In this document: positions 1 to 64,000 of the stretch, in pieces
How the letters are laid out: each line of letters begins with the position of its first letter
Position numbering within the stretch: position 1 is the stretch's first letter
NCBI RefSeq assembly: GCF_013315695.1
Contig: NZ_CP054353.1
Source of the DNA: Escherichia coli
GTDB lineage: Bacteria; Pseudomonadota; Gammaproteobacteria; Enterobacterales; Enterobacteriaceae
DNA: 64,000 nt
Direction: 5' to 3' (one strand)
Translations under genes and position numbers: made by a program
Notes under the pieces: generated by a model
Databases searched by the model: none
What the model saw: only the letters and a program-made list of their open reading frames with translations
What the model was told of the DNA's origin: nothing

Positions 1-155
1 CAGGTGCGCAATTGATGACATGGTTCGGCGTGGCTTGCGAGCTGCACCGTGACTGGCGTAATGATATTGAAGGACTGGCGACGTTGTTCTCTAACCACAT
101 TCCTGATTATCGTAATTTGATGACCAGTTATGACACGTTAACGAAGCAGAAATAA
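1..155 (+). CDS. 3' end of an upstream gene (partial, ...NHIPDYRNLMTSYDTLTKQK*), possibly ycaC by synteny
   Basis: Open frame runs off the window start, stop at 153-155; convergent with dmsC as ycaC is in K-12 (synteny from memory). Confidence 0.4.
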   Translation, partial: GAQLMTWFGVACELHRDWRNDIEGLATLFSNHIPDYRNLMTSYDTLTKQK

Positions 156-162
156 AAGAGAA

Positions 163-180
163 CCGGGGCCGAAACCCCGG
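163..180. terminator. bidirectional intrinsic terminator hairpin between convergent genes
   Basis: ccgggg-ccgaaa-ccccgg stem-loop with A-run upstream and T-rich run downstream. Confidence 0.6.
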
Positions 181-190
181 TTGTTACTGA

Positions 191-1054
191 TTAGCTTGCG
201 ACGGCCATCCCCACGGTCATATGCAAACCATAGAATACGCCGCGACCGATTAATTCCCCTGCCAGAAGCAGAATGAATGATACGGAAAGTAGCGGAACCG
301 CAGGCTGATAACCTTTTAGCTGTGGTGCAATCCACAAGCACAGGGCAACGGCCAAAAGCACAATCCGCCAGGACATCAGCGCACCATAGTCCGGCACCAG
401 CGCTGCGGCCTGCTGCACAGAGCTATGAATAGTCGCCAGCTCTGCGCCCTGCATCACTGACATCACGCCACTCACTACCAGTGCCAGAACAGAAATGGCT
501 GGCAGCAGACGCATCGCCCAGCCATCGACGCCAGCCAGACTCAGCAACAGGTAACCCAGTAACGGGCCGCCCATAAACATCGTCAGGAAGAAGCCCGTCG
601 GTGTCCAGATGCTGTACCAGGTGGGTACTGTATCGATGCTGTTATACACACGCACCATCATCCAGACAAAGACTGCGCCAAGAACCATCGTCACCACCAG
701 CCAAAGCGTACGCAATGCCGGTGAAAGCTTTTTCAGCATTGCCAGCAACCAGCCGATGCCACCAACAGCAAAAAAGATCGAACCGCTGGCGATTTCGTTA
801 CTGAGTGCTGAAGCCCCTACCCGATTGAGCGAGTTAAAAGCGCGCATCGGTGAACCAAGATGAAGCATAGAGGCGATAAAGCCAATGCCCATCAGCACCC
901 ATAAACCCAACATGCAGGCAATAACACGCTGCTGGGCTTCTGCTCGCAGGTCGCCTTTGAGCAGCGCCAAAGCCAGAACGATAAAACCCCCCGCTACACA
1001 TTGCCCGAAGACCGTGAAGATCATCAGCGGCCATTCATGCCATCCACTTCCCAT
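191..1054 (-). CDS. dmsC: DMSO reductase membrane anchor subunit DmsC
   Basis: 287-aa hydrophobic protein starting MGSGWHEWPLMIF with RBS; ORF-track frame 191..1117 trimmed to the ATG; follows dmsAB. Confidence 0.9.
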   Translation of the reverse strand: MGSGWHEWPLMIFTVFGQCVAGGFIVLALALLKGDLRAEAQQRVIACMLGLWVLMGIGFIASMLHLGSPMRAFNSLNRVGASALSNEIASGSIFFAVGGIGWLLAMLKKLSPALRTLWLVVTMVLGAVFVWMMVRVYNSIDTVPTWYSIWTPTGFFLTMFMGGPLLGYLLLSLAGVDGWAMRLLPAISVLALVVSGVMSVMQGAELATIHSSVQQAAALVPDYGALMSWRIVLLAVALCLWIAPQLKGYQPAVPLLSVSFILLLAGELIGRGVFYGLHMTVGMAVAS

Positions 1055-1055
1055 C

Positions 1056-1673
1056 TCACACCTCCTTCGGGTTTGCCAGATAGCCAGTGGTATCCCCGGT
1101 CGGGCGGCTGTTGGCATTGGGTTTGATCACAATATTCGGTTTGGTAAAGTGAGCTCGCGGCAACGGCGCAACGGCCGCCAGATCGCCATGTTTTTTACGC
1201 AGCTCGTCGATAGGGCCGAAATCCAGCGCCCGCAGCGGGCAAGATTCAACACAGATCGGCTTTTTCCCCTCCGCAACACGGTCATAACAACCATCGCATT
1301 TGGTCATATGGCCTTTCGTTTCGTTATATTGCGGTGCGCCATACGGGCAAGCCATATGGCAGTAGCGGCAGCCAATGCACACATCTTCATCGACCACAAC
1401 AAAACCATCTTCACGTTTATGCATCGCACCGCTCGGGCAGACTTTAGTACAAGCCGGATCTTCGCAGTGGTTACATGAAATCGACAGATAGTAGGCAAAC
1501 ACGTTCTGGTGCCAGACACCGTTATCTTCCTGCCAGTCGCCGCCAGCATATTCATAAATGCGGCGGAAACTGACTTCTGGCGTCAAATCTTTGTAGTCTT
1601 TACAGGCCAGCTCGCAGGTTTTGCAACCGGTGCAACGGCTGGAATCAATAAAAAATCCATACTGGGTTGTCAT
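1056..1673 (-). CDS. dmsB: DMSO reductase iron-sulfur subunit DmsB
   Basis: 205 aa, MTTQYGFFIDSSRCTGCKTCELACKD with four ferredoxin-type Cys clusters. Confidence 0.93.
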   Translation of the reverse strand: MTTQYGFFIDSSRCTGCKTCELACKDYKDLTPEVSFRRIYEYAGGDWQEDNGVWHQNVFAYYLSISCNHCEDPACTKVCPSGAMHKREDGFVVVDEDVCIGCRYCHMACPYGAPQYNETKGHMTKCDGCYDRVAEGKKPICVESCPLRALDFGPIDELRKKHGDLAAVAPLPRAHFTKPNIVIKPNANSRPTGDTTGYLANPKEV

Positions 1674-1683
1674 CGGTTACTCC

Positions 1684-4128
1684 TTACACCTTTTCAACCT
1701 GAACAAGGTTTGTATGTGACGGATTCCCCTTAGCGAGAGGAGACGGACGTTGAGTGGTCAGTACGTTGATACAACCGCCCTTATCGACACGTTTTGTATC
1801 CGGGTCATACCAGGCACCTTCACCCAGTGCGACCACACCCGGCATCATTCGTGGCGTCACTTTCGCCTCAATATGAACCTCACCACGATCGTTAAAAATC
1901 CTGACTTTATCGCCGTTGTTGATACCGCGTTTTTGCGCATCAAGCGGGTTGATCCACATTTCCTGACGGCAAGCTGCTTTCAGCACATCAACGTTGCCGT
2001 AAGTTGAGTGAACGCGAGATTTATAGTGGAAACCCGTAAGCTGCAGCGGATACTGTTTGTTCAGCGGATCCTGATAACTTTCAAAGCCCGGCGTGTAGAT
2101 CGGCAGTGGATCGATCACATCACCTTCTGGCAATTCCCAGGTCGCGGCAATGTCAGCCAGCGCCTGCGAATAAATCTCAATTTTCCCCGATGGCGTGGTC
2201 AGTGGATTTGCCTGCGGATCTTCACGGAAAGCTTTATAAGCAACGTGATGCCCTTGTGGGTCGCGCTTTTTAAAGATCCCCTGCTTACGGAACTCTTCAA
2301 ACGTTGGCAGTTCAGGAATCGCTTCCCGCGACTGGGCATACAGATGCCGCATCCACTCTTCCTGGGTACGGCCCTCAGTAAACTGTTGCTCAACGCCAAG
2401 ACGTTTTGCCAGTTCGCTGGTCATTTCATAGATGGTCTTACATTCAAAGCGTGGTTTAATCACCTGATCGTTGAAAATCACGTAAGACATATTCCCGCAG
2501 GATGCATCCAGCGCAAAGTCCATCTGTTCGGAAGCGGTGCAGTCAGGCAGCAGGATGTCAGCGTATTTCGCCGATGAGGTCATGTGGCAGTCGATAACCA
2601 CAATCAGCTCGCACTTCTTATCATCCTGAAGGATTTCATGGGTACGGTTGATTTCAGAATGCTGATTAATCAGGCAGTTACCGGCATAGTTCCAGATCAT
2701 TTTGATCGGCACATCCAGCTTATCTTTCCCGCGCACACCATCACGCAGCGCTGTCATTTCCGGGCCACGTTCAATGGCATCGGTCCACATAAACATCGAA
2801 ATGCTGGTCTGGATCGGGTTTTCGAGGGTCGGCATACGGACAAACGGTAAGCTGTATGAACCTTCACGCGCGCCGCTGTTGCCTCCGTTAATACCAACGT
2901 TACCGGTCAGAATCGCCAGCATCGAGATAGCACGGGTTGCGATTTCACCGTTAGCGTGACGCTGCGGGCCCCATCCCTGGCTGATAAACGCCGGTTTGGT
3001 ACTACCGATTTCACGAGCCAATTTGATGATTTTGTCTGCCGGAACACCAGTGATTTGCGAGGCCCATTCCGGCGTTTTAGCCACGCCATCTGGCCCTTCA
3101 CCCAGAATATAAGCTTTATAGTGACCATTTTTCGGCGCACTGGCTGGCAGTGTTTTCTCGTCGTAGCCAACGCAATATTTATCGAGGAATGCCTGATCCA
3201 CCAGGTTTTCGGTGATCATGACATACGCCAGACCGTTAACCAGTGCGGCATCTGTTCCCGGACGAATAGGGATCCACTCATCTTCGCGCCCGGCACCGGT
3301 GTCGGTATAGCGCGGATCGATGATGATCATGCGAGCATTAGATTTCTGGCGCGCCTGTTCAAGATAGTAAGTCACCCCACCGCCACTCATTCGCGTTTCG
3401 CCAGGGTTATTACCAAACAGCACTACCAGTTTACTGTTTTCGATATCCGACGGGCTGTTACCATCTGCCCAGCCGCCGTAGGTATAGTTCAAACCTTCCG
3501 CAATTTGCGCGGAAGAGTAGTCACCGTAATGGTTCAGATAACCGCCGCAGCAGTTCATCAGGCGAGCGACCAGGGTATTTCCCGGCGGCCAGGAGCGGGT
3601 CATGGTGCCGCCCAGCGTACCGGTACCATAGTTCAGATAGATAGACTCGTTGCCGTACTCTTTGATCAGGCGCTGCATATTGGTCGCGATGATGTCGTAG
3701 GCTTCTTCCCAGCTAATGCGCTCGAATTTGCCTTCACCGCGCGCCCCGACTCGTTTCATCGGATATTTCAGGCGGTCCGGATTGTAGACACGGCGACGCA
3801 TGGAACGCCCACGCAGACAGGCGCGCACCTGGTGCAGGCCGTCATAGTTGTCATCGCCGGTATTATCCGTTTCAACATATTTAATTTCACCGTCCACAAC
3901 GTGCATACGTAGCGGGCAGCGGCTACCACAGTTAACTGTACAGGCGCTCCAGATTACCTTTTCGTCTGACTTTGCCGGAAGGGCACTATCAACAGCGTGC
4001 GCAATCCGACTAAAAGGTAATGTTAATGCGCTGCTGGCCATTGCCAGGCCGCCGATCGCTGTCGTTTTTACCAAACCACGGCGACTCACCTCAGCAGCCA
4101 ATACCGCATCAGGGATTTTCGTTTTCAT
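1684..4128 (-). CDS. dmsA: DMSO reductase catalytic subunit DmsA (molybdopterin oxidoreductase, Tat signal)
   Basis: 814 aa, N-terminal twin-arginine signal (SRRGLVKTTAIGGLAMA), molybdopterin oxidoreductase motifs. Confidence 0.95.
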   Translation of the reverse strand: MKTKIPDAVLAAEVSRRGLVKTTAIGGLAMASSALTLPFSRIAHAVDSALPAKSDEKVIWSACTVNCGSRCPLRMHVVDGEIKYVETDNTGDDNYDGLHQVRACLRGRSMRRRVYNPDRLKYPMKRVGARGEGKFERISWEEAYDIIATNMQRLIKEYGNESIYLNYGTGTLGGTMTRSWPPGNTLVARLMNCCGGYLNHYGDYSSAQIAEGLNYTYGGWADGNSPSDIENSKLVVLFGNNPGETRMSGGGVTYYLEQARQKSNARMIIIDPRYTDTGAGREDEWIPIRPGTDAALVNGLAYVMITENLVDQAFLDKYCVGYDEKTLPASAPKNGHYKAYILGEGPDGVAKTPEWASQITGVPADKIIKLAREIGSTKPAFISQGWGPQRHANGEIATRAISMLAILTGNVGINGGNSGAREGSYSLPFVRMPTLENPIQTSISMFMWTDAIERGPEMTALRDGVRGKDKLDVPIKMIWNYAGNCLINQHSEINRTHEILQDDKKCELIVVIDCHMTSSAKYADILLPDCTASEQMDFALDASCGNMSYVIFNDQVIKPRFECKTIYEMTSELAKRLGVEQQFTEGRTQEEWMRHLYAQSREAIPELPTFEEFRKQGIFKKRDPQGHHVAYKAFREDPQANPLTTPSGKIEIYSQALADIAATWELPEGDVIDPLPIYTPGFESYQDPLNKQYPLQLTGFHYKSRVHSTYGNVDVLKAACRQEMWINPLDAQKRGINNGDKVRIFNDRGEVHIEAKVTPRMMPGVVALGEGAWYDPDTKRVDKGGCINVLTTQRPSPLAKGNPSHTNLVQVEKV

Positions 4129-4298
4129 AATGGCTCACTCAAGCTTGCTCACGATTGATTCCAGTAACAAACCGTATTGTGTAATTATTTCTATAGCAGG
4201 TCGCTATATAGGATTGTATATATCGAATAATTTGAAAATCAAAGAGATAGGTAGATTTTCACTCGAAAGTAGTATTACGTGTAAGTGAGGAGTAATTA

Positions 4299-4312
4299 TT
4301 GTTCGGTATCAA
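4299..4312 (-). promoter_or_regulatory. FNR-type binding site upstream of dmsA (TTGATaccgAACAA on minus strand)
   Basis: Matches TTGAT-N4-ATCAA-like FNR consensus about 170 bp upstream of the dmsA start; dmsABC is FNR-activated (established). Confidence 0.6.
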
Positions 4313-4322
4313 AGGGAGACAA

Positions 4323-4338
4323 AAAAAGCGCCCGCAGG
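4323..4338. repeat. attL core: 16-bp direct repeat aaaaagcgcccgcagg
   Basis: Identical 16-mer at 43150-43165 next to the serS terminator; brackets the prophage with integrase adjacent. Confidence 0.65.
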
Positions 4339-4427
4339 AGATTTAACACACCTTACTCCCCTTGATGATTTACTTATTTTTCAATGACTAAATCAAAACA
4401 AGGGGAGCAAATTAACGCAAATTACAA

Positions 4428-5420
4428 CTAGTCAATGGACAGTTTATGGACACTATCAGCCAGCGGATTAAAGCTAATCGCATCCTGTAAAAAGTCCGGT
4501 GAAAAATGCGCATACGTCATCGTTTGTTGAATCGTGGCGTGCCCAAGGATTCGCTGTAACGTAACGATATTTCCGCCGTTCATCATGAAATGCGTGGCGA
4601 ACGTGTGACGCATAACGTGAGTCGCCTGACCTTTGGGTAAATCCGGTTTCACCTCCTGAAGGATATCCCGAAAACGGATGTAATCAGCCTGGTACAATAG
4701 CCCGGTTTTTCGGGTTTTTATCAACGAAAGCACCGTATCAGAAACAGGAACCGCGCGGGATTTTCCATTCTTTGTGTTAAAGAACATTACGCGGTTACCA
4801 ACGATATGCTCACCACGTAAGCCAGCTGCTTCCCCCCACCTTGCGCCAGTGGAAAGACACAGAACAGCAACACGACGCGCATCCCCCTCGAGTCGTTCAA
4901 GCAGCCGATCAATCTCATCATCTGAAAGAAAGGCCATTTCTGTATTCCTGACCTTGAGCTTACGTATTCCACGCACCGGGTTTTCGTTATGGAAAACCTC
5001 CGCATCAATCAACGCAGTAAACATTGCAGACAAGGCGCACAAATCACGATTAACACTGGAGGGCATTAATCCGGCCTGTAATTTGTCTGAACGATACCCG
5101 AGCATAAACTTTCGCGTCATCTCACTGGCGCGGGGGTCCCTCATCTCACGGTTTATTTTTTCCAGCCTGACCCTGTAAGTATCCCCGTAAGGCTGATTCC
5201 GGCCATCAAGCACCCACCAGGCATCTATCAGTTCGGATAACCGACGCTGATCAGCTGGCTTGGCCTGCCACGGTTTATCGTGGAAATTCTGCAAAACATA
5301 CCTTTCAAACTCCTGTGCCTTTGACTTCAGGGTAAAAATCTTACGGATCCGCTTTCCTTCCGTCCCTTGCGGTCTTACATCAACCTTATAACGCCCGTCT
5401 TTGAGTTGCTTAATCGACAT
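4428..5420 (-). CDS. int: tyrosine integrase, P2 Int-like
   Basis: 330 aa from ATG with GGAGGGG RBS; strong similarity to P2 Int as recalled (LSTGARWGEAA, HxLRHTFATHF, GHATIQQTMTYAHF). Confidence 0.92.
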   Translation of the reverse strand: MSIKQLKDGRYKVDVRPQGTEGKRIRKIFTLKSKAQEFERYVLQNFHDKPWQAKPADQRRLSELIDAWWVLDGRNQPYGDTYRVRLEKINREMRDPRASEMTRKFMLGYRSDKLQAGLMPSSVNRDLCALSAMFTALIDAEVFHNENPVRGIRKLKVRNTEMAFLSDDEIDRLLERLEGDARRVAVLCLSTGARWGEAAGLRGEHIVGNRVMFFNTKNGKSRAVPVSDTVLSLIKTRKTGLLYQADYIRFRDILQEVKPDLPKGQATHVMRHTFATHFMMNGGNIVTLQRILGHATIQQTMTYAHFSPDFLQDAISFNPLADSVHKLSID

Positions 5421-5489
5421 GATTAGCCCCTCCAACGGATGAATCAGCCGTACACTCTCTACGGGATGAAACCCGCTCGATGTACAGCG

Positions 5490-5831
5490 TTAGCCAGCAT
5501 TGCGACGAGATCGGGGTGATTTTTGGGTAATGCCGATTGAAACCTGATCGCCCTCCGACTGAATGGAGCCATCAAGAGAGAGAGCCGGAGCTATCTGACC
5601 GGCAGCAGGCATTGTCTTATCTTTTATTAGCCACATCATGTATTTTTCAAACCGATCAACTTGGAGAACCATCTCAACAATTTTGGCTCTGGCGCTTTTT
5701 TGCCCTGATTCATAGTTCCTTATGGCAGCTAAAGACAACCCCGTAATATCCGCAAATTCCTTTTGCGTTAGCCCTTCAGCCTTGCGTATTTGACGTAGCT
5801 TTTTTGCATAGTCTATTGACAAGATAACCAT
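5490..5831 (-). CDS. immunity repressor, P2 C-like HTH protein
   Basis: HTH (LTQKEFADITGLSLAAIRNYESG) and C-terminal GQIAPAL motif resembling P2 C as recalled; divergent from the early operon. Confidence 0.75.
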   Translation of the reverse strand: MVILSIDYAKKLRQIRKAEGLTQKEFADITGLSLAAIRNYESGQKSARAKIVEMVLQVDRFEKYMMWLIKDKTMPAAGQIAPALSLDGSIQSEGDQVSIGITQKSPRSRRNAG

Positions 5832-5852
5832 TTGAGTATTAACCTCTCGCGA

Positions 5853-5874
5853 AAGATACTCGTGCGAGTATCTT
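5853..5874. promoter_or_regulatory. candidate operator: 22-bp palindrome aagatactcg-tg-cgagtatctt in the C/early-operon divergent region
   Basis: 10-bp perfect inverted arms between divergent repressor and early genes; a related half-site tgagtatt lies at 5833-5840. Confidence 0.45.
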
Positions 5875-5935
5875 TTATAAACCTAAACAAACCTTCATGA
5901 GGCGCGACAAGCGCACCAACGCAAGAGGATAGCAA

Positions 5936-6460
5936 ATGCGGAAGTCAATTGCCGATAAAGAGTTATCTGACACACAAGCCCTTCAGGAAAACGACAGCAT
6001 CACCGAATCCGTTGGCGCGGCAAACGACGATGAACACCAAGAGGAAAAGAAAAAACGCACCTACAAAAAAGGGGCAACCTTGCGACTAGATGGCCCGGTA
6101 GCCGGACTTTGCTCACTTGAAAAAGGGGCAGCCTATATCGGGTTGACAAAAGCTGCATTGCGCGTGGCGCTTCAGCGAAATCAGATGCCTGGACACAAGA
6201 CCCGTTCAAACCCTGAAGATGAAAATTCGGATGGCGTGTGGTGGTTTAACGCCAGAGAGTGGGACAAGCTGGCTGACGAACTACCAGAATGCGAGCCGCC
6301 AGAATGGCACAACTGGAAAAGCTACTGGACATACGACCGACAGAAAAGAAAGTTTTCCCCGGCAAACAAAGAAGACTGCCAGACCATCAATGGAAAGCGG
6401 GTTTACACAGGAAGAAAGTCAAAACTGGAGCAACACCAATACAGTGGAGGCAACCAGTGA
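5936..6460 (+). CDS. first early-operon gene, Cox/excisionase-position protein with putative HTH and long C-terminal extension
   Basis: ATG with AGAGGA RBS; occupies the cox position divergent from C; 174 aa is about twice P2 Cox. Confidence 0.5.
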   Translation: MRKSIADKELSDTQALQENDSITESVGAANDDEHQEEKKKRTYKKGATLRLDGPVAGLCSLEKGAAYIGLTKAALRVALQRNQMPGHKTRSNPEDENSDGVWWFNAREWDKLADELPECEPPEWHNWKSYWTYDRQKRKFSPANKEDCQTINGKRVYTGRKSKLEQHQYSGGNQ

Positions 6461-6544
6461 CATCAAAACAAACCGGCAACAGCGAAATCCCAGGAATGAG
6501 ATTTCGCCGCAGATGCTGTGGAAAATGGTTGTTATGCAAGCAGC

Positions 6545-6955
6545 CTACCAGGCTGATGGATGATCATCATCAATATCAAACACATTTCTGTAAAAACGAG
6601 AATGTTGCAAGGGATGAATAAGCGACCCCCAACAATCATAAATATCAGCCAGTTCGAACACATCGTATGAGAGATGTTGAGCAAACGATTCGGCACCTTC
6701 AAAAGACTCAAACACCTCATCATACAAGTGAATGTTTTCAGGATACGAAAGTGACAAGCAAAAACCAGACGTAGATTCCGTAACCAAGAAGACAAGGTGA
6801 TATTTATCATTCACCAGTGACTGAGCACATTTTTTTACAGAGCGAAGAATCACAGGGGAACGCGCGCCAATACGAAAGAGTTCTGCATGAGCACGGGCAT
6901 CAACAAAACTGTGAAACCCCTCACTTCTTGCAAGCTCACGTTCGGCAGCACGCAA
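6545..6955 (-). CDS. hypothetical protein on the strand opposite the early operon (only non-ATG start available)
   Basis: 136-codon frame fills an otherwise gene-free 540 bp; first codon is TTG and there is no in-frame ATG. Confidence 0.3.
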   Translation of the reverse strand: MRAAERELARSEGFHSFVDARAHAELFRIGARSPVILRSVKKCAQSLVNDKYHLVFLVTESTSGFCLSLSYPENIHLYDEVFESFEGAESFAQHLSYDVFELADIYDCWGSLIHPLQHSRFYRNVFDIDDDHPSAW

Positions 6956-7000
6956 AACCCAAAATCACCGCCCAGATTCGGATGTAAGGATAATTTTCAT

Positions 7001-7264
7001 ATGAATAAAGAGAAATCTCCGGATTATTTTGTGAAACGATTACAGGATGCAACAGAGTCAATGTTGATTGCCCTGAATAATTACTCTTACGAAGAGGCCG
7101 TAACGGTACTTGAGTGGATAAAGGAAAAAATAACGGAAGACAGCATCGTCAAGATGCAGAGTATCAACATCTCCCGTGACAAAACATTTCCACTGCGAAT
7201 ACCGCCAAAACGACGACTGGTTTACTCGATACCAGTCTCAATGCAGTGCAAATTGCCGAAATAG
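7001..7264 (+). CDS. early-operon hypothetical protein (87 aa)
   Basis: ATG at 7001 with AAGGA RBS; ORF-track frame 6887..7264 trimmed. Confidence 0.55.
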   Translation: MNKEKSPDYFVKRLQDATESMLIALNNYSYEEAVTVLEWIKEKITEDSIVKMQSINISRDKTFPLRIPPKRRLVYSIPVSMQCKLPK

Positions 7265-7416
7265 TTTATGAGAAAACATAAATACTCCTTTGTGTGGTTG
7301 GTTATCGTTACAACAGTTCGGGCAAGAATTGCAAGGCGTAACGAAATTACCACAAAACCATGCGCCGGGCATGGCTAAAAACCCGGCACAAATTCACAGC
7401 AGCAGTAGGGATTTTT

Positions 7417-7761
7417 ATGAAGAAACCGGGAAATTTTTCACAGCAGAATTTTCGAACAAGTGCCGAACGCCACGTTGCACGCCAGCACTTCCGCAAAAAT
7501 AGTGCGACCACAACCACTGAAATCCATGCCACACCAGACGGTCACCCGGTAAAACAAACCGGCAAGCACACCTGGACGATTGGCGACACTGGCATCGTTA
7601 TTCACAAAAGTTTTCGCAGCCCTGTTACTGGCAGATTTAATTTCACCCTGACTCGCGGGGATGATTACTTCGGACAGGACTTCACATTTTTTGAAGCCTT
7701 AAGAACGGCAGACAGATTAATCAGCGGCCTGCGTTTTCAATATCCGGGAAGCAAGCACTGA
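7417..7761 (+). CDS. early-operon hypothetical protein (114 aa)
   Basis: ATG at 7417 after AGGGA; ORF-track frame 7360..7761 trimmed. Confidence 0.55.
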   Translation: MKKPGNFSQQNFRTSAERHVARQHFRKNSATTTTEIHATPDGHPVKQTGKHTWTIGDTGIVIHKSFRSPVTGRFNFTLTRGDDYFGQDFTFFEALRTADRLISGLRFQYPGSKH

Positions 7762-7779
7762 TAAATAAAGGATTCAGCC

Positions 7780-8022
7780 ATGATCGAAGCCTACAAAATA
7801 CTTATCAATAACGCGTTGCAACGTTATCACTTTGAACTCGCAAACCGGGGCGTAACTAAGGATGAAAGCCTTCGTAACTCACTGCGCGGCGCAATTATGG
7901 GGCTATACAACTGCGCACTGGGCAGCGATGACCGTGAAGCGCTGGAAGAATTAAAGTCGATTATGACAGAACTGTTTGAAGGTGAAATTGTTGAGCCTTA
8001 CTTCACAGGGGTAGCCGCATGA
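7780..8022 (+). CDS. early-operon hypothetical protein (80 aa)
   Basis: ATG start; stop overlaps the next start (ATGA). Confidence 0.55.
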   Translation: MIEAYKILINNALQRYHFELANRGVTKDESLRNSLRGAIMGLYNCALGSDDREALEELKSIMTELFEGEIVEPYFTGVAA

Positions 8023-8144
8023 GCATATTTCTTTCATGGGTAATTCTGATTATCTCCGTGCTTATGGCAATCGGCATTATGCGAATTATCTACACACTGA
8101 AGGATATCGAATTATTCTTTACCGGCGATAAACGCCGTAAATAA
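8019..8144 (+). CDS. small hydrophobic peptide (41 aa, MSIFLSWVILIISVLMAIGIMRIIYTLKDIELFFTGDKRRK), one predicted TM helix
   Basis: Below the ORF-track cutoff; ATGA-coupled to the upstream gene; single TM segment with basic C-terminus. Confidence 0.45.
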   Translation: MSIFLSWVILIISVLMAIGIMRIIYTLKDIELFFTGDKRRK

Positions 8145-8156
8145 AGCGAAAACCTT

Positions 8157-8252
8157 ATGAAGAATGTAAAAGCAATACTCACCATCGCCACTGTATGGGT
8201 GATATTTCAGGTGAGTGCGCTTATCTGGTTAGCCCTGAAGATCTGGGAATAA
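8157..8252 (+). CDS. small hydrophobic peptide (31 aa, MKNVKAILTIATVWVIFQVSALIWLALKIWE)
   Basis: Found by manual translation, 12 bp after the previous peptide; single TM segment; weak RBS. Confidence 0.35.
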   Translation: MKNVKAILTIATVWVIFQVSALIWLALKIWE

Positions 8253-8357
8253 CCTGAAGCCGAAAGCAGGCGCGGAATAACACCAGAAAACACACGAGCA
8301 ATTAATTAAGGCATTCATGCCTTCGGGTTCCCTTTGTCTTTTTTCAGGAGTCAACAA

Positions 8358-8588
8358 ATGAGAACAGCCGAATCACCCGGCAGAAAAATAACCGCCAGAC
8401 CAGCTAACCATCATGCACATATCAGCATTGCCGCAAGAAAAGCCGAGCGTGCGCATATCTGCGAATTGCTGCATGACCTGGTTAACACAGCGAGAGAGAA
8501 GCACACCTCCCCGGAGGAAACCTGTTCATCCATTGAACGACTGATTGCAATACTCGCCAACCCAGACGAACTGAAGGGGTGCGCATAA
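8358..8588 (+). CDS. early-operon hypothetical protein (76 aa)
   Basis: ATG at 8358 with AGGAG RBS; stop overlaps the exonuclease start (TAATG). Confidence 0.55.
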   Translation: MRTAESPGRKITARPANHHAHISIAARKAERAHICELLHDLVNTAREKHTSPEETCSSIERLIAILANPDELKGCA

Positions 8589-9169
8589 TGAACCATCTCA
8601 TGATTGACACCGAAACACTGGGTAACGGACCGGACGCAGCCATATTCACGATTGGGGCGGTGTTTTTCGACCCGTTCACCGGAAAGCTGGGCAAGCAGTT
8701 TGAGAAATTCATCGACCCGGTGGATTCAGAACGCAACGGCGGAACCGTCAATGCAGCCACCGCTGTATGGTGGGCCGGACAATCCGTGGAAGCCAGAGCC
8801 TGCCTGCGCAACGCAGATGGAACAGAGCTGGCAGCAGTGACCGAATTTCTGGCGTTCATTTCACGCAATATGCATGACGAAAGCCCGGGCAATTCACTGA
8901 ACATATGGTGTAAGGGCGCATCCTTCGATTTCCCGATCCTGAAATCCGCCATAACACGCACAGCCGGAGAAAAAAGCATCCCCTGGTGCTACTGGAACGA
9001 GCGCTGTATGCGCCCGCTTATCGCCATGGCTGAATCAACTGGATGGAAAATGCCAGGCAGATCAGGCAAAGAGACCATTGCTCACACCGCGCTGGGCGAC
9101 GCCGTTTACCAGGCAAAGGTCGTGTCAGAAATCTGGCAGCGCTTCACAACACCATTCCTGAACATATGA
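8588..9169 (+). CDS. 3'-5' exonuclease, DEDD (DnaQ-like) family
   Basis: 193 aa; MIDTETLG (Exo I D-x-E) and HTALGDA (Exo III) motifs. Confidence 0.75.
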   Translation: MNHLMIDTETLGNGPDAAIFTIGAVFFDPFTGKLGKQFEKFIDPVDSERNGGTVNAATAVWWAGQSVEARACLRNADGTELAAVTEFLAFISRNMHDESPGNSLNIWCKGASFDFPILKSAITRTAGEKSIPWCYWNERCMRPLIAMAESTGWKMPGRSGKETIAHTALGDAVYQAKVVSEIWQRFTTPFLNI

Positions 9170-9178
9170 GGTGAAGCC

Positions 9179-9406
9179 ATGGTCGCCATCCTGAATGTGT
9201 GTTGCTGCCCCCCCCTGAACGTGGAAAGAAAAGCCCGCGCATCGCTGCGTTTATTCCGCGACGGCGTGCGGAATTTTTCACGCATAAAACCCCACGACTA
9301 CCTGGTAATAAGAATCGGTTTTCGCTGGCGATTGCTGAGCAAAAACAACGGGGCGTCATGGGATTTATTAACGCACGAAACCTATAACAAAGAGGCCGCG
9401 TTATGA
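9179..9406 (+). CDS. hypothetical small protein (75 aa) between exonuclease and Dam
   Basis: ATG with GAGGTG RBS; stop overlaps the dam start (ATGA); odd composition (CCCPP). Confidence 0.35.
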   Translation: MVAILNVCCCPPLNVERKARASLRLFRDGVRNFSRIKPHDYLVIRIGFRWRLLSKNNGASWDLLTHETYNKEAAL

Positions 9407-10347
9407 GCAAAGAACTGTTATCCGGCACGCCGCTTAAATGGGTGGGCGGAAAAAGTCGCATCATGAACACACTGAAGGCGCATCTGCCAGAAGCAGACTG
9501 CCTGGTTGAGCCGTTTGTGGGTGGCGCATCGGTATTCATGAACACCAGTTACAAGCGTTACATCCTGGGTGATTCCAATGGTGCGCTGATTAATTTCTAC
9601 CGGCAAGCCAGGGACAACACCGACAGCCTGATCGACGAGGCGAAAACCCTGTTCCTGAACCACAACAACAGGGGTGACTATCTCATCATTCGCGAAACCT
9701 TTAACGCAGAGAATCATGCCTTCCTGAACAGCAGAACGGGAATAAGCGACCGCCGTGAACTGCGACTGGCCGCCATGTTTTTGTACCTGAACCGACACAG
9801 CTTTAACGGTTTGTTCCGCGTGAACGGAAAAGGCGATTTTAACGTGCCTTTCGGCTGCTACCGCAAGCCCTACTTCCCTGAGCGTGAAATCCGCGCATTT
9901 GCAGACAAGGCAAACAGCACCCGAACGCTGCTTATCCACGCAGATTTTAAGGATACGCTGAACTCTGCCAGTCACCTGTTCGGCATGGGCAACACGCTTT
10001 GCGTGTACTGCGATCCCCCTTACCTGCAATTCAGTGGCCGGGACAATTTTACCGCCTACGGAAAACCATTCGATGAAGACGAGCACGTTCGTCTGAGGGC
10101 AGCGCTCGACCGCCTTTCACAGGAAACGGGCGGCATGACCAGCATCACCATCTCCAATTCCGACACACCGGAAACACGACGCATTTATCGGGGTTACCGG
10201 ATGAACTGCATACAGGCACCACGAAGCGTTGGCGCAAGAACCCGGGAATCAGCACCGGAGGTTATCGCCACCCTGAGATGCATCACATCCGCCTTATCAA
10301 CGGTTCGCACTTCTGCGCCACGAACATGGAAGAAGTACGCGTGCTGA
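9403..10347 (+). CDS. dam: DNA adenine methyltransferase, Dam family
   Basis: PLKWVGGK, LVEPFVGGASVF, FLYLNRHSFNGLFR and DPPY motifs; about 35 extra C-terminal residues versus E. coli Dam. Confidence 0.85.
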   Translation: MSKELLSGTPLKWVGGKSRIMNTLKAHLPEADCLVEPFVGGASVFMNTSYKRYILGDSNGALINFYRQARDNTDSLIDEAKTLFLNHNNRGDYLIIRETFNAENHAFLNSRTGISDRRELRLAAMFLYLNRHSFNGLFRVNGKGDFNVPFGCYRKPYFPEREIRAFADKANSTRTLLIHADFKDTLNSASHLFGMGNTLCVYCDPPYLQFSGRDNFTAYGKPFDEDEHVRLRAALDRLSQETGGMTSITISNSDTPETRRIYRGYRMNCIQAPRSVGARTRESAPEVIATLRCITSALSTVRTSAPRTWKKYAC

Positions 10348-10375
10348 CAGCAACACGCAATACGGGAGGTAAAGC

Positions 10376-10726
10376 ATGGCAGTGATTTATATCGCCGGTC
10401 CCATGACCGGATGCAAAGACCACAACAGGACGGCATTTTGCGTGGAGGACCTGAAACTTCGGTGCGCCGGAAACATCGTTCTTAATCCTGCCGTACTGCC
10501 TGACGGATTAAGCCAGCAGCAGTACATGAGTATTTGTATTCCGATGCTCATGTGCGCCGATGCCATTTACTTACTGGATGGATGGGAAGAGTCCGCTGGC
10601 GCACGGGCTGAGTACGCAATGGCGCTCAAACTGAACATGCATGTGTCATTCCCGGAAAACCGGGCAGCCGGCGAAACCGTCGCGCAGCTGCTTCACAAAT
10701 CAAAAGCCGCACAGGCGACTGAGTAA
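10376..10726 (+). CDS. DUF4406 / nucleoside 2-deoxyribosyltransferase-like protein
   Basis: N-terminal MAVIYIAGPMTG signature and size typical of this fold (from memory); GGAGG RBS. Confidence 0.55.
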   Translation: MAVIYIAGPMTGCKDHNRTAFCVEDLKLRCAGNIVLNPAVLPDGLSQQQYMSICIPMLMCADAIYLLDGWEESAGARAEYAMALKLNMHVSFPENRAAGETVAQLLHKSKAAQATE

Positions 10727-11164
10727 CCGACCGGAGATCGAAACATGATTGCGCGCAGAGCTACCAACCGTCTCACAGGCTTTATTCCAGGCAAGGTTGA
10801 TCATGCACTCCATCACGGGGCTGTCACTTTCCTCAACAAAGGAGAGGCGCGCAATCATGCATTCCGGGGTGAGCATGTGGCGCTGGCTAATCAGTCTTTG
10901 ATAGCTAAGCGCCTGCCATTCAGCCTTTTCAGCTCTGATAGAAAGAGAGGAAGCCATGACCTGCCACACCAGAAAGAGCACCACACTGGCGAAAACAAAC
11001 GTTGCGCTGTCGCAAAAAATGAATGCGGCAACAATCGCAAGGAAAGCGCTAATCCTCAGAACCAAGGAAGCGCGACGGTGGAGAAGGCTTGTCATGTGTT
11101 CAAGCCAGTAGCTGTACCACAGGTCAAAAAGAATTTCGTAATCAGAAGGGAGCTTATCACTCAT
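10700..11164 (-). CDS. membrane protein (about 154 aa, two predicted TM helices) transcribed opposite to the early operon
   Basis: ATG at 11164; MSDKLPSDYEILFDLWYSYW, TM segments LVLRISAFLAIVAAFIF and FVFASVVLFLVWQVMASSL; 3' end overlaps the convergent DUF4406 gene. Confidence 0.5.
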   Translation of the reverse strand: MSDKLPSDYEILFDLWYSYWLEHMTSLLHRRASLVLRISAFLAIVAAFIFCDSATFVFASVVLFLVWQVMASSLSIRAEKAEWQALSYQRLISQRHMLTPECMIARLSFVEESDSPVMECMINLAWNKACETVGSSARNHVSISGRLLSRLCGF

Positions 11165-11347
11165 CAGAAACACCCCGCGTATGCAGACAATCACCAGTTG
11201 CCAGGTGATATTAATTCGCAACATTCTAACCACATCAGCACGCAACACAAAAACCGCTTGCCAGCGCTCGTCGTGTCAGGTTACATTTCCGCTGCACCTC
11301 ATAAAACGGGTGCCGGGTTTCGCAGCCTGCTGACAACCAAAGCGCAC

Positions 11348-11368
11348 AACCGCGCCAGCGGTTTTTTT
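11348..11368 (+). terminator. intrinsic terminator-like hairpin plus T-run (aaccgc-gcca-gcggtt-ttttt) in repeat copy 1
   Basis: 6-bp GC-rich stem followed by T7, nested in outer symmetry cgcacaa...ttgtgcg. Confidence 0.5.
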
Positions 11369-11547
11369 GTGCGTACTGTATTGCCACGTCTTTTTCGCGT
11401 CAGAATTATGGCGGGGCGTACGGGGCCGACTTCGGTCGGGCCGGGTTCTTTGCTAGCCGGTACTGCGAACCTCGTACGTCTCGCCACCCACAGTTTCGCA
11501 GCTCTGGATGGTGAGTTTTCACAACTTACTAGCAAAGAGGCCACACC

Positions 11548-11769
11548 ATGGCAAACCGCAAGCAACAGCGCGCCCGCGCTGAGCGTCTTCACATCCGCAG
11601 CGAAATCAACCGCAGACTTTTCCGCGCAACACGCGTCGCGCAAATCATGCATATCAACATGCTGCATGAGCGCACGCACGCACTATCAAACCGTTACTGC
11701 GCTGCTGTCTTCAGCTATCTCGCCGAAGATCTGGCAGAACTGCAAAGCCTCATCAACCAGCACCGATAA
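11548..11769 (+). CDS. small basic protein (73 aa, MANRKQQRARAERLHIRSEINRR...), repeat copy 1
   Basis: ATG with AAAGAGG RBS; identical copy at 12377-12598. Confidence 0.5.
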   Translation: MANRKQQRARAERLHIRSEINRRLFRATRVAQIMHINMLHERTHALSNRYCAAVFSYLAEDLAELQSLINQHR

Positions 11770-11837
11770 ACCACATCCGGAAGCTATCCCACACCTGCAC
11801 GCGGGAGGCTTCCGCACGTCTGTTACCGGAGGTTCTC

Positions 11838-12009
11838 ATGAAGAGCGTTAAGGGACTTTCAGATATTCAGGACTTCTTTAACTGGATGTGGGCGGTGGAT
11901 CCCCTGCTGGCTTCCCGCCTGAACAACTGGCACGACTATTACCGCCGCGCCTGTAAACAGGCTGCCCGCAGCGTCACCACATACGGGGCTTTCTCCTTCA
12001 CCGTTGACT
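11838..12009 (+). pseudogene. truncated 5' duplicate (about 57 codons) of the 138-aa gene, broken at the duplication junction
   Basis: Same RBS and first 57 codons as 12667-13083, then reads into repeat copy 2. Confidence 0.55.
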
Positions 12010-12176
12010 ATGCAGACAATCACCAGTTGCCAGGTGATATTAATTCGCAACATTCTAACCACATCAGCACGCAACACAAAAACCGCTTGCCAGCGCTCGT
12101 CGTGTCGGGTTACATTTCCGCTGCACCTCATAAAACGGGTGCCGGGTTTCGCAGCCTGCCGACTAGCAAAGCGCAC

Positions 12177-12197
12177 AACCGCGCCAGCGGTTTTTTT
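12177..12197 (+). terminator. same terminator-like hairpin in repeat copy 2
   Basis: Identical sequence at +829. Confidence 0.5.
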
Positions 12198-12376
12198 GTG
12201 CGTACTGTATTGCCACGTCTTTTTCGCGTCAGAATTATGGCGGGGCGTACGGGGCCGACTTCGGTCGGGCCGGGTTCTTTGCTAGCCGGTACTGCGAACC
12301 TCGTACGTCTCGCCACCCACAGTTTCGCAGCTCTGGATGGTGAGTTTTCACAACTTACTAGCAAAGAGGCCACACC

Positions 12377-12598
12377 ATGGCAAACCGCAAGCAACAGCGC
12401 GCCCGCGCTGAGCGTCTTCACATCCGCAGCGAAATCAACCGCAGACTTTTCCGCGCAACACGCGTCGCGCAAATCATGCATATCAACATGCTGCATGAGC
12501 GCACGCACGCACTATCAAACCGTTACTGCGCTGCTGTCTTCAGCTATCTCGCCGAAGATCTGGCAGAACTGCAAAGCCTCATCAACCAGCACCGATAA
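12377..12598 (+). CDS. small basic protein (73 aa), repeat copy 2
   Basis: Identical to 11548-11769. Confidence 0.5.
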   Translation: MANRKQQRARAERLHIRSEINRRLFRATRVAQIMHINMLHERTHALSNRYCAAVFSYLAEDLAELQSLINQHR

Positions 12599-12666
12599 AC
12601 CACATCCGGAAGCTATCCCACACCTGCACGCGGGAGGCTTCCGCACGTCTGTTACCGGAGGTTCTC

Positions 12667-13083
12667 ATGAAGAGCGTTAAGGGACTTTCAGATATTCAGG
12701 ACTTCTTTAACTGGATGTGGGCGGTGGATCCCCTGCTGGCTTCCCGCCTGAACAACTGGCACGACTATTACCGCCGCGCCTGTAAACAGGCTGCCCGCAG
12801 CGTCACCACATACGGGGATTTCTCCTTCACCGTGGACGGTCGTTACCGCGTGGACGTGAAAGGTGATGGTGATGGACTGGGTTTATTTCACATCAACGGC
12901 ACCGACAGTACCGCCATCAGCTGGTCGTCATCAGAGATGGCGCTGGTTCTGGAAATGACAACCCACAGCGTGGCCGTGAAAGGTATATACACCGCAGAAG
13001 GTTTTATCGGCGAATACCAGCGCCTTCTCGTGCTGTACCGCGCGGCGTTTCAGGTGGCAACTGCCGGGGAGTGCGACGCATGA
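12667..13083 (+). CDS. hypothetical protein (138 aa) immediately upstream of and coupled to gene A
   Basis: ATG with GGAGG RBS; stop overlaps the A start (ATGA). Confidence 0.6.
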   Translation: MKSVKGLSDIQDFFNWMWAVDPLLASRLNNWHDYYRRACKQAARSVTTYGDFSFTVDGRYRVDVKGDGDGLGLFHINGTDSTAISWSSSEMALVLEMTTHSVAVKGIYTAEGFIGEYQRLLVLYRAAFQVATAGECDA

Positions 13084-15593
13084 GCGACCATAACGCACAA
13101 CTGGCGTACCCGTGGAACGCCCCGCTACCGGTTATCGATCCTGAAACGTTCGGCAGAGCACAGCCAACCGCATTACGCCAGGCCATTCAGAGCTACATCA
13201 ACGAGGACATTCGCATTGATGCCAGACTGGATGAAGAAACCGTCGCCTTTCTGACAACCACAGACGAAGGGAAGCGAATTAATTCGCACCTTCACCACAA
13301 CGAAGAGCGTCGGATCAGACTGGAAAAACTGGCGCGGCACAAACGCGAGAATCCGCCCACGGTGGTATCGGAAGCCATGGCAGAACTTCGCGCCCTGCCC
13401 TCGTTTCTTGGCAACGCGCTCATTCGTGATCTGGCGCGTTTAAACCGCAAACAGCAAAGCGCCCGCCATGAAGGCGTGAAAAACAACAATACACACGTGG
13501 CTGATAACTTTGTTCGCCGTGGACTGCGCACACGCCTGAAACGCATCGAACAGGTGAATGAATGCTTCGCCACGACGGCATTCAAAGCCACCGCAGCACG
13601 CCATCGCCTTGATGAATTACTCATGCTGCCACAACTCAACCGTGATCAAATTCAGCGCCTTGCCACACTAACGGCGGCGGCATTTTCCACCGAACTGGAA
13701 CGCATATGTGATGAAGTTACTGAGCGGACAGGAAAAGGCGACGATAACCTGTTTACCTGGTTGCTGACTTACCAGCAGCTGGCGCGCATGGCAATAAAAC
13801 TGGGCGTGAACCCACCATACTGGCCGTCACTCGAGATCAGACGTGACCGCCGCACGGCACCAGACCCTGAACTGGTACCGGGCGCGGTAATGCGTATCAC
13901 CTGCGCCACCTGGTGGAACAACCAGCTGCGCCACCTCGCTGATCTCTGGCGGGAGGAATTACTGCGTGCCGCCGGAAGAGTATCGCGCAAGGCATCCCCC
14001 TACATCAGCCATGAGTCACTCCAGGAATTCCGGGAGAAACGCCAGCGCACCCGTGATTTTCTCAAAAGCTGGGACATTGAAAACGAAGACGGTGAACGCC
14101 TGAGCCTGGAGGACGTGTACTGGTCAGGGCTGGGGAATCCGCGCAACCGCCGCAACGAGATGATGGCCTGCGTCAGAGGGATGGAACAGGTCGCCGAATC
14201 GCGTGGTGACTCCGCGTTCTTCGTGACAGTGACCTGCCCTTCCCGCTTTCACAGCGTAAACGAGGACGGCAGCCTGAACCCGAAATACAACGGTGCCACC
14301 GTGCGCGATGCCAGTGATTATCTGGTTTACGACGTCTTTGCAGCTGCAAGAAAAAAACTCAACAAAGAAGGCCTGAGCTGGTACGGGGTGCGCACCGTTG
14401 AGCCACACCATGACGGCACACCGCACTGGCACATGCTGGTATTCACCGCCCCGGACAATGAAGAACGCATCATTGAAATCATGCGTGACGCAGCAATCAA
14501 ATCAGATCGCGCAGAACTGGGGAATGATATTTCTCCGCGCTTCAAGTGCGAAAAAATCGACCCGGCAAAAGGCACACCGGCAAGCTACATCGCAACCTAT
14601 ATTGGCAAGAACCTGGACGCCAGCACCTTTCACGACAATGACCCGAAAACCGGCAAACCTTACGCCGATAAAGAATCGGGAAAAACCATGGCGGAAACCG
14701 TGGAAAACGCCATTGCCTGGGCGAGTCTCCACCGCATCCGGCAGTTCCAGTTCTTCGGTATCCCGCCCCGCCAGGTATGGCGTGAACTCCGCCGCCTTGC
14801 CGGACAAATGGAGCGTAACCCCGCATCACCGAAGCGCCTGGACCATGACGACATTGACGCCATTCTGGCCGCCGCTGACGTGGGGTGTTTTGCCACCTAC
14901 ATCAACCGTCAGGGCGGCGTGCTCATTCCACGCAACCTGTACCTGATCCGCACCGCATACGAAACCGCAGATGAGGCCAACGACTACGGCGAATTCCCGC
15001 AGCGCATCTACGGAATTTGTGCCCCGTCGCTCGGCGAGCGCTACACCATCTGCACCCATCCGGACGAGTGGAAACTGGTCAGAAAAGAAGCGAAAGCCGA
15101 CAACAGCACGGACGAGGATTTTGACGTTGGGGGCGGCTTCGCCGCACCTTGGACTCGTGGCAATAACTGTCGCCATGATGAAAAAACAGACACCGAAGAG
15201 GGTAAAAACCCACCACCGGAAACCAGGAAAGAACAAAAACTGGTCGTCCCGGAAGGTGATTTGGGCGAGTGGTTAAGGTCACTGACCCCCACAGAGCGAA
15301 AACAACTCACCAGGCAGCTGAAAGATGCGCCATCTGACACAAAAACCGTGAAAACCGGCGGCCCCACCACGCCCGATGACGTCATACATGTGCGTACCGC
15401 ATTGCCGCTGGCTGACGTCACCACCACCGTGATCAAGTCGGCACTGAGCACGACGGGCGAGGAGCTGCACAGTGGCGCGGCACTTTCCGTACACAGAGGT
15501 GCACGCGTTCGCCTGCCTGACGGGCGGATTGTGCACTGGGATGAGAAATCACGAAGCCTGGTGGCAGCAGATCAACCGGAGGTGAACCCATGA
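13080..15593 (+). CDS. replication initiation endonuclease, P2 gpA-like (HUH rolling-circle initiator)
   Basis: 837 aa; GTPHWHMLVF H-hydrophobic-H motif; size and position as P2/186 A. Confidence 0.88.
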   Translation: MSDHNAQLAYPWNAPLPVIDPETFGRAQPTALRQAIQSYINEDIRIDARLDEETVAFLTTTDEGKRINSHLHHNEERRIRLEKLARHKRENPPTVVSEAMAELRALPSFLGNALIRDLARLNRKQQSARHEGVKNNNTHVADNFVRRGLRTRLKRIEQVNECFATTAFKATAARHRLDELLMLPQLNRDQIQRLATLTAAAFSTELERICDEVTERTGKGDDNLFTWLLTYQQLARMAIKLGVNPPYWPSLEIRRDRRTAPDPELVPGAVMRITCATWWNNQLRHLADLWREELLRAAGRVSRKASPYISHESLQEFREKRQRTRDFLKSWDIENEDGERLSLEDVYWSGLGNPRNRRNEMMACVRGMEQVAESRGDSAFFVTVTCPSRFHSVNEDGSLNPKYNGATVRDASDYLVYDVFAAARKKLNKEGLSWYGVRTVEPHHDGTPHWHMLVFTAPDNEERIIEIMRDAAIKSDRAELGNDISPRFKCEKIDPAKGTPASYIATYIGKNLDASTFHDNDPKTGKPYADKESGKTMAETVENAIAWASLHRIRQFQFFGIPPRQVWRELRRLAGQMERNPASPKRLDHDDIDAILAAADVGCFATYINRQGGVLIPRNLYLIRTAYETADEANDYGEFPQRIYGICAPSLGERYTICTHPDEWKLVRKEAKADNSTDEDFDVGGGFAAPWTRGNNCRHDEKTDTEEGKNPPPETRKEQKLVVPEGDLGEWLRSLTPTERKQLTRQLKDAPSDTKTVKTGGPTTPDDVIHVRTALPLADVTTTVIKSALSTTGEELHSGAALSVHRGARVRLPDGRIVHWDEKSRSLVAADQPEVNP

Positions 15594-15994
15594 CACGATT
15601 CCATTGCGTACTCCAGCGCCATGATTTCAGCACCATCATGAGTGGACGCATTCCGGCACTGACGCTGAGCGGCGTCAGTGTTCGGCCACAGCCAGGCGAC
15701 GAACTGGAGATCACGATCGCAAACCCCGATCGCAGCACAGATACCGTCATGACCGACATCCTGACTGCAAGAATCAACGCCGACAGAAGCGCATTCATCG
15801 TTGCCGTGCGTCCTCGTCGCGCCATATCAGAGCCTGAACCACTGACCCCCGTCGGAAAAATCATGCAGGCATACCACGAAAAACAGACCAGAAAACTCAA
15901 TGAAGAGCTGGCAAGAACGTTGGCCGTCGTTAACCGAAAAGCGGCAATTGCCCGCTATGTGCATTCAGCCGCCAACAGGCAATCACGCAGGTAA
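15590..15994 (+). CDS. hypothetical protein (134 aa) coupled to the A stop
   Basis: ATGA overlap with A; no recognisable motif. Confidence 0.5.
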   Translation: MTRFHCVLQRHDFSTIMSGRIPALTLSGVSVRPQPGDELEITIANPDRSTDTVMTDILTARINADRSAFIVAVRPRRAISEPEPLTPVGKIMQAYHEKQTRKLNEELARTLAVVNRKAAIARYVHSAANRQSRR

Positions 15995-16042
15995 CAAAAG
16001 ACCATGAACATGACCAAAAACACCAAACTGAAGGAGCACACC

Positions 16043-16213
16043 ATGAACGACATCAGGAAGATCAGCGACAAAGACCTGAAGAAAATGATTGAGTCGGCGC
16101 AGCAGCTGCTCTCACGACGAAATCCGGTTGTGGAAGAAACATGGTGGGAAAATTTACTGGCAGCGCTGACCGAACTCCGCGAACGCCGGAACAACGAAGG
16201 AGCTGCCAAATGA
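16043..16213 (+). CDS. hypothetical small protein (56 aa)
   Basis: ATG with AAGGAG RBS inside ORF-track frame 16004..16213; stop overlaps the next start. Confidence 0.45.
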   Translation: MNDIRKISDKDLKKMIESAQQLLSRRNPVVEETWWENLLAALTELRERRNNEGAAK

Positions 16214-16548
16214 AGACACCCAGAATGACCGGAAAGGAAATCATTTTACGCTACCTGAAAACGCACGCACGCTTCAGCGCACCAGAGCTGGTTGAAAAAC
16301 TGGGCGTGAAAAGGACCGTCATTAATCAGGCTGCCGGAAAGATGGTGCGCGAAGGGCTGCTGGTTGTGGATGGGTACACGGACAAGATAACGCATTACCG
16401 GAAGCCAACGAAAAAGGAGCTGCGGGAGCTGAAACGACGGGCAGAATGGCAACAGGAGCCGTCAGTAATTGAAGCCTGCAAGCGCAGCGAAATCATGAAG
16501 AGAATTCTGTTTATCTACGGCGCTGGCGAAGAGCTGCCCGTCATCTGA
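16210..16548 (+). CDS. putative winged-helix DNA-binding protein (112 aa)
   Basis: ATGA-coupled; HTH-like segment SAPELVEKLGVKRTVINQAAGKMVREGLLVV. Confidence 0.5.
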   Translation: MKTPRMTGKEIILRYLKTHARFSAPELVEKLGVKRTVINQAAGKMVREGLLVVDGYTDKITHYRKPTKKELRELKRRAEWQQEPSVIEACKRSEIMKRILFIYGAGEELPVI

Positions 16549-16580
16549 ACCCAACAATAAAACCAACACGGGAGACAAAT

Positions 16581-16898
16581 ATGCCAACACAGGTTGCAAC
16601 AGAGGGACGACTGGCAGCAGACCCGAACACAAGGAGAACAGCCAAAGGTACCAGCGTCACAACAGCACAACTGGCGGTATCACTACCCTGCCATGGCGCA
16701 GAACAGCCAACCACAATGTGGCTTTACCTTATCGCGTTCGGGAAGCAACACGAAGAACTGGCAAAACACAGAAAAGGCGATCTGATCCTGGTGCACGGGA
16801 ACTTGCAGGTAAACAGGTATCAGGACAAGTACGAGCAACAGAAAGAGGGCTGGCAGCTGCTGACGCAAAGCATTATCAGCTCAAGAACCGGGCGATGA
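16581..16898 (+). CDS. SSB-like OB-fold protein lacking the acidic C-terminal tail (105 aa)
   Basis: GGGAGA RBS; aligns by eye to the E. coli SSB OB fold ([25 protein letters not shown] vs [59 protein letters not shown] vs [35 protein letters not shown]); ends right after the fold. Confidence 0.6.
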   Translation: [105 protein letters not shown]

Positions 16899-16908
16899 CT
16901 TCACGCAT

Positions 16909-16947
16909 GTTACCCTCAGCAGCGAGGGTAACACAGGATTTCTTTTT
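16909..16947. terminator. bidirectional terminator between the convergent SSB-like gene and membrane-protein gene
   Basis: gttaccctc-agcagc-gagggtaac hairpin followed by a T-run. Confidence 0.6.
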
Positions 16948-17592
16948 TCAGTCAAACCGAAATCGGCCGCTTGTCGCGTATGCATAGGTGACCACCGCAC
17001 CCAGCGCATTCACACGCTTCTTCACATAAATCACATTACCATCCTGATAGTCACCGTATGGGTAGCAAATAAAGATTGTTTTTTGCAAATCAGGATCATC
17101 AACAAATGCCCCTGAACAACTTTTTGAGCTACCGCGACTGTACTCATAGGGAGCGGAATAGAATGAATCTTCACCCGGAAGAAAATATATCAGCGTAACC
17201 AGGAGGGTAAACAGAATCATCCAGGTAAGAAGGCACATACCCGAAAAAAACTTAAGATACGATGTAACCCCGGTAAATTTAGACCGATCAACCAGGTTCT
17301 TTTTCAACAGGCACAGTGAGACAAAAACCGAAAGCACCACAGACACTGAAACAAGGCAGTTTGTCGTGAACGAATAAAGGTAGGTAATTCTGTAAACATC
17401 GTTTCGCCACCAAATAAAAAGAAAAATCCCCCCCAAAACAGAAAGCGTGACAAAAGTTAAATAAGGATATGAGTAATTTTTCACAGTTCTCACCCGGCAA
17501 TACACCACTGATTCAGACAGATGATTATCATCACCACCCACCCCCAAAAATCGCAAGATAAAAAATGCACAAAAGCGCACGAAATTGCACAA
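16948..17592 (-). CDS. AT-rich cargo gene: multi-pass membrane protein (3-4 predicted TM helices) with about 70-aa soluble C-terminal domain; start codon unresolved
   Basis: ORF-track frame starts at TTG; first in-frame ATG gives only 96 aa; a GTG with GGTGA upstream gives about 177 aa; local GC far below flanks; sits where P2 carries old/tin. Confidence 0.5.
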   Translation of the reverse strand: MCNFVRFCAFFILRFLGVGGDDNHLSESVVYCRVRTVKNYSYPYLTFVTLSVLGGIFLFIWWRNDVYRITYLYSFTTNCLVSVSVVLSVFVSLCLLKKNLVDRSKFTGVTSYLKFFSGMCLLTWMILFTLLVTLIYFLPGEDSFYSAPYEYSRGSSKSCSGAFVDDPDLQKTIFICYPYGDYQDGNVIYVKKRVNALGAVVTYAYATSGRFRFD

Positions 17593-17688
17593 TTTTTCTT
17601 ATGTGTTTCATCCCCATTCAGCCCAGTAACGGCGCTGGCTGAGGCCGGTTTGCACGGTGCACGAAAAACGAGGCAATTGCAGCGCGCA

Positions 17689-17707
17689 GGCGACGAGGGA
17701 AGGGCGC
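17689..17707. other. candidate cos cohesive-end region (ggcgacgagggaagggcgc)
   Basis: GC-rich segment between the A-side cargo and the portal gene; resembles the P2 cos sequence as I recall it. Confidence 0.3.
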
Positions 17708-18038
17708 CCGAATTGAGGGGTGGAAGGCAGGTTGCTTTATTTGGGGTCGTATTGCGCGTGATACGCACGCAGTGAAGCCGGTTCTGAAAAAACCACACCG
17801 AAACAGAGTCAGAAAAACAGGCCGCCAGAATGCGTCTGGTTGAGTTTTACGGGGTCGGGATTAAATGCGGAAACATCACACCGCAGGCATGACGCGAAAA
17901 AGAGAAAAACCACAGCAAAACATAATGTTAAATGTTATTGATGAGTTGAGAAGCGAGAGGTGTATTGCGTTGACAGAGCTGGAGAGTCGGGGCATAAATT
18001 TTTTATGCCCCGGCGAAGCAGCCGACAAGCGAAGCGCG

Positions 18039-19082
18039 TCAGCTGGCGTTATCCTGAAGCAACGCATAGGGGTTAAAGCGCATTACCTCGCTTCCCAGCC
18101 ATTCATTGACATGCTTCATGGCCTCCATGACAGGTTGCAGCTCGTTGATGAAAAACACCCTCGCCGCTTTCTCAACGTCACCGAGCGCCGCGTTCCCGTC
18201 AGGCATTGCCCCCATCAGCTGAGGCGGTACACGGTGAGCCGCAAGGATATCGTCACGGGCGGTACCCTTGATGTTAAGGAATTCGTCCTTCGCGGTGATT
18301 TGCTGGAACGGCAGTATTTGCACACCATCCTTGCCGCCACCTGGCGCGTGCAGAAGGATATTGCGGAACGCCCCCTTGCCACGGGATTCCGTGAGGGTTT
18401 TCTTTACCGCCTCCACGCTTTCAGCGTTTGCCTGGGCGGCCCCGACATAGACAATGCACCCGGCATGTGAGCCGTTGTCATAGTAGAGCTTGCGGAACGT
18501 GTCCGCCGAGTTCGACAGGCTCACCGACAGCAGCCCACCGATATACTCCGGCATCCCGTAGATTTCCTGGTTGATATCAGGGTTCAGAACATGGCACACA
18601 GCCCCCTTCCGGAACGCGAATTCAGAACCATCATCATTGAGGTACCAGTACGTATCGAGATCACTGCCCCGCCGCGTGTATTTCGCCAGCGCCGGGCGGA
18701 GCGCAATGGGCTCACCGAACCTGTTACGGCGCACCTCAAGATAGGCATTACCGAACACAAACCAGTCGAGTGCAAACGCTGAAAACGCCTGGCGGGACAG
18801 GAGCGGATGAGGAACAAAGCACCCGTTCAGGGCGTTGCGCTTAAAATACAGGGCCGACTGGTGCCATGACGCACGACGGGAGGCGCGAGCAATGGCGTTC
18901 CAGTCCATGGGGGTGTCATAGTAGCGGCCATTATCGGCGCACGACATATTATCAAGAAGATCAAGACGGCTTGCTTCATAAGGACCGTCAAACGTGAAAG
19001 CACTGAGTGACGGCGCTGATTTCAGTGCATCGGCCAGTGAGCCCGTGCCGCGCTTTCCGGTGTATTTTTTACGTTTACTCAT
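18039..19082 (-). CDS. portal protein, P2 gpQ-like
   Basis: 347 aa; size and position next to terminase ATPase. Confidence 0.85.
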   Translation of the reverse strand: MSKRKKYTGKRGTGSLADALKSAPSLSAFTFDGPYEASRLDLLDNMSCADNGRYYDTPMDWNAIARASRRASWHQSALYFKRNALNGCFVPHPLLSRQAFSAFALDWFVFGNAYLEVRRNRFGEPIALRPALAKYTRRGSDLDTYWYLNDDGSEFAFRKGAVCHVLNPDINQEIYGMPEYIGGLLSVSLSNSADTFRKLYYDNGSHAGCIVYVGAAQANAESVEAVKKTLTESRGKGAFRNILLHAPGGGKDGVQILPFQQITAKDEFLNIKGTARDDILAAHRVPPQLMGAMPDGNAALGDVEKAARVFFINELQPVMEAMKHVNEWLGSEVMRFNPYALLQDNAS

Positions 19083-19087
19083 TGTGT

Positions 19088-20821
19088 TCAGAACTCCATT
19101 GCAAAGCCACGATTATCCTCACGCTCTGCGCCGATTGGCTCATTGATAACAGCAAGCATGGTTGCCCAGGCGAGATCACCATGACTGACACCCCGGGAGC
19201 GGTCAGTGTCATAGGTGATATAGCCGCCGGGCGTCTGTATTTTTCGCACCGATGAAAATGCCTGTATCAGGTCGCGTTCGCTGCGGTCATACTCCCACCG
19301 TCCGGCGCGGACCACCTGAAGCATCTTCATGACCAGCGCCCGTTTGGACGCGATATTGAAGTTGTACGGAACAGCCAGGGGGAAGAGCTTTTTCACAATC
19401 TGATAAACCCCTTCGCCGTTACCACCGGTCACATCAATACCAATATGTTTCACGTTATATTTCTTCGTGTACTCCTCGATCAGGGCAGCTTGTTGTTCAA
19501 ACTCCATACCCTGAACCCTGACTGTCTCCACCGTGCGAAAACGCCCACCGGCAACAAGGGGTGGCACGCACACCGACAGCGCCCCGCAGTCCCCTTTCCC
19601 GCTGCTGCCGTTGGCATCATAGCCAAGCCAGACCTCCCGAACGCCCATCGGACGGGACGCAAAAGGTTTCCAGTCAGGCCATTCATCGTAACCATCCACG
19701 CCGCAGCCGATGAGCGCATTCAGGCTGAAGGCCGCCTCACCATCACGGACAAATTCGCACATGTACAGATTGCGAAATTCACTTTCTGTATTCTCATCGC
19801 GAATATCATCAATACTGGTGAACTGCCATCCGTTAGCGACAGCATCCTCGATAGTGACAATCTGCCGCCACGTTTTATCGGGAAAGAGCACGCCCCCCTT
19901 CAGGTGGGCATGTGAAACATCAAATTCATTGCGTTTTGAGCGCGGCCGCTCGCTGTTCCAGCGGTCCCCTGTCCAGAACTGATACGCCTCATGCGTCTCA
20001 CCTGACGGCGTAGAGAAGTAAGTGCGCGTAAGCCCTTTCAGCGTCGCCATTGCCCCGGCAACCTTCCTGAGGTTCACAAAGTTACTGACCCAGAAAAATT
20101 CGTCGAATTTCAGATGACCGGTATAGGACTGCGCGGTGGCAGCTGACGTACCGAGGAAGTGCAGCTCGGCACCGTTGGACAGCACAATTTTGTCGCCGCC
20201 TTTGAGCTCAACATCCACCTCCTGAGCAGCCTGCTGAATGAAATGCTTGAACTGATACGCCTGACGACGGGAGGCGGACAAAAATATCTGGTTGCGCTGA
20301 TACCCGGCGGAGACATCATCACGCAGTGCATCAAGGAGCGCCTCGCGCGCAAAATACCAGGTCGCACCAATCTGACGCGACTTCAGGATCATGCGGTTGC
20401 GGTGGTGGCGGTTTTCGTACCATTCGCGTTGATGCCAGGCCAGTGACGGCAGGATTTTTTCCCTGAGCGCAGCAATCTGTTCTTCGGTGAAGTGATTTTT
20501 CAGTCTGCGTTTACGGGGCTTTTTACCGGAAACGGCATGCTCTCCCTGACTGTCATTCAGTTTTTTCAGCTGGCGCGTGAGAAGGTCAATTTCCTTAAAA
20601 TCGCTGCCGCTTTTCTCTGTTTTTGTGGTGAGCTGGATGAGGCGCGCATCAATGGACTGGGTGACCCGCTGGATCGGGGGGGTGGCATCCCACTCATCGC
20701 GTTTTTTCCATGAGTAAATCGTGTTCTGGCTGATCCCCATCAGTTGCGAGATTTCCGCAGGCGTGTACCCTTGCCAGTAAAGTTGTCTCGCTCCTATGCG
20801 GACAAATGCATCCTGAATCAT
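19088..20821 (-). CDS. terminase large (ATPase) subunit, P2 gpP-like
   Basis: 577 aa; divergent from the capsid operon as in P2. Confidence 0.85.
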   Translation of the reverse strand: MIQDAFVRIGARQLYWQGYTPAEISQLMGISQNTIYSWKKRDEWDATPPIQRVTQSIDARLIQLTTKTEKSGSDFKEIDLLTRQLKKLNDSQGEHAVSGKKPRKRRLKNHFTEEQIAALREKILPSLAWHQREWYENRHHRNRMILKSRQIGATWYFAREALLDALRDDVSAGYQRNQIFLSASRRQAYQFKHFIQQAAQEVDVELKGGDKIVLSNGAELHFLGTSAATAQSYTGHLKFDEFFWVSNFVNLRKVAGAMATLKGLTRTYFSTPSGETHEAYQFWTGDRWNSERPRSKRNEFDVSHAHLKGGVLFPDKTWRQIVTIEDAVANGWQFTSIDDIRDENTESEFRNLYMCEFVRDGEAAFSLNALIGCGVDGYDEWPDWKPFASRPMGVREVWLGYDANGSSGKGDCGALSVCVPPLVAGGRFRTVETVRVQGMEFEQQAALIEEYTKKYNVKHIGIDVTGGNGEGVYQIVKKLFPLAVPYNFNIASKRALVMKMLQVVRAGRWEYDRSERDLIQAFSSVRKIQTPGGYITYDTDRSRGVSHGDLAWATMLAVINEPIGAEREDNRGFAMEF

Positions 20822-20887
20822 GCGCCCCCCTTCATTAGCTGAAACAAAGAGTAAACGCCCCGCCCTTTACCGGATATTCGGCGCCGT

Positions 20888-20905
20888 TGTAGCGGTGTTC
20901 TTACA
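20888..20905. promoter_or_regulatory. Ogr-type late promoter element TGT-N12-ACA (tgtagcggtgttcttaca)
   Basis: Dyad in the divergent P/O intergenic region; shares GTTCTTACAAC with the element at 41115-41132. Confidence 0.6.
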
Positions 20906-20977
20906 ACAACCCCGCCTTGAGATGCCATCCCCTCCCCCCGCATGATGGAATACACCATTCCGGAAAGGAGATTTTTC

Positions 20978-21814
20978 ATGGCATCCAAAAACGCGCCAGT
21001 ACGAAAAAAATTCCGCGTCGCCGTCTCGGGCACAACCATCGACGGACGTGAAATTTCAGGCCAGATGTTGCGTCAGGCCGCAGAGAACTACGACCCGGAC
21101 GTGTGGGGATCACGGGTGAACGTGGAGCATATGCTTTCACGAATGCCGTCCAGTGAATTCAGTGCTGTGGGGGATGTGATTTCACTCTCCACCAAAGAAA
21201 TCACGGAAGGCAAGCTGGCCGGTCGCACCGCACTGTATGCCGAAATAGAGCCAACCCACCGTATGACGGAGATGTTGCGAGACGGCAAGAAAATCTACTC
21301 AAGCATCGAGCTTGAACCCAACATTGATGCCGTTGGCGGACCTTACGTAACCGGCCTGGCAATGACCGACACCCCGGCAAGTCTCGGCACTGAACGACTG
21401 AAATTTGCCGCTCAACAGCGCGCCAGCATCATGCAGTTCAGCAACCGCGCCGGTGAAGTTGCCATGTTCACCGAATGCATGGAAGCGGAACTGGTGGCAT
21501 CCGTCCAGGACAGCAGCGAAGAAAGCCGGAAGTGGTTTTCGCGCGTCATGGCACTCATCAGCAAAACCCGTGACACGGACAGCGAGCAGTTCGCTCACGT
21601 GCGCGAAGCCGTCGAGAGCATTGCCACGGAACAGGCCGGCCTTCTGGATCGCTTCCATGCGATGGAAGAGCAACAGCGCAGTGATAAGGCATCAATGGAA
21701 GCCCTGACCCGCGAACTGACTGAACTGAAGGCGCAGCTGAAAACCGAAGACGCAGACAAGGAACAGCGCTTTGCTTCAACCGGTGGCAACAGCCACGCCC
21801 TGGCTGATTTTTAA
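20978..21814 (+). CDS. capsid scaffolding protein, P2 gpO-like
   Basis: ATG with GGAG RBS; 278 aa; precedes major capsid gene. Confidence 0.82.
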   Translation: MASKNAPVRKKFRVAVSGTTIDGREISGQMLRQAAENYDPDVWGSRVNVEHMLSRMPSSEFSAVGDVISLSTKEITEGKLAGRTALYAEIEPTHRMTEMLRDGKKIYSSIELEPNIDAVGGPYVTGLAMTDTPASLGTERLKFAAQQRASIMQFSNRAGEVAMFTECMEAELVASVQDSSEESRKWFSRVMALISKTRDTDSEQFAHVREAVESIATEQAGLLDRFHAMEEQQRSDKASMEALTRELTELKAQLKTEDADKEQRFASTGGNSHALADF

Positions 21815-21829
21815 CAGAGGAACAAAATC

Positions 21830-22924
21830 ATGGGAAACCGCTTAACGCTTTCTCGCGAAGGCCGCAGCAATCTTGAGGCCTATCTTGCACGCCAGGCAGA
21901 ACTGGCCGAAACCACCGTAGAACGACTGGGGAAAACCTTCAGCGTTGATCCGGCTGTTCATCAGAAGATGGAAAACGCCATCAAAGAGAGCGACGAGCTG
22001 CTGAAAAGAATCAACAGCATCGGAGTTGACGATCAGGAGGGTGAAAAAGTCCTGGTGAATACCAGCGGCCCCATCGCCAGCACCAACTCAACCAGTGACG
22101 GCGTGAAGCGACGCAATCCAGCTGACGTCTCTGATCTGGCATCACGTCGTTATCGCTGCGAACAGGTGAACTACGACACTTTCATCAGCTACGCACAGAT
22201 TGACGCGTGGAGCAGCCAGAAAAACTTCCAGCAACTGCTGAGTGCACAAATCACCCGACAGATTGCACTGGACCGTATCATGATTGGCTTTAACGGTGAG
22301 TCGCACGCCCTCATCTCCGATCGTTCTGCCAACCAGAAACTTCAGGACGTTAACACCGGGTGGCTGAAACACATCCGTGAACACGCCGCGACGCGTGTCG
22401 TGAAGGCAATGACGCTGACCCGTCGCGATCATGAAAACAAACTGGTTGCAAAAGGCGACTACGGCAACGCTGACGCGATGGTTAACGACATTCGCTCTTC
22501 CGTACTGGATGAGTGGCACAAGGACGCCCCGGATCTGGTTGTTGTCATGGGCCGCAACCTGTTCAACACGCTGCGTCTGCCTATGATTAACGCCATCAGC
22601 ACCACCAACCCGAACACGGAGCTGGTCGCTGGACAGCTGATTACAGCCTCCCGCACCATTGGCGCGCTGCCAACCTTCTTTGCGCCGTACTTCCCGGACG
22701 ATGCCATGCTGATCACGTCGTTCAGCAACCTTTCGGTGTACTTCCAGAAAGGGTCACTGCGTCGCTTCATCCGTGAAGAGCCGGAGTACAACCGCATCGC
22801 CACCTACCAGTCCATGAACGACTGCTACGTGGTGGAAGACTACGGCAAATGTGCGCTGATTGAGGGTATTTCTTTCGCCGGTGAAGATCCGGAAGACAAG
22901 GAAGAGCCAGAAGAACGGGCGTAA
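21830..22924 (+). CDS. major capsid protein, P2 gpN-like
   Basis: 364 aa; C-terminal region matches recalled P2 N (YFPDDAMLITSFSNLSVYF, YVVEDYG). Confidence 0.88.
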   Translation: MGNRLTLSREGRSNLEAYLARQAELAETTVERLGKTFSVDPAVHQKMENAIKESDELLKRINSIGVDDQEGEKVLVNTSGPIASTNSTSDGVKRRNPADVSDLASRRYRCEQVNYDTFISYAQIDAWSSQKNFQQLLSAQITRQIALDRIMIGFNGESHALISDRSANQKLQDVNTGWLKHIREHAATRVVKAMTLTRRDHENKLVAKGDYGNADAMVNDIRSSVLDEWHKDAPDLVVVMGRNLFNTLRLPMINAISTTNPNTELVAGQLITASRTIGALPTFFAPYFPDDAMLITSFSNLSVYFQKGSLRRFIREEPEYNRIATYQSMNDCYVVEDYGKCALIEGISFAGEDPEDKEEPEERA

Positions 22925-22973
22925 CGCATCATGGCGGGCACATGCGCCCGCCGGTTAATCAGGAGTCGAACAC

Positions 22974-23783
22974 ATGCTGACACCGGCACAACGATACCTT
23001 CAGCGCACGATGGCGCATCATAGGGCTGATCCATTCAATCGCGAAGAGCAGAGAACACGAACGGCACATGAACAGGTTCTTCACCAGTTACGCCTCGCAC
23101 AGTTGCAGCTGAAGGGCGTGCAGTCAAACATCGCGAAAGCGGAGCTGAAGAAGCACCTGATACCGAATTTTGAAGGCTGGATCGACGGCACACTGGCAGG
23201 CGACAGCGGACGCCAGGACGAAGTCATTACCACCATGATGGTGTGGGCCATTGACTGCCGGGATTATCCGCTGGCGCTGCGTATCGGTGAGTACGTTATT
23301 CGTCACCGGCTGGCACTGCCGGACAACTTCGGGCGCGATGCGGCGACCGTACTCACCGAAGAAATTGCCGAAGTTGTGCTGACAGAAGCCGCCACCAACA
23401 GCGAAACCGACTTATCCGGCTATATCCGTATGCTGGACGAGCTGGATGCACTGGTTCACGACCAGGACATGCCGGATCAGGTCCGTGCAAAACTGCATAA
23501 GGCGCGGGCATTTTCACGACGCGCATCAGGCAGCACGGAAGACCTGACTGTGTCGCTTGGTCTGCTGCGTGAAGCCATGCGCATCAATCCGGCTGCGGGC
23601 GTGAAACGTGAAATCGCCACGCTGGCCAGAAAAGTGTCAAAGGTTCAGCCGGAACAGGAAAAACCGGCAGAAGAGAAAAGTAAATCGAAAGCAACATCAG
23701 GGCGCAAAAAGCCGGCTACAAAAGCGACGGCCAGAAAAGCCACGAAAAAAACCGCCGCAAAAGCGGCGCGTAAGGCGACCTGA
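22974..23783 (+). CDS. terminase small (endonuclease) subunit, P2 gpM-like
   Basis: 269 aa with lysine-rich C-terminus; P2 gene order. Confidence 0.8.
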   Translation: MLTPAQRYLQRTMAHHRADPFNREEQRTRTAHEQVLHQLRLAQLQLKGVQSNIAKAELKKHLIPNFEGWIDGTLAGDSGRQDEVITTMMVWAIDCRDYPLALRIGEYVIRHRLALPDNFGRDAATVLTEEIAEVVLTEAATNSETDLSGYIRMLDELDALVHDQDMPDQVRAKLHKARAFSRRASGSTEDLTVSLGLLREAMRINPAAGVKREIATLARKVSKVQPEQEKPAEEKSKSKATSGRKKPATKATARKATKKTAAKAARKAT

Positions 23784-23891
23784 TAACACCGGACCCGACC
23801 TCGTCGGCAGGCGGCGCGACCGGTGATCTGATCGCTGACTCCCGGTCATTTTCACCAGTCGCCCACCGCCTGATCTACAGGAGAAGACACC

Positions 23892-24386
23892 ATGAGCATG
23901 GTAGCCAGACCCCGTGTGAACGACGCCACGGATGACACGACAGACACCGAAGACGGCGAAGCGCGCATCAGTACAGACGCGTTCTGGCCGGATATCGTGC
24001 TGAAGGAGCTGCGGCTTGCCATGCGTATCCCGGGGCGAACCACAACGTCACGTCTGCTGCATGCCGCCACCGAAGCTGTTGCTCATGTGACGGCAGAGCT
24101 TGACGCCTGGAAGCAGGAACAGGAGGCGGCGGGACGGTCGACACTGGCGGACGTTCCGGCAGCACACATCAACGGTGAGAGCGTGAACGTGCACCGGTAC
24201 CGCCGGGCGGTGTATGCACTGACCCGTGCGGGTGTTCTTGAGCGTTCCCGGGATGTGGACACCACCGACAAAGGTGATCGCCGTGCCGATGCCCTGGACA
24301 TGCAGATTGAAGATATGTGGCGCGATGCGCGATGGGCCATATCGGACATCCGGGGCGTGAAACGGATTTATGCGGAGCTGATTTAA
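23892..24386 (+). CDS. head completion protein, P2 gpL-like
   Basis: 164 aa; P2 gene order. Confidence 0.75.
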   Translation: MSMVARPRVNDATDDTTDTEDGEARISTDAFWPDIVLKELRLAMRIPGRTTTSRLLHAATEAVAHVTAELDAWKQEQEAAGRSTLADVPAAHINGESVNVHRYRRAVYALTRAGVLERSRDVDTTDKGDRRADALDMQIEDMWRDARWAISDIRGVKRIYAELI

Positions 24387-24586
24387 TGAAAGTGATAGCG
24401 CAGGATGGCGACACCGTTGATTTACTCTGCCAGCGTCATTACGGCATGACAAAAGGCGTGACGGAGCGCGTCCTGGCAGCCAATCCGGGGCTGAGCAGCA
24501 CCGTATTTCTGGCGACAGGTCAGGAAGTGGAGCTGCCGGAAATCACACAGGAAAAACAGCGCGAAACCGTTCAGTTGTGGGATTGA
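24386..24586 (+). CDS. tail protein X, P2 gpX-like (LysM-like)
   Basis: 66 aa MKVIAQDGDTVDLLCQRHYG...AANPGL...; coupled to L stop. Confidence 0.8.
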   Translation: MKVIAQDGDTVDLLCQRHYGMTKGVTERVLAANPGLSSTVFLATGQEVELPEITQEKQRETVQLWD

Positions 24587-24588
24587 TT

Positions 24589-24879
24589 ATGTTTCAGAGA
24601 ATTTACGACCACATTACGTTTTTCACATCCGTCATGGTCACCGGTATAGGGGTTATGACGCTGAGCGAGAAGATGGCGCTGGCCGGGCTGATTCTGGGGG
24701 CTCTTTCTCTGCTGCGTGGATGGATGCACAGAACACGTATGGAGCAGGCACAGGAGCGCCGCAACGAGCTTATTGCACGCATAGCCGACCAGATGCAGCA
24801 ACGACCACTAAAAGGCAGCGAGAAACGCGCTCTGGAGGCGCTGAAAGCAGACGGAGATACTCATGGGAAACCAGGTTAA
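24589..24879 (+). CDS. holin (96 aa, two TM segments)
   Basis: Position before the endolysin; TM segments ITFFTSVMVTGIGVM and MALAGLILGALSLL. Confidence 0.7.
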   Translation: MFQRIYDHITFFTSVMVTGIGVMTLSEKMALAGLILGALSLLRGWMHRTRMEQAQERRNELIARIADQMQQRPLKGSEKRALEALKADGDTHGKPG

Positions 24880-25402
24880 ACGTTATACCGTTGCCGCCAT
24901 CGTGGCGCTGGGTTTTTCGCTGGCCCCCGGGGAACTGAGAACCTCACAGGAGGCACAGGAAAAAATAGCCACGTGGGAAGACTGCCGGGCCGTTCCGTAC
25001 AGGGATATCGCCGGGGTGAAAACCGTGGGCTGCGGCTCAACGGGAAACGTGCCCGACCGCCACCACACCCAACAGGAGGTTGCCGGTCGCTGGGTGAATG
25101 ATTTGCGACGGGCAGAGAACTGCATCAATCAGAACTTCAATGGCCGCGACATGCCACAGCGCCACTTCGAGGCAATGACGGATGCCGCCTTTAATCTGGG
25201 GTGCAAAGGTCTGATGTGGTTTAAGGGGCGTGACGGGAGAATGCACAGAACAACCATCTGGAAGTTCGCTCAGGGAAAGAACTGGAACGCAATGTGCGGC
25301 AGGCTGACGGATTTTGTGAACAGCGGCGGACGCTATTCACAGGGGCTGTTTAACCGACGGGACGACTTCCGGAAATGGTGTTCACAGGAGAACAAAACAT
25401 GA
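24863..25402 (+). CDS. SAR endolysin, GH24 lysozyme with N-terminal signal-anchor-release domain
   Basis: N-terminal weakly hydrophobic segment (YTVAAIVALGFSLAPG) then E-x8-D-x5-T catalytic triad (WEDCRAVPYRDIAGVKT). Confidence 0.8.
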   Translation: MGNQVKRYTVAAIVALGFSLAPGELRTSQEAQEKIATWEDCRAVPYRDIAGVKTVGCGSTGNVPDRHHTQQEVAGRWVNDLRRAENCINQNFNGRDMPQRHFEAMTDAAFNLGCKGLMWFKGRDGRMHRTTIWKFAQGKNWNAMCGRLTDFVNSGGRYSQGLFNRRDDFRKWCSQENKT

Positions 25403-25842
25403 GAGTCACCGTCATCATTGTCTGGCTGGTTGTGACGCTTCTGTTATGTGGGCTGGTCGGCTGGGAAGCATACCGCAAGGGGCAGGAAAGTCTGGGGAGA
25501 CAACAAATGATGGATGTCATCGAGGACAACCGGGCCGCCATGCATGAAGTCCGCGAGGCATACAGCGATTTTTCGCGGGTGATTAACATCATCCGGATCC
25601 TGGACCAGCAACGCATCACCGAAGGAGAGCAACGACGTGAAGCTATGCAGAAGGCCGCACAGAATGATGCGTGTGCTGGCGCTCATCCTCCTGGCGCTGT
25701 CACTGAGCGGCTGCAACAGCACATCGCACACGTTGAAAACCAGACTCGTTTACGAGCCGGTGCCGGAAGTACTGACAAGGCAGACGCCGATCCCCTTTCT
25801 GGAGCGACCGGTGACCTGGTACCGGATAACCGAATGGAGTGA
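25399..25842 (+). CDS. i-spanin (Rz/LysB-like, N-terminal TM anchor)
   Basis: MRVTVIIVWLVVTLLLCGLVG TM then coiled-coil-like region; ATGA-coupled to endolysin. Confidence 0.7.
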   Translation: MRVTVIIVWLVVTLLLCGLVGWEAYRKGQESLGRQQMMDVIEDNRAAMHEVREAYSDFSRVINIIRILDQQRITEGEQRREAMQKAAQNDACAGAHPPGAVTERLQQHIAHVENQTRLRAGAGSTDKADADPLSGATGDLVPDNRME

Positions 25843-25948
25843 CCAGTTACTGGCTGCGCTGGATACATGCAACACAGACAAAGCCGCAATAGCCTGGCTG
25901 GACAAGCAGAGGGCAGAACGGGCGCAAGATGCACCCAATCAGGAGTAG
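25664..25948 (+). CDS. o-spanin lipoprotein (Rz1/LysC-like), overlapping the i-spanin in another frame
   Basis: MMRVLALILLALSLSGC with lipobox LSGC; overlapping architecture typical of spanin pairs. Confidence 0.7.
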   Translation: MMRVLALILLALSLSGCNSTSHTLKTRLVYEPVPEVLTRQTPIPFLERPVTWYRITEWSDQLLAALDTCNTDKAAIAWLDKQRAERAQDAPNQE

Positions 25949-25951
25949 ACG

Positions 25952-27889
25952 ATGAGCAAAAAACATTTTGAGTTGATTACCGCCATGAGCCGTACGGAGC
26001 TGGCTGAGAAAGTTAACGAACGTCTGGCGCTGGGCTGGCAGCTTCAGGGCGACGCACAGGTTGCGTCAGAGCCGGGCGTGCCGTGGTATTTGATGCAGGC
26101 CATGACCGGTGATCAGCCCGTCACCGACGAGCCGCAAATTGCTGTGGATGACGAAGGGAACACAATCAACGAACCGGAATACTACTTCGTCATTGCTCTG
26201 GCCGGGCAATCCAACGGCATGGCGTATGGCGAAGGTCTGCCGCTGCCTGAGACATACGATCGCCCCGATCAGCGCATTAAGCAACTGGCACGCCGCAGTA
26301 CTGTCACGCCGGGTGGTGCGTCCTGTAATTACAACGACATTATTCCTGCGGACCACTGCCTGCATGATGTTCAGGATTTGAGTAAGTTTTCACACCCGAA
26401 AGCCAGCGCAGCTCAGTATGGATGCGTGGGGCAGGGATTACATATCGCGAAGAAATTGTTGCCGTTTATTCCGGCGAATGCGGGCATTCTTCTGGTTCCG
26501 TGCTGTCGTGGTGGATCTGCGTTTACTACAGGGGGTGATGGCGCTTTCAGTGAAACAACCGGTGCAACAGAAGCATCGTCTCGTTGGGGGGTCGATAAAC
26601 CGTTATACAAGGATCTACTCACCCGAACAAAAGCCGCACTGAAAACCAACCCTAAAAACATTCTGCTTGCAGTGGTCTGGATGCAGGGCGAGTTTGACTT
26701 AAAACAAACAACGGCATATTCCAACCAGCCAGCGGCGTTTGATGCCATGGTGGCAAAATACCGCTCCGATCTGGCGGGCGTATCAGGTCAGTGCGTTGGT
26801 GGCTCTTCATCATCAGTACCCTGGATTTGTGGTGATACAACTTATTACTGGAAAGAGACATATCCAACCGAGTACGGTGTTGTCTATGGCGCATACAAAA
26901 ACAAGCAGGCTAAAAACATCTTCTTTGTGCCGTTTATGACGGATGAAAACGGTCAGAATGTTGGCACCAACGAGCCAGATGAAGATCCTGATATCACTGA
27001 AATCGACTATTACGGTTCTGGATGGCGCAAAGATAAAACCACATGGACAACGGCAGATCGTAAAACTCACTTTGGCTCATGGGCACGTCGGGGAATTATT
27101 TCAGATCGTCTTGCTACAGCAATAATTGAGCATGCAGGTAAAACGGAAGCACTTGTTTATGGCAGGGTAACGCTCAGTAAAGAGGAAGAGCGCCCGGAAG
27201 AGGAAGATGAACCCATTGTAAAACCCACAGCTGAACAGTCAGTTATACTTTACGACGCTAAAAATGCCTCAGATACCAATTTACAGGCGCTGAACTGGGA
27301 GTTGAAGGATGTCACCCCCTCTCTGATTCAGGAGGGAAGTAATAAGGCGTTGCGTCTTGAGAAAAGCAACAGTGCGAAACCATGGTCATTACTTCATAGT
27401 ATTGCAGCCGAAAAATCAGGACAACTTCTGGAAAAAGGCGGAGAAATTTCCGTTCGCTTCAAAATACCTGAAAACACCTCTCTTGATACAGGAAAAAATA
27501 AGTATGTGTTAGGGCTGTACTGGAAAATAGCGGGATGGCCAGGTGATGGCGGAGAAGGCTATCTGAGTTCTTTTCTTGTTCAGACAGATAAAGCAAACCT
27601 GGATGTTGTTTACCATTACAACAGTAATCAACTGAAAGATATTGGTACATTTGATGAGTTTGATCATGACTGGCATACGCTCGCATTCAGGTTTGAAGGC
27701 GGTAACAGCCTCAGCGTTACACCGGTGCTCGATGGTAAAGATGGTCAGGCGTTTGATCTTGTTAAGTGGACTAATTCAGCTAATGAGGCCAATAAGTTTA
27801 TTTTGACCGATATTACTGGCACAGCTGAAACGTATCCTGTCCTTATTGAGACAATCGAAGTTAAAGCAAACCAGGCAGCAGCGAAATAA
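25952..27889 (+). CDS. sialate O-acetylesterase, NanS-p-like (SGNH/SASA domain with C-terminal lectin-like region)
   Basis: 645 aa; GQSN block (ALAGQSNGMAYGEG); size and domain order match prophage NanS-p esterases as recalled; inserted between lysis and tail genes. Confidence 0.7.
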   Translation: MSKKHFELITAMSRTELAEKVNERLALGWQLQGDAQVASEPGVPWYLMQAMTGDQPVTDEPQIAVDDEGNTINEPEYYFVIALAGQSNGMAYGEGLPLPETYDRPDQRIKQLARRSTVTPGGASCNYNDIIPADHCLHDVQDLSKFSHPKASAAQYGCVGQGLHIAKKLLPFIPANAGILLVPCCRGGSAFTTGGDGAFSETTGATEASSRWGVDKPLYKDLLTRTKAALKTNPKNILLAVVWMQGEFDLKQTTAYSNQPAAFDAMVAKYRSDLAGVSGQCVGGSSSSVPWICGDTTYYWKETYPTEYGVVYGAYKNKQAKNIFFVPFMTDENGQNVGTNEPDEDPDITEIDYYGSGWRKDKTTWTTADRKTHFGSWARRGIISDRLATAIIEHAGKTEALVYGRVTLSKEEERPEEEDEPIVKPTAEQSVILYDAKNASDTNLQALNWELKDVTPSLIQEGSNKALRLEKSNSAKPWSLLHSIAAEKSGQLLEKGGEISVRFKIPENTSLDTGKNKYVLGLYWKIAGWPGDGGEGYLSSFLVQTDKANLDVVYHYNSNQLKDIGTFDEFDHDWHTLAFRFEGGNSLSVTPVLDGKDGQAFDLVKWTNSANEANKFILTDITGTAETYPVLIETIEVKANQAAAK

Positions 27890-27896
27890 TAAAAAA

Positions 27897-27919
27897 CCCC
27901 CTCCGGCATTCGGAGGGGG
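27897..27919. other. strong GC stem-loop (ccccctccg-gcatt-cggaggggg) after the esterase gene
   Basis: 9-bp stem; A-run on the 5' side, so the T-run is on the minus strand. Confidence 0.5.
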
Positions 27920-28189
27920 AGAGAAACTAACCATTAAAAACGAATATCTATAAGCATCTCAATTCTGGCGTTTTACACCATCACACGCAATGCAAAGGAG
28001 CAATGTATGAATTTATTTCAACAGTCCATGTTGTATTTCAGTGCTGCAGTATGCGTCATATGGGTGTGATAAGGCAGACAGAACTTCCGGAACAAAAAAC
28101 AAATAAGGCAGCAGTAAGAAAAGCAGCTGGCGGTACAACTAACCGATCCTGAAATAGCCTGCCATACACAACAAACAGACGGTGTTTTT

Positions 28190-28660
28190 ATGCTGAAAAT
28201 GAACTCATTACGCGAAGCACTGACCAGCAACTGCCGGTGGTGCAAAGCCAATCCGGAAAAATTCACGGTATTCACTGAGTCCGGAGGCATTGAGACCACC
28301 GCAGAAAGACCGTCATTTCTGTATCGCTACAACCTGGTCGTTTTCATCATGGATTTCACGGAAAGCATCGACAACATCATGCTGCCGGTAATGGCGTGGC
28401 TGTACCGCAACCAGCCTGACCTGCTGCTTAATCCGGAGAAGAACAAAAGCATTAAATTTTCGACGGCCATTAACGACGATGACAGCGCCGATATCCTGCT
28501 GGAAATCCCGGTATGGGAACGCGTGATTGTACGCCGCAACGATGACGGCACGGTAACGGCAGAGCATATCGGTGAGCCACCGATAAGCCGGGCACTGGAA
28601 GCATGGCGAGTGGTCTTTGAAGACATGACATGGAAAACCGCAGAAGAGGCCGGGGCATGA
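28190..28660 (+). CDS. tail completion protein, P2 gpR-like
   Basis: 156 aa; MLKMNSLREALT start resembles P2 R; P2 gene order. Confidence 0.8.
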   Translation: MLKMNSLREALTSNCRWCKANPEKFTVFTESGGIETTAERPSFLYRYNLVVFIMDFTESIDNIMLPVMAWLYRNQPDLLLNPEKNKSIKFSTAINDDDSADILLEIPVWERVIVRRNDDGTVTAEHIGEPPISRALEAWRVVFEDMTWKTAEEAGA

Positions 28661-29292
28661 GAGACGCTCACGAACTGGATGCCATCTTTCAGGATATTCT
28701 TTCCGGCCTGTCGGCTGCTGGCATTCAGCGCACAGCAATGAACGTGGGTAAGATTATCCGGCAGCAACAGGCCAGGCGCATCAGAAACCAGGTATCCCCG
28801 GAAGGCCAGCCCTGGGAGAAACGAAAACGCCGCATAATGCGTATACAAAAAGGCGTGAAGTTTATCTGGAAAGACGGACAGGTGAGAAACCTGAAAAACT
28901 GGAGCACATCCCGGGGACGGTTCGGGCAGAAAATTACCGGCTACGATACAGACACCGGGGGTATCCGGACGTTTTACAAAGCGGATATCGAAGATTACCT
29001 GGAAATTAACACTCTGCGTGTTGGCGCGAAAACAACTCGCCCTTCCCCCATGTTTGAAAAGCTGAGAACGCCGCGCTTCATGAAAATAACCCCGGCTCCT
29101 GACGGCGTAAGCGTTGGGTTTCAGGGGCGGGCCGCGCGTATTGCCAGGGTACATCAGTTCGGAGAAGTGAGCCTGGTATCACCCGGGAACGCCACGAAAT
29201 ACCCCGTGCGCGAGCTGCTGGGCCTGAACGGGAAAGACAAACAGCAAATCACAGAAACCGTGATAGCCGGACTGGGGAAAGCGACGAAATGA
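28657..29292 (+). CDS. tail completion protein, P2 gpS-like
   Basis: ATGA-coupled to R; size and order. Confidence 0.75.
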   Translation: MRDAHELDAIFQDILSGLSAAGIQRTAMNVGKIIRQQQARRIRNQVSPEGQPWEKRKRRIMRIQKGVKFIWKDGQVRNLKNWSTSRGRFGQKITGYDTDTGGIRTFYKADIEDYLEINTLRVGAKTTRPSPMFEKLRTPRFMKITPAPDGVSVGFQGRAARIARVHQFGEVSLVSPGNATKYPVRELLGLNGKDKQQITETVIAGLGKATK

Positions 29293-29870
29293 ACATCGAG
29301 CTTATGCGACTGCTGCACAACATTGTCCGCATTGGCGTGGTCACAGAAATCAACACCGACAACTGGGAGGTTCGCGTGCAGAGCGGCGGACTGACCACCA
29401 ACTGGATCAGATGGAACTGCGGGCGGGCCGGAAAATTCAGAATCTGGATCCCGCCATCACCGGGCGAACAGGTGCTTATCCTGTGCCCCGGCGGCAACCC
29501 GGAAACCGCCGTCAGCGCGGGTAGCCTGTACAGTAATGACAACCCACCGCCGGACTCGCTGGAAAACGAAATGGTCATCACCGCACCGGACGGTGCAGTG
29601 TTTCGCTATAACGCACAGGAAAGCGCGCTGACTGCAACAGGCATTAAAACCGCAACCATCACAGCGGAAACCCGCATCACGCTGGACACGCCAAGGGTGG
29701 AATGCACGCAGCACCTGAAGGCAAAAACATTCGAGCTGACCGAAGGCGGGAAGATGACCGGTAACATCACGCACACCGGAGGAAGCCTGACCTCCAACGG
29801 CATCACGGTACACAGCCACGTACACGGCGGAGTCAGAAGCGGCGGAGACACAAGCGGAGGTCCACAGTGA
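29289..29870 (+). CDS. baseplate spike/assembly protein, P2 gpV-like
   Basis: 193 aa; order and coupling. Confidence 0.8.
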   Translation: MNIELMRLLHNIVRIGVVTEINTDNWEVRVQSGGLTTNWIRWNCGRAGKFRIWIPPSPGEQVLILCPGGNPETAVSAGSLYSNDNPPPDSLENEMVITAPDGAVFRYNAQESALTATGIKTATITAETRITLDTPRVECTQHLKAKTFELTEGGKMTGNITHTGGSLTSNGITVHSHVHGGVRSGGDTSGGPQ

Positions 29871-30235
29871 GCATTGACTACACCGGCATGAATCCGCACG
29901 GCACGGGAACAATTTCAGGGCACGAACACCTGAAGAACGCCATCATGGACATCATCATGACACCTGTCGGAACACGCGTCATGAGACGGGACTATGGCAG
30001 CCTGGTTCCCGGACTCATCGACAGCCCGATGAATGATGTAACCCGCCTTCAGTGCATGAGTGCAGCTGTAATAGCAATCAGCCGCTGGGAGCCGCGCGTG
30101 GCCGTGAGCGCCGTTGATGTGGCATGGGATAAACAGGGGCGGGCCATGCTGTCCCTGAACTGCCTGATTGTAAACACCATGGAAAAACTGGAGTTTTCTG
30201 TAGAGATGGGAGGAAAGGCGGATGCCGGCCATTGA
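29867..30235 (+). CDS. baseplate wedge protein, P2 gpW-like (gp25 fold)
   Basis: 122 aa; order and coupling. Confidence 0.8.
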   Translation: MSIDYTGMNPHGTGTISGHEHLKNAIMDIIMTPVGTRVMRRDYGSLVPGLIDSPMNDVTRLQCMSAAVIAISRWEPRVAVSAVDVAWDKQGRAMLSLNCLIVNTMEKLEFSVEMGGKADAGH

Positions 30236-31118
30236 TTTATCTGAACTGCCAAAACCGAACGTTATCGAAACGCTGGATTACGAGGTGATACTGGCAGAAA
30301 CGAAAGCATTCATCACCGGTCTTTACCCGGCAGAAATGCAGGCAGCCGTCACTGCCGCAATGACGCTGGAATCAGAACCCCTGAACATTATTGCCCAGGG
30401 CATGGCTTTTCGTGAGCTCATTATTCGCCAGAGAATCAATGACGCCGCAGGTGCCGTTTTGCTGAGCCATGCGGTATCCACAGACCTGGATCATGTTGCC
30501 GCGAACCTGAACACCATTCGCCTTGTCACCACACCTGCAACAGATACCCGTGACGCCATCATGGAAAGTGATACCGCTCTGCGTCTTCGGGCACAGTCTG
30601 CCTTTGACGGACTGAGTGTTGCCGGACCGGCAGGTGCATATGAGTATTTTGCCCGAAGTGTGAGCGGAAGCATTGCCGATGTAAGGGCGACGAGCCCATC
30701 CCCCGCCCAGGTCACCGTGGCAGTATTGTCCACTGACGGCGACGGCAGAGCTTCCGAAGACTTGATCGAAAAAGTCAGAACCGCACTGAGCGCGGAGGAC
30801 GTCCGCCCGGTGGGAGACCGTCTTACCGTAAAGAGCGCTGAAATCATTAACTACCAAATCAACGCCAGACTCTATTTTTATCCGGGACCGGAATCAGAGC
30901 CGATACTGAATGCGGCAAAAAACAACCTGGAAGCCTGGATCAGGGAGCAAAGAAAGATAGGCCGTGACGTTGCGCTTTCGGCCATCATGGCGGTACTGCA
31001 TGTTCAGGGGGTTCAGCGGGTGGAGCTGATTGAGCCAAAGCAAAACATTACCGTCAGTGATGTGCAGTCAGCCTATTGCACGTCATTCAATGTAAGCACC
31101 GGGGGAACCAATGAATAA
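30222..31118 (+). CDS. baseplate protein, P2 gpJ-like
   Basis: 298 aa; order. Confidence 0.82.
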   Translation: MPAIDLSELPKPNVIETLDYEVILAETKAFITGLYPAEMQAAVTAAMTLESEPLNIIAQGMAFRELIIRQRINDAAGAVLLSHAVSTDLDHVAANLNTIRLVTTPATDTRDAIMESDTALRLRAQSAFDGLSVAGPAGAYEYFARSVSGSIADVRATSPSPAQVTVAVLSTDGDGRASEDLIEKVRTALSAEDVRPVGDRLTVKSAEIINYQINARLYFYPGPESEPILNAAKNNLEAWIREQRKIGRDVALSAIMAVLHVQGVQRVELIEPKQNITVSDVQSAYCTSFNVSTGGTNE

Positions 31119-31644
31119 GACATCATTGCTGCCCCCTTCCGCCACAGAATTCATACGCAAAGCAGAGCGTGGCGGTGAACGGTTAATGGCGCTGCCCGTC
31201 GGTATTCGCCATCTCTGGGATCCTGACTCATGCCCCGTGCAGCTGCTGCCTTATCTGGCATGGGCGTTGTCGGTTGACAGATGGGATCAGAACTGGCCGG
31301 AGGAAACCAAGCGGCAGGTCATTCGCGATTCATGGGATATTCACCGGCATAAAGGCACCATCAAAGCCATTCGCCGGGTTGTTGAGCCGTTTGGTTATGT
31401 GATCAGGGTAACCGAATGGTGGGAAACCAACGAAACACCAGGAACATTCCGGCTGGATATCGGCGTACTGGATATCGGGATCACCGAAGAGATGTACAGG
31501 GAAGTCGAACGCCTGGTGGCCGACGCGCGCCCGGTCAGTCGCCACCTGATCGGCCTGAACATCATTCAGGACGTACCGGGTTACATGTACACCGGCGGCA
31601 TCGCCTACGACGGCGACATCATTACAATTTATCCGGCAGAGTAG
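31111..31644 (+). CDS. baseplate protein, P2 gpI-like
   Basis: 177 aa; order. Confidence 0.8.
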   Translation: MNKTSLLPPSATEFIRKAERGGERLMALPVGIRHLWDPDSCPVQLLPYLAWALSVDRWDQNWPEETKRQVIRDSWDIHRHKGTIKAIRRVVEPFGYVIRVTEWWETNETPGTFRLDIGVLDIGITEEMYREVERLVADARPVSRHLIGLNIIQDVPGYMYTGGIAYDGDIITIYPAE

Positions 31645-31650
31645 AGCACT

Positions 31651-34632
31651 ATGAGCGTGAAATTTAAAACTGTGATCACTAAAAGCGGCGCAGCAAAAAT
31701 CGCCGCAGCGACCAGCGCATCAGGAAAAAAAGTCAACATCACGCACATGGCCGTTGGTGATGGTGACGGTAATTTACCTACCCCCTCCTCATCCCAGAAA
31801 AAACTTATTCGTGAGGTCTGGCGCGGCACACCAAATAAGGTCGTTCAGGACAGCAAAAAACCAAACCAGATTATTGCTGAGCTGGTCATCCCTCCTGATG
31901 CCGGTGGATTCTGGATGCGTGAAATTGGGTTGTTTGATGACTCGGGAACGCTGATCGCTGTTGCCAATATGGCCGAAAGCTACAAACCGCTGCTGTCTGA
32001 AGGTTCCGGCAGGGCGATGACATGCCGCATGGTTATTGTCATCAGCGATGTAAGCGCGGTGAAGGTGTCTGTGGACACCACGACGATTATGGCAACCCAG
32101 GATTACGTTGATGATAAAATCGCTGAGCATGAGCAGTCGCGCCGACATCCCGATGCCACCCTGACCCAGAAAGGCTTCACCCAACTGGACAGCTCGGTAA
32201 ACAGTAGCAGTGAGGCGAAAGCTGCAACACCAAAAGCAGTAAAAACACTGAACGATACAAAGGCCCCGCTGAACAGCCCTAAGCTGACCGGAACACCGAC
32301 TGCCCCCACGGCAGCAAAAGGGGTCAACAACACCCAGATAGCGACAACCGCTTACGTGATGGCAGCAATCGCTAATTTAGTGGACTCATCACCGGACGCC
32401 CTGAATACGCTGAACGAGCTGGCGCAGGCGCTGGGAGATGACCCAAACTTTTCTGCCACCATGACAAAGGCACTGGCCGGAAAGCAACCCCTTGACGCCA
32501 CGCTGACAGCAATAGCAGCACTGGCTACAGCAGCTGATAAACTGCCTTACTTCACCGGAAGCGACAAGGCAGCACTGACAGCGCTGACGAAAGTTGGCCG
32601 GGACATTCTCGGGAAGGCATCCGTCAGTGAGGTCATTACATACCTGGGCCTCACTAACACCATCACGCAGGCATCGGGCGCACTTCAGAAAGCACAGAAC
32701 GGTAAAGACATCCCGAATAAAGCAACTTTTCTGACGAACATTGGCGTTACCAGCCAGACATTCATGAAGCACAACGGAGAACTGCCCGAAGATGCGGACC
32801 TGAATACCTATGGCCCGGTTGCGGCAACACTGGGAACATGGGGAAAAGCCTCATCAACCAATGCAACGATCGCTAAAAATTTCCCGGAAGAGAGCGCTGT
32901 GGGGATACTGGAAGTCCTTACTGGCGGATCATTTAACGGAACGCAAAGGTACACCTGCCGCAGCGGGAATATTTATGTTCGGACCCTGACCGCCAGATGG
33001 AACGGTACAAACGGACCATGGGGAGTGTGGCGAAACGTACAGATGGCGACCAGGCCACTTAGCACAACCATTGATCTGAATACCCTGGGGAATGCAGGTG
33101 ATATCGGCATATGGAGGAACAGTAACGCCAGTATTGCTTCATTCACCAGAAACTACCCCGAAGAAGGCAATAATGCCCAGGGGATTCTCGAGCTTATGGA
33201 AGGGGGTGCGTATGGGCGAACCCAGCGCTACACGACCATTCTCGGGAACGTGTATATTCGCACCCTTACAACAACATGGGACGCGTCCGCGCCGAAATGG
33301 GGAGGGTGGCACAGAGTCGGACATCAGTCTGACGGGGCATATCGTGATGATGACCTGAACACCATGAAAACGCCGGGCATTTACAGTGTGACCAACAAGG
33401 CAAAAAACGGCCCCATGAAGAGCGGAAATGAAAATTTGCTGGGGATCCTTGAAGTCATAAGGCGACTGGATGGCAGAACCTTTGTGCAGCGTTACACCAC
33501 AGCCGGAACGGCGACACTGACCCGGGGGCGATCTTTTGAAAGAACCTTCAGCGGTGACGCCTGGACAGAATGGCGGGAAATCTATAACTCATTCAGTCTT
33601 GCCCAGAGTCTGGGGATGGGTCGTGCGGTAGCAAGACTATCCAGCCTGGACTGGCAGACCTACGACTTTGTACCTGGCAGTTTGATCACCGTTCGGCTGG
33701 ATGACATGACCAACATTCCTGACAGCATGGACTGGGGGGTTATCGATGGCAACATAATAAATATTGCCGTTGGCCCGAGTGAGGATTCAGGTTCTGGCAG
33801 GTCAGTAATGGTATGGCGCGGTACAGTAAGTAAAGCGAACTACCGTTTCTTTATGGCACGAATTGCCGGGAATCCGGGAAATCGCACGATCACAACAAGA
33901 CGAGTACCAATTATTGATGAAGCCCAGACGTGGGGGGCAAAACAGATATTCAGTTCTGGCCTTTCAGGTGAGTTATCCGGCAACGCATCAACTGCAACAA
34001 AACTTAAAACCGCTCGCAAGATTAACGGCGTTGCGTTTGATGGTTCGGCAAATATTGAAGCGTTTCCCCCCGGCGTTCCACTGCCGTGGCCATCAGATAC
34101 ACCACCTGCTGGCTATGCCATTATGCAGGGGCAAACCTTCGACAAGGCAAAATACCCGAAACTTGCCATTGCCTACCCGTCAGGAAAGCTTCCTGATATG
34201 CGGGGATGGACAATCAAGGGGAAACCCGCCAGCGGTCGGGCGGTATTATCGCAGGAGCAGGACGGTATTAAATCGCATACCCATACGGCCAGCGTGTCAA
34301 AGACCGATCTGGGTTCGAAAACGACCAGTTCATTTAATTATGGAACCAAAACAACCAGCACAGGCGGGAGACACGAGCATGATGTTCCGCTCAAGTATCA
34401 GAACGGTGGCGGTGTAAACTTTGACTGGCTGGACGGAGCATCAAACAGTGGTGTTATTGCATACGGTAAAGTACCTGCCGCCGGTGAACACACCCACACC
34501 GTGGCAATCGGGGAGCACACTCATACCGTCCCATTGGGATCACACGGGCACGGCGTGACCGTTAACGCCACAGGCAACACGGAAAACACCGTGAAAAACA
34601 TTGCGTTTAACTACATCGTGAGGCTTGCATAA
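31651..34632 (+). CDS. tail fiber protein, P2 gpH-like N-terminus with long divergent C-terminal domain
   Basis: 993 aa; N-terminus [23 protein letters not shown] resembles P2 H; C-terminal HxH repeats ([24 protein letters not shown]). Confidence 0.85.
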
Positions 34633-35378
34633 TGACCTTTACAATGGAAGACGAAGCCAGAATGCTTCACGTATTTCATATTCACCCGGAAACCAGCGAA
34701 CTGACTGGAGAAAGCGACGTATATATCCCACCGTATACCGGGTTGCCCGCAGGCTGTACGACGACCGAGCCGCCACATATCCCGGAAGGGTTCGTGGCGC
34801 TTTTTGATGACGTGCGCCAGCGCTGGGAGCTTGCAGAAGATCACCGGGGAAAAGTGGTGTGGAATACGGCATCCGGGGATGAGATCGCAATTACGGAAAT
34901 CGGACCGCTACCTGAAAATACAACAACGGCAGCCCCGTCAACAGCCGCAGACAAGTTTATTGATGGCGAGTGGAGAGAAGATCGCAGTCTGGCAATCAGC
35001 ATAAAAAATAACGAGATAAACGAATGGCGAAGCACCATGGAAGCCGCGAATTACGTTTTCACGTTCAATGGTCGTAGCTGGGATTACGGAAAAGAAACCC
35101 AGTCCCGGCTGGATCCATCAGTGACAGCCGCAAAGTCCGGGTTATTACCGGAGGGATTTTTCTGGACGGATGCCGATAACAACGATATCCCGGTTACCGC
35201 AGATGAATTGATCGCACTGAGCAATGCTGCATCTGCTGCAATGTTTACCAAGGGAATGGAAATACATATCCGGCAACGGGAAATGAAAAAAGCCATAGAG
35301 GAATTACAGGACCCCGGCGAAATCATGGCATACCCGGTGGGATGGAAAACAGATACCGGAGACGGTGCCGGTGAGTGA
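34632..35378 (+). CDS. tail fiber assembly chaperone (gpG/Tfa-like)
   Basis: 248 aa directly after and overlapping the fiber gene. Confidence 0.7.
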   Translation: MTFTMEDEARMLHVFHIHPETSELTGESDVYIPPYTGLPAGCTTTEPPHIPEGFVALFDDVRQRWELAEDHRGKVVWNTASGDEIAITEIGPLPENTTTAAPSTAADKFIDGEWREDRSLAISIKNNEINEWRSTMEAANYVFTFNGRSWDYGKETQSRLDPSVTAAKSGLLPEGFFWTDADNNDIPVTADELIALSNAASAAMFTKGMEIHIRQREMKKAIEELQDPGEIMAYPVGWKTDTGDGAGE

Positions 35379-35383
35379 AAGTT

Positions 35384-35408
35384 AAAACGCCCGACTGACG
35401 GGCGTTTT
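35384..35408. terminator. bidirectional terminator between convergent G and U (aaaacgcccg-actgac-gggcgtttt)
   Basis: Perfect 6-bp GC stem flanked by A-run and T-run. Confidence 0.7.
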
Positions 35409-35410
35409 AA

Positions 35411-35887
35411 TTATCTTACCAGCGCCAGCGCAGAACTGATGCCGGACTTAATATTATTTGTCAGATCTCCCAGAGATGAAGACTGAAGACGTTCGCGGAG
35501 ATCTTCATTCACACGCTGAAAGGTCACCGTAAACTCAATCTTCCGCGCCTTGCCATAGCGATCAAGCTCTGAACGCGTGGTATTCAGAGCGGTAATAACG
35601 TACATACCGTAAATCTGCCCGACACCATCAATCAGCGGCCATGGACGTCCAGCATACGCCTGAGTTGTCAGCGCGGTAAGTGAGACTTCACCGCCTGTAA
35701 TTTCCGGGTAGAGAAGACCGGAAAGCGTGATGGTATCGTCACCCGCGCCGATATACTGCCAGCTGGCCGAGCGATTGATTCGCTCATTCTTCACGTGGCG
35801 CCAGTTACGGGACTGCTGTATTTGTTGGTGTGGCAGCGTGCTTAACTGAAAAACAAACATGCCGTAAATCATCATCATAATCACCAC
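35411..35887 (-). CDS. tail protein, P2 gpU-like
   Basis: About 155 aa; last gene of the FI-FII-E-T-U order; exact start among several Met codons unresolved. Confidence 0.75.
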   Translation of the reverse strand: MVIMMMIYGMFVFQLSTLPHQQIQQSRNWRHVKNERINRSASWQYIGAGDDTITLSGLLYPEITGGEVSLTALTTQAYAGRPWPLIDGVGQIYGMYVITALNTTRSELDRYGKARKIEFTVTFQRVNEDLRERLQSSSLGDLTNNIKSGISSALALVR

Positions 35888-35889
35888 TC

Positions 35890-38748
35890 CTAATCACGAT
35901 CGCGGAAGCTGTTCATCCCGGCGGATTGTCTGCGAATTTCTTCCCGTACAGCCTCCCCCACCATTCTGGCAAGGTCGCGCGGGTTCTGCGTCGCCACGTT
36001 GTGAAGATGAACGTGGATTTCCCCACCGAACACAGACGACGGTTCAGGAGAGCGCGAAGCCTCCCGGGTAGCCGGGGAGACTGGCGCCCACTGCTTAACC
36101 TCCACGGAACGGGAAGCATCCCGGGAGACCTCCGGAGGCACAGGCGAAACCGGAGGCATAACCGGTAGTCCTGGCGCAACAGTCGGCTCATTCCACTGCC
36201 CGCGAACAGCCAGCGCACGGGGGAGGTTTTTAAACACGATATCGCCGGGACCGATACGCTTGCGGGCTTCATGAAGCATGCCCGACGTATTACCCTCGAT
36301 ACCTTTAAGCCTGCGAAGAACGGCGCTGTTACCGCTGGTTATGCCGGGGGGATTGCTGGTTTTACCGTCATTCTGTGGATTACCATTCCCGTTGTTATTA
36401 TTGCTGACAGGAGCGGCCGGAGTGGGTACCCAGGACTTCTGAACCATTTTTTTCTGAACAGGGTCCCACTCCCACATAACCGGAGCCTTTGCAACTGCCT
36501 CAGCACGATTTTTCGCCCGCTCAACTTCAGAAGGGAGCACGCCGAGTTTTTCCAGCACCCATGCCAGGCCGTCCATCAACGCCTGAAGAGGAGTAAGCGC
36601 AAGCGATATCGCCCCGCTGAGCACGCGACCAAAAGTTTCCCCGACCGAGGCACACCGTTCAAGAGATTCATGGCTGGTCTGAACAGGTGTGAGTAACCGC
36701 CTGAACCAGTCATACACCGTGGACACCGCACCCGATACCAGATCAAACAGCGGCGCAAACTGAGCAACACCTTCACGAACAGGCGCAAGGCCAGCCCACA
36801 GCGCCCGGAATGTTCCGAGCATAAAAGCCTTAACCTGTTCCCAGTGACGCCATATGAGCAGCGCTCCACCGGCAAGGGCAGCAACCACGAGACCAACAGG
36901 ACTGAGAAGACCGGCAAGCGCCCCGCCCAGCACTGAAACCGCACCGGATACCATCCCCCACAGTGCCGGAAGGCCAGACAGGCGAAGGGCAAGACCACCA
37001 ACGCCAGTTGCAACAGAGGAAAACCCGCCACCAAGAAGCGCAGAGCCAAGCTGAAGTTTTGCAAAAATACCGGTCAGCACCCCGGAGGTCAGGGACAACG
37101 CCCCAAGGGCTGTCGTGGCCGCAAGAACACCACCGGCAACAATCGCCAGAGTACGCACCAGTTGCGGATTATCCTGAACCCATCCTCTGAGCCGTTCACC
37201 CCATGATACCGCTACCTGAACAAGTTCGCGGAGGTCATCGGTGACAAGGGCAACGACATCACTGCGTATACCGGAGAAGACACCAGACAGGCGATCGGCA
37301 TCACCGCCAAGGTTATCCCGCAGAACATCACCCATACGCCGGGCGGTTCCCTGCACCTGCCCCATACGGTCAGACACCGTTGCCAGCGAGCGGAGAAAAT
37401 CCGGGATCTGATCAACGGCCAGATCTTCGATGGGTGTGCCGAACAGCGCTATCGCCGCATTGGCTCGTTCCGCAGGATCCTGAATCTTCAGCAGCCCGGC
37501 AGCCGTTCGCTGCATTGCCTCGCGAGCAGCCGCGCCTCCGCTGGCAATCGCTGACAACATTTTTTCCGCATTAAGGCCAATCAGCCCATAAGCCTCAACG
37601 CTTGCTTTGGACATATCCGAGCCACGAATACTGAATTCCTTGACGGCATCGCCGGTTTTATCCAGGGCGAATTTCCCCTGCTGCGCCATGCTGACAAGCA
37701 GCGTCATGGTTTCAGAGCCGGAGAGCCCCATATTGCGGAAATGCGTGGAATACTCATGCAGAATTTCAGGAAGTTCGCCGCGCATTTCGGCGGACATTTT
37801 CTGCATGCCTGCCGCCATCAGGTCCACGGCCTCACCTGCATTTGCAGCGAGACCGTTTTTCAGCATGATGCCGGCCGCCTGAACCTGTTCAGCCACATTA
37901 CCGCCGGTGACCTGAGCAAGATCGATTGCCTGCCGTGTCACCCTCTCTAGTTCTTCAGTCCCTACAGTACCCAGTGCGCCAAGCGTGCTTTGCGCCGCAG
38001 CTGCCGCTTCGGAAATCATCGCGATATCCGTAGCCGCACCTGACGCACGGATGTTCTGAATCATACGGCTGTAGCGCTGGCCGTCTTCTGCGCTGCCTCC
38101 ACTCTGTGCCGCAATGAGCGCACCCTGCCGTTGCTCTTCAACAACAGGTGCAACCGCACGTCCGGCGGCGTACAGACCAGCACTGCCCGCTGCCATGGCA
38201 AGCGCACCGCGCTGGCTGAGTTTACCGGCGATATCCTGAACACGATCGTAACGTTGTTGTGCCTGCGTGACGCGCGCAAGCTGAGCCTGCTGGCGCTCAA
38301 GCTGATCGTTGTATTCCTGCGTTCGCCTGATTGCTTCTTCAGTGGTGCGGTTACTTCCGTCCGCCCGTATACCGTGAGACTCCAGCTCACGACCGGCTTC
38401 CCGTAGCCGGGACTGGTGAAGGGCGTAAACGGTATTAAGACGCTCAATCTTTGCAGTCAGTGAGCGGATAGCTTCCTGCTGTTTTTCCGTCAGTGTCGTG
38501 CCAGTACGCTGGACCTCCAGGAGGCGCTGAAGTCGCCCACGCGCCTCGTTCAGGCTGTTTTCAGTCGAGGCAACCTGCTGACGGGCACGGGAAAACGCAT
38601 CACTGCTTCGCTGGAGTGACTTAAGAGCGTTCTGCGTGGAGGAAAGAGATTCGGAAAGCGCGCCGGTCATTTCCCGGGCGCGCCTGACGGGTTGGGTGAG
38701 ACGGTCGACCGCAGTGAGGGCTACACGTATCTGGAGATTATTACTCAT
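35890..38748 (-). CDS. tail tape measure protein, P2 gpT-like
   Basis: 952 aa from ATG (MSNNLQIRV); Ala/Gly-rich helical protein; ORF-track frame extends to 38802. Confidence 0.85.
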   Translation of the reverse strand: MSNNLQIRVALTAVDRLTQPVRRAREMTGALSESLSSTQNALKSLQRSSDAFSRARQQVASTENSLNEARGRLQRLLEVQRTGTTLTEKQQEAIRSLTAKIERLNTVYALHQSRLREAGRELESHGIRADGSNRTTEEAIRRTQEYNDQLERQQAQLARVTQAQQRYDRVQDIAGKLSQRGALAMAAGSAGLYAAGRAVAPVVEEQRQGALIAAQSGGSAEDGQRYSRMIQNIRASGAATDIAMISEAAAAAQSTLGALGTVGTEELERVTRQAIDLAQVTGGNVAEQVQAAGIMLKNGLAANAGEAVDLMAAGMQKMSAEMRGELPEILHEYSTHFRNMGLSGSETMTLLVSMAQQGKFALDKTGDAVKEFSIRGSDMSKASVEAYGLIGLNAEKMLSAIASGGAAAREAMQRTAAGLLKIQDPAERANAAIALFGTPIEDLAVDQIPDFLRSLATVSDRMGQVQGTARRMGDVLRDNLGGDADRLSGVFSGIRSDVVALVTDDLRELVQVAVSWGERLRGWVQDNPQLVRTLAIVAGGVLAATTALGALSLTSGVLTGIFAKLQLGSALLGGGFSSVATGVGGLALRLSGLPALWGMVSGAVSVLGGALAGLLSPVGLVVAALAGGALLIWRHWEQVKAFMLGTFRALWAGLAPVREGVAQFAPLFDLVSGAVSTVYDWFRRLLTPVQTSHESLERCASVGETFGRVLSGAISLALTPLQALMDGLAWVLEKLGVLPSEVERAKNRAEAVAKAPVMWEWDPVQKKMVQKSWVPTPAAPVSNNNNGNGNPQNDGKTSNPPGITSGNSAVLRRLKGIEGNTSGMLHEARKRIGPGDIVFKNLPRALAVRGQWNEPTVAPGLPVMPPVSPVPPEVSRDASRSVEVKQWAPVSPATREASRSPEPSSVFGGEIHVHLHNVATQNPRDLARMVGEAVREEIRRQSAGMNSFRDRD

Positions 38749-39288
38749 CGTTATGATTCCCGGATCTGGCAGCCGCCCGCTCTCGCCAGGCAACAACCTC
38801 ACCAGGACTCATACCGAATATCTCTGCGGGCGACCAGTTAAAGACAACAGCGATATCAGCGACAAGCTCTTCGATATCGTCAAACAGGAGACGAATTACA
38901 TCACACCTGTATTCGTCTTTTTCTTGCCGGGCAAGGCCTTCGGCGAGAAAAAATACGTTGCCGCCGTGGAAAGCGCCCCGAAATCCTCCGTGCGCATGGT
39001 CGACAGTTCCGCTTCAGTAAGGCGGGGCTCTGTAACACGGCTGAGATAAACGCACATCGCGTTAAAGTTCAGGCTGTACAGGTGAGCCAGAGACAGACCA
39101 CGCAGTGAACCACTCTGACGGGCACGTTCGCCAATCTTCACATGTGTAATAACCTGTTCACCACGGACAACCGGAACGGTTAACTCAATGGGCTCACCGT
39201 TATAGGCAACCTCATTACCATCAGCAACATCAAAGTTGTCGACGTTATCAGCACCGGCAACCAGTACTTCGTTTTGTTTTTTTGACAT
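38741..39288 (-). CDS. predicted E+E' -1 frameshift product of the tail chaperone
   Basis: The -1 frame from the TTTTTTC site (plus 38947-38953) stays open to a TAA that overlaps the tape-measure ATG (ATGAGTAA). Confidence 0.5.
38896..39288 (-). CDS. tail assembly chaperone, P2 gpE-like (frame 0 product)
   Basis: 130 aa; lies between tail tube and tape measure; contains slippery heptamer T TTT TTC. Confidence 0.7.
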   Translation of the reverse strand: MSKKQNEVLVAGADNVDNFDVADGNEVAYNGEPIELTVPVVRGEQVITHVKIGERARQSGSLRGLSLAHLYSLNFNAMCVYLSRVTEPRLTEAELSTMRTEDFGALSTAATYFFSPKALPGKKKTNTGVM

Positions 39289-39333
39289 TGTGAAATTCTC
39301 CTGGCGGCCACACGACCGCCGTCAGTCAGTTAA

Positions 39334-39846
39334 TCAGCCAAGTCCCAGCATGGAGCGGGTGCGATCAGGCAGCACATCCTTGCCATCAACGCGCCAGATG
39401 AAGTTCAGCACGTCGATTTCAATAACATCGCTGTTATCAACGCTGAGCTTGTACCAGGTGCATTTCATCGCGTAGGTGTGTTCGGTATCTTCACCCTGTT
39501 TGGCCTCGCCCTTGTCGATTTCGACAATGCGACCACGGGCTTCAATATCGACGTACTCAATCCCTTCTTCGGAATAGTATTCACCCGAGAAGCGCACGCG
39601 TACCGCATCAATGCCAGCGGCATATTTGGCAAAGATGTGACGATCCATACCGCCAACCGCAAAGGAGAGATCCAGCGCACCATCATCAAGACCGAGATCC
39701 ACCGCCGCAGAGCCTGGCATACCCGCACCACGATATGCTTCCGTCTTGCGGGTCAGTTTCGGTGGGGTGAAGGAGGTCACCTTACCCAGTTTGTTGTCAC
39801 CGTCCACAAAGACGGTAAACACACGAAGTTTTTTTGGTACGGCCAT
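39334..39846 (-). CDS. tail tube protein, P2 gpFII-like
   Basis: 170 aa directly after the sheath gene. Confidence 0.82.
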   Translation of the reverse strand: MAVPKKLRVFTVFVDGDNKLGKVTSFTPPKLTRKTEAYRGAGMPGSAAVDLGLDDGALDLSFAVGGMDRHIFAKYAAGIDAVRVRFSGEYYSEEGIEYVDIEARGRIVEIDKGEAKQGEDTEHTYAMKCTWYKLSVDNSDVIEIDVLNFIWRVDGKDVLPDRTRSMLGLG

Positions 39847-41039
39847 CAGCTACCTCCCAGAGATGCAAAAGCAGAGCCAAAGAACTCGTCGGTAAACGTC
39901 TGATAGAGTTCCATGCATTCCATCGGTGGTACGGGCGTGTATTTGTAGCGAATGCGCACAATGCCCTGACGAAGACTGGTCGTGTTGTTGTCGACAATAT
40001 CGAACCAGCATTCCGCCCCAATGAGTTTTCCGGCCGTGACCAGGGAATCCAGTTTCGCCTTGATGGCACTTACTGCATCTTTCGCATTGGAAGGTGTCAG
40101 AGGCGAATCCACCACCTGAAGCTGCGCCTCTGCGATACTGTCAGCCAGTTGTTGCGCCGTGCGGGTGTACACCTCAAAGATATACTCCGCTGTTTCCGGC
40201 GTACGGTTCCCCCAGAAACGGAAGGAGCCGTCACCCTGGTGAATAATCGTGGTCACCTCACTGCTGTTCAGCGTGTTGGCATCGCTGTTTTCATCCTGAA
40301 GCGACCAGGAAACCGACGCAGAGATCCCGAGAACATTCTTCACAGGGATGTTTGAAAGAGAGCGATGCCAGCCCTGTTCGTGGTCGATTCGGGCACGAAG
40401 ACCGCACGCATACGCCGCAGCCGGGAAAGTTTCACTTTTACCGGACACGGGGTTGAACGCCGTGAAATCAGGCCACAGGAGCATGATTTCACGCCCGGAA
40501 ATCTTTTTGCGGAATGCAATGGCATCGGACGGTTTTGTGCATGCCGGACAGCCGGAATACGCAAAAGCTCGCATTTTGCCCGCAATCGTCACCAGTGCCG
40601 CCGTAACGGCATCGGACTCAAGACCGGGCGCTGCCAGGATACGCGGACGACAGCCAATCCCCTCCATCTGTTCAGCGACCAGAAGGGCCTGCATCCCCGT
40701 GTAACTGCCATCAGACTCCACAGTACCAATAACAAGCTGGTCCTGTGTCTTCTGGTCTTCCGCCTCCTTCGCTTCGGCAACACGCACGACGATAACGCGC
40801 GTGCTGACCTGATCGGAGATAGCCTTAAGGGATTTGTAGAGCGTCCCCTTTGTGCCAGCCTTACCCAGAACATTATTGACTCGTGTTAACAGCACCGGCG
40901 TGTCAAGCGGGAACTGCTCTTCGTCAGCATCATCTGCAACAGCAATAAGCCCAATGACGCTGGAATCAACGTCATTAATTGCCGTCACCAGATCGGTGTT
41001 TTCCCTGACGCGCACACCGTGAAATCGTGTTTCAGCCAT
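39846..41039 (-). CDS. tail sheath protein, P2 gpFI-like
   Basis: 397 aa; similarity to recalled P2 FI (WPDF, GLRARIDHEQGWH, FRFWGNRT, YTRTAQ). Confidence 0.88.
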   Translation of the reverse strand: MAETRFHGVRVRENTDLVTAINDVDSSVIGLIAVADDADEEQFPLDTPVLLTRVNNVLGKAGTKGTLYKSLKAISDQVSTRVIVVRVAEAKEAEDQKTQDQLVIGTVESDGSYTGMQALLVAEQMEGIGCRPRILAAPGLESDAVTAALVTIAGKMRAFAYSGCPACTKPSDAIAFRKKISGREIMLLWPDFTAFNPVSGKSETFPAAAYACGLRARIDHEQGWHRSLSNIPVKNVLGISASVSWSLQDENSDANTLNSSEVTTIIHQGDGSFRFWGNRTPETAEYIFEVYTRTAQQLADSIAEAQLQVVDSPLTPSNAKDAVSAIKAKLDSLVTAGKLIGAECWFDIVDNNTTSLRQGIVRIRYKYTPVPPMECMELYQTFTDEFFGSAFASLGGS

Positions 41040-41114
41040 ACGATTCACCATCAGTTGTGTTTATGTTCGCCGGAATCATCCATGACTGGCGCGCAGATCT
41101 CACGCGTTGGGGGG

Positions 41115-41132
41115 TGTGAGGGGGTTCTTACA
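41115..41132. promoter_or_regulatory. Ogr-type late promoter element TGT-N12-ACA (tgtgagggggttcttaca)
   Basis: Dyad between divergent FI and D; shares GTTCTTACAAC with 20888-20905. Confidence 0.6.
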
Positions 41133-41191
41133 ACAGAACCGAACGGAAACGACCGGAACTGCGTGGGATGATACGTATACGGGAGGGCTGC

Positions 41192-42337
41192 ATGAACATC
41201 ACTGAATCACTGACACTTCACATCAACAGTGCACTGGATACCGCAGAAGACACAGTGCGGGTACCGGATTTCAGTATCACACTGGAAGGGCGGGATGCCA
41301 GCCTGAAAAACATCACGCAGCGCATCATGCGTCTCACCATGACAGACAACAGGGGATTTGAGGCCGACAGGGTGACACTGGAAATCGACGACGCTGACGG
41401 TGAGGTGGTTCTTCCGGAACGCGGCACCCGATTATCGCTGACCATGGGATGGAAAGGGGGAAGCCTGACAAACAAAGGGACGTTTGTTGTGGATGAAGTG
41501 GCGCACGACGGACCACCGGATAAGCTCACCATCTCCGCGAACAGCGCGGATTTTCGCGAAGAGTTTAACGTGAAACGCGAAGTCTCCTGGCATGACGTGA
41601 CGGTGGAGCGCGTGGTGTCTGCCATTGCCCACCGTTACGGACTGAAGGCACAAATCAGCGAGATGTTGATGGATATTGAAATCGACCATGCAGACCAGAC
41701 AGAGGAAAGTGATATGTCATTCCTCACTCGCATGGCCGACATGCTGGGTGCAATAGCCACCGTAAAAAACGGGTGTCTGCTGTTCATTCTGCCGGGAGGC
41801 GGCGTCACCGCCAGCGGTCGCGCCCTCCCCTCATTCGCCCTGACCCGCTCTGACGGAGACGGCCACCGCTTTCGCATTGCTGACAGAAACGCCTATACCG
41901 GAGTGAAGGCCCACTGGCTGGATTTAAAGTTCGGTCAGAAGAAGGCCGTGAACGTGAAAAAGCGAAACGCGCAAACCACGAAGAAGCCGGAGAAAAGCAG
42001 TGCGCGGGAAGGTGGTTACATGGAAGGCGCAGAGGGTAACGTGTATGTACTGAGAAAAACCTACCCGAACGAAGAAGCCGCGCGTCGTGCAGCTGCCGCA
42101 CGCTGGCAGCAACTTCAGCGGGGCGCAGCGGAATTCAGTATCACGCTGGCGCGCGGACGTGCTGACCTGTATCCGGAGATGCACGGCACGGTATCCGGAT
42201 TCAAGAGCGACATTGACAACCAGGACTGGATTATTTCGCGCATTGAGCACGTCATCGACGACAGCGGCTTCACCACCAGACTGGAGCTGGAAGCAAAAAT
42301 CGCAGACTGGATAGCAGAGAGTAACACGACTGGCTAG
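41192..42337 (+). CDS. tail protein / late control gene D, P2 gpD-like
   Basis: 381 aa from ATG with GGGAGGG RBS; adjacent to ogr. Confidence 0.82.
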   Translation: MNITESLTLHINSALDTAEDTVRVPDFSITLEGRDASLKNITQRIMRLTMTDNRGFEADRVTLEIDDADGEVVLPERGTRLSLTMGWKGGSLTNKGTFVVDEVAHDGPPDKLTISANSADFREEFNVKREVSWHDVTVERVVSAIAHRYGLKAQISEMLMDIEIDHADQTEESDMSFLTRMADMLGAIATVKNGCLLFILPGGGVTASGRALPSFALTRSDGDGHRFRIADRNAYTGVKAHWLDLKFGQKKAVNVKKRNAQTTKKPEKSSAREGGYMEGAEGNVYVLRKTYPNEEAARRAAAARWQQLQRGAAEFSITLARGRADLYPEMHGTVSGFKSDIDNQDWIISRIEHVIDDSGFTTRLELEAKIADWIAESNTTG

Positions 42338-42378
42338 AATGAGCGCGAGCCCACCCCGTTTCAGCCAGGGGGACCATC

Positions 42379-42681
42379 ATGCATCCTTGCCCATACTGCG
42401 GAGCAAGCACCCGCACCAGAACAAGCCGCAACGCCAACGACACAGGAACAATCAGGGAGAAATACTATCAGTGCAACAACATTGAATGCAGCGCAACCTT
42501 TGTGACGCACGAGTTTGTCGTGAGAACCGTATGCCGTCCGCAACCCACCGAAGAACGGGGAATCATCCCCACAGACGCTTTCAAATCATGCCACCGGGGA
42601 AGGGAACAACTCAGCCTCCCCCTGGGCGATTGCTCCTCCCAGTCAAAAACTGTACATTACGCGCGGGTGCCTTTCGGCTGA
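42379..42681 (+). CDS. ogr: late transcription activator Ogr (zinc finger)
   Basis: MHPCPYCGAS...YYQCNNIECSATF: CxxC-N22-CxxxxC motif; N-terminal 70 aa resemble P2 Ogr as recalled. Confidence 0.8.
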   Translation: MHPCPYCGASTRTRTSRNANDTGTIREKYYQCNNIECSATFVTHEFVVRTVCRPQPTEERGIIPTDAFKSCHRGREQLSLPLGDCSSQSKTVHYARVPFG

Positions 42682-42812
42682 CGGCTGGAAGGATTACCTG
42701 AAGGCCGGATGTGGAAAGGCCCCGAGTCAAACATATTGTTTAACCCGAGGCCCTAACCATCCAACCGTGACAAGTGGAAGGTTAGCGCCTCTTTGAAAAA
42801 GGAGCAAGCGCT

Positions 42813-42953
42813 ATGCCGCAAAAAACGATCATCGTGAGCATTTTATGCTTAACCATGTTGTTGACCGTCTGGATGATACACCGTTCGCCGTGTGAATTCA
42901 GACTTAACATCATGTGGTCAGAATTTGCGGCGTTCTTGCAGTGTAAACCGTAA
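42813..42953 (+). CDS. Hok/Gef-family type I toxin peptide, HokA-like (46 aa)
   Basis: Below ORF-track cutoff; AAGGAG RBS; MPQKTIIVSILCLTMLLTVWMIHRSPCEFRLNIMWSEFAAFLQCKP resembles E. coli HokA as recalled (MPQK..., WMI, LCE, AAFL.CK). Confidence 0.65.
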   Translation: MPQKTIIVSILCLTMLLTVWMIHRSPCEFRLNIMWSEFAAFLQCKP

Positions 42954-42962
42954 GAAACCGCA

Positions 42963-42995
42963 GCGGGGGTGAAAGCCCCCGCTATCCGGTTGTTA
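42963..42995 (+). terminator. hairpin after the hok-like gene (gcggggg-tgaaa-gcccccgc)
   Basis: 7-bp GC stem 10 bp after the stop. Confidence 0.5.
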
Positions 42996-43047
42996 AAGGT
43001 TCAGTCGAAAGTCGCACCCTTGCATGCAAGTCACAAAGAAAAAACAA

Positions 43048-43080
43048 AGCCCGTAGCGTAAAAACTGCGGGCTTTTTTGT
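43048..43080. terminator. bidirectional terminator hairpin (agcccg...cgggct with flanking A/T runs)
   Basis: Stem-loop with T6 downstream and A-run upstream. Confidence 0.55.
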
Positions 43081-43149
43081 TTCAAAGATGGACGTTATAT
43101 GGACACCTGAAAATAAATTCCTTTTATTTTCAATTAATTAACATAATGC

Positions 43150-43165
43150 AAAAAGCGCCCGCAGG
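43150..43165. repeat. attR core: 16-bp direct repeat aaaaagcgcccgcagg, part of the serS terminator hairpin
   Basis: Identical to 4323-4338; continues as gcgcccgcaggcgc hairpin plus T-run on the serS strand. Confidence 0.65.
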
Positions 43166-43193
43166 CGCTTTTTAGATTCAGAAAAATTGGGTA

Positions 43194-44507
<1,314 letters not shown>

Positions 44508-44576
44508 TTAAATGGGAGATGTGGCCACAGCCTGCGACCACAGGGATACAGTAACAACATTACCGCAACGATAACA

Positions 44577-45920
44577 TTAACGGTAGCGTTTTATGGGGCT
44601 ATTTTGATCCTGTTCAGCCAGCCAGGCGAGCTTTTCGCCAATCTTGCCTTCAAGGCCCCTGTTTGTCGGGAAATAATAGCGTGTTTGTGCTATTTCCGGC
44701 GGGAAATAAACCTCACCGGCAGCATAAGCGTTTGCTTCATCATGAGCGTAACGATATTCCTGCCCGTAGCCCATTTCCTTCATTAATTTCGTCGGCGCAT
44801 TACGCAAATGAACCGGCACGTCATAATCCGGACGTTCGCGAGCATCGGCCAGCGCGGCTTTAAACGCGGTGTAGACAGCGTTGCTTTTTGGCGCGCAGGC
44901 GAGGTAAACAATCGCCTGAGCAATGGCGCGTTCACCTTCCGCCGGGCCAACGCGAGTAAAGCAATCCCAGGCCGCAATTGCCACCTGCATCGCTCGTGGA
45001 TCAGCATTACCCACATCTTCCGACGCTATCGCCAGACAGCGACGCGCGACATATAACGGATCGCCTCCGGCAGTAATAATTCGCGCATACCAGTACAGCG
45101 CCGCATCGGGTGCGCTACCACGTACCGACTTATGCAGTGCGGAAATGAGATCGTAAAAGCGATCGCCTTTGTTATCAAAGCGGGCGCTACGTTCACCGGC
45201 GATTTCGGTCAGTAATTCAGGTTTCAGGACCCGCTTACCGCTATCATCGACTTCGGCCATATCCGCCATCATTTCCAGCGTATTTAACGCCCGGCGCGCG
45301 TCGCCATTCACCAGTTCAGCAATGGCGCGTCGTGTTTCATCTGGCAGAACAATATCCTGACCACCATAGCCACGGGTCTTGTCTTCCATCGCCTGAGTTA
45401 GTACTTGCTCAATATCCTTTGTACTGAGGGATTTCAGCAGATAGACACGGGCACGGGAAAGCAGTGCCGAATTAAGCTCAAATGACGGGTTTTCAGTGGT
45501 TGCGCCAATAAAAGTGATGGTGCCGTCTTCAATATGTGGCAGAAATGCATCCTGCTGGCTTTTGTTGAAACGGTGAACTTCGTCAACAAAAAGAATAGTG
45601 CGGCGACCTGCATTGCGGTTTTGCCGAGCGCGCTCAATCGCCTCGCGAATCTCTTTCACGCCAGAGGTGACAGCAGAAATACGTTCCACATCAGCGTTCG
45701 CATAGCGGGCAATCACTTCAGCGAGGGTTGTTTTGCCGGTACCCGGTGGCCCCCAGAGGATCATAGAATGCAAATGCCCGGCTTCGATAGCGCGCGGCAA
45801 CGGCTTCCCCGCAGCCAGCAAATGTTGCTGGCCGATATACTGTGCTAAATTTTCTGGCCGCATACGCGCGGCCAGAGGTTGAAAAGTATTATCCGAAAAA
45901 TCGAGCGACAGATTGCTCAC
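44577..45920 (-). CDS. rarA: replication-associated recombination protein A (AAA+ ATPase)
   Basis: 447 aa, Walker [10 protein letters not shown]; position between serS and lolA. Confidence 0.93.
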
Positions 45921-45930
45921 TCAGGTGCCT

Positions 45931-46542
45931 CTACTTACGTTGATCATCTACCGTGACGCCTTGCGGCGGGGTGAAGGTAAATTTCGCTGCATCCACAGCC
46001 CCATTTTGCTGGGATTTCAGCTGATAACTGCTGCGCTGATCGTCCTGCTCCACCGCGCTAAACTGATGGATTGTGCCATCACGTCCCACGTTAATGGTGA
46101 ACTGCTTCAGATTGCCATTGCTGGCTTTCGGCGTCAGGACAAAGTCATCGCCATTCTGTTTGATATTGTACTGCTGCCAGTCGCTGGACTGGTTGCGGGC
46201 AATCAGCATAAACGGCGTATTACCGGTGGCATCTTTCAGCCAGGTTGCCGTAGCTTGCTCAACGAACGGGTTATAGAACCACAGTGTTTTACCGTCAGAA
46301 ACCAGAATGCTTTCGTCAGGTTGAGTCATATGCCAGTTGAATAAGTTTGGACGTTTCACCCACAGATCGCCCTGACCTTCCTGCACCGCCGCGCCGCTAC
46401 CGTCAGTCACTTTTTGTGTGAAGCTGGCGTGGAAGCTGCTGACTTTATCCAGGCGGCTTTTCAGATCGCTTGCGGCATCAGCCCAAACGCTGCTTGCTAC
46501 TAAGCTTGAGAGTAATGCACAGGTGATAGCAATTTTTTTCAT
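45931..46542 (-). CDS. lolA: outer-membrane lipoprotein carrier protein LolA
   Basis: 203 aa with signal peptide [21 protein letters not shown]. Confidence 0.93.
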
Positions 46543-46700
46543 CATTATTCCTCAAATTACGTCACTCCCGACCGGGAGCTCCCTCTACTCTCTATTCCAG
46601 GCTAATAATCAGCTTGAGGAAAGAAGAAAATACTGAATTTTCAGTTGATAGAGTGCCGGATGCGACGCTACCGCGCCTTTTCCGGCATACGATGCATTAA

Positions 46701-49700
46701 TTAGTCAAACGGCGGTGGGGCCAGCACTTCACGATTACCGTTGTGCCCCTGTTCGCTGACAATCCCCTGCGCTTCCATCTGTTCGATAATACGCGCTGCA
46801 CGGTTATAACCAATGCGGAACTGACGCTGTACGCCAGAAATTGATGCTTTGCGTTTTTCAGTGACAAACTGCACCGCCTGATCGAACAACGGATCCAGTT
46901 CTTCAGCGCCATCGAAACCGCCCGCGCCACCTTCGCTTTCACTGTCGGAGGTGATGCCATCAACATACTGTGGGCGGCCACGCGCTTTCCAGTCCTGCAC
47001 CACGGCATGAACTTCCTGATCGCGAACAAAAGCACCATGAACACGTACCGGCAACGTGGAGTTCGGCCCAGAGTAAAGCATATCCCCCATACCCAGCAGT
47101 GATTCCGCGCCAGCCTGATCAAGAATGGTACGTGAGTCAATCTTACTGGATACGGTAAAGGCGATACGGGTCGGAATATTCGCTTTAATCAGACCAGTAA
47201 TAACATCAACCGATGGACGCTGCGTTGCCAGTACGAGGTGGATACCCGCGGCACGGGCTTTTTGCGCCAGACGTGCTATCAGCTCTTCCACTTTTTTACC
47301 TACCGTCATCATCAGGTCGGCAAATTCGTCCACCAACACCACAATGTACGGTTCTTTTTTCAGCACCGGATGCTGGGCATCCATACTGTCACCCGGCTTC
47401 CAGTACGGGTCTGGAATCGGACGCATCATCCTATCGGCTTCAGCAATTTTTTCGTTATAACCCGCCAGATTACGCACACCCAGCGCAGACATCAGTTTAT
47501 AACGACGCTCCATCTCGTTAACACACCAGCGCAGCGCGTTGGCGGCATCTTTCATATCAGTAACGACTTCCGTTAACAGATGCGGAATGCCTTCATAAAC
47601 CGAAAGCTCCAGCATTTTCGGGTCGATCATGATGAAACGAACATCTTCTGGCTGTGCTTTATAAAGCATGCTCAGGATCATCGCGTTCACACCGACAGAC
47701 TTACCGGAACCGGTAGTCCCCGCAACCAACAAGTGCGGCATTTTTGCCAGATCGGCAACCACCGGCTCACCGGCGATATCTTTACCCAGCACCACGGTTA
47801 ATGGCGACGGATTATCGCGGAATTTGGCGTTATCCAAAACTTCGCGCAGATAAACGGTTTGTCGTTTTTTATTCGGTAACTCCAGACCTACATAGGGTTT
47901 GCCAGGAATAACTTCAACGACACGCACCGCCACCGTCGAAAGTGAACGGGCAAGGTCCCGTGACAAGTTAGAAATGCGCGCCGCTTTTACGCCAGGTGCC
48001 AGGTTAAGTTCAAAGCGAGTGATAACTGGCCCCGGAGAGTAATTGACGACATCGGCTTTAATACGGAAATCAGCCAGACGCGCTTCCACCAGACGCGCCA
48101 TTTGTTCAAGCGCAAAGGTATCTACCGGCTCCACTTCGCTCGGCGGAGGTGTCAACAAATCCAGAGAAGGCAGCGGCGTCGTCGGTTTATGCAACGGACG
48201 GCTGTCGCCATTACGCATCAACAGCGGATGAAGCAGGGTATCCTGCGGCTGTGGCGCAACTGGCTGTTGTGGCTGCTGATACTGCGGCTGCGGCGCAACT
48301 GGCTGTTGTGGCTGCTGATATTGCTGCTGCGGCGCAACCGGTTGTTGTGGCTGCTGATACTGCGGCTGCGGCGCAACTGGCTGTTGCGGCTGCTGATATT
48401 GCGGCTGTGGTGCAACCGGCTGTTGCGGCTGCTGATATTGCTGCTGCGGTGCAACCGGCTGTTGCGGCTGCTGATATTGCTGCTGCGGTGCAACCGGCTG
48501 TTGCGGCTGCTGATACTGCGGCTGCGGCGCAACTGGTTGCTGCGGCTGCTGATACTGTTGCTGCGGTGCAATCGGTTGTTGCGGCTGCTGTACAGGTTCA
48601 ACAATTGGCGTAAACAGCGGTTCGTGTGGACCATCATCCAGCAATGCTTTCATTGGCGAAAATTCAAAATCATCCAGAGTGAACGGATTCGCCCCAGCCG
48701 GTTGTTCGCCGGAATAACGTTGTTGTTGAGTTTGAGCAAACTGACGAGCCAGTTCAGCCTCTGCCGCAGCATCTGCATCTTCTGCGTTCACGGGCACATC
48801 ATGTTGATACTGTTCGCCGTAGCGTTGCTGCTGTGTCTGGGCGAATTGACGCGCCAGTTCATCCTGCTGCATCGCATCGATTTCATCATCGTTATACTGA
48901 TCGCCAGAATCATACTGATTGCGCTGGGCTTCACGGGCTTTTTCTTCTGCCGCACGCTGTGAGGGCAGCTTAATACCGTAAGACGCCAGTTCACGACGAG
49001 TTGGCACGCGGATGCGTTTCGGTCGTGGCAACTGGGGGCCAATCCCCTCTTTGACCTGTGGACGCGGTCCACCGCTATTTGCCAGACTGAAGACTGGCGC
49101 GGCAACGGTTGCGGCAGCCCCCGTCGCCAGTGTCGCTTTTTTCACGCCAGATGCCAGCGGAGAAACGGCGGCAGCGGCTTCCACTGGAGGTACTGCTGCA
49201 ACAGAAGGTGCTTTTAGCGAAGATTTGATCGGTTCTGGTTCTTTAACAGGTTCTGGAATCGGTTGATACCAGGCCGCAAGTTGTTCACGTTCACGGGCAC
49301 GCTTCTCTTCCACTTCTTCAAAATAGTAAAGCGGCGGACGCGCGGGTTTTGTCTCTTCTACAACGGGTTCAGGCTCCACAACAGGCTGCTGTTCAACGGG
49401 TTGCGGCTGTTGGTACAACGGCTCCTGAGCGGCTGGCTGCTGATAAGTTTGCTCCGTCTGGTATGTAGACTGTGGAGCAAAAGTGGATTGCTGCTCTTCG
49501 GCTTGCCAGGCGTTACCTGCCACCGATTGTTCTGGCGCAGGGGCGTAATACGGCTGTTGCGCAGACTGTTCCGGCGCAGGAGCGTAGTAAGGTTGTTGCG
49601 CAGATTGTTCAGCTGCAGGTGCATAATACGGCTGCTGTGGCTGTACTGGTTGTTGCAGCGGCTCATTATATTGCACTGCAGGCTGCGCATATTGTGGCTG

Positions 49701-50849
49701 CTGTGGGTAACCTTCCGGTGCAGGAGCAATAACCGGCTCTCCCGTTTGTGGCCCCGGTACAGGCTGCCAGGCTACTGTAGGTTGTGCAGGTGGAACATCA
49801 ACAGAGGCAACAGGCGGCGTCTGAGTCACAGGTTCAACCGGCGCAGCCCAGCTTTGTGTCGCCGTGGTAGCAGCAGCTGCTACAGCAACAGGTTCGGTAA
49901 TTGGCGCACCGTTTAATAATGGATCGTACTCGTCATATTCTGGCTGCGTTGCACGATTGCCCGAAAAGAGGACGTCGTCAGGGTCGGCAGCCACACCGCG
50001 TGCAGTGTAGGTAATCTCTTCGTCATCATCCATCCGCTTACCGGAGAACAACGCAGCGTCTGTTTGCCGCCCCATCGGATTAATGAATTTTTCCGCCAAC
50101 CGTTTACGACGCGCTAGCGCGCCGCGAAGAATACGGGCACGGCGTGATTCATGCTGTTTGCCGTGACTTTCATCTTCTTCATATTCTTCGTCGTCTTCAT
50201 ACTCATCTTCATCGACCCAGGTATCATCGCGACGGGTACGATTACTGGCGAAGGTAAGAATATTTAAAATCCAGCCGCCGAGTTTTTCAGCAATGGTCAC
50301 CCATGACCAACCGGTGAACAGCGTCAGGCCCGCTGCCCAAACGCAGAGCAGTGCAATAGTTCCCCCGCTACTGTGTAGCAGTGGTTGTAGCGTAGTGCTC
50401 AGTAAGCTGCCAATGACGCCACCGGAGGCAAAATACCAGATATCGTCAGCGTTGATTGCCGCCAGACCACAGGAGGTAAGGATGAGCGCCAAAACGCCAA
50501 TGATGCGTAGCGAAACGGCAAAATAATCAATGTATTCGTCGCTGGACTGATGACGCCAGGCAAACCAACAACCGCCGACAATAATGACGGGAATGGTGTA
50601 AGCCATCACGCCAAAAATAAAGAACAGCGTATCTGCCAGCCATGCACCGGGCATCCCACCTAAATTATGGATAGGTTCATGCCAGGCCGTTTGCGACCAG
50701 CTGGGGTCCGAAGGGTTAAAGCTTAGTAAGGCAGCCATCAACCAGACGGCAAACAGGACAATAAGGATCAGCAACGCCTCCAGAAGGCGGCGGCCGCTAC
50801 TTAACTTTGTCAATGTGACTTCTTTGTCTTCAGTGTATTCCTGGCTCAA
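46701..50849 (-). CDS. ftsK: DNA translocase FtsK
   Basis: 1382 aa; N-terminal membrane domain, Pro/Gln-rich linker, C-terminal motor with Walker A. Confidence 0.95.
48235..48600. repeat. in-frame tandem 33-bp repeats in the FtsK linker ([13 protein letters not shown] units, about 10 copies)
   Basis: Repeated CAGCCGCAACAGCCGGTTGCACC units visible in DNA and protein; locus is about 50 codons longer than the K-12 length I recall. Confidence 0.8.
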
Positions 50850-50927
50850 GAAAGGCTCTCCAGGTTACAGGCTTTTCCTGCCCGATGCTAAAACGGACAA
50901 CAGTACCAGGTTACCCCAGTACTGTTG

Positions 50928-50943
50928 CTGTATGGATTAACAG
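50928..50943. promoter_or_regulatory. LexA box (CTGT-N8-ACAG) upstream of ftsK
   Basis: ctgtatggattaacag about 80 bp upstream of the ftsK start; ftsK has an SOS-inducible promoter (established). Confidence 0.55.
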
Positions 50944-50983
50944 GAGTGTAATCAAAATACGCCGATTTTGCACCTGTTCCGTG

Positions 50984-51478
50984 TTAGCGCGTCTTAATAA
51001 CCAGACGATTACTCTGCTTGACTTCTTCCATAACAACGTATGTCCGTGTGTCATTGACGCCAGGCAGACGCAGCAGGGTTTCCCCCAGCAACTTACGGTA
51101 AGCTGACATATCCGGCACGCGTGTTTTCAACAGGTAGTCGAAATCACCGGACACTAAATGACACTCCTGAATTTCTTCAAGTTTTTGTACAGCGGTATTG
51201 AATTGTTCAAACACATCCGGTGCGCCACGATTCAGAGTAATCTCAACGAATACCAGAAGTGATGCATCCAGATAATGGGGGTTCAGCAGCGCCGTATAGC
51301 CCTGAATAAACCCTTGTCTTTCCAGCCGACGCACACGCTCAAGGCACGGCGTTGGGGAAAGTCCCACACGTTTAGAAAGCTCGACGTTAGAAATACGCCC
51401 ATCCTTTTGCAACTCATTAAGAATGTTACGATCGATACGGTCGAGATCTTTGCCAGGGCGCTTCTTGCTATCTACCAT
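50984..51478 (-). CDS. lrp: leucine-responsive regulatory protein Lrp
   Basis: 164 aa from MVDSKKRPGKDLDRIDRNILNELQKDGR; ORF-track frame is longer upstream. Confidence 0.95.
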   Translation of the reverse strand: MVDSKKRPGKDLDRIDRNILNELQKDGRISNVELSKRVGLSPTPCLERVRRLERQGFIQGYTALLNPHYLDASLLVFVEITLNRGAPDVFEQFNTAVQKLEEIQECHLVSGDFDYLLKTRVPDMSAYRKLLGETLLRLPGVNDTRTYVVMEEVKQSNRLVIKTR

Positions 51479-51905
51479 TATTATTGTCTCTCTGTATTCC
51501 TTCCCTACTCCTGTCTGACCCTGAAACATCACTGTTCAGAGTCGCTACCCGTCACGATAGACCGAAATCATGAAGATTCACGGCGCGCAATGCCTGGGTC
51601 TACGGTGAGAAGACCGTTGCCTTGTGGCAGCTATCGACATCACGAATGGCGTCTGTCCACGCCATACGTAGATTTCACTAGCACGGTAAACATGGTATTT
51701 ACATGCATGATTATGCGCATATAAGAATACTGTTTTTTTTCTTCCTAGAATGTTTTCGCAAAACACCAGGGGATTGTCAAAGCAAAACATCGATTTTTAG
51801 TACAACATGCCAGATATTCATTAACAGGGGCGTTTATTCATCATTTAATCGGCTTATAAAGCGGGAAATTTAAGTAGCAGAGGTGATAATGACGGGAGAA
51901 TTTGA

Positions 51906-52988
<1,083 letters not shown>

Positions 52989-53015
52989 TTTTACAAATCA
53001 GTAACAAAAGTAAAG

Positions 53016-53054
53016 AAGGCGACACCATGCGACTATGGGTCGCCTTTATTTTTT
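53016..53054 (+). terminator. trxB intrinsic terminator
   Basis: aaggcgaccca...tgggtcgcctt hairpin plus T-run. Confidence 0.65.
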
Positions 53055-53110
53055 CCTCGTTGTAACATTGCTCTGCAAATAATTCTGATAACTCACCTGC
53101 TAAGCGTGCA

Positions 53111-54877
53111 ATGAATAAATCCCGTCAAAAAGAGTTAACCCGCTGGTTAAAACAGCAAAGCGTCATCTCCCAACGTTGGCTGAATATTTCTCGTCTGCTG
53201 GGCTTTGTGAGCGGCATATTGATCATTGCCCAGGCCTGGTTCATGGCGCGAATTCTGCAACATATGATTATGGAGAATATTCCCCGTGAAGCCCTGCTGC
53301 TTCCCTTTACGTTACTGGTTCTGACCTTTGTACTGCGCGCATGGGTGGTCTGGTTACGCGAACGGGTGGGTTATCACGCCGGGCAGCATATCCGCTTTGC
53401 CATCCGCCGTCAGGTTCTCGACCGTCTGCAACAAGCAGGGCCAGCGTGGATTCAGGGTAAACCGGCGGGGAGCTGGGCGACGCTGGTACTCGAGCAAATT
53501 GACGATATGCATGATTACTATGCACGCTACCTGCCGCAAATGGCGCTGGCAGTGTCGGTGCCGTTGCTGATTGTGGTGGCTATCTTCCCCTCTAACTGGG
53601 CTGCGGCGCTCATTCTGCTGGGCACTGCTCCGTTAATTCCGTTGTTTATGGCGCTGGTTGGAATGGGGGCTGCCGATGCTAACCGACGTAACTTTCTCGC
53701 TCTTGCTCGCTTAAGTGGGCATTTTCTCGATCGCCTGCGCGGCATGGAAACATTGCGTATTTTTGGTCGTGGTGAAGCTGAAATTGAAAGTATTCGTTCT
53801 GCTTCGGAAGATTTCCGCCAACGGACAATGGAAGTGCTACGGCTGGCGTTTTTATCCTCCGGCATTCTCGAATTTTTTACCTCGCTGTCAATTGCTCTGG
53901 TGGCGGTCTACTTTGGTTTTTCCTACCTCGGCGAGCTGGATTTTGGTCACTACGATACTGGCGTGACGCTGGCTGCGGGTTTTCTGGCCCTGATCCTTGC
54001 GCCAGAGTTTTTCCAGCCATTACGCGATCTCGGTACGTTTTATCATGCTAAAGCCCAGGCTGTTGGTGCAGCTGACAGTTTGAAAACGTTTATGGAAACC
54101 CCGCTCGCCCATCCGCAGCGCGGTGAGGCGGAATTAGCATCGACCGAGCCGGTGACCATTGAAGCCGAGGATCTGTTTATCACGTCGCCGGAAGGTAAAA
54201 CGCTGGCCGGACCGCTGAATTTTACTTTGCCAGCAGGCCAACGAGCAGTGTTGGTTGGTCGCAGCGGTTCAGGTAAAAGTTCACTGTTGAACGCGCTTTC
54301 TGGTTTTCTCTCATATCAGGGATCGCTACGAATCAACGGGATAGAATTACGCGATTTATCACCGGAATCATGGCGTAAGCATCTCTCCTGGGTTGGGCAA
54401 AACCCACAATTACCGGCAGCAACACTACGGGATAACGTACTACTGGCACGACCTGATGCCAGCGAACACGAGTTACAAACAGCGCTGGATAACGCTTGGG
54501 TCAGTGAGTTTCTACCGCTCCTGCCACAAGGCGTTGATACGCCTGTTGGCGACCAGGCTGCCCGCCTTTCCGTGGGGCAGGCACAGCGCGTGGCGGTGGC
54601 CCGTGCGTTACTAAATCCCTGTTCGCTATTACTGTTGGATGAACCCGCTGCCAGCCTTGATGCTCACAGTGAACAGCGCGTAATGGAGGCGCTGAATGCC
54701 GCCTCTCTGCGCCAGACAACGTTAATGGTCACCCACCAGTTAGAAGATCTTGCTGACTGGGATGTCATTTGGGTAATGCAGGATGGTCAGATTATTGAGC
54801 AAGGACGTTACGCGGAATTAAGCGTGGCTGGTGGTCCTTTCGCCACATTGCTGGCCCATCGTCAGGAGGAGATTTAA
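53111..54877 (+). CDS. cydD: cysteine/glutathione ABC exporter subunit CydD
   Basis: 588 aa; six TM segments plus ABC ATPase (GRSGSGKSS, LSVGQAQR). Confidence 0.95.
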   Translation: MNKSRQKELTRWLKQQSVISQRWLNISRLLGFVSGILIIAQAWFMARILQHMIMENIPREALLLPFTLLVLTFVLRAWVVWLRERVGYHAGQHIRFAIRRQVLDRLQQAGPAWIQGKPAGSWATLVLEQIDDMHDYYARYLPQMALAVSVPLLIVVAIFPSNWAAALILLGTAPLIPLFMALVGMGAADANRRNFLALARLSGHFLDRLRGMETLRIFGRGEAEIESIRSASEDFRQRTMEVLRLAFLSSGILEFFTSLSIALVAVYFGFSYLGELDFGHYDTGVTLAAGFLALILAPEFFQPLRDLGTFYHAKAQAVGAADSLKTFMETPLAHPQRGEAELASTEPVTIEAEDLFITSPEGKTLAGPLNFTLPAGQRAVLVGRSGSGKSSLLNALSGFLSYQGSLRINGIELRDLSPESWRKHLSWVGQNPQLPAATLRDNVLLARPDASEHELQTALDNAWVSEFLPLLPQGVDTPVGDQAARLSVGQAQRVAVARALLNPCSLLLLDEPAASLDAHSEQRVMEALNAASLRQTTLMVTHQLEDLADWDVIWVMQDGQIIEQGRYAELSVAGGPFATLLAHRQEEI

Positions 54878-56599
54878 ATGCGCGCTTTGCTACCCTATCT
54901 GGCACTGTATAAACGTCATAAATGGATGTTAAGTCTTGGTATTGTGCTGGCAATTGTCACGCTGCTCGCCAGTATCGGTCTGTTGACACTTTCCGGCTGG
55001 TTCCTCTCCGCCTCAGCGGTAGCGGGGGTTGCCGGACTGTACAGCTTCAACTATATGCTACCCGCTGCGGGCGTGCGTGGCGCAGCAATCACCCGTACTG
55101 CCGGGCGCTATTTTGAACGTCTGGTAAGTCACGACGCGACTTTCCGCGTGTTGCAGCATCTGCGCATTTATACCTTCAGCAAATTGCTGCCCCTCTCCCC
55201 TGCCGGACTGGCGCGCTATCGTCAGGGCGAATTGCTCAACCGCGTGGTGGCGGATGTTGATACGCTCGATCATCTTTACCTGCGCGTTATCTCGCCGCTG
55301 GTGGGCGCTTTTGTGGTGATTATGGTGGTGACAATCGGGTTAAGTTTCCTTGATTTCACCCTCGCCTTTACGCTGGGCGGCATTATGTTACTGACGCTTT
55401 TCCTTATGCCACCACTGTTTTATCGTGCGGGAAAAAGCACCGGGCAAAATCTGACTCATCTTCGCGGGCAGTATCGCCAACAACTGACGGCCTGGCTGCA
55501 AGGGCAAGCTGAGCTGACCATTTTTGGTGCCAGCGATCGTTATCGCACGCAGTTAGAGAATACCGAAATTCAGTGGCTGGAAGCGCAACGTCGTCAATCT
55601 GAACTCACCGCATTGTCGCAAGCGATAATGCTGCTCATTGGCGCGTTAGCGGTGATCCTGATGCTGTGGATGGCGTCTGGCGGCGTTGGCGGCAATGCTC
55701 AACCCGGCGCGTTAATTGCCCTGTTTGTCTTCTGCGCGTTAGCCGCGTTTGAAGCACTGGCACCAGTAACGGGTGCATTTCAGCATCTGGGGCAAGTCAT
55801 TGCCTCTGCCGTACGGATCACTGACTTAACGGATCAAAAACCGGAGGTCACCTTCCCTGATACCCAAACTCGTGTTGCCGATCGCGTTTCGCTGACGTTA
55901 CGGGATGTTCAGTTCACTTATCCGGAGCAATCCCAACAGGCACTTGAAGGGATTTCTCTTCAGGTAAACGCCGGAGAACATATAGCGATTCTCGGGCGAA
56001 CCGGATGCGGCAAATCAACATTGTTACAACTGCTGACCCGCGCATGGGACCCGCAACAGGGCGAGATTTTGCTTAACGATAGCCCCATAGCCAGCCTGAA
56101 TGAAGCGACTCTACGACAGACCATCAGCGTTGTGCCACAGCGAGTGCATCTGTTTAGCGCCACGCTGCGTGATAATCTGTTACTCGCCTCACCTGGCAGT
56201 AGTGATGAGGCTCTGGCGGAGATCTTACGTCGCGTTGGTCTGGAGAAGCTGCTCGAGGATGCAGGTCTCAACAGTTGGTTAGGTGAAGGCGGACGCCAGC
56301 TCTCCGGTGGTGAACTGCGCCGTCTGGCTATCGCCCGTGCGCTGTTACATGATGCGCCGCTGGTATTGCTGGATGAACCTACAGAAGGCTTAGATGCCAC
56401 AACCGAAAGTCAGATCCTTGAATTGCTTGCAGAAATGATGTGCGAGAAAACGGTGTTAATGGTCACCCATCGACTTCGCGGACTCTCTCGTTTCCAACAA
56501 ATAATAGTGATGGACAACGGGCAAATTATTGAGCAAGGTACTCACGCAGAACTGCTTGCCAGACAGGGGCGTTATTACCAGTTTAAGCAGGGTTTGTAA
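54878..56599 (+). CDS. cydC: cysteine/glutathione ABC exporter subunit CydC
   Basis: 573 aa; ABC motifs (GRTGCGKST, LSGGELRR); coupled to cydD. Confidence 0.95.
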   Translation: MRALLPYLALYKRHKWMLSLGIVLAIVTLLASIGLLTLSGWFLSASAVAGVAGLYSFNYMLPAAGVRGAAITRTAGRYFERLVSHDATFRVLQHLRIYTFSKLLPLSPAGLARYRQGELLNRVVADVDTLDHLYLRVISPLVGAFVVIMVVTIGLSFLDFTLAFTLGGIMLLTLFLMPPLFYRAGKSTGQNLTHLRGQYRQQLTAWLQGQAELTIFGASDRYRTQLENTEIQWLEAQRRQSELTALSQAIMLLIGALAVILMLWMASGGVGGNAQPGALIALFVFCALAAFEALAPVTGAFQHLGQVIASAVRITDLTDQKPEVTFPDTQTRVADRVSLTLRDVQFTYPEQSQQALEGISLQVNAGEHIAILGRTGCGKSTLLQLLTRAWDPQQGEILLNDSPIASLNEATLRQTISVVPQRVHLFSATLRDNLLLASPGSSDEALAEILRRVGLEKLLEDAGLNSWLGEGGRQLSGGELRRLAIARALLHDAPLVLLDEPTEGLDATTESQILELLAEMMCEKTVLMVTHRLRGLSRFQQIIVMDNGQIIEQGTHAELLARQGRYYQFKQGL

Positions 56600-56640
56600 G
56601 CTATTATTGAACGATCCGACTTGCGTGGAGTTTTGCGGTC

Positions 56641-57345
56641 ATGCGCCTGGTTCAGCTTTCTCGCCATTCAATAGCCTTCCCTTCCCCGGAAGGCGCATTA
56701 CGTGAGCCTAACGGCCTGCTGGCACTGGGGGGCGATCTTAGCCCTGCGCGCCTGTTAATGGCTTATCAGCGTGGTATTTTCCCGTGGTTTTCTCCAGGCG
56801 ACCCCATCCTCTGGTGGTCGCCCGATCCTCGCGCGGTACTATGGCCTGAATCATTGCATATCAGCCGTAGTATGAAACGATTTCATAAACGCTCGCCCTA
56901 TCGTGTCACGATGAATTACGCCTTTGGTCAGGTCATTGAAGGCTGTGCCAGCGATCGCGAAGAAGGAACCTGGATCACGCGTGGCGTGGTCGAAGCCTAC
57001 CATCGTCTTCACGAACTCGGTCATGCCCACTCCATCGAAGTCTGGTGTGAAGATGAGCTTGTTGGCGGTATGTACGGTGTGGCCCAGGGAACACTATTTT
57101 GTGGCGAGTCCATGTTCAGCCGGATGGAAAATGCGTCTAAAACGGCGCTTCTGGTATTCTGTGAGGAATTTATCGGTCATGGCGGTAAACTTATCGACTG
57201 CCAGGTCCTTAACGATCACACAGCGTCGCTTGGTGCCTGCGAAATTCCCCGCCGGGATTACCTCAATTATCTCAATCAAATGCGCCTCGGACGATTGCCG
57301 AATAATTTCTGGGTACCACGGTGCTTGTTTTCACCACAAGAATGA
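56641..57345 (+). CDS. aat: leucyl/phenylalanyl-tRNA-protein transferase
   Basis: 234 aa; position between cydC and infA. Confidence 0.9.
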
Positions 57346-57625
57346 ATGTTTTCGGCACATTTCTCCCCAGAGTGTTATAATTGCGGTCGCAGAGTTGGTT
57401 ACGCTCATTACCCCGCTGCCGATAAGGAATTTTCGCGTCAGGTAACGCCTATCGTTTATCTCACCGCTCCCTTATACGTTGCGCTTTTGGTGCGGCTTAG
57501 CCGTGTGTTTTCGGAGTAATGTGCCGAACCTGTTTGTTGCGATTTAGCGCGCAAATCTTTACTTATTTACAGAACTTCGGCATTATCTTGCCGGTTCAAA
57601 TTACGGTAGTGATACCCCAGAGGAT

Positions 57626-57847
<222 letters not shown>

Positions 57848-57887
57848 TTGTTTTACCGCCTGATGGGCGAAGAGAAAGAACGAGTAA

Positions 57888-57915
57888 AAGGTCGGTTTAA
57901 CCGGCCTTTTTATTT
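57888..57915 (+). terminator. infA intrinsic terminator
   Basis: ggtcgg-tttaa-ccggcc hairpin plus T-run. Confidence 0.6.
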
Positions 57916-58100
57916 TGTGATATGTAGGAAGTACTTTGGAAGTATAAGTCCATAACTTGTCTCGATGTAGATATACTGCACAACTTGTTTACAGTATGAG
58001 CAAACAATAATTATCATTAAAATTCTTCTTGACCGTTTTACTCCAACTCCCTATAGTAGCGCCCCGTTGCCCCCCATGAGGTCAGGCAGCAAAACAATTT

Positions 58101-58188
58101 GGTGAGGTGTCCGAGTGGCTGAAGGAGCACGCCTGGAAAGTGTGTATACGGCAACGTATCGGGGGTTCGAATCCCCCCCTCACCGCCA
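58101..58188 (+). tRNA. serW: tRNA-Ser (anticodon GGA)
   Basis: 88 nt GGTGAGGTGTCCGAGTGG...GGTTCGAATCCCCCCCTCACCGCCA with long variable arm; anticodon loop cctGGAaag. Confidence 0.92.
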
Positions 58189-58202
58189 TATTCAAAGAAG
58201 AG

Positions 58203-58228
58203 CTCGTACGAAAGTACGAGTTTTTTTT
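58203..58228 (+). terminator. serW intrinsic terminator
   Basis: ctcgtac-gaaa-gtacgag hairpin followed by T8. Confidence 0.7.
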
Positions 58229-58238
58229 CGCATTTTAT

Positions 58239-58318
58239 CTGCCTGTACGGCAGTGAACGGTATAAAAATCGAGTTTTTCTTTCGGTTGGCTTTCTAAGCT
58301 GCCTGTACGGCAGTGAAC
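58239..58318. repeat. two copies of a 20-bp hairpin-forming motif (ctgcctgtacggcagtgaac) 60 bp apart
   Basis: Exact direct repeat in the serW-clpA intergenic region, each able to fold (ctgcc-tgtac-ggcag). Confidence 0.6.
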
Positions 58319-58529
58319 TCAAATACTACACGTTTAGCTCGTTGTTGATAAAGAAAAATCATCTCATTTTCCTGCCGCACCCTTTTTTATTCTTACCTTC
58401 CAGCACCATTAATTATCAACAACTTACCTTCACATCCAAAAATAGGGTTTTCACCGTTCCACCCTACAAACAAAAAGTCCGTAACCTCTTTCGAGATTAC
58501 GGACTTCACCAACCTACCTAACAATTAGA

Positions 58530-60806
58530 TTAATGCGCTGCTTCCGCCTTGTGCTTTTGTGCACTCTGGAATCCGTAAGTCAGCTCATTTTTCTCTTTAT
58601 CCAGCGCAACCGTCACCTGACCGCCGTCCACCAGCGAACCAAACAACAGTTCGTTGGCGAGCGGTTTTTTCAGGTTGTCCTGGATGACACGCGCCATCGG
58701 ACGTGCGCCCATTGCCCGGTCGTAACCTTTCTCGGCCAGCCAGTTACGCGCTTCCTGGCTCACTTCCAGAGAAACACCTTTCTGATCCAGCTGAACCTGC
58801 AACTCGACGATGAATTTATCCACTACCTGATGGATCACGTCGGTGGAGAGATGATCGAACCAGATAATGTTGTCGAGACGGTTACGAAACTCCGGCGTAA
58901 AGATCTTCTTGATCTCTTCCATCGCATCGGTGCTGTTGTCCTGGTGGATAAGACCAATCGATTTACGCTCAGTTTCTCGTACCCCAGCGTTGGTGGTCAT
59001 CACCAATACCACGTTACGGAAGTCCGCTTTGCGTCCGTTGTTATCGGTCAGCGTACCGTTGTCCATCACCTGCAACAGAATATTGAACACGTCCGGATGC
59101 GCTTTCTCGATTTCGTCCAGCAGCAGTACCGCGTGCGGATGCTTGATTACCGCATCGGTCAGCAGCCCCCCCTGATCAAAACCAACGTATCCCGGAGGCG
59201 CACCAATCAGACGGCTGACGGTATGGCGTTCCATATACTCGGACATATCAAAGCGCAGAAGCTCAATGCCCAAAGCTTTCGAAAGCTGTACCGTCACCTC
59301 TGTTTTCCCGACCCCGGTAGGGCCGGCAAACAGGAACGAACCGACCGGTTTATGTTCGTGACCTAAACCTGCACGCGCCATCTTAATGGCTTCAGTCAGC
59401 GCCTCAATGGCTTTATCCTGACCGAAGACCAGCATTTTCAGGCGATCGCCGAGGTTTTTCAGGGTATCGCGGTCACTCTGAGAAACACTCTTCTCTGGAA
59501 TGCGTGCAATACGGGCCACCACGGACTCAATATCCGCCACATTAACGGTTTTCTTGCGTTTGCTGACCGGCATCAGACGCGCGCGAGCGCCCGCTTCGTC
59601 GATAACATCAATCGCTTTATCCGGCAGATGACGATCGTTAATGTATTTCACCGCCAACTCTACCGCCGCACGCACCGCTTTTGCGGTATAACGCACGTCG
59701 TGGTGCGCTTCATACTTCGGTTTCAGGCCATTGATGATTTGAACAGTTTCTTCGATCGACGGTTCAGTAATATCAATTTTCTGGAAGCGACGCGCCAGAG
59801 CACGGTCTTTCTCGAAAATGTTGCTGAACTCCTGATAGGTTGTCGAACCAATTACGCGAATTTTACCGCTGGAGAGCAGCGGTTTGATCAGGTTAGCCGC
59901 ATCGACCTGGCCACCAGACGCTGCACCCGCACCGATAATGGTGTGGATCTCATCAATAAACAGGATGCTGTTAGTGTCCTGCTCCAGCTGCTTGAGCAAC
60001 GCTTTAAAACGTTTTTCAAAGTCGCCGCGATATTTTGTGCCCGCTAACAGAGAACCGATATCGAGAGAGTAAATCGTACAGTCAGCCATCACTTCCGGCA
60101 CATCGCCCTGAACAATTCGCCAGGCAAGACCTTCCGCAATCGCGGTTTTACCGACACCAGACTCCCCCACCAGCAGCGGGTTGTTTTTACGGCGACGGCA
60201 GAGAACCTGAATAGCACGCTCCAGCTCCTTCTCACGACCAATCAGTGGGTCGATTCCGCCCACTCGCGCAAGCTGATTCAGGTTCGTCGTGAAATTCTCC
60301 ATACGTTCCTCCCCACCAGCTTGTTCTTCGCTGTTTGGCTGGCTGCCAGGATCAGAAGACTGTGTCGGCTCGTCTTTACGCGTGCCATGAGAGATAAAGT
60401 TCACCACATCGAGACGGCTGACTTCATGTTTACGCAACAGATATGCCGCCTGCGACTCCTGTTCGCTAAAGATAGCGACCAGAACGTTTGCACCGGTAAC
60501 CTCATTGCGACCGGAGGACTGGACATGGAAGACCGCACGTTGCAGTACACGCTGAAAACTCAGCGTCGGCTGTGTGTCGCGCTCCTCTTCACTGGCAGGC
60601 AGAACGGGTGTGGTTTGTTCAATAAAGGCTTCCAGTTCCTGACGGAGCGCAACCAAATCCACAGAACACGCTTCCAGCGCCTCCCGGGCAGATGGGTTAC
60701 TGAGCAGCGCCAGTAACAAGTGCTCGACGGTCATAAACTCATGACGGTGCTCGCGCGCTCTGGCGAAAGCCATATTTAAACTGAGTTCCAGTTCTTGATT
60801 GAGCAT
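58530..60806 (-). CDS. clpA: ATP-dependent Clp protease ATP-binding subunit ClpA
   Basis: 758 aa from [22 protein letters not shown]; two AAA+ modules; ORF-track frame starts 5 codons upstream. Confidence 0.95.
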
Positions 60807-60836
60807 AGGCACCTCCCCCAATTTTTATGCCTGCAT

Positions 60837-61157
60837 TCAGGCTTTTTCTAGCGTACACAGCAATGGATGCTCATTCTCCCTCGCGTACTTGTTCACCATC
60901 GCCACTTTGGTTTCTGCAACCTCGGCGGTAAAGACTCCGCAAATGGCCTTCCCCTGGTAGTGAACAGCGAGCATCAATTGCGTTGCACGTTCTACATCAT
61001 AAGAAAAGAATTTTTGTAACACGTCAATAACAAACTCCATCGGAGTGTAATCATCATTGACTAATATCACTTTATACATAGATGGCGGTTTTAGCGCGTC
61101 GCGAACTTTTTCTTCCGCCAGTTGATCAAAGTCCAGCCAGTCGTTCGTTTTACCCAT
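60837..61157 (-). CDS. clpS: ClpA adaptor protein ClpS
   Basis: 106 aa [42 protein letters not shown]. Confidence 0.95.
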
Positions 61158-61779
61158 TGTCAGTTATCATCTTCGGTTACGGTTATCGGCAGAACGCCCT
61201 GCCGCTGACAAGAGCTTATTTGCCTGACCAATCTACTCCACATGATAGATAACTATCATTTATAACATCTCATTGATTAGTCTTTATTTTTCATTGTGTT
61301 ACAAATAACAGCTCTGTCAAAAACAGCGAAATTAACTACACCATTAACTACACCGTTTCACGAACAATATCGAACAACCACGAACAAAGATCAACACGCT
61401 TTAACCGTTATCATTTTCCGGCTATCCGTTATGAAGCTGGTGGATGTTCCCCGATATGGGGATCCCCACCTACCGGAATTTTTGCCAGGTTAAATGTTAA
61501 CCTCTGCCCTGTTAACATTTTTACCAAAAAGGTAGTTAACATTTTTTGCACGCAACCAGATGAATCATAAAGAAAAAATCAACAACAACGCTTCATCAGG
61601 CAGTTAACATGTTAACTACTACGAAACGGTAATTTTTTCTCTGCGTGAGAGGGGGCGCGGTGTCCAGCTTATTCGTTGTTCGTGGCTAACCACTCCCCCC
61701 CCATGCCGGATTTTTTTTCCGGTTAACTGTTAATCAGGCTGGTGGGTTTTACATACCCTTGATCACCGTAATGATGATC

Positions 61780-62000
61780 CAGATCTGCACATTTCCACCA
61801 ATGGTGGAAAAGCCCACAGCAGGCCGCCCAGCCTCCACCAATGGGGTAAAAGCATCAACCGTAACGAAAGTCGTTATGGTTGCCACCGATACCCCAAATT
61901 TGGGTATCACGAGTAAGCCCCAAAATCTGGGTGTTACTCTTACCACCCAAACTACGGGTAGTTTCCGTAGTTTCATGGTCGAGTTGCAGATCTGCAACTC
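61780..62000. promoter_or_regulatory. cluster of palindromic motifs (ccaccaatggtgg x2, acccaaatttgggt-like x3, tgcagatctgca)
   Basis: Several near-perfect 12-16 bp palindromes within 220 bp; the overlapping ORFs look non-coding. Confidence 0.35.
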
Positions 62001-62293
62001 CCCCATTAACCACAGGCGAATTTCCGCCTTCGGTCATTCCTTAATCATCTGCGTAATCATAATGATTATTCAGCAAGCGCAATTTTGCGCTTTGCTTAAA
62101 GTTCAGCGAGTTACCGCGCCGACTTCCTCAAATTGAGGTTTCCGAAAATATCAGCGGGTTAGCGATTAAGCTGATCATTAATTAAACTGCGAAAATTTCG
62201 TAGTTTGTGACTGTCTTTCAGGCAGCTTGTTAACAGTCCTCAGAAGCGAGGGATGTAGCCACCCATTTTTGGTCCGTCGGGAATATCAACCAG

Positions 62294-62575
62294 TTACCGC
62301 CGCAACCGCTCCGGCTTCTTCCAGTGGTACGTTATTTTCTCCTTCTCCCGATACATCTCCACGCGGCGACGGTAGGCCAGCAACTCAAGAACTCTGGTTC
62401 GTATGTTGCGCATATCCACGCCATTAAGTTCTATACCATCACGGCGCATCACCTCCGCAACAACACGCGCATAATTTTCAGCGGTCACGCTGTCCGGCTG
62501 CGTGGCCTGTTCGTCAACCTGCTGGCTGATTCCGGCAACGCGGCGGATTAATCCCAGTATTTCGGCTTCTGTCAT
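62294..62575 (-). CDS. hypothetical protein (93 aa, MTEAEILGLIRRVAGISQQVDEQ...)
   Basis: ATG-initiated ORF with protein-like composition; my hand count places the ATG one base from the ORF-track start. Confidence 0.45.
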   Translation of the reverse strand: MTEAEILGLIRRVAGISQQVDEQATQPDSVTAENYARVVAEVMRRDGIELNGVDMRNIRTRVLELLAYRRRVEMYREKEKITYHWKKPERLRR

Positions 62576-62610
62576 TGTGCCCCCATCGTTCTGATAGTCT
62601 GGTGTCGTCG

Positions 62611-63210
62611 GGTCCTTCCTGGAATTATGGCCCGTTACGGGGCGGCGACCTCGCGGTTTTTCGCTATTTATGAGATTTTTTGAGGGGGTGGTTGTTGTTT
62701 AATTGTTTGGTATATCTAATTGATAAGTAAGGTAAAAATAAAATAAATACAACAACCTTACGATGTATTTTGATGTCATTAATGTGAAAAAATTCAATGA
62801 TATCAAATGGTTTTGTAAAAACACATGGTTGTTGTATCGCGTATTTGATGGCGTAACAGAAAGTGATTTTTAACTTTACCGCTCTGTAACTACGGATTAT
62901 TCCATGCTGGCACGGAGAACGGCTACGGCATGACGCCACCCAGCCTATACAGCACAGTAAAGCCGATAAATTGTTAATCACGCGCAGCAATGCGTGTGAT
63001 TTTTGCACACTTCCGGTTAACGGGTACGATGTCCGGTTTTAGTGTCTGTTTTTTGCGCATGTCCGGTTCATAGAAAGCATGTTTTTATATTTTTCATATG
63101 GTTAACTTGCAGAGAAACCGGACATGGATCCCGGAAAATTTTCATAAATAGTGAAAACGCGCGAGGTCGCCGCCCCGTAACGGGTCCATATGCCGGAAAG
63201 GACCCGTAAA
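62611..63210. repeat. ~50-bp imperfect inverted repeats (25-bp perfect core cccgttacggggcggcgacctcgcg / cgcgaggtcgccgccccgtaacggg) flanking a ~500-bp AT-rich segment
   Basis: Left arm 62611-62660, right arm 63157-63210 in reverse complement; interior holds atgtccggtt repeats and no convincing ORF. Confidence 0.7.
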
Positions 63211-63232
63211 AAAAAGCCGGATTTCTCCGGCC
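63208..63232 (-). terminator. intrinsic terminator for the minus-strand operon (gccgga-tttct-ccggc plus T8 on minus strand)
   Basis: Hairpin immediately after the 137-aa gene stop, followed by a T-run on the transcribed strand. Confidence 0.65.
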
Positions 63233-63237
63233 TTGTC

Positions 63238-63651
63238 TCAGATGGTTTTCAGTATGCGATCGATGTCGCCGTCATCGCCCTGGTTTCTGCCATCGTACGC
63301 CATGCCAGCTGATACGGCTTGCGGGCTGTGCATGTCCATAAAGTTTTCAAAGGCTGCGGTAAGCTCTGGTGCAACCTTTGGGCGCTCCTGCTCTATGGTC
63401 ATGTTCAGGATTTCACGAGCATTATCGACGCTAATACATGGCACGTTTGCCATTGCACGTAACAGCGGCTGATAGTCGTTATGTTCATGAAGCGCCATAA
63501 TCGCATCAGCGCGCGGCTTGTCCTGTTCTTCCAGTTTGTTGAGTTGATATACGGCCTCGTAGGTTGATAAACCTCTGTCAGCCATTGCCCGCGCTTCTGC
63601 TTTAAATTTACTCGCCAGCGGTAGCGCCATGATGCTTTCATTCGTTGCCAT
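63238..63651 (-). CDS. hypothetical protein (137 aa) co-transcribed with the decoration-protein homolog
   Basis: ATG with AGGGGAAA RBS 12 bp after the upstream stop; terminator follows. Confidence 0.6.
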   Translation of the reverse strand: MATNESIMALPLASKFKAEARAMADRGLSTYEAVYQLNKLEEQDKPRADAIMALHEHNDYQPLLRAMANVPCISVDNAREILNMTIEQERPKVAPELTAAFENFMDMHSPQAVSAGMAYDGRNQGDDGDIDRILKTI

Positions 63652-63663
63652 CGTTTCCCCTGC

Positions 63664-64000
63664 TTATCGCGCCAGCGGCTGAACGGATACGCCAGAACCC
63701 GCAAAGGCGGCGCATTTTTTCGCGTCAGTGTCGGCGCTCTCAGGCCAGTTTACGGCGGCGATATTAAATATCCCCGTCTTGTAACACTGTGCTGATTTCT
63801 GCTTTGACGTGTCCACGGGGTACGAAGTCAGATAAACAGCCTTGCCAGATTCCTGACCATCCCACGGCTTAAACTCGCCATTGTCCGCCAGCATCAGCGG
63901 GGTAAATTCCTGAATAACGCCAGCATCAGCGGCAAAATGTACCAGCGTCGTGGATACCTGCTGACTGCCTGCAAATAACTCAATGTATGGAGTGTCCATA
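63664..64000 (-). CDS. phage head decoration protein, lambda gpD-like (5' end outside window)
   Basis: TPLMLADNGEFKPWDG...YKTGIFNIAAVNWPESADTDAKKCAAFAGSGVSV aligns with recalled lambda gpD (TPLMLD...WDG...[35 protein letters not shown]). Confidence 0.65.
   Translation of the reverse strand, partial: MDTPYIELFAGSQQVSTTLVHFAADAGVIQEFTPLMLADNGEFKPWDGQESGKAVYLTSYPVDTSKQKSAQCYKTGIFNIAAVNWPESADTDAKKCAAFAGSGVSVQPLAR

Follow-up and report, generated by a model that had tools for sequence, protein, structure and literature searches.

The 20-codon mini-ORF that lies between the esterase and tail-completion genes of this Escherichia coli prophage is very probably the 5′ stub of a pseudogenized DUF1378 gene, judging from its similarity to intact genes at the same location, and is an unannotated remnant. 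The finding itself is of little weight, concerning as it does a pseudogene of a known DUF family on which expression of the downstream gene gpR would not depend. Positions below are those of the window, the whole stretch of 64,000 nucleotides that was analyzed.

The esterase-gpR gap and its mini-ORF

The surrounding region is a P2-like prophage whose genes run in the order endolysin, Rz-like spanin, embedded Rz1-like spanin, esterase, gap, gpR, gpS-like, V, W, and J. The esterase gene (25952-27889, plus strand) encodes a NanS-p-like sialate O-acetylesterase of 645 aa with DUF1737 (PF08410), SASA (PF03629), and DUF6645 (PF20350) domains and a match to phrog_143 (E=1e-287); its RefSeq name is “DUF6645 domain-containing protein.” Esterases of the NanS-p type are known from Stx phages (PMC10462455). 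On the other side of the gap, the P2 gpR tail-completion gene (28190-28660, plus strand; PF06891, E=5e-40) is the first backbone gene past the insert. Exactly 300 nt separate the esterase stop (27887-27889) from the gpR ATG at 28190. GC content falls from about 55-60% to 41-45% over 26800-28190, and the last third of the esterase gene (27124-27868) does not align to P2-like relatives that match its first half; a swap of the C-terminal (DUF6645) domain is suggested. Elsewhere, the window holds a full-length match to the enterobacterial sRNA STnc130 (4219-4353; 126 bits); a tandem duplication at 11180-12320 (829-bp spacing, at least 300 nt at 99% identity), each copy with an isrK and C4 antisense RNA match (11294-11491 and 12123-12320); and, at 58101-58318, a tRNA-Ser(GGA) followed on the minus strand by two type I-F CRISPR repeats (Rfam CRISPR-DR4) around one 32-nt spacer, which presumably resemble the residual I-F array of E. 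coli chromosomes.

Within the gap, an ATG at 28007-28009 opens 20 hydrophobic codons (MNLFQQSMLYFSAAVCVIWV) that end at a TGA (28067-28069), with a second stop, TAA (28070-28072), directly adjoining. The ATG is 118 nt past the esterase stop and is preceded, with a 6-nt spacer, by the Shine-Dalgarno sequence AAGGAG (27995-28000, plus strand). All of these elements are located as the preliminary description had placed them. AAGGAG followed 4-9 nt later by ATG occurs eight times in the window, an enrichment over shuffled sequence (2.6 ± 1.7), and the start signal of the mini-ORF is of a genuine kind. Its length of 20 codons is not in itself significant, as 86 ORFs that reach 20 aa or more overlap the 6 kb around it.

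The stub matches a single family in each of two profile libraries: DUF1378 (PF07125) in Pfam (E=0.016, 15.8 bits, profile positions 1-19 of 59) and PHROG 494 (phrog_494; E=2.5e-4, 22.1 bits). A local HMM aligns it to positions 1-24. The Pfam score is below the gathering score of 25 bits because the remaining 40 profile positions are missing; intact relatives score 116-124 bits. Among 80 viral contigs retrieved because they encode relatives of the esterase, almost all have a conserved small ORF just 3′ of that gene (e.g., MTFIHQVMLYFCTAVCVLYLLSGGYRAVRDFWRRQIDKRAAEK...), and the intact downstream ORFs match Pfam DUF1378 at E=1e-33 to 2e-36, as well as PHROG 494. Sixty-nine of the esterase loci extend 400 nt or more past the esterase gene; with intact taken to mean at least 54 aa, 67 of these 69 have an intact DUF1378 gene of 54-64 codons that starts 134-151 nt past the esterase stop. 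An intact gene is missing only from the window's own lineage and from L070 (5098-5229), whose 44-aa allele is the sole other shortened DUF1378 among the 69. A candidate second stub 5′ of the esterase gene in lambdoid loci (“MRLFKQVLLYFC”) was rejected: it is a chance resemblance, out of frame, within a 237-aa ORF.

The proteins of the DUF1378 family have 54-64 aa and, judging from sequence, a single transmembrane helix at the N-terminus, an SGGY motif that is invariant, and a basic tail likely to be cytoplasmic; their genes start about 135 nt past those of NanS-p-type esterases. PMC10462455 places the gene between nanS-p and S and lists it as an ORF of unknown function. Neither DUF1378 nor the esterase has a match in NCBIfam or PADLOC. 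In 15 E. coli genomes, intact copies carry the PGAP name “DUF1378 family protein”; PGAP leaves the stub of the window unannotated.

The closest comparisons come from P2-like contigs with the same insert, located by a gpR search. Two of these, L083 and L084 (gpR 92% identical), encode a 55-aa DUF1378, MNLFQQVMLYFSTAVCVLWLLSGGYKAVKNFWNKKPDEAAA[R/K]KSASGSGESNSLN, in which 16 of the first 20 residues are common to the stub; intact DUF1378 in P2-like contigs is 55 aa long in L083/L103 and L084, 54 aa in L085-L088, and 57 aa in L089. The 60-nt stub is 87% identical in DNA to L083/L084, and the 47 nt before it, in which the Shine-Dalgarno sequence lies, 81% (blastn against L084, E=6e-30). The sequence AAAGGAGC[A/G]ATGTATGAAT, which holds the Shine-Dalgarno element, is kept in both relatives, and the element reads as a heritage of the ancestral DUF1378 gene. 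Conservation of the frame in related prophages had been proposed as a check on the mini-ORF; the frame is conserved, and in those relatives it runs for 54-64 codons. The mini-ORF (28007-28069, plus strand) corresponds to DUF1378 codons 1-20, most of the transmembrane helix, closed by a premature TGA where L083/L084 have a TTA leucine codon. In L083 (1703-1782) and L084 (3422-3500), the interval from the DUF1378 stop to gpR also contains a GC-rich hairpin, GACCGGC...GCCGGTC; the window has none. The abundance of 20-codon ORFs might point to a chance ORF in AT-rich intergenic DNA, an explanation to which almost no credence can be given against the specific single-family matches in two libraries, the residues common to syntenic genes, and the blastn match to L084.

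Lesions, distribution, and possible residual function

The whole DUF1378 pseudogene, as delimited by DNA alignments to relatives and by frame-by-frame protein comparison, would occupy 28007-28152 on the plus strand. Alignment to L083/L084 gives TTA>TGA at 28067, with loss of the leucine of codon 21, and TCC>TAA at 28070. Beyond these stops, a 12-nt deletion near 28071-28082 takes out the invariant SGGY region, a 1-nt deletion past the A-run at 28094-28099 shifts the frame, and an in-frame TAA (28115-28117) and further indels follow. The 20-codon length of the ORF is thus a consequence of a premature stop.

Parts of the lost C-terminal region remain legible. In frame 0, NFRNKK matches the NFWNKK of intact genes (p about 0.006), and in another frame (+2) the ancestral tail QKTNKAAVRKAAGGTTNRS can be read to the ancestral stop, TGA, at 28150-28152. 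Comparison of QKTNKAAVRKAAGGTTN, past the frameshift, with the L085 tail KKIDEAAARKSAGGAVN gives a score of 48 against 17.1 ± 3.5 for shuffled sequence, with none of 3000 shuffles as high; this significance holds only against the closer P2-like relatives, as the comparison with lambdoid DUF1378 tails is not significant (p about 0.06). By location the stub belongs with the family, being on the same strand as a NanS-p-type (SASA/DUF6645) esterase gene and just 3′ of it; by integrity of the reading frame it does not, given stops at codons 21, 22, and 37, the deletion over SGGY, and the frameshift. The persistence of NFWNKK and tail remnants in two different frames indicates a DUF1378 descendant rather than a functional member.

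The 49-aa ORF of DAU42298.1 (TPA, Caudoviricetes MAG), equivalent to 28003-28152 of the window, is a frame chimera with its N-terminus out of frame, and only its last 17 or so residues are authentic DUF1378 tail. Automated annotation either skips the stub or calls this chimeric frame.

How widespread is the broken allele? A 321-nt query spanning the gap (27880-28200) is 100% identical to one of 5426 complete E. coli genomes, that of strain MSB1_4I, in which the gap is unannotated, and the 300-nt gap DNA has no match in GenBank phage records. Copies of the truncated allele come from a complete E. coli genome, from IMG/VR and ENA metagenome contigs (one each), and from the TPA record DAU42298.1; its recurrence in four types of record means that it is not an assembly error. 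Exact-pattern scans of viral, genome, and metagenome contigs returned the known copies only, plus one chance match in Paenibacillus. All copies are near-identical and thus represent one near-clonal lineage, so that persistence of the allele is uninformative on selection.

Intact DUF1378 genes are under purifying selection (dN/dS 0.08-0.29). For the stub compared with L084, dN is 0.11 and dS 0.33, values from only 20 codons that have no statistical power. Identity is 0.87 over the stub and 0.70 over the tail; the same gradient separates these regions between intact genes (0.70-0.82 vs. 0.61-0.73), and there is thus no sign of special constraint on the stub.

A plausible course of events is that the leucine codon 21, TTA, became TGA in the window's prophage first, and that the remainder of the gene would then have collected the second stop, the 12-nt deletion, the frameshift, and the third stop. 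With the Shine-Dalgarno sequence and ATG intact, ribosomes probably still load and would make a hydrophobic peptide of 20 residues, which, lacking the SGGY motif and basic tail, is most likely non-functional. Since DUF1378 has been lost here and the esterase gene is intact, DUF1378 is dispensable for keeping the esterase gene intact.

Continued translation or residual function of the stub is possible, as its start signal and 20 codons are intact and 87% identical to those of relatives. A more specific proposal, that truncation has yielded a functional 20-residue membrane micro-peptide, either a shortened active DUF1378 or a neo-functionalized one, could draw on the strong, correctly spaced Shine-Dalgarno sequence and on retention of the most conserved family residues (Q6, MLYF, AVCV). 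We consider it quite improbable: the SGGY motif, invariant in the family, and the entire basic tail are missing, the approximately 14 hydrophobic residues that remain are probably too few for a stable membrane span, the truncated allele is confined to a single near-clonal lineage while nearly all related loci keep the full length, and conservation of the stub is no better than the normal gradient from N-terminus to C-terminus. The earlier suggestion of a “tiny membrane peptide” is therefore apt as to origin, the frame being the transmembrane segment of the DUF1378 family, but not as a description of a dedicated mini-ORF, given a copy cut at codon 21 with further stops, a 12-nt deletion, and a frameshift.

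Transcription through the gap and the opposing terminator

It had been supposed that the gap should contain the promoter of the tail-completion genes. Promoter scans found no sigma-70-like site in the gap on either strand, nor in L036 or L084, and there is no Ogr-type TGT-N12-ACA dyad in 27890-28190; a TGT-N12-ACA match does occur at 20888-20905, where another gap separates the terminase and scaffold genes. Phage P2 itself expresses R and S as part of the PO late operon. In P2-like relatives without the insert (L090-L097), gpR starts 13 nt past the preceding ORF, which places gpR inside an operon and makes a promoter in the gap unexpected. The supposition thus finds no counterpart in the sequence; gpR would be read from the same late transcript, and the stub would have no role in its expression.

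The preliminary description also raised the possibility of a leader peptide. The mini-ORF is short, has a strong Shine-Dalgarno sequence, and precedes an operon segment, an arrangement by which attenuation might control transcription or translation of the tail-completion genes, and yet we regard this as very improbable: there is no plus-strand terminator-like site in 27890-28190, and hence none between the mini-ORF and gpR; plus-strand RNA from 27985-28200 folds no better than shuffles, and in fact less well (z = +1.1); and the peptide has no runs of regulatory codons. The homologues of the ORF are longer protein-coding genes under purifying selection, and no such leader precedes gpR in relatives that lack the insert. 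The mini-ORF is better explained as what is left of a DUF1378 gene.

The one terminator-like site in the gap faces the other way. An intrinsic-terminator-like hairpin on the minus strand at 27891-27919 (stem-loop 27897-27919; fold z = -2.7) has a 9-bp GC-rich stem, a 5-nt loop, and a T6 run adjoining the tandem stops of the esterase gene. On the plus strand, A6 precedes the stem-loop, so that it can act as an intrinsic terminator for the minus strand only. Its position and orientation are kept in 79 of 81 esterase loci (25 of 27 distinct sequences), with stems unrelated in sequence; a plus-strand terminator past the esterase stop is absent from all 81 save one with unrelated downstream sequence.

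Might this terminator mark the end of a small RNA? PasA, of prophage PP2 in EPEC strain E2348/69, is an Hfq-dependent sRNA with a minor 236-nt form that ends at 743264 (Table S6, PMC8550237). The RNA is read from the minus strand in the interval that separates esterase and holin genes, and that end is one base from the esterase stop at 743265. A 2026 preprint likewise places PasA/PasC between the esterase and the holin-lysozyme operon. The terminator beside the esterase stop, conserved in position, is thus the counterpart of a mapped sRNA 3′ end in EPEC; the observation concerns 27891-27919 of the window and positions 2365-2600 of L104.

By analogy, the gap could have been shaped mainly by a minus-strand sRNA gene like PasA/PasC, the stub and the 5′ region of the DUF1378 gene surviving because they overlap its promoter or 5′ end. 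The retention of terminator position and orientation despite unrelated stems, the EPEC coordinates, and the arrangement given in the preprint all speak for such a gene; even so, we think it unlikely. The E2348/69 PasA sequences (85-nt and 236-nt forms), compared by blastn with the window and all loci, matched only themselves, and Rfam gave no family match in the whole window at gathering thresholds and, in the gap at E≤10, only weak matches driven by the terminator hairpin. The scans that found no sigma-70-like promoter on either strand of the gap, L036, or L084 also count against it. Moreover, an sRNA would be compatible with a DUF1378 pseudogene, to which it merely adds a second feature. Given no similarity to PasA and no minus-strand promoter, a positionally conserved convergent terminator is recorded here, and an sRNA is not claimed.

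Two other kinds of element were considered. The anti-sRNAs AsxR and AgvB were rejected, as they lie 3′ of PR′ and antisense to stx, elsewhere than the gap. A type I toxin-antitoxin system is improbable: there is no homology to known toxin families, the stub derives from a gene that is conserved in late operons, and the scans gave no antisense promoter.

Overall, there is a small chance that the stub region is active in one of two ways: the 20-residue peptide may still be made and act in the membrane, or a sequence-divergent, PasA-like convergent sRNA may end at the terminator with its promoter or 5′ end overlapping the stub. If such an sRNA were present in the gap, the esterase-linked niche of prophage sRNAs would extend from lambdoid to P2-like phages.

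Comparison with known systems

The esterase gene, the convergent terminator, and DUF1378 appear from their shared synteny to travel together as one portable cargo module that occurs in two unrelated types of phage backbone: in prophages of the lambdoid and Stx types it precedes the holin gene, and in one P2-like lineage it lies between the spanin genes and gpR, the esterase and DUF1378 (25952-28152 of the window) also being found there in the P2-like contigs L083-L089. The presence of DUF1378 beside the esterase in two unrelated backbones suggests that it is tied to the esterase more than to holin or lysis genes. All 347 GenBank phage records with this esterase bear lambdoid or Stx-type names, and none is named as P2-like.

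In being a cargo module between two backbone genes, absent from the related L090-L097 and of deviant GC content in its 3′ half, the insert resembles phage “morons,” which are independent cargo modules set into late operons; unlike these, the module of the window has no detected promoter of its own, and its only terminator faces the opposite way. At 3396-3488 in L090-L097, which lack the insert, there is a conserved hydrophobic ORF of 30 codons, [V/M]TLFDFIAEHPFWTLIYLLIIAGVIERFAR, that overlaps the Rz1-like stop, ends 13 nt before gpR, and has no PHROG match.

The likeness to PasA/PasC (EcOnc51/52, in EPEC and EHEC) is one of arrangement: a minus-strand intrinsic terminator adjoins the esterase stop and is convergent with the late operon. 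The gap of the window differs in having neither sequence similarity to PasA nor a recognizable promoter. In E2348/69 PP2, conversely, no DUF1378 is annotated or seen in translated frames of the PasA-bearing gap, while the window has a remnant.

DUF1378 of lambdoid and Stx phages (e.g., phage 933W) is homologous to the stub over the N-terminal 20 residues, with only about 55% identity, and shares with it the site past the esterase and convergent hairpin, the strand, and the arrangement of Shine-Dalgarno sequence and ATG. There its neighbors are nanS-p and the holin gene S, and it precedes a pinholin gene, whereas the stub is in a P2-like prophage between spanin genes and gpR, and stops at codon 21. 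Closer still are the P2-like contigs with intact DUF1378 (L083-L089, L103), which have the same backbone as the window (gpR 72-92% identical) and the same insertion site: in these the gene is full length and under purifying selection, and in the window it is broken.

Follow-up and report, generated by a model that had tools for sequence, protein, structure and literature searches.

Two overlapping genes on the plus strand of a 64,000-nucleotide window of E. coli MSB1_4I encode a tail fibre of 993 aa (31651..34632) and a second protein of 248 aa (34632..35378). Because the start codon of the second gene overlaps the stop codon of the first (TAATG), the arrangement suggests translational coupling of the fibre and its chaperone; a search for a terminator or promoter between or downstream of the two genes yielded nothing convincing. 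The corresponding P2 proteins are gpH (669 aa) and gpG (175 aa), in agreement with the size that the initial annotation gave for the P2 fibre, and the chaperone is indeed longer than in P2. That annotation's description of the fibre as enlarged holds relative to P2, but the length is not exceptional: among Peduovirus fibres there are examples of 874, 919 and 948 aa, two of them with the same design of knobs plus a gp37-type tip.

The fibre gene directly follows gpI, as in P2, and its surroundings match the order of the P2 V-W-J-I-H-G operon. A full P2-like gene set adjoins serS, with the head, tail, baseplate, replication and control genes all present and intact; lysC, one of the lysis genes, carries a partial annotation. 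The nearest characterised backbone is P88 (Xuanwuvirus), whose sheath is 74% identical and whose gene order is kept, with V-W-J-I-H-G on one strand and U-T-E-FII-FI on the other, followed by D and hok/gef. P88 differs in its 764-aa fibre and 175-aa Tfa, and in an invertible segment that encodes a DNA invertase, a second Tfa and another tip; this segment is absent here, since only 32 bp lie between G and U. We conclude that the locus is the fibre and assembly chaperone of an intact P2/P88-like (Peduoviridae) prophage. A defence role was considered for the neighbouring DUF6645 gene and rejected, as a PADLOC search gave no match.

A P2-type fibre with three knobs and a gp37-type tip

The first 151 residues (31651..32103) form a P2 gpH-type baseplate-attachment domain (Pfam PF12571 Phage_tail_fib, E 1.6e-53). 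It is followed by a shaft at aa 152–373 (32104..32769) containing a phage fibre repeat (PF03406 Phage_fiber_2, aa 170–202, E 2.5e-14). Over aa 1–360 the fibre aligns with P2 gpH at 62% identity; gpH has one repeat more in this alignment, which together with the Pfam match bears out the P2-like N-terminus proposed earlier. Past aa 360 (P2 aa 405) no significant alignment to gpH was obtained, P2 gpH aa 406–669 being unrelated to aa 361–993 of the fibre, and the P88 fibre aligns within aa 4–360 only, so that homology to both phages stops at about aa 360.

Beyond the shaft, aa 374–647 (32770..33591) comprise three tandem knob-like repeats of about 90 aa (aa 374–467, 468–558 and 559–647), which account for most of the extra length of the fibre and had escaped the initial annotation. 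Self-BLAST missed these internal repeats and direct alignment then confirmed them: the later two are 37–43% identical to the first, with 18 invariant columns that include DLNT, GILE, QRYT and two W. An NCBIfam HMM scan of the fibre and the chaperone returned no match, and NCBI names the homologues of the fibre 'pyocin knob domain-containing protein'. The AF2 model of aa 361–800 is of moderate confidence (pLDDT 68), and in Foldseek it matched the phi11 RBP (5EFV) and the R1/R2 pyocin fibres (6CL5/6CL6) with probability 1.0 and E of 2e-6 to 5e-5, at low TM-scores. The array has the character of knobs, namely tandem domains of ~85–95 aa predicted to have the fold of R2 pyocin Knob1 and Knob2. R1/R2 pyocin fibres share with this fibre the tandem knobs and an HxH iron site, as well as a P2 gpH-like N-terminal anchor domain (PMC7882524), but they have two knobs, one iron site in the shaft and a lectin-like C-terminal foot in place of three knobs, a gp37-type needle and five predicted sites.

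The next segment, aa 648–801 (33592..34053), combines a domain that is beta-rich in the AF2 model (pLDDT 55–85) with a connector repeat, [26 protein letters not shown]. Query nucleotides 1912–2703 are ~80% identical to many Peduovirus and E. coli prophage fibres, and the segment is common to the P24C9 fibre as far as aa 809.

The C-terminal 192 aa (aa 802–993) are homologous to the T4 gp37 tip. They correspond to chain residues 26–242 of 2XGF (phmmer against the PDB, E 9.4e-64) and are 56.6% identical to T4 gp37 aa 810–1026 by BLASTP, so the likeness to metal-binding fibre tips suggested earlier is true homology. Upstream of aa 802 the fibre has no resemblance to T4 gp37, and the T4 tip sits on a four-protein long fibre whereas here its carrier is a fibre of P2 type joined straight to the baseplate. 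The collar, equivalent to gp37 D10 (boundaries from PMC6957217), occupies aa 802–874 (34054..34272) by the 2XGF alignment and a match to Pfam PF07484 Collar at aa 808–855 (E 3.6e-11; bit score 43.3, cut-off 24), with 71% identity to T4 and 94–96% to the fibres of the cultured phages P24A7b and vB_EcoM-613R2, both P2-like coliphages.

The needle, aligned with gp37 D11, spans aa 875–976 (34273..34578) and contains five HxH motifs, at aa 876, 908, 947, 956 and 965; the repeat string quoted in the initial annotation, [24 protein letters not shown], is present in the fibre. These motifs are non-random, as five occurred in none of 20,000 protein shuffles (maximum 3), and they take up every one of the 10 histidines in the last 124 aa. 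All five are in register with motifs of the seven T4 gp37 iron sites (iron sites of gp37 and of pyocin fibres: PMC6957217, PMC6116203). The two T4 motifs without a counterpart come from opposite strands of the needle, descending and ascending, and the T4 needle region is 26 aa longer. Tandem Repeats Finder detected no DNA-level repeat under the HxH region, which implies that the 9-aa HxH periodicity is kept at the protein level and does not reflect recent DNA duplication. No HxH motif occurs in the P2 and P24C9 fibres.

Within this conserved scaffold lies a hypervariable distal tip, aa 906–944 (34366–34482), with 23% identity to T4, 15% to P24A7b and 56% to 613R2, against 69–74% to the same three fibres in the needle segments on either side. 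The final, C-terminal strand, which runs back to the collar (aa 977–993, 34579..34632 with the stop codon), ends in [14 protein letters not shown], a strand identical in T4, and is 88–100% identical in T4, P24A7b, 613R2 and a Salmonella Mu-like prophage fibre. The nearest known tips are 65–80% identical over the last ~200 aa, so the C-terminus is not that of standard P2-like coliphages. Judged by sequence, the distinctive part of the fibre is only the ~40-aa distal tip, at most 56% identical to the tips compared.

The fibres of P24A7b (874 aa) and 613R2 (948 aa) share the three knobs, the beta domain and the gp37-type collar and needle, at 55% identity over aa 237–993 and 70% over aa 341–993, respectively. 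P24A7b also has a P2-type N-terminus (70% over aa 1–202) but lacks the shaft at aa ~203–345, and 613R2 gives no BLAST match to the first 340 aa. They have six and seven HxH motifs, compared with five here.

A chaperone with a gp38-type N-domain and a DUF4376 C-domain

The 248-aa protein is encoded immediately downstream of the gp37-type tip, the position of a gp38-like chaperone gene. Its N-terminal portion, aa 1–117 (34632..34982), is a gp38/Tfa-type beta domain (Caudo_TAP_N) predicted from this homology and from AF2 (all-beta, pLDDT ~97) to bind the fibre tip. Residues 12–140 are 32% identical to aa 1–127 of T4 gp38 (E 2e-17), and the domain is 45% identical to the Tfa N-domains of P24A7b and 613R2. 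In hhalign against the gp38/Tfa proteins of phages with gp37-type tips, the probability was 100 and E 1e-41, over the N-domain only. PF28596 (Caudo_TAP_N) was assigned through a precomputed match on a 91%-identical homologue, P0001; a Pfam scan of T4 gp38 itself gave no match. In P2, P24C9 and P88, where the fibre has a different C-terminal region, gpG shows no similarity to the chaperone, in keeping with a Caudo_TAP_N domain that co-varies with the fibre tip.

The remainder, aa 118–248 with the stop codon (34983..35378), has no counterpart in T4 gp38, which aligns with the N-domain only. It matches Pfam PF14301 (DUF4376) at aa 125–227 (E 3.9e-18; bit score 66.3, cut-off 25) and is a predicted oligomerisation and registering module, with a secondary structure in AF2 of helix, beta-hairpin, helix and long helix. 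This domain shares 66–70% identity with P-Eib ORF-191 and with proteins named 'tail fibre (assembly)' in further E. coli phages. A scan for Caudo_TAP (PF02413) found none at E<=0.01, whereas P2 gpG, Mu U and U' and the Tfas of P24A7b and 613R2 all match it (E 1e-37 to 1e-40). The P24A7b and 613R2 chaperones, of 192 and 205 aa, end in Caudo_TAP and not in DUF4376, and hhalign could not align the two types of C-domain. The extra length of the chaperone thus reflects a different C-terminal domain, DUF4376 replacing Caudo_TAP, and no extension, a point that had escaped the initial annotation. The published statement that Mu U contains DUF4376 (PMC7882524) was considered and rejected, because Mu U and U' match Caudo_TAP only and the C-domains did not align in the profile–profile comparison.

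DUF4376 proteins of Alteromonas and Campylobacter phages have been shown experimentally to be fibre chaperones (PMC7289586, PMC10579305, PMC7882524), and in published work fibre function in V22 and Campylobacter CJIE1 needs them. V22 gp27, A5 gp9 (Alteromonas) and the partner of the CJIE1 H-fibre share with the chaperone described here the C-terminal DUF4376 and the gene position directly downstream of the fibre, and may also share its predicted alpha-helical body with a beta-hairpin. They differ in that the N-domain here is of the enterobacterial gp38/Tfa type and accompanies a gp37-type needle, whereas the Alteromonas partner fibres end in knob and head domains. Likening the role of DUF4376 to that of the Caudo_TAP C-domain draws on gene position and on this work in other phages. 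A PDB sequence search with the chaperone gave no match even at E 10, and fold searches did not recover a likeness to the intramolecular chaperone domains of T5 pb1 and K1F. The same chaperone architecture occurs in hundreds of Salmonella prophages, and in a Salmonella Mu-like prophage a gp37-type tip is paired with the same Caudo_TAP_N plus DUF4376 chaperone.

Assembly and host specificity

The domain homologies, the register of the HxH motifs, the gene order and the modular mosaicism are direct observations, and they lead us to read the two genes as a receptor-binding tail fibre and its dedicated assembly chaperone, working as set out below, with a probability of about 85%. By analogy with T4 gp37/gp38, TfaMu and V22 gp27, from which trimer state, iron binding, chaperone dependence and receptor are extrapolated, the fibre would be a homotrimer docked on the baseplate through its P2 gpH-type N-terminus (aa 1–151). 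The shaft would run to about aa 373, followed by the three knobs, the beta-rich domain and the gp37-type collar and needle. Each chain would run down the needle and then back, its five HxH motifs contributing to five predicted octahedral Fe sites on the three-fold axis, seven in T4, which would make the needle two sites shorter than that of T4. The ~40 residues at the turn would form the distal head, touching an outer-membrane protein or the LPS core. During assembly, the gp38-like N-domain of the chaperone would recognise the C-terminal tip of the nascent fibre, and DUF4376 would gather three copies, promoting in-register trimerisation from the C-terminus.

The initial annotation had proposed a swapped receptor-binding module. 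A swap did take place, as the fibre distal to aa ~360 and the whole chaperone are replaced relative to P2 and P88, but the region likely to determine specificity is narrower than the C-terminal 400 aa: the best candidate is the distal tip alone, possibly together with the knobs. A distinct host range, as also proposed there, is a plausible prediction.

An alternative, to which we assign a minor but real chance, is that the knobs themselves are the swapped module and mainly set specificity, acting as lectin-like domains on LPS or surface saccharides, in place of the gp37-type tip. Sibling prophages on at least 11 other contigs have both ORFs at identical lengths, and their divergence from this locus is concentrated in knobs 1–2 (22–27% of nucleotides), falling to 5–6% from knob 3 to the tip and 1.7% in the tip itself (aa 906–944). 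The most diverse region of R-type pyocin fibres is Knob2, which has been argued to fix their killing spectrum, and knob-like domains of the K1F endosialidase bind saccharides (PMC6116203). However, dN/dS against a sibling is 0.1–0.2 in all segments, which are under purifying selection, and positive selection on knobs or tip was rejected on this ground. Divergence is block-wise, with high dS (1.1–1.3) and low dN/dS (0.11–0.15), a pattern that points to recombinational exchange and not to diversifying selection. When phage families are compared, the hypervariable part (3–56% identity) is the distal tip, set in a conserved scaffold, and in T4 the OmpC- and LPS-binding residues line the needle tip (PMC6957217). 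The reading in which the distal tip sets specificity and the one in which the knobs do so are not exclusive.

It is less probable, in our view, that the 248-aa protein remains attached to the finished fibre, where it would cap the tip or act as an adhesin and so add to or mask receptor binding. The PHROG families that match it over its full length are labelled 'tail fiber protein' (phrog_1807, E 9.8e-71), TfaMu reportedly does not leave the Mu fibre and gp38 of T2 and T6 acts as an adhesin (summarised in PMC7882524), and the DUF4376 chaperones of Alteromonas phages have been proposed as transient 'caps'. Yet PHROG labels are automatic names, and the N-domain is homologous to gp38 of T4, which is described as a folding and assembly factor for gp37 and is unrelated to the T2-type gp38 adhesin (T4 record, PMC6957217). 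Comparison of DUF4376 with a sibling (6.6% nucleotide difference, dN/dS 0.14) revealed no adhesin-like hypervariable loops. A more elaborate and more doubtful proposal is that DUF4376 is a second, non-homologous C-terminal oligomerising module, able to replace Caudo_TAP on the same gp38-type N-domain and gp37-type tip. On this proposal the domain may build a trimeric cap like that of prefoldin, its beta-hairpins serving as 'tentacles', and remain on the needle until the receptor is reached, which would give the chaperone gene a share in setting host range or a role in shielding the tip.

Decay of the locus into a prophage remnant with a non-functional fibre and chaperone is very improbable: the full locus is rare (1 of 5426 complete E. 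coli genomes) and the annotation of lysC is incomplete, but the gene set is intact from head to control genes, both ORFs are full length, and the siblings keep these lengths at low dN/dS.

Exchange of fibre and chaperone modules

The fibre is a genuine, though commonplace, instance of host-recognition modules being exchanged among phages, and a phage specialist will find nothing unexpected here. Its five-site needle indicates that losing HxH units in pairs can alter the length of the needle. Either C-domain, Caudo_TAP or DUF4376, is found alongside this tip type and chaperone N-domain, a natural chaperone domain swap that fits the modular Tfa model and could guide the choice of chaperone in engineering fibres for phage therapy or tailocins. 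With a T4 gp37-type needle on a P2/P88 chassis, the locus provides a natural example of tail-fibre modules exchanged horizontally between unrelated phage families.

Modular composition of the tail fibre

The tail fibre ORF (31651..34632, + strand, 993 aa) and the chaperone ORF that follows it (34632..35378, + strand, 248 aa) lie exactly where the initial annotation placed them, the fibre stop overlapping the chaperone start in TAATG. That annotation also proposed a swapped receptor-binding module, and the fibre is indeed a modular mosaic: a P2 gpH-type attachment domain (aa 1-151; PF12571, E 1.6e-53) and a fibre repeat (aa 170-202) belong to a region of P2-type homology (62% to P2 gpH, also found with the P88 fibre) that ends at about aa 360, and aa 802-993 form a T4 gp37-type tip.

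The proposed kinship with metal-binding fibre tips is a true homology: the tip matches the crystallised T4 gp37 receptor-binding tip (2XGF) with an E value of 9.4e-64, is 56.6% identical to gp37 aa 810-1026 and contains a Pfam Collar match. T4 gp37 consists here of a collar (D10) and a needle (D11) in which HxH histidines from the three chains coordinate each of seven iron ions (PMC6957217; PMC6116203). Our fibre has five HxH motifs (aa 876, 908, 947, 956 and 965), each in register with a T4 motif and together far above chance (five were reached in 0/20,000 shuffles). Of the two T4 motifs that are absent, one belongs to the descending strand and the other to the ascending strand, as a needle shorter by two sites would require. 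Against the tips of T4, the P2-like coliphages P24A7b and vB_EcoM-613R2 (613R2), and a Salmonella prophage, identity is 65-96% in the collar, 61-74% in the needle flanks and 88-100% in the final 17 aa; in the distal ~40 aa (906-944) it is 23%, 15%, 56% and 3%, respectively. Gp37-type tips form 958 protein clusters (E<=1e-10) from E. coli, Salmonella, Citrobacter, Hafnia and Enterobacter, and the closest among those listed are 65-70% identical, one identical fragment aside.

Between these ends lie three tandem ~90-aa repeats (aa 374-647; 37-43% identity to the first repeat) that conserve DLNT, GILE and QRYT motifs and two tryptophans, and a beta-rich segment (aa 648-801) with ~80% DNA identity to many Peduovirus fibres. 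NCBI applies the name 'pyocin knob domain-containing protein' to homologues of the repeats, which are present in P2-like fibres, on a plasmid and in a protein from a Shigella phage, the 'large distal tail fiber subunit' (JK23). The top Foldseek matches of an AF2 monomer model of aa 361-800 (pLDDT 68) are the knob-containing phi11 RBP and R1/R2 pyocin fibres (probability 1.0, E 2e-6 to 5e-5), although our confidence in a knob fold is moderate because the TM-scores are low. Such knobs may bind surface saccharides, and they could conceivably be the main determinant of specificity; given the gp37-type tip with its divergent distal residues, we consider this rather doubtful and favor receptor binding by the tip.

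A probable chaperone with a replaced C-domain

The chaperone was correctly described as longer than P2 gpG (248 versus 175 aa; P2 gpH has 669 aa, in agreement with the ~670 given for it), but its length does not reflect an extension. Its N-domain is 32% identical to T4 gp38 (E 2e-17). Identity is 45% with the Tfa N-domains from P24A7b and 613R2, two phages whose fibres share this tip type, and gpG of neither P2, P24C9 (another P2-like coliphage) nor P88 shows any similarity. In hhalign comparisons with gp38/Tfa the N-domains align (probability 100, E 1e-41) and the C-domains do not; the C-domain is thus a replacement. At aa 125-227 a Pfam scan detected DUF4376 (E 3.9e-18); it gave no match to Caudo_TAP, the C-domain of the P24A7b and 613R2 Tfas and of Mu U/U'. 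DUF4376 has been ascribed to Mu gene U (PMC7882524); our scan of Mu U/U' (2976-4062 of the Mu locus) returned Caudo_TAP (PF02413) only.

The current Pfam architecture is Caudo_TAP_N plus DUF4376. The family comprises 1325 representative clusters; there are hundreds of full-length Salmonella homologues (50-55% identity), and a PHROG match spans the whole protein. DUF4376 proteins of Alteromonas phage V22 and the Campylobacter CJIE1 H-fibre are demonstrated fibre chaperones (PMC7289586; PMC7882524). In the AF2 model (pLDDT 95) the N-domain is all-beta and the C-domain consists of helix, hairpin, helix and long helix; neither a PDB sequence search nor fold searches of the model found a significant solved neighbor. 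That the chaperone stays on the fibre as a cap or adhesin seems unlikely to us in view of the gp38-like N-domain, and we retain the chaperone role.

The same domain architecture follows a fibre with an HxH-containing end in a Salmonella Mu-like prophage, which carries two consecutive fibre and chaperone pairs (4631-8651 of that locus). In the first, a Caudo_TAP_N+DUF4376 protein accompanies a gp37-type HxH fibre; in the second, the partner of a phage_tail_N/CarboxypepD_reg fibre is a DUF4376 protein of 192 aa. DUF4376 is therefore a C-module used with different N-domains. An odd architecture was seen in a 652-aa database protein (P0241), with about nine tandem copies of a segment matching chaperone aa 41-103 (Caudo_TAP_N-like).

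Relatives and prophage context

The enlarged size of the fibre is not unusual: large fibres were already known in P24A7b (874 aa), P24C9 (919 aa, sharing query aa 237-809 with a different end) and 613R2 (948 aa, seven HxH, 70% identity over query aa 341-993). Sibling prophages on at least 11 contigs encode fibres and chaperones of the same lengths (993 and 248 aa), with identities of 89% and 91%, respectively. Nucleotide divergence from the sibling fibre gene (3020-6001 of the sibling loci) is 20-27% in aa 1-151 and knobs 1-2, and 2-6% in the shaft (aa 152-300, identical in protein) and from knob 3 to the tip, with dN/dS of 0.1-0.2 in all blocks. This pattern indicates recombination under purifying, not diversifying, selection, and the identical shaft beside highly divergent blocks implies recent breakpoints within the fibre gene.

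The window is identical to the MSB1_4I chromosome (NZ_LR898874.1), and among 5426 complete E. coli genomes only one contains the whole locus. The best phage record covers at most 14% of a 25-kb prophage stretch at ~72% DNA identity. Both genes lie downstream of homologues of gpV-W-J-I, in a P2-like prophage that is complete and adjoins serS; that it is defective is very improbable. P88 (Xuanwuvirus) has a sheath 74% identical to that of the prophage and shares its unusual opposite-strand FI-FII-E-T-U layout (U, T, E', E, FII and FI at 35379-41039, - strand, opposite to V-W-J-I-H-G). However, P88 carries between G and U an invertible segment with an alternative fibre tip, a second Tfa and a DNA invertase, whereas here the chaperone gene and gpU are just 32 bp apart.

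Two further genes were observed. A 645-aa DUF6645 protein (25952-27889, + strand), encoded in an island of low GC (0.42-0.46 versus ~0.54 in the surroundings) with the lysis genes on one side and tail gene R on the other, looks like cargo or a moron and had no PADLOC defence-system match. At the serS-proximal end of the prophage, ogr is directly followed by a Hok/Gef-family toxin gene (42813-42953, + strand); a gene of the hok/gef family is similarly placed in P88, behind its gpD homologue.

Proposed assembly and significance

By analogy with T4 gp37/gp38, V22 gp27 and the modular Tfa model (PMC7882524), the fibre would be a homotrimer anchored by its P2-type N-terminus, with a five-iron needle and a distal head that binds the receptor. 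The chaperone N-domain would grip the fibre tip, and DUF4376 would align the three chains in register, starting at the C-terminus. The distinct host range predicted earlier is plausible. The fibre/chaperone pair is a new allele and combination inside well-known families, and no new kind of system; of mild interest are the shortened needle and the swap of Caudo_TAP for DUF4376 while the pairing of N-domain and tip stays constant.

Follow-up and report, generated by a model that had tools for sequence, protein, structure and literature searches.

An inverted FI-to-U tail block in a P88-type prophage of Escherichia coli, with a predicted Ogr site common to FI and D

In bacteriophage P2 the tail genes FI, FII, E/E', T and U are transcribed from the promoter pF in an operon that ends with D and is followed by ogr. 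FI to U run co-directionally with V to G, for which there is a separate promoter, pV, and D, which overlaps U, lacks a promoter of its own. The RefSeq record of P2 lists a -1 frameshift for E+E', a promoter for ogr in the gap between D and ogr and, at 3057-3087, one single activator binding site for the divergent promoters pO and pP. The centre of this site is 55.5 bp away from both mapped starts, at 3016 on the minus strand and 3127 on the plus strand, and weak -10 hexamers are found at nucleotides 35-40 from the dyad edges. Late promoters of this kind are recognized by a partial dyad TGT-N12-ACA with its centre about 55 bp ahead of the start, by a cognate Ogr/Delta zinc-finger activator that the phage encodes, and by the dependence of their transcription on Ogr and on the alpha subunit of RNA polymerase. 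For phage Smp131, PP' and PO' were likewise placed on one stretch of 18 bp that is read both ways (PMC3931495). A different layout is found in phage P88 (Xuanwuvirus P88, NC_026014), with V W J I H G on the plus strand, U T E' E FII FI on the minus strand, and D and ogr, followed by hok, again on the plus strand.

The prophage described here is contained in a window of 64,000 nucleotides, the whole stretch of E. coli DNA that was analysed (contig NZ_CP054353.1 of assembly GCF_013315695.1). It has the same tail genes as the F operon of P2, in the same internal order, but FI to U are inverted, D heads a unit of its own and a pV-type site was not found. In gene order and strands it is identical to P88. 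We consider it likely that this is a P88-type tail module that arose by a single ancestral inversion, and that one Ogr dyad drives both FI and D.

Gene order of the tail module and the G/U junction

Gene calls and strands were obtained from the list of open reading frames, from PHROGs and from the RefSeq/PGAP annotation of the 99.9%-identical chromosome of E. coli MSB1_4I. All three agree that FI-FII-E-T-U lie on the minus strand and keep the internal order of P2, as an earlier note on this DNA had claimed. In the prophage V-W-J-I-H-G are encoded on the plus strand, U-T-E'-E-FII-FI on the minus strand (35411-41039) and D-ogr on the plus strand. The reported convergence of G and U and divergence of FI and D thus stand, and the P2 record confirms that its own genes are co-directional, with D in the last position of the F operon.

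The gene in the G position (34632-35378, plus strand; phrog_1807 and phrog_105, tail-fibre assembly or fibre-like, a DUF4376 protein according to PGAP) is the final one of the rightward series O...S-V-W-J-I-H-G. On the minus strand it is followed by the gpU tail protein (35411-35878; phrog_76, E-value 5e-69; PGAP), the gpT tape measure protein (35890-38748; phrog_28, E-value 5e-124; PGAP), the E' extension of gpE (38741-38896), an open reading frame in the -1 frame relative to E, and gpE itself (38896-39288; phrog_103; a 'GpE family' CDS in PGAP). A slippery heptamer T_TTT_TTC at 38953-38947, in the frame of E, predicts a -1 frameshift into E', as is annotated for P2. The block is completed by the gpFII tail tube (39334-39846; phrog_55; 'major tail tube protein' in PGAP) and the gpFI tail sheath (39846-41039; phrog_23, E-value 2e-113), and D, a late control D family tail protein, follows on the plus strand (41192-42337; phrog_52, E-value 1e-153; PGAP), here as the first gene in its unit. 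With homologues of FI, FII, E/E', T, U and D all present in P2-like internal order (PHROG E-values of 1e-29 to 1e-153, and PGAP names), the window carries a P2-like (Peduoviridae) contractile-tail module that is normal for a P88-type member.

The gap between G and U comprises 32 bp and no gene. It is occupied by a symmetric, GC-rich hairpin at 35383-35409, AAAACGCCCG-ACTGA-CGGGCGTTTT, that is flanked by a run of four A on one side and of four T on the other and is a predicted bidirectional intrinsic terminator. Its folding energies are -32.7 kcal/mol on the plus strand and -27.5 kcal/mol on the minus strand (z-scores of -7.1 and -6.6), and none of 200 shuffled sequences folded as well. The structure at the place of the terminator that the earlier note had assigned to G and U in common is strong and symmetric, but its U runs measure just 4 nt per side and a simple terminator consensus scan did not list it. 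Both the transcript from FI to U and the long rightward transcript ending with G would stop at this hairpin. Note that in related loci hairpins are often found directly after U, with a sequence that is not conserved among them.

In spite of the identical layout, the proteins of P88 and of the window are only 62-76% identical, and there is almost no DNA similarity at the level of megablast. In P88, furthermore, G and U are separated by an invertible fibre segment and a gene for a DNA invertase, where the window has only the 32-bp gap with the predicted terminator, and P88 is devoid of the DUF6645 insertion that precedes R in the window. The ICTV criterion for a genus is roughly at least 70% genome-wide nucleotide identity with the type phage. 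As a megablast search against phage records covers at most 6% of the query and the sheath is 74% identical to that of P88 in amino acid sequence, the prophage is a relative, not a member, of the genus Xuanwuvirus in the strict ICTV sense.

Distribution and phylogeny of the inverted block

Relatives were identified by searches at the protein level, since a megablast search of all phage records with 15 kb of this DNA had returned only small fragments of tail-fibre and hok sequence. A scan of GTDB species genomes with a gpD profile yielded 80 loci, and in 41 of these (L006-L046) FI is divergent from D and U lies on the opposite strand, while loci L048-L085 retain the order of P2. The inverted arrangement spans more than 20 genera of Enterobacterales, and an identical one is carried by P88, Klebsiella phage 3LV2017 (Reginaelenavirus) and Enterobacter phage phiT5282H (Novemvirus), representatives of three ICTV genera. 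The latter two come from other genera and hosts, and have the same FI/D dyad position and sheath and gpD proteins 62-72% identical to those of the window. In E. coli, 15 further chromosomes show the layout with about 88% identity from U to D. The earlier note had implied that the orientation is unusual and had stated beforehand that its occurrence as a trait of a lineage would speak against this; the synteny comparison revealed precisely such a trait.

With phiCTX as the root, neighbor-joining trees of gpD and of FI unite the 45 inverted loci including the window in one clade, to which P88 also belongs; in the gpD tree this clade also takes in L047, a deleted remnant. P2, phiCTX, Fels-2 and Burkholderia KS5 all keep the co-directional order, which we therefore regard as ancestral, and the single clade of inverted loci in both trees points to one old inversion. 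In the ancestor of the clade, a segment consisting of the F promoter region and FI-FII-E/E'-T-U would have been inverted once, D and ogr would have stayed in place, and the layout would have been fixed ever since. Note that Burkholderia P2-like phages and Fels-2, which might have been expected to share the inversion, do not have it. The orientation of the block compared with P2 can serve as a marker of the clade, by which P2-like prophages are sorted into two lineages.

Two other origins of the orientation were considered, and we attach next to no credence to either. The inversion might be recent and specific to this strain, or a mere artefact of assembly, and in line with this DNA matches to phages of the collection cover at most 6% of the query and just one complete E. 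coli genome is at least 99% identical. The arrangement is nevertheless present in the more distant E. coli chromosomes described above, and orientation matches the phylogeny of gpD and FI perfectly. An error of assembly or orientation is excluded because 45 phage genomes and assemblies that are independent of each other share the layout. The block might also be a switchable segment, flipped by a site-specific invertase in the manner of the Gin, Cin and Pin tail-fibre switches; a DNA invertase is indeed encoded next to the tail-fibre genes in P88 and Fels-2, in P88 right at the G/U junction. Such an enzyme is not encoded between G and U in the prophage, however, orientation is constant in all 45 members of the clade, and D would be left without a promoter whenever the block assumed the orientation of P2. 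The inverted repeats at both junctions that the earlier note had proposed to look for did not emerge either: from 34400 to 42500 the only pairs besides the G/U hairpin were short, of a kind expected by chance and located within genes, the best of them 14-28 nt long and 70-93% complementary. None of these join the junctions, and there is therefore no sign that a recombination site or invertase substrate was ever present.

The layout as such is already known, resting on deposited annotated genomes, and the finding is ordinary, with little import beyond correct annotation. Neither the inversion nor a promoter between FI and D was found to be described explicitly in papers on P88, Citrobacter phiSM, Burkholderia P2-like phages, the Xenorhabdus tailocin or the phylogeny of P2.

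A dyad between FI and D

The gap between FI and D contains exactly one perfect match to TGT-N12-ACA, the Ogr-type dyad TGTGAGGGGGTTCTTACA at 41115-41132, with its centre at 41123.5; the earlier note had correctly counted one such element here and none upstream of V or R, where we saw none within 300 nt either. In its bare form the pattern occurs at chance frequency, with 12 matches in the whole window versus 15.7 expected. The significance of the FI/D dyad derives instead from the 12-mer GTTCTTACAACA, which is common only to this site and the one between P and O (two matches versus 0.34 expected), and from conservation, as 41 of the 45 related loci have T[GC]T-N12-ACA at the aligned position. 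The left half-site varies between TGT and TCT, and the strict pattern is absent in four of the 45. Note that these loci are relatives of each other, and that counts of this kind overrate how many of the observations are independent.

On both sides of the dyad, a -10-like hexamer GATGAT is located exactly 35-40 nt from the dyad edge. The one at 41075-41080 on the minus strand is the predicted -10 element of FI, with a predicted start at about 41068 and a -35-like GTGAGA at 41098-41103; a hexamer nAnnnT at offset 35/36 is seen on this side in 36 of the 45 loci and [GA]TG[AT] at offset 12-15 in 35. Its counterpart on the plus strand is part of a predicted extended -10 element of D, TG-G-GATGAT at 41164-41172, with a predicted start at about 41179 and a Shine-Dalgarno sequence GGGAGGG at 41181-41187. 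Here the nAnnnT hexamer is retained at offset 35/36 in 38 of the 45 loci and the TG at offset 32-33 in 29, and a conserved -35 element was not found among them. A sigma-70 consensus scan from 27500 to 43200 was uninformative, as chance alone would give 11 matches and the only one obtained, at 35508, is antisense within U.

This arrangement copies the geometry of pP and pO in P2 but serves FI and D, with starts that are predicted here and mapped in P2. In contrast to the P2 pair, the D side of the window has the extended -10 TG and the FI side the -35-like GTGA. The distance rule from dyad to start reproduces the starts of pO and pP in P2 exactly and places that of pF at 17625, versus 17626-17628 in the annotation. 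In P88 the hexamer geometry is as in the window. We propose that the palindromic dyad bound by Ogr is that of the former F promoter, now placed between FI and D, and that it would serve both, as the P2 site serves pP and pO: Ogr bound at 41115-41132 would be about 55.5 bp upstream of both the leftward start of FI-FII-E-T-U and the rightward start of D. What drives D had been left open by the earlier note, but one dyad for two divergent late promoters has precedents in P2 and in Smp131. On the basis of these signals, annotations should most likely show D as the first gene of a separate unit that depends on Ogr. The resulting model, with its two starts and one dyad, is testable and extends the principle of the shared site to a second locus.

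D might instead be expressed independently of the shared dyad. Its transcript could start at an extended -10 promoter that needs no activator, or it could come from the G operon and read through the F block on the antisense strand. We consider such independence improbable, although less so than the alternative origins of the inversion. The frequent extended -10 TG and the lack of a conserved -35 on the D side are compatible with the former, and the short U tracts of the G/U hairpin make some read-through conceivable. The latter would require 5.8 kb of antisense transcription past the -32.7 kcal/mol hairpin, though, and an activator-independent promoter does not account for a D-side hexamer held in most loci at a fixed distance from the dyad, the very distance of the mapped promoters pO, pP and pF of P2. 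The hexamers themselves, GATGAT, GATCCT and AACCAT, are poor sigma-70 -10 elements that are typical of activator-dependent promoters. Activation of D through the shared dyad is thus favored, but with the extended -10 TG conserved to this degree a part of D activity might be independent of Ogr.

The P/O site, the late regulon and ogr

The only other Ogr-type dyad of the prophage is situated at 20888-20905 in the divergent P/O gap and contains GTTCTTACAACA. It is accompanied at offset 35/36 by -10-like hexamers, TACTCT for the leftward direction and CATGAT for the rightward one, and starts are predicted near 20841 on the minus strand and 20952 on the plus strand. The extended form (G/T)T(G/C)T-N12-ACAACA has exactly two sites each in the window, in P88, where both have the TCT half-site, and in phiT5282H, and in each case the P/O gap contains one of them and the FI/D gap the other. 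Upstream of R or V, searches of the prophage with the strict pattern, with one mismatch and with spacings of N11-13 retrieved only the near-matches dismissed below, and no Ogr site was found upstream of R or V in five genomes of the clade. O to G therefore probably constitute a single operon.

It is conceivable, and we suggest it tentatively, that the whole P88-type clade runs its late regulon from just two bidirectional Ogr sites, P/O and FI/D, and lacks a pV of the P2 type. If so, a single pO transcript of about 14 kb would have to carry the capsid, lysis, R-S and V-to-G genes, and in this prophage the DUF6645 insertion with its hairpin would also lie in its path. On this reading, what the inversion achieved would be a second back-to-back Ogr unit and a shorter distance between ogr and a promoter activated by Ogr. 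Such a regulatory economy was not described in the literature that we searched, nor do we know of a description.

Downstream of D, ogr (42379-42681, plus strand) encodes a late activator with a CX2C-X24-CX4C motif, as read from the translation (phrog_603; 'ogr/Delta-like zinc finger family protein' in PGAP). The spacer of 24 residues compares with 22 quoted for Ogr of P2 (PMC3931495). The gene would be reached by read-through from the D start and also appears to keep a promoter of its own at the end of D, for which a -10-like TAGAAT overlapping the D stop codon (42335-42340, plus strand) is a candidate. Across the loci of the clade the short D-ogr gap keeps this element as TAGAAT, CATAAT, TAAAAT or TATAAT, and the P2 record annotates an ogr promoter in the same place.

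Two near-matches at 28063 and 28065 (GGTGTGATAAGGCAGACAGA) were considered as a promoter ahead of R or V and dismissed, as they have a wrong spacing or half-site and lie inside a degenerate DUF1378 pseudogene. In strain NCTC9112 the DUF1378 gene is intact.

Gene map and tail module of the prophage

The region is 99.9% identical over 7.4 kb to the chromosome of E. coli MSB1_4I (NZ_LR898874), where RefSeq annotates a P2-like prophage adjoining serS. As evidenced by the ORF map and by PHROG searches, all gene names assigned in the earlier note are correct. The plus strand carries R, S, V, W, J, I and H (28190-34632) and a fibre-assembly-like gene in the G position (34632-35378). These are followed on the minus strand by the F block, consisting of U (35411-35878), T (35890-38748), E' (38741-38896), E (38896-39288), FII (39334-39846) and FI (39846-41039), and on the plus strand again by D (41192-42337), an ogr/Delta-like zinc-finger gene (42379-42681) and a hok/gef-family toxin gene (42813-42953), which lies 3' of ogr at the right end of the prophage and is likewise present in P88. 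The map agrees with the claim that the F block is reversed relative to P2, with FI and D divergent and G and U convergent; in the P2 record the same genes are indeed all co-directional, with D closing the F operon.

The tail module is of bona fide P2 type. A canonical -1 slippery heptamer, T_TTT_TTC, is found in the E frame at 38953-38947 on the minus strand, about 50 nt 5' of the E stop codon, and the E' ORF (38741-38896), which uses the -1 frame, extends over the start of T; by its sequence this is the predicted, conserved E/E+E' tail-chaperone frameshift of P2. Note that the prophage directly adjoins serS with no tRNA gene beside it, the sole tRNA gene in the window (tRNA-Ser GGA, 58101-58188) being 15 kb away, and that three terminator-like hairpins lie between hok/gef and serS (42961-43174). 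The early region (9403-13083) holds an orphan/type II-like DNA methyltransferase gene (9403-10347) and two neighbouring regulator-like paralogs (10745-11851 and 11838-12680) that match identical PHROGs and so may stem from a tandem duplication; a phrog_3237-type sequence is present twice, at 11838 and 12667.

Spread and origin of the inverted F block

By sheath protein the closest cultured phages are of the P88 type, with 74% identity. The P88 genome has exactly the layout of this prophage, V...G (+), U T E' E FII FI (-), and D, ogr and hok (+), and the inverted order is shared by Klebsiella phage 3LV2017 (Reginaelenavirus) and Enterobacter phage phiT5282H (Novemvirus), while P2, phiCTX, Fels-2 and Burkholderia KS5 retain the co-directional one. 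A gpD profile search of one genome per GTDB species yielded 80 loci, around which FI, FII, U, J and ogr were placed by local tblastn. In 41 of these (L006-L046) FI diverges from D and U is on the opposite strand; their hosts are Serratia, Citrobacter, Edwardsiella, Erwinia, Pantoea, Enterobacter, Klebsiella, Kosakonia, Brenneria, Raoultella, Yokenella, Rouxiella, Providencia, Photorhabdus, Xenorhabdus, Hafnia, Morganella, Yersinia and others. Loci L048-L085 have the P2 gene order. The remaining L047 (Providencia rettgeri RB151, NZ_CP017671) is a remnant of the inverted type, in which U, on the other strand, lies about 1.3 kb upstream of D, and neither FI nor FII was detected; most of its F block was apparently lost by deletion.

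Neighbor-joining trees built for gpD and for FI, with phiCTX, itself of P2 order, as the root, placed all 45 inverted sequences in one clade and the P2-order sequences in another. The simplest reading is that one ancient inversion would define a large Enterobacterales lineage of Peduoviridae. That the inversion is recent or artefactual, or the work of an invertase switch, is effectively excluded: the same layout across the clade rules out mis-assembly, a search for inverted repeats linking the two ends of the F block, as the earlier note had proposed, found none, and no invertase gene lies in the G/U junction of this prophage. The special status which that note implied for the inversion is lost, as the same layout in relatives makes it a lineage trait, the outcome named there as refuting. 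It is already known as such, since annotated genomes that have been public for years show it clearly; our literature search found no paper explicitly treating the inversion or an FI/D bidirectional promoter. By gene order and phylogeny the prophage belongs to the P88-type clade, and because at the nucleotide level it resembles phage records only in fragments, it is judged not to be a Xuanwuvirus in the strict sense.

The 32-bp gap between G and U is a symmetric hairpin, AAAACGCCCG-ACTGA-CGGGCGTTTT, at 35383-35409. The bidirectional terminator proposed here finds support in folding energies of -32.7 and -27.5 kcal/mol for the two strands, far better than in shuffled controls (z-scores -7.1 and -6.6), but the U tracts are only 4 nt long and a simple consensus terminator scan did not report it, so that it stands as a prediction, albeit a well-supported one. 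Many relatives carry a GC-rich hairpin of differing sequence directly 3' of U. The junction is a variable slot across phages: in P88 (25416-27564 of that genome) it houses a DNA invertase along with an alternative pair of fibre and fibre-assembly genes, in 3LV2017 and phiT5282H it spans 130-155 bp, and here it holds the hairpin only.

A proposed two-way late promoter between FI and D

How D is driven had been left as an open problem, to which the P2 promoters pP and pO and the geometry of the FI/D gap offer an answer. The P2 RefSeq entry has one "activator binding site; pO, pP promoters" (3057-3087), flanked by mapped starts at 3016 (-) and 3127 (+), and the centre of the partial dyad TGT-N12-CCA within it (3063-3080) is 55.5 bp from either start. 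In Smp131, PP' and PO' were likewise placed on one identical 18-bp element (PMC3931495). A spacing rule derived from the pO/pP dyad returns both P2 starts exactly and puts pF at 17625, compared with the annotated 17626-17628.

As noted earlier, a single Ogr-type TGT-N12-ACA dyad lies between FI and D (41115-41132). The bare motif is not significant, with 12 matches in the window and 15.7 expected. The 12-mer GTTCTTACAACA, however, occurs twice (0.34 expected), in this site and in that of the P/O gap (20888-20905), and nowhere else in the window. The extended form (G/T)T(G/C)T-N12-ACAACA is confined to the two divergent gaps, P/O and FI/D, in the window, in P88 and in phiT5282H alike. On either side of the FI/D dyad, GATGAT stands at offset 35-40 from the dyad edge (41167-41172 on the plus and 41080-41075 on the minus strand). 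The spacing rule predicts starts at 41179 for D, 13 nt before the ATG with GGGAGGG in between, and at 41068 for FI, 29 nt before the ATG at 41039.

When the gaps between FI and D in all 45 inverted loci were aligned and anchored on the dyad, T[GC]T-N12-ACA was at the aligned position in 41, an nAnnnT hexamer began at offset 35 or 36 in 38 (D side) and 36 (FI side), and a -35-like [GA]TG[AT] occupied offset 12-15 on the FI side in 35, counts that are not independent, as the sequences are related. The gap varies from 101 to 177 bp while the dyad-to-hexamer distances are constant, as functional constraint predicts. On these features the FI/D region would be a pP/pO-like control region of the Ogr-dependent class. 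The Ogr site of the former F promoter, a palindrome, would have been carried along by the inversion and would now act both ways, on FI and on D, like pP/pO, and we consider it likely that D and FI are driven in this manner. The main rival, an Ogr-independent extended -10 promoter or read-through into D, could draw on the D-side TG found at offset 32-33 in 29 of the 45 related loci; we regard it as improbable. The model of two sites and two-way late promoters is a modest, testable addition.

The O-to-G genes and the D-ogr gap

The absence of an Ogr site upstream of R or V holds in the window, P88, 3LV2017, phiT5282H and E. coli NCTC9112. In the clade genomes compared S and V overlap and R directly follows the spanin genes with no non-coding gap, which points to one O-to-G operon transcribed from pO. 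In this prophage an insert of low GC content, about 0.47 (25952-28189), interrupts the middle of that expected operon and places a 645-aa DUF6645 gene (phrog_143, unknown function) between the lysis (spanin) genes and R. The hairpin 3' of this gene (27897-27919) may let rightward transcription pass, as its T run is on the minus strand only. The 270-bp AT-rich gap that follows is strain-specific and contains a decayed small DUF1378 gene; NCTC9112 has a diverged DUF6645 gene and an intact DUF1378 gene in the same slot. PADLOC defence models gave no match on the insert.

D and ogr are 41 bp apart, and all across the clade (L001-L046) a conserved -10-like hexamer overlaps or closely follows the D stop codon, as TAGAAT here (42335-42340) and as CATAAT, TAAAAT or TATAAT in relatives. 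This hexamer probably marks a promoter of ogr itself, and as P2 has its annotated ogr promoter in the same gap, the D-ogr relationship would match that of P2 except that D here would have its own start. The Ogr homologue has 100 aa, compared with 72 aa for P2 Ogr, and combines a CX2C-X24-CX4C finger with a long C-terminal tail.

Follow-up and report, generated by a model that had tools for sequence, protein, structure and literature searches.

The P2-like prophage of E. coli MSB1_4I very probably makes use of programmed -1 ribosomal frameshifting, as known from E/E+E' of phage P2. The 64,000-nucleotide stretch of DNA analyzed here (the window) holds this prophage in complete form with its tail genes intact, and its minus strand carries an E-like gene of 130 aa (39288..38896, from the ORF list and translation) with the in-phase slippery heptamer T TTT TTC. 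From the sequence, we infer the occurrence and efficiency of the shift, the production of the fusion protein and the chaperone role in the MSB1_4I prophage.

Organization and homology of the E/E' pair

The pair has the tail tube gene (PF04985) on one side and the tape-measure gene (PF10145) on the other, all on the same strand, in agreement with RefSeq. The features discussed below are as follows.

35890..38748, minus strand: tape measure protein gene (T-like), 952 aa; PF10145 PhageMin_Tail, 62.5 bits; RefSeq 'phage tail tape measure protein'
38741..38748, minus strand: ATGAGTAA, in which the tape-measure start codon overlaps the E+E' stop codon (from the sequence)
38741..38947, minus strand: E', the predicted -1 extension of 68 codons plus TAA, beginning at the re-read C 38947 and encoding the GpE domain
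38741..39288, minus strand: predicted E+E' fusion, 182 aa, junction ...ATYFF/LAEGLAR...
38896..38946, minus strand: dual-coding overlap from the shift site to the E stop, 17 frame-0 codons (SPKALPGKKKTNTGVM, then stop)
38896..39288, minus strand: E-like gene, putative frame-0 tail assembly chaperone, 130 aa; ATG 39288, stop TAA 38898..38896
38916..38919, minus strand: second shift-prone tetramer A_AAG, in phase, overlapping the A-run 38922..38918
38947..38953, minus strand: predicted site of the -1 shift, the heptamer T TTT TTC (slippery, X XXY YYZ phase)
39334..39846, minus strand: tail tube gene (FII-like), 170 aa, directly upstream of E; PF04985 Phage_tube, 167 bits; RefSeq
39846..41051, minus strand: tail sheath gene (FI-like), 401 aa; PF04984, PF22671 and PF17482

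Relative to frame 0 of E, the heptamer is phased as taT TTT TTC, which fits X XXY YYZ. From stop to stop, the open -1 frame extends from 39013 to 38741 (90 sense codons), of which 21 codons already lie upstream of the heptamer. It ends at a TAA (38743..38741) within the octamer ATGAGTAA, which also contains the tape-measure ATG (38748..38746) and is common to P2, L002, BIS20 and the closest relatives. A sequence-only reading of this DNA had placed T TTT TTC in the E-like gene, followed by a -1 frame open for about 68 codons and closed by a TAA overlapping the tape-measure start. All of this was recovered, with the heptamer in phase at 38953..38947 and exactly 68 sense codons after the slip, and the proposed span of 38741-39288 is exactly that of E+E'. 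The same reading regarded the arrangement as positively checking the annotation of the tail module, and it does serve that purpose.

Both parts of the predicted fusion have homologs. E' matches PF06528 Phage_P2_GpE in Pfam (55.2 bits, E = 4.7e-15, for a cutoff of 23) and phrog_1756 in PHROG (5.7e-24), and E matches phrog_103 'tail protein' (PHROG, 1.6e-29). By BLASTP, the 182-aa fusion is 38% identical to the E+E' protein of phage P2 (E = 4e-31) in an alignment that is unbroken across the junction, which places the heptamer at the position of the experimentally defined TTTTTTG of P2. The frame-0 part is itself homologous to P2 gpE, with fusion residues 34-114 aligned to P2 residues 7-86. The N-terminal part reached 16.7 bits with PF10109 Phage_TAC_7 in Pfam, below the cutoff of 25 and only when the fusion was the query, and NCBIfam returned no match for E, E' or the fusion. 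As a result, E is labeled 'hypothetical protein' in RefSeq (WP_016236124.1). The homology of E seen in the pairwise and PHROG comparisons is compatible with the PF10109 miss.

Predicted shift and its position

Under the frameshift reading, most ribosomes would remain in frame 0 up to the stop at 38896 and produce the 130-aa E. In a minority, the tRNA-Phe on UUU (P site) and the tRNA-Phe on UUC (A site) would both slip back by one base onto UUU UUU, a movement on U UUU UUC (38953..38947) that would leave both tRNAs cognately paired. The shifted ribosomes would continue in the -1 frame for 68 codons, up to the TAA overlapping the tape-measure ATG. Their product would be the 182-aa E+E', sharing its N-terminus with E and having a C-terminal GpE domain. 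The junction tryptic peptide expected from a shift at T TTT TTC is TEDFGALSTAATYFFLAEGLAR, and TEDFGALSTAATYFFSPK is a peptide of frame-0 E. In PMC4066793, the motif U_UU.U_UU.C is one of those that shift efficiently in E. coli, at more than 0.1% without stimulators. If lambda G/GT and P2 E/E+E' are a guide, the two proteins would be made in a fixed ratio and serve as chaperones of tail assembly, coating the tape measure protein, recruiting tube subunits and not being part of the finished virion.

The exact position of the shift would not be fixed uniquely by the sequence, with a second in-phase tetramer present in the overlap. Ribosomes could shift wholly or partly at A_AAG (within AAG AAA AAG, 38924..38916), and the product would then read ...SPKALPGKK/KDEYRC... 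Neither frame is closed at this tetramer, no tetramer shifts more readily in E. coli than A_AA.G (PMC4066793), and a variant of natural or assembly origin that has an additional A at this place codes directly for a 182-aa fusion. Against it, lone tetramers are barely shifty in the absence of a strong pseudoknot (PMC4066793), and no spacer separates the motif from the sole nearby hairpin. The motif is also confined to the closest relatives, whereas the position of the T-run is conserved back to P2, and the -1 residues LAEGLA between the heptamer and A_AAG align with VAELGA of P2 E+E'. We consider a contribution from A_AAG unlikely and retain T TTT TTC as the probable shift site.

We also searched for stimulators of the shift. 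Foldings of 51, 60 and 94 nt past the heptamer revealed no structure at a distance of 5-9 nt, and the proximal hairpin is weak (z = -0.5). A stronger hairpin (38918..38889, z = -3.2) lies 28 nt past the heptamer and spans the E stop codon. It was rejected as a conserved stimulator, being too distant for a canonical one and broken in L007 (84% identical); it is also missing in a further seven relatives, where z lies between -0.85 and +1.2. Upstream, direct reading for a Shine-Dalgarno-like stimulator found just an unconvincing GGCGG. P2 is likewise described as having no downstream stimulatory structure (PMC3091744). There is a slim chance that this allele differs functionally from that of P2, in that U UUU UUC (of the efficient class and cognate after the slip, unlike U UUU UUG of P2), the A_AAG located 25 nt downstream and the window-specific hairpin may together yield a different, possibly higher or two-site, E:E+E' ratio, or that free E' may arise through stop/start coupling at TAATT.

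Conservation of the layout and other explanations

The E/E' configuration goes beyond chance. As a control, we examined the 40 non-overlapping long ORFs of the window, which offer 16,181 in-phase positions. None of the 65 in-phase heptamers found in the other long ORFs was associated with a -1 frame that both stays open for at least 60 codons and passes the frame-0 stop. We then compared 53 distinct E..E' sequences, comprising the window (L001), L002-L004 and loci from IMG/VR. In 48 of these, the GpE ORF lies in the -1 frame and the overlap contains an in-phase slippery heptamer. Five loci (L009, L010, L011, L064 and L076) were considered as having a different architecture; this was rejected, the departures being indels elsewhere in E or E'. 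The layout is also kept in five distant Peduoviridae, with TTTTTTT, GGGAAAG, CCCTTTC or TTTTTTG as heptamers. In Peduoviridae, the heptamer thus varies by lineage at one conserved position (TTTTTTG/C/T, AAATTTT, CCCTTTC, GGGAAAG), and the nucleotides flanking it are highly divergent among related E..E' sequences. The strict X XXY YYZ phase is kept among relatives. Changing heptamers at one conserved position support tRNA slippage as the mechanism, which is conceptually nothing new.

These data bear on the RefSeq gene model, in which E' is a separate CDS starting at ATT. Accordingly, E' would be an independent 51-aa GpE gene starting at ATT 38896..38894 and translated by termination-reinitiation at TAATT, with no frameshift. 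The CDS WP_032149167.1 ('GpE family phage tail protein') covers exactly that span, the 51-aa protein appears by name in numerous NCBI records, and an AGGTG is found 7 nt upstream of the ATT. However, ATT is very rare as a start codon. The -1 ORF has no ATG, GTG or TTG ahead of the GpE domain, with 67 codons preceding an internal ATG that would leave just 23 aa, so E' cannot be conventionally translated alone. The call is driven by homology and 48-aa versions also exist (P0012), indicating that the annotated start is arbitrary. Moreover, the 21 open codons upstream of the heptamer are followed by a -1 frame that aligns with P2 E+E' through the junction, and the P2 product is an E+E' fusion according to the P2 record and PMC3091744. 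Independent initiation needs no heptamer, yet in-phase heptamers are kept across divergent relatives. Separate translation of E' is therefore very unlikely as an explanation of the pair.

A fusion could also be produced at the RNA level if the polymerase stuttered on T6, with an extra U in some transcripts that would then be translated normally into E+E'. The site is indeed a homopolymer of six T, and an extra homopolymer base does give an in-frame fusion at the DNA level in the A6 variant L091. Appreciable slippage by the E. coli RNA polymerase usually needs runs of about 8-9 or more, and a run of six is shorter. The non-homopolymeric heptamers of relatives (GGGAAAG, CCCTTTC, AAATTTT) fit tandem tRNA slippage instead, and the conserved X XXY YYZ phase speaks against stuttering as well. 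We regard polymerase stuttering as highly improbable.

Lastly, the pattern could be a non-functional relic or a coincidence with no second product, a notion to which the indels in E or E' at some related loci lend some support. But the prophage is complete, its tail genes are intact, the GpE domain is intact at 55 bits, and the configuration is unique in the window and widely conserved, leaving this reading with a negligible probability. Ribosomal frameshifting on T TTT TTC remains the preferred explanation for the E/E' pair.

Comparison with related phages and public annotation

The sequence-only reading had likened the region to the E/E' arrangement of P2, and the gene order, PF06528, the alignment through the junction, the matching P2 site and the conservation in relatives all agree with it. 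According to PMC3091744 (citing Christie 2002 and Xu 2004), P2 shifts by -1 at TTTTTTG to make E+E' (142 aa) in addition to E (91 aa); both P2 proteins are reported to be required for tail assembly, and the P2 record NC_001895 annotates E+E' as a -1 frameshift. Within the FETUD tail operon of P2 (Christie et al. 2002, through PMC3091744), E and E+E' are likewise flanked by FII (tube) and T (tape measure). Both phages have a heptamer built on T6 close to the 3' end of E, an E' with the PF06528 GpE domain, and an E+E' that ends in ATGAGTAA, overlapping the T start. The P2 site reads ggT TTT TTG TCG CCG AA compared to taT TTT TTC TCG CCG AA in the MSB1_4I prophage, so that TCGCCGAA follows the heptamer in both (TTTTTTG in P2, TTTTTTC in the MSB1_4I prophage). 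The A-site tRNA would be Phe in the MSB1_4I prophage (T TTT TTC), cognate after the slip, whereas it is Leu in P2 (T TTT TTG). The proteins also differ in length: E has 130 aa in the MSB1_4I prophage, with an N-terminal extension of about 33 aa, versus 91 aa in P2; 17 frame-0 codons follow the site versus 6; and the predicted E+E' has 182 aa versus 142. D and ogr follow U in P2, while in the MSB1_4I prophage they are divergent from FI-FII-E-T-U.

The P88-like or Xuanwuvirus-type E. coli prophages and phages (P88, Chuche, PhiR44_2 and the IMG/VR loci L012-L084) have fusions that are 42-63% identical to that of the MSB1_4I prophage. They match its layout, with hok, ogr and D divergent from sheath-tube-E-E'-T and the same -1 architecture. 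They differ in having two overlapping heptamers, A AAT TTT TTG, or in some cases only A AAT TTT, and TGA closes their E', with no ATGAGTAA overlap. Compared to these phages, the MSB1_4I prophage has a divergent allele of E: a 1.3-kb query around E is covered to 80% or more in just one of the 5426 complete E. coli genomes.

In the lambda G/GT class of long-tailed dsDNA phages, two overlapping ORFs are located between the major tail and tape-measure genes (PMC5009743, PMC3091744), joined by a -1 or other programmed shift at a slippery site; shifting by -1 at low level, toward the end of the first ORF, yields a fusion sharing its N-terminus (PMC5009743). The two products are presumed to act as a chaperone pair at a fixed ratio (PMC5009743; Xu, Hendrix and Duda 2004; Levin et al. 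1993). E/E' shows this type of layout, with overlapping ORFs joined at a slippery site between the major tail and tape-measure genes. The proposed parallel with lambda G/GT holds for mechanism and gene position or order only; lambda is a siphovirus and its heptamer is G GGA AAG, as opposed to T TTT TTC in the MSB1_4I prophage.

The 'hypothetical protein' label and the 51-aa ATT gene model are also found on hundreds of other contigs. The exact 182-aa fusion is missing from a collection of 15 billion proteins, which indicates that no source annotates E+E' as a fusion; the one 182-aa cluster member is the A6 homopolymer variant L091 and not an annotated frameshift product. The P2-type E/E+E' frameshift is already well known, and the case in the MSB1_4I prophage is real but ordinary, having been missed by public annotation. 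Its main value lies in correcting that annotation: the frameshift restores the gene model and confirms that the tail module of this prophage is intact.

The probable frameshift site and its prophage

The window is 100% identical to the chromosome of E. coli MSB1_4I (NZ_LR898874.1) and takes in a P2-like prophage, complete and about 38 kb long (roughly window 4771..42953), which is flanked by dmsA and serS and has integrase, replication endonuclease, portal, terminase, capsid, lysis, baseplate, fibre and tail genes. The D, ogr and hok/gef toxin genes diverge from the sheath-tube-E-T-U operon, a layout common to P88-like (Xuanwuvirus-type) phages, whereas P2 has the order FETUD-ogr.

Features around the E/E' site
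39846..41051, minus strand: tail sheath gene, flanking
39334..39846, minus strand: tail tube gene (PF04985)
39288..38896, minus strand: E-like ORF, 130 aa, ATG at 39288 with AGGAG ahead of it, TAA at 38898..38896
39013 to TAA 38743..38741, minus strand: open -1 frame, 90 sense codons
38953..38947, minus strand: slippery heptamer T TTT TTC in codons ...ACG TAT TTT TTC TCG CCG..., exact X XXY YYZ phase
38748, minus strand: tape-measure start ATG within the octamer ATGAGTAA, opening a 952-aa protein
35890..38748, minus strand: tape measure gene (PF10145)

The sequence-only reading had proposed the slippery heptamer T TTT TTC in the E-like gene, about 68 open -1 codons after it and a TAA overlapping the tape-measure start. 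Its coordinates and its heptamer proved correct, on the minus strand; 68 codons were counted, and the terminal TAA lies inside the octamer that also holds the tape-measure ATG. A slip on the heptamer would yield a product of 182 aa, joined at ...ATYFF|LAEGLAR.... A second in-phase heptamer, A AAA AAA, occupies codons 2-4 of the E-like gene (39277..39283, minus strand; ATG TCA AAA AAA CAA). A -1 slip there would terminate after about 12 codons, and this heptamer may be incidental or slightly lower the yield of E.

Other prophage regions also drew our attention. A 645-aa DUF6645 protein gene, possibly cargo (a moron), lies on the plus strand (25952..27889; record 1898846..1900783), with the lysis cassette on one side and the tail-completion genes on the other. 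The Rz1-like lysC (25757..25948) is flagged by RefSeq as an incomplete pseudogene and is embedded in an adjoining 'hypothetical' gene, likely LysB/Rz; the flag may reflect an overlapping-gene annotation problem, not real decay. Accessory genes in the early region (9541..9747 and 9744..10724; record 1916011..1917194) code for a DNA adenine methylase and, next to it, a ParE-family toxin-like protein together with a 3'-5' exonuclease.

Coding evidence and homology to P2

The -1 extension matched Pfam PF06528 (Phage_P2_GpE; 55.2 bits against a gathering score of 23, E = 4.7e-15) and phrog_1756 (5.7e-24), and the -1 frame is therefore coding. We surveyed chance occurrence in 40 non-overlapping window ORFs of at least 150 aa (16,181 in-phase positions), which contained 65 in-phase X XXY YYZ heptamers (0.4% per codon). 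Of these, a single heptamer, deep within its own gene, had at least 60 open -1 codons after it, and for none of the 65 did the -1 frame run beyond the frame-0 stop.

In the P2 record (NC_001895), E (91 aa) and E+E' (142 aa, two joined pieces) are annotated with a '-1 frameshift'. The P2 site reads ggT TTT TTG TCG CCG AAC... and that of the window taT TTT TTC TCG CCG AAG..., so the heptamers differ in their last base; E is longer in the window, at 130 aa. The predicted fusion aligned with P2 E+E' by BLASTP (38% identity, E = 4e-31), and a single alignment spans the junction (TYFFLAEGLA against VVGFLVAELGA), making the predicted shift site positionally homologous to the established P2 site. In both phages ATGAGTAA ends E+E' at the start of T. 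The proposed P2 E/E' arrangement is thus borne out by the site, the octamer, the GpE domain and the alignment across the junction. Judged from sequence, the pair belongs to the P2 E/E+E' family by every tested feature except the N-terminal Pfam and NCBIfam thresholds. Tail chaperone frameshifts have been known since 1993 in lambda and 2002 in P2 and are routinely recognised; the window site is a further instance of the familiar P2 type.

Heptamer turnover and mechanism

A tblastn search with the fusion found 383 phage records, and the match was in two pieces (two frames) in all but 2 of the 60 records listed. We then compared 80 IMG/VR loci, the window and three relatives, together 53 distinct E..E' sequences, 48 of which had a GpE ORF in the -1 frame and, within the overlap, a slippery heptamer in phase. 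In the other five (L009, L010, L011, L064, L076), single-base indels within E or E' upset the normal 0/-1 relation (in L064 and L076, for example, an A-run is where KKMASRDF turns into KKWHPV); the probable cause is homopolymer error in draft assemblies or prophage decay. The three nearest relatives (84-94% identity) have TTTTTTC; TTTTTTG occurs in the relative L002, the P88-like group and P2. P88-like relatives (L013-L084, e.g., L025 1812..1821) have overlapping in-phase A AAT TTT and T TTT TTG (gtA AAT TTT TTG), while L012 (1791..1797), L009 and L011 retain A AAT TTT alone, evidence that the slippery site changes while its position stays the same. Bases flanking the T-run can hardly be aligned from group to group, yet the run and its phase are kept. 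Five distant Peduoviridae share the window layout, with legitimate heptamers at the equivalent position.

Heptamers in distant Peduoviridae (phage, host genus: heptamer)
Smp131, Stenotrophomonas: TTTTTTT
RSA1, Ralstonia: TTTTTTG
BIS20, Salmonella: TTTTTTG
Kp4846-1, Klebsiella: CCCTTTC
535AP1, Mannheimia: GGGAAAG

Such wide conservation, together with the intact GpE domain and the complete prophage, contradicts a relic without function. Transcriptional slippage on the T6 run would also yield a fusion, but the run is short and the heptamer turns over among relatives, making this unlikely; the non-homopolymeric heptamers favour tandem tRNA slippage over polymerase stuttering. When UUU fills the P site and UUC the A site, the two tRNA-Phe molecules can each move back by one base onto UUU UUU and stay cognately paired. 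H_HH.U_UU.Y motifs are among the most efficient in E. coli, and U_UU.U_UU.C is listed with heptamers shifting at >0.1% without any stimulator, whereas the P2 motif U_UU.U_UU.G is listed as efficient in eukaryotic systems and not in E. coli (Sharma et al., 2014; PMC4066793). By these listings, the C variant is at least as competent as the P2 heptamer.

No canonical stimulator was found at the window site, and folding of the 51 nt that follow the heptamer was no more stable than that of shuffled sequences (z = -0.5). A locally stable RNA hairpin (38918..38889, minus strand; GACGAAUACA...UGUAAUUCGUC; 60-nt fold z = -3.2) begins 28 nt past the heptamer and spans the E stop with AGGUG exposed in its loop. 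In L007 (84% identical) this hairpin is disrupted, and seven other relatives, P2 among them, have nothing like it. For P2, PMC3091744 describes a shift at TTTTTTG with no RNA structure downstream, on the authority of Christie et al. (2002) and of Xu et al. (2004).

Within the E/E' overlap, the A5 run at 38922..38918 forms an in-phase A_AAG tetramer (AAG AAA AAG, 38924..38916). A shift there is possible as a minor contribution, but the motif is not kept beyond the closest relatives, and the residues from T TTT TTC to A_AAG align with P2 E+E'. The Logan assembly SRR32915726 (L091, about 666-672) has A6 at this run, giving a direct 182-aa E/E' ORF (...PGKKK|DEYRC...); the extra A is a homopolymer error or else marks a mutant whose sole product would be the fusion. 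T TTT TTC is very probably a genuine programmed -1 frameshift site. By analogy with P2 and with lambda G/GT (PMC5009743), to which the likeness is one of mechanism and gene order, E and E+E' would be tail assembly chaperones that work, at a set ratio to each other, on the tape measure protein.

Public annotation of E and E'

RefSeq names the E-like product 'hypothetical protein' (WP_016236124.1), a label found on 320 contigs, because its N-terminal part falls below the Pfam cutoff (16.7 bits against 25) and has no NCBIfam match. E' is entered there as a CDS of its own, a 51-aa 'GpE family phage tail protein' (WP_032149167.1, 38741..38896, minus strand), with a 48-aa version in other sources. 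In the RefSeq model the first codon of E' is ATT at 38896, which shares a base with the end of the E stop. Such independent initiation is unlikely, as the GpE domain has no ATG, GTG or TTG before it in the -1 ORF (the earliest is an ATG leaving only 23 residues), which makes a conventional separate gene implausible. The label and the split records alike are an annotation artefact of the unmodelled frameshift. The main interest of this site lies there: public annotation wrongly splits a frameshift pair, and the sequence of the predicted fusion is absent from protein databases.

Follow-up and report, generated by a model that had tools for sequence, protein, structure and literature searches.

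The generic MLVA scheme for E. coli is reportedly that of Lindstedt et al. 2007, and one of its loci, CVN001, has been in routine typing use ever since. CVN001 has a 39-bp unit, its offset is 250 bp, and its primers are published (PMC8143711); the scheme, with CVN001 included, was also used in two other studies (PMC5217547 and PMC3407997). A counterpart has been described in another species: STTR7/SENTR2 of Salmonella is a 39-bp VNTR in ftsK with 9.3 copies in S. Enteritidis, although its orthology with CVN001 at the level of the unit rests on the literature. The Salmonella repeat has been placed in a "variable PQ repeat region", where in-frame multi-unit deletions are reported. Swapping in an ftsK allele that lacks 2 of 9 units left egg-white survival unchanged. 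This swap is the only functional test that we found, and it covers that single phenotype.

Two further classes of repeats serve as points of reference. The 45-bp VNTR of tolA (SENTR1/SE-10) is likewise a typing marker within coding sequence; its unit length is divisible by three, and the protein stays functional when the array grows or shrinks. It stands for a group of minisatellites that lie in frame in those parts of envelope proteins that are extended or disordered; this group differs from the array described here by gene and by peptide motif. Classical contingency loci, as in Haemophilus, Neisseria and Campylobacter, have units of 1-8 bp that change the reading frame or promoter spacing; switching is frequent, and the genes concerned encode surface or restriction-modification functions. 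As for FtsK itself, the literature describes its linker as a long and unstructured segment whose size varies from one bacterium to another and which normal activity requires, with an exact function that is unclear and still poorly defined.

We analysed a stretch of E. coli DNA of 64,000 nucleotides (the window), in which ftsK carries a tandem array of the same period, hereafter the PQ array.

46701..50849, minus strand: ftsK CDS, DNA translocase FtsK, 1382 aa, TTG start (from the ORF list and a RefSeq match)
48243..48584, minus strand: 39-bp in-frame tandem array, VNTR locus CVN001 (from Tandem Repeats Finder, unit coordinates and lag-39 identity)

The gene (4149 nt) is base-for-base the same as the RefSeq ftsK of E. 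coli AF3 (NZ_OZ547117.1; protein WP_016234723.1), a blood-culture strain from the UK. Its neighbours are the usual ones: lrp upstream; lolA, rarA and serS downstream. Four Pfam domains, FtsK_4TM (aa 20-191), FtsK_alpha (893-993), FtsK_SpoIIIE (1001-1214) and gamma (1317-1377), all exceed their curated cut-offs, which gives the full FtsK architecture of 4TM, alpha, motor and gamma. An earlier note on this DNA, made from the sequence alone, had put the array in the FtsK linker. The domain map bears this out, as the array sits between FtsK_4TM and FtsK_alpha, in the linker without any Pfam domain that runs from the end of 4TM at aa 191 to the start of alpha at aa 893. It is the last linker segment before the motor: the crystallised E. 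coli FtsK motor construct, PDB 2IUS, aligns to residues 871-1382 of the window protein and begins one residue past the array region.

The array consists of eight full units of 39 nt and a partial unit of 30 nt (10 aa), together encoding FtsK residues 756-869, and the unit peptide is PQQPVAPQ(P/Q)QYQQ, 13 aa long. Tandem Repeats Finder places it at 48243-48590 with a period of 39, 8.9 copies, 90% matches, a score of 507 and zero indels, and the spacing between all copies is 39 nt. The array is real and far beyond chance, since its self-identity at lag 39 reaches 0.909, while the window as a whole gives 0.267 +/- 0.049 and no other site in it exceeds 0.46. Of the "about ten in-frame 33-bp repeats" that had been noted earlier, the in-frame array and the 13-residue motif were right, while the unit is 39 bp and the count is eight plus a partial. 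The 13-residue motif as it was then written already implies 39 bp.

The published CVN001 primers each have one unique match in the window, with 0 expected by chance.

48685..48703, minus strand: CVN001 forward primer site (AACCGGCTGGGGCGAATCC), exact match
48142..48161, plus strand: CVN001 reverse primer site (GGCGGCGGTGTCAGCAAATC), 2 mismatches in this lineage

The reverse-primer site in this lineage reads GGCGGAGGTGTCAACAAATC. An in-silico product of 562 bp results from the window, so that (562-250)/39 = 8.00, which is allele 8; the 445 bp of K-12 give 5.00. Because the published primers flank the array and the allele comes out as the whole number 8.00, we identify the PQ array with CVN001. 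The 39-bp unit, the flanking primers, the allele range and the frequencies all agree with the same locus, and there is no essential difference from it: the window carries a minority allele. Very probably, then, the PQ array is the known 39-bp minisatellite CVN001, whose units are gained and lost whole and alter length only, and which reached allele 8 through one duplication. The PQ repeat of ftsK is thus already known; it is an ordinary VNTR of little biological weight.

CVN001 sizes are non-integer in strain 317 (4.77), IHE3034 (5.38) and O157:H16 (4.38). The alleles of these three contain short units of 15 bp that encode PQYQQ and are internal in-frame deletions. Non-integer alleles need rounding, and the 15-bp units and reverse-primer mismatches can both affect fragment-based typing; mismatches in primer sites could also weaken MLVA amplification. 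Strain 317 has one mismatch in the reverse-primer site, and MSHS133 one under the forward primer.

Array length was surveyed by BLAST in 5,426 complete E. coli genomes, using the two 350-bp flanks only as query and taking the span as length. Matches covering at least 80% of the query were obtained in all but one genome: there were 5,431 matches, and one genome was matchless. Eight of the 5,431 lie on records labelled plasmid. A query that included the array was set aside: 8 of its 60 rows were partly aligned, and four lengths fell off whole-unit steps from the window. The flank-only query gave clean spans in all 60 rows. Frequencies come from a systematic sample of 60 records along the BLAST ranking of the 5,426 genomes.

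Allele 3: 1/60 genomes
Allele about 3.8: 1/60 genomes
Allele 5: 24/60 genomes
Allele 5.38: 2/60 genomes
Allele 6: 26/60 genomes
Allele 7: 1/60 genomes
Allele 8: 5/60 genomes, the source genome counted in

This distribution resembles that of a Swedish MLVA study, where CVN001 alleles 4, 5, 6, 7 and 8 accounted for 1%, 40%, 40%, 13% and 5%, respectively. All sampled K-12 derivatives have allele 5 and all sampled O157:H7 have allele 6; nearly all ST131 isolates typed elsewhere also have CVN001 allele 6. In the genomes examined, arrays measure 147-420 nt and alleles range from about 3 to 10; among the fetched genes, the shortest protein has 1316 aa, with 3 full units, and the longest 1407 aa, with 10. 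The window allele is therefore long but inside the normal range, and the array is strain-variable, as had been proposed.

Relative to K-12 (strain MC4100), whose ftsK has 3990 nt and encodes 1329 aa, the window protein is 53 aa longer. Protein alignment divides this excess into 39 aa from three PQ units, 13 aa from a second array and one Glu.

49521..49637, minus strand: second, separate 39-bp in-frame linker array, three units of QQPYYAPA(A/P)EQS(A/V) (from Tandem Repeats Finder and protein alignment)
50166..50189, minus strand: acidic run EEYEEDES with one extra Glu codon and an N-to-S change (from protein alignment)

Tandem Repeats Finder reports the second array at 49528-49634 with a period of 39 and 2.7 copies. 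Three units are present in the window, two in K-12 and O157:H7, and four in O121:H19, 23S01245-7 and O157:H16; the motif of this VNTR is QQPYYAPA(A/P)EQ(P/S)(A/V). The extra Glu codon and the N-to-S change of the acidic run are not present in the ten other alleles aligned. Differences in FtsK length between strains (1316-1407 aa here) are thus three separate in-frame polymorphisms, not one. The PQ array had been credited with making FtsK about 50 aa longer than in K-12: the total was close, at 53 aa, but only 39 aa come from the PQ array.

Comparison with close relatives narrows down what is particular to the window. The 60 genomes nearest by flanks resemble SMS-3-5 and include it; this strain probably belongs to phylogroup F. 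Their spans fall into two classes: 1029 bp (allele 7) in 56 genomes and 1068 bp (allele 8) in the other four. When units are lettered by type, SMS-3-5 reads A B C D E F G H and the window A B C C D E F G H.

48429..48506, minus strand: two identical adjacent type C units, 48429-48467 and 48468-48506 (from the unit strings)

Over the whole of ftsK, 11 substitutions and one 39-bp indel separate the window from SMS-3-5; two substitutions and the same 39-bp indel, unit C, separate it from MS 21-1. These strings point to one exact duplication of unit C, starting from allele 7, as the sole array event specific to the window lineage; most of the length by which the array exceeds that of K-12 goes back to older divergence between lineages. 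A large lineage-specific expansion was also considered and rejected, as a single unit is specific to the lineage. The earlier note had called the array expanded, and alignment with alleles of other strains, the check that it proposed, did find a repeat number different from the reference: allele 8 against allele 5 of K-12. Against its nearest relatives, though, the window has gained one unit.

Other alleles record comparable events. The array of E1624, the longest allele (1407 aa), reads I J K L a / I J K L a / j and is an exact tandem duplication of five units, 195 bp, of a K-12-like array. That of O121:H19 reads OPOPQRSTU, with the O P block doubled at its start. It equals the window array in length with a different unit order, which indicates that the same length arose independently.

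We propose the following course for these changes. Slippage in replication, or unequal recombination between near-identical units, would add or remove whole units. As 39 nt make up 13 codons, gain or loss of units never shifts the frame, and all unit lengths seen, 39, 30 and 15 nt, are multiples of three. Each unit contributes 13 residues to the unstructured tether between the membrane domain, anchored at the septum, and the motor that pumps DNA, so that whole-unit gain or loss keeps the reading frame and alters the length of the tether only. A broad range of tether lengths is apparently tolerated, and we infer that such changes are nearly neutral.

One body of evidence does not sit easily with near-neutrality. 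In 14 alleles, that of the window included, 36 distinct 39-nt units encode only eight peptides. Ten of the 16 variable unit sites are at third codon positions, and silent changes are enriched among the units (Fisher p = 2.7e-4 for all changes, p = 5e-4 for transitions only). The main amino-acid polymorphism of the unit is an exchange of P and Q, via CCG and CAG, at unit codon 9. Since units are not independent samples, the silent-site bias amounts to a hint that the unit peptide may be under constraint. Given such constraint, copy number too could matter, which counts against near-neutrality. Carried further, PQQPVAPQ(P/Q)QYQQ might be, instead of an inert spacer, a conserved multivalent motif beside the motor, for instance for binding or self-association, with copy numbers of 3-10 tuning FtsK activity between lineages. 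We regard this extrapolation from the unit sequences as distinctly unlikely; if true, the motif would affect hexamer assembly or reach at the septum.

Selection might also act on tether length as such, each lineage having the length that best suits either the motor's reach at the septum or some multivalent interaction in which the PQ units take part. Several observations are in keeping with this: the unit peptide is conserved while codons drift (36 types, eight peptides, p = 5e-4 or below), array length stays constant inside a lineage, FtsK requires its linker for normal activity and the PQ array directly adjoins the motor. We nevertheless hold selective tuning of length to be very unlikely. 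Natural arrays span a roughly threefold range, 147-420 nt, in healthy isolates, and alleles 5 and 6 occur side by side, one about as frequent as the other. In Salmonella, the swap that removed 2 of 9 units was without phenotype in one assay, and a low mutation rate alone would equally give stability within lineages.

The earlier note had called the array contingency-like. Taken literally, a contingency-type locus would be a hypermutable repeat whose frequent copy changes create adaptive heterogeneity of FtsK within a population. The PQ array does share with classical contingency loci its tandem repeats and a copy number that probably changes by slippage. Copy number varies among lineages, from about 3 to 10, and changes recur, as seen from arrays of the same length with different internal structure (ABCCDEFGH against OPOPQRSTU). 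It differs from them in its 39-bp in-frame unit, its stability in clones and its location in an essential division gene, and we consider a contingency function extremely unlikely. A unit of 13 codons cannot switch the gene off, and we found no on/off switching by copy number among the fetched genes: all 15 (1316-1407 aa) are annotated as intact, and each of the 14 distinct alleles reads through in translation. Nor did the assembly comparison reveal hypermutability among close relatives: a single span recurs in 56 of the 60 nearest genomes, although these come from diverse hosts and countries, and the other four share one duplication, which fits a single event. Copy number is stable within clones: the sampled K-12 derivatives and the sampled O157:H7 are each uniform in length, and the ST131 isolates typed are nearly so. 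Finally, ftsK is an essential housekeeping division gene, neither a surface nor a host-interaction gene. The label of contingency-like does not survive these comparisons.

Short-read assemblies commonly collapse or expand repeat arrays, but mis-assembly as the source of the extra unit can practically be dismissed, as the span recurs in four separate complete-genome assemblies (AF3, MSB1_4I, OZ546911 and OZ546925), modern reads are long compared with an array of 342 nt, and the independently assembled MSB1_4I, from another country (Australia), has an ftsK identical to that of the window over all 4149 bp, which argues against assembly error.

Long open reading frames in other frames overlap the PQ array.

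48102..48962, plus strand: spurious antisense ORF, 286 aa, Leu/Arg-rich, low complexity (from the ORF list; frame without stop in the array)
48149..48613, plus strand: spurious antisense ORF, 154 aa, Ala-rich, low complexity (from the ORF list; open frame)
48218..48637, minus strand: spurious same-strand ORF in an alternative frame, 139 aa, Ser/Arg/Asn-rich (from the ORF list)

Stop codons are absent across the array in five of six frames, and long ORFs arise in other frames because the composition of the unit leaves these frames without stops. Over the array, RefSeq annotates ftsK only, with no CDS for the 286-, 154- or 139-aa ORFs. The long antisense ORFs had already been judged spurious, and the five stop-free frames together with the RefSeq annotation agree with that judgement. 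We considered a real antisense gene and rejected it: five of six frames are open from composition alone, the products are of low complexity and nothing is annotated. Gene finders should disregard long other-frame ORFs across the PQ array.

Several features elsewhere in the window were recorded in passing. A P2-family prophage abuts pflA (window 1-20951) and comprises tail, baseplate, lysis, capsid, terminase, portal, replication endonuclease, Cox and integrase genes; between its portal and replication genes lies a DUF7380 gene (13113-14945), possibly cargo. A cluster annotated as bcsC-bcsB-bcsA (21927-34164) is located between pflA and ycaM, beside GGDEF and EAL genes. It is decayed: IS1A (26860-27557) splits bcsB, and bcsA has an internal stop. 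The neighbouring ycaM (APC family permease, 35264-36683) is annotated as frameshifted.
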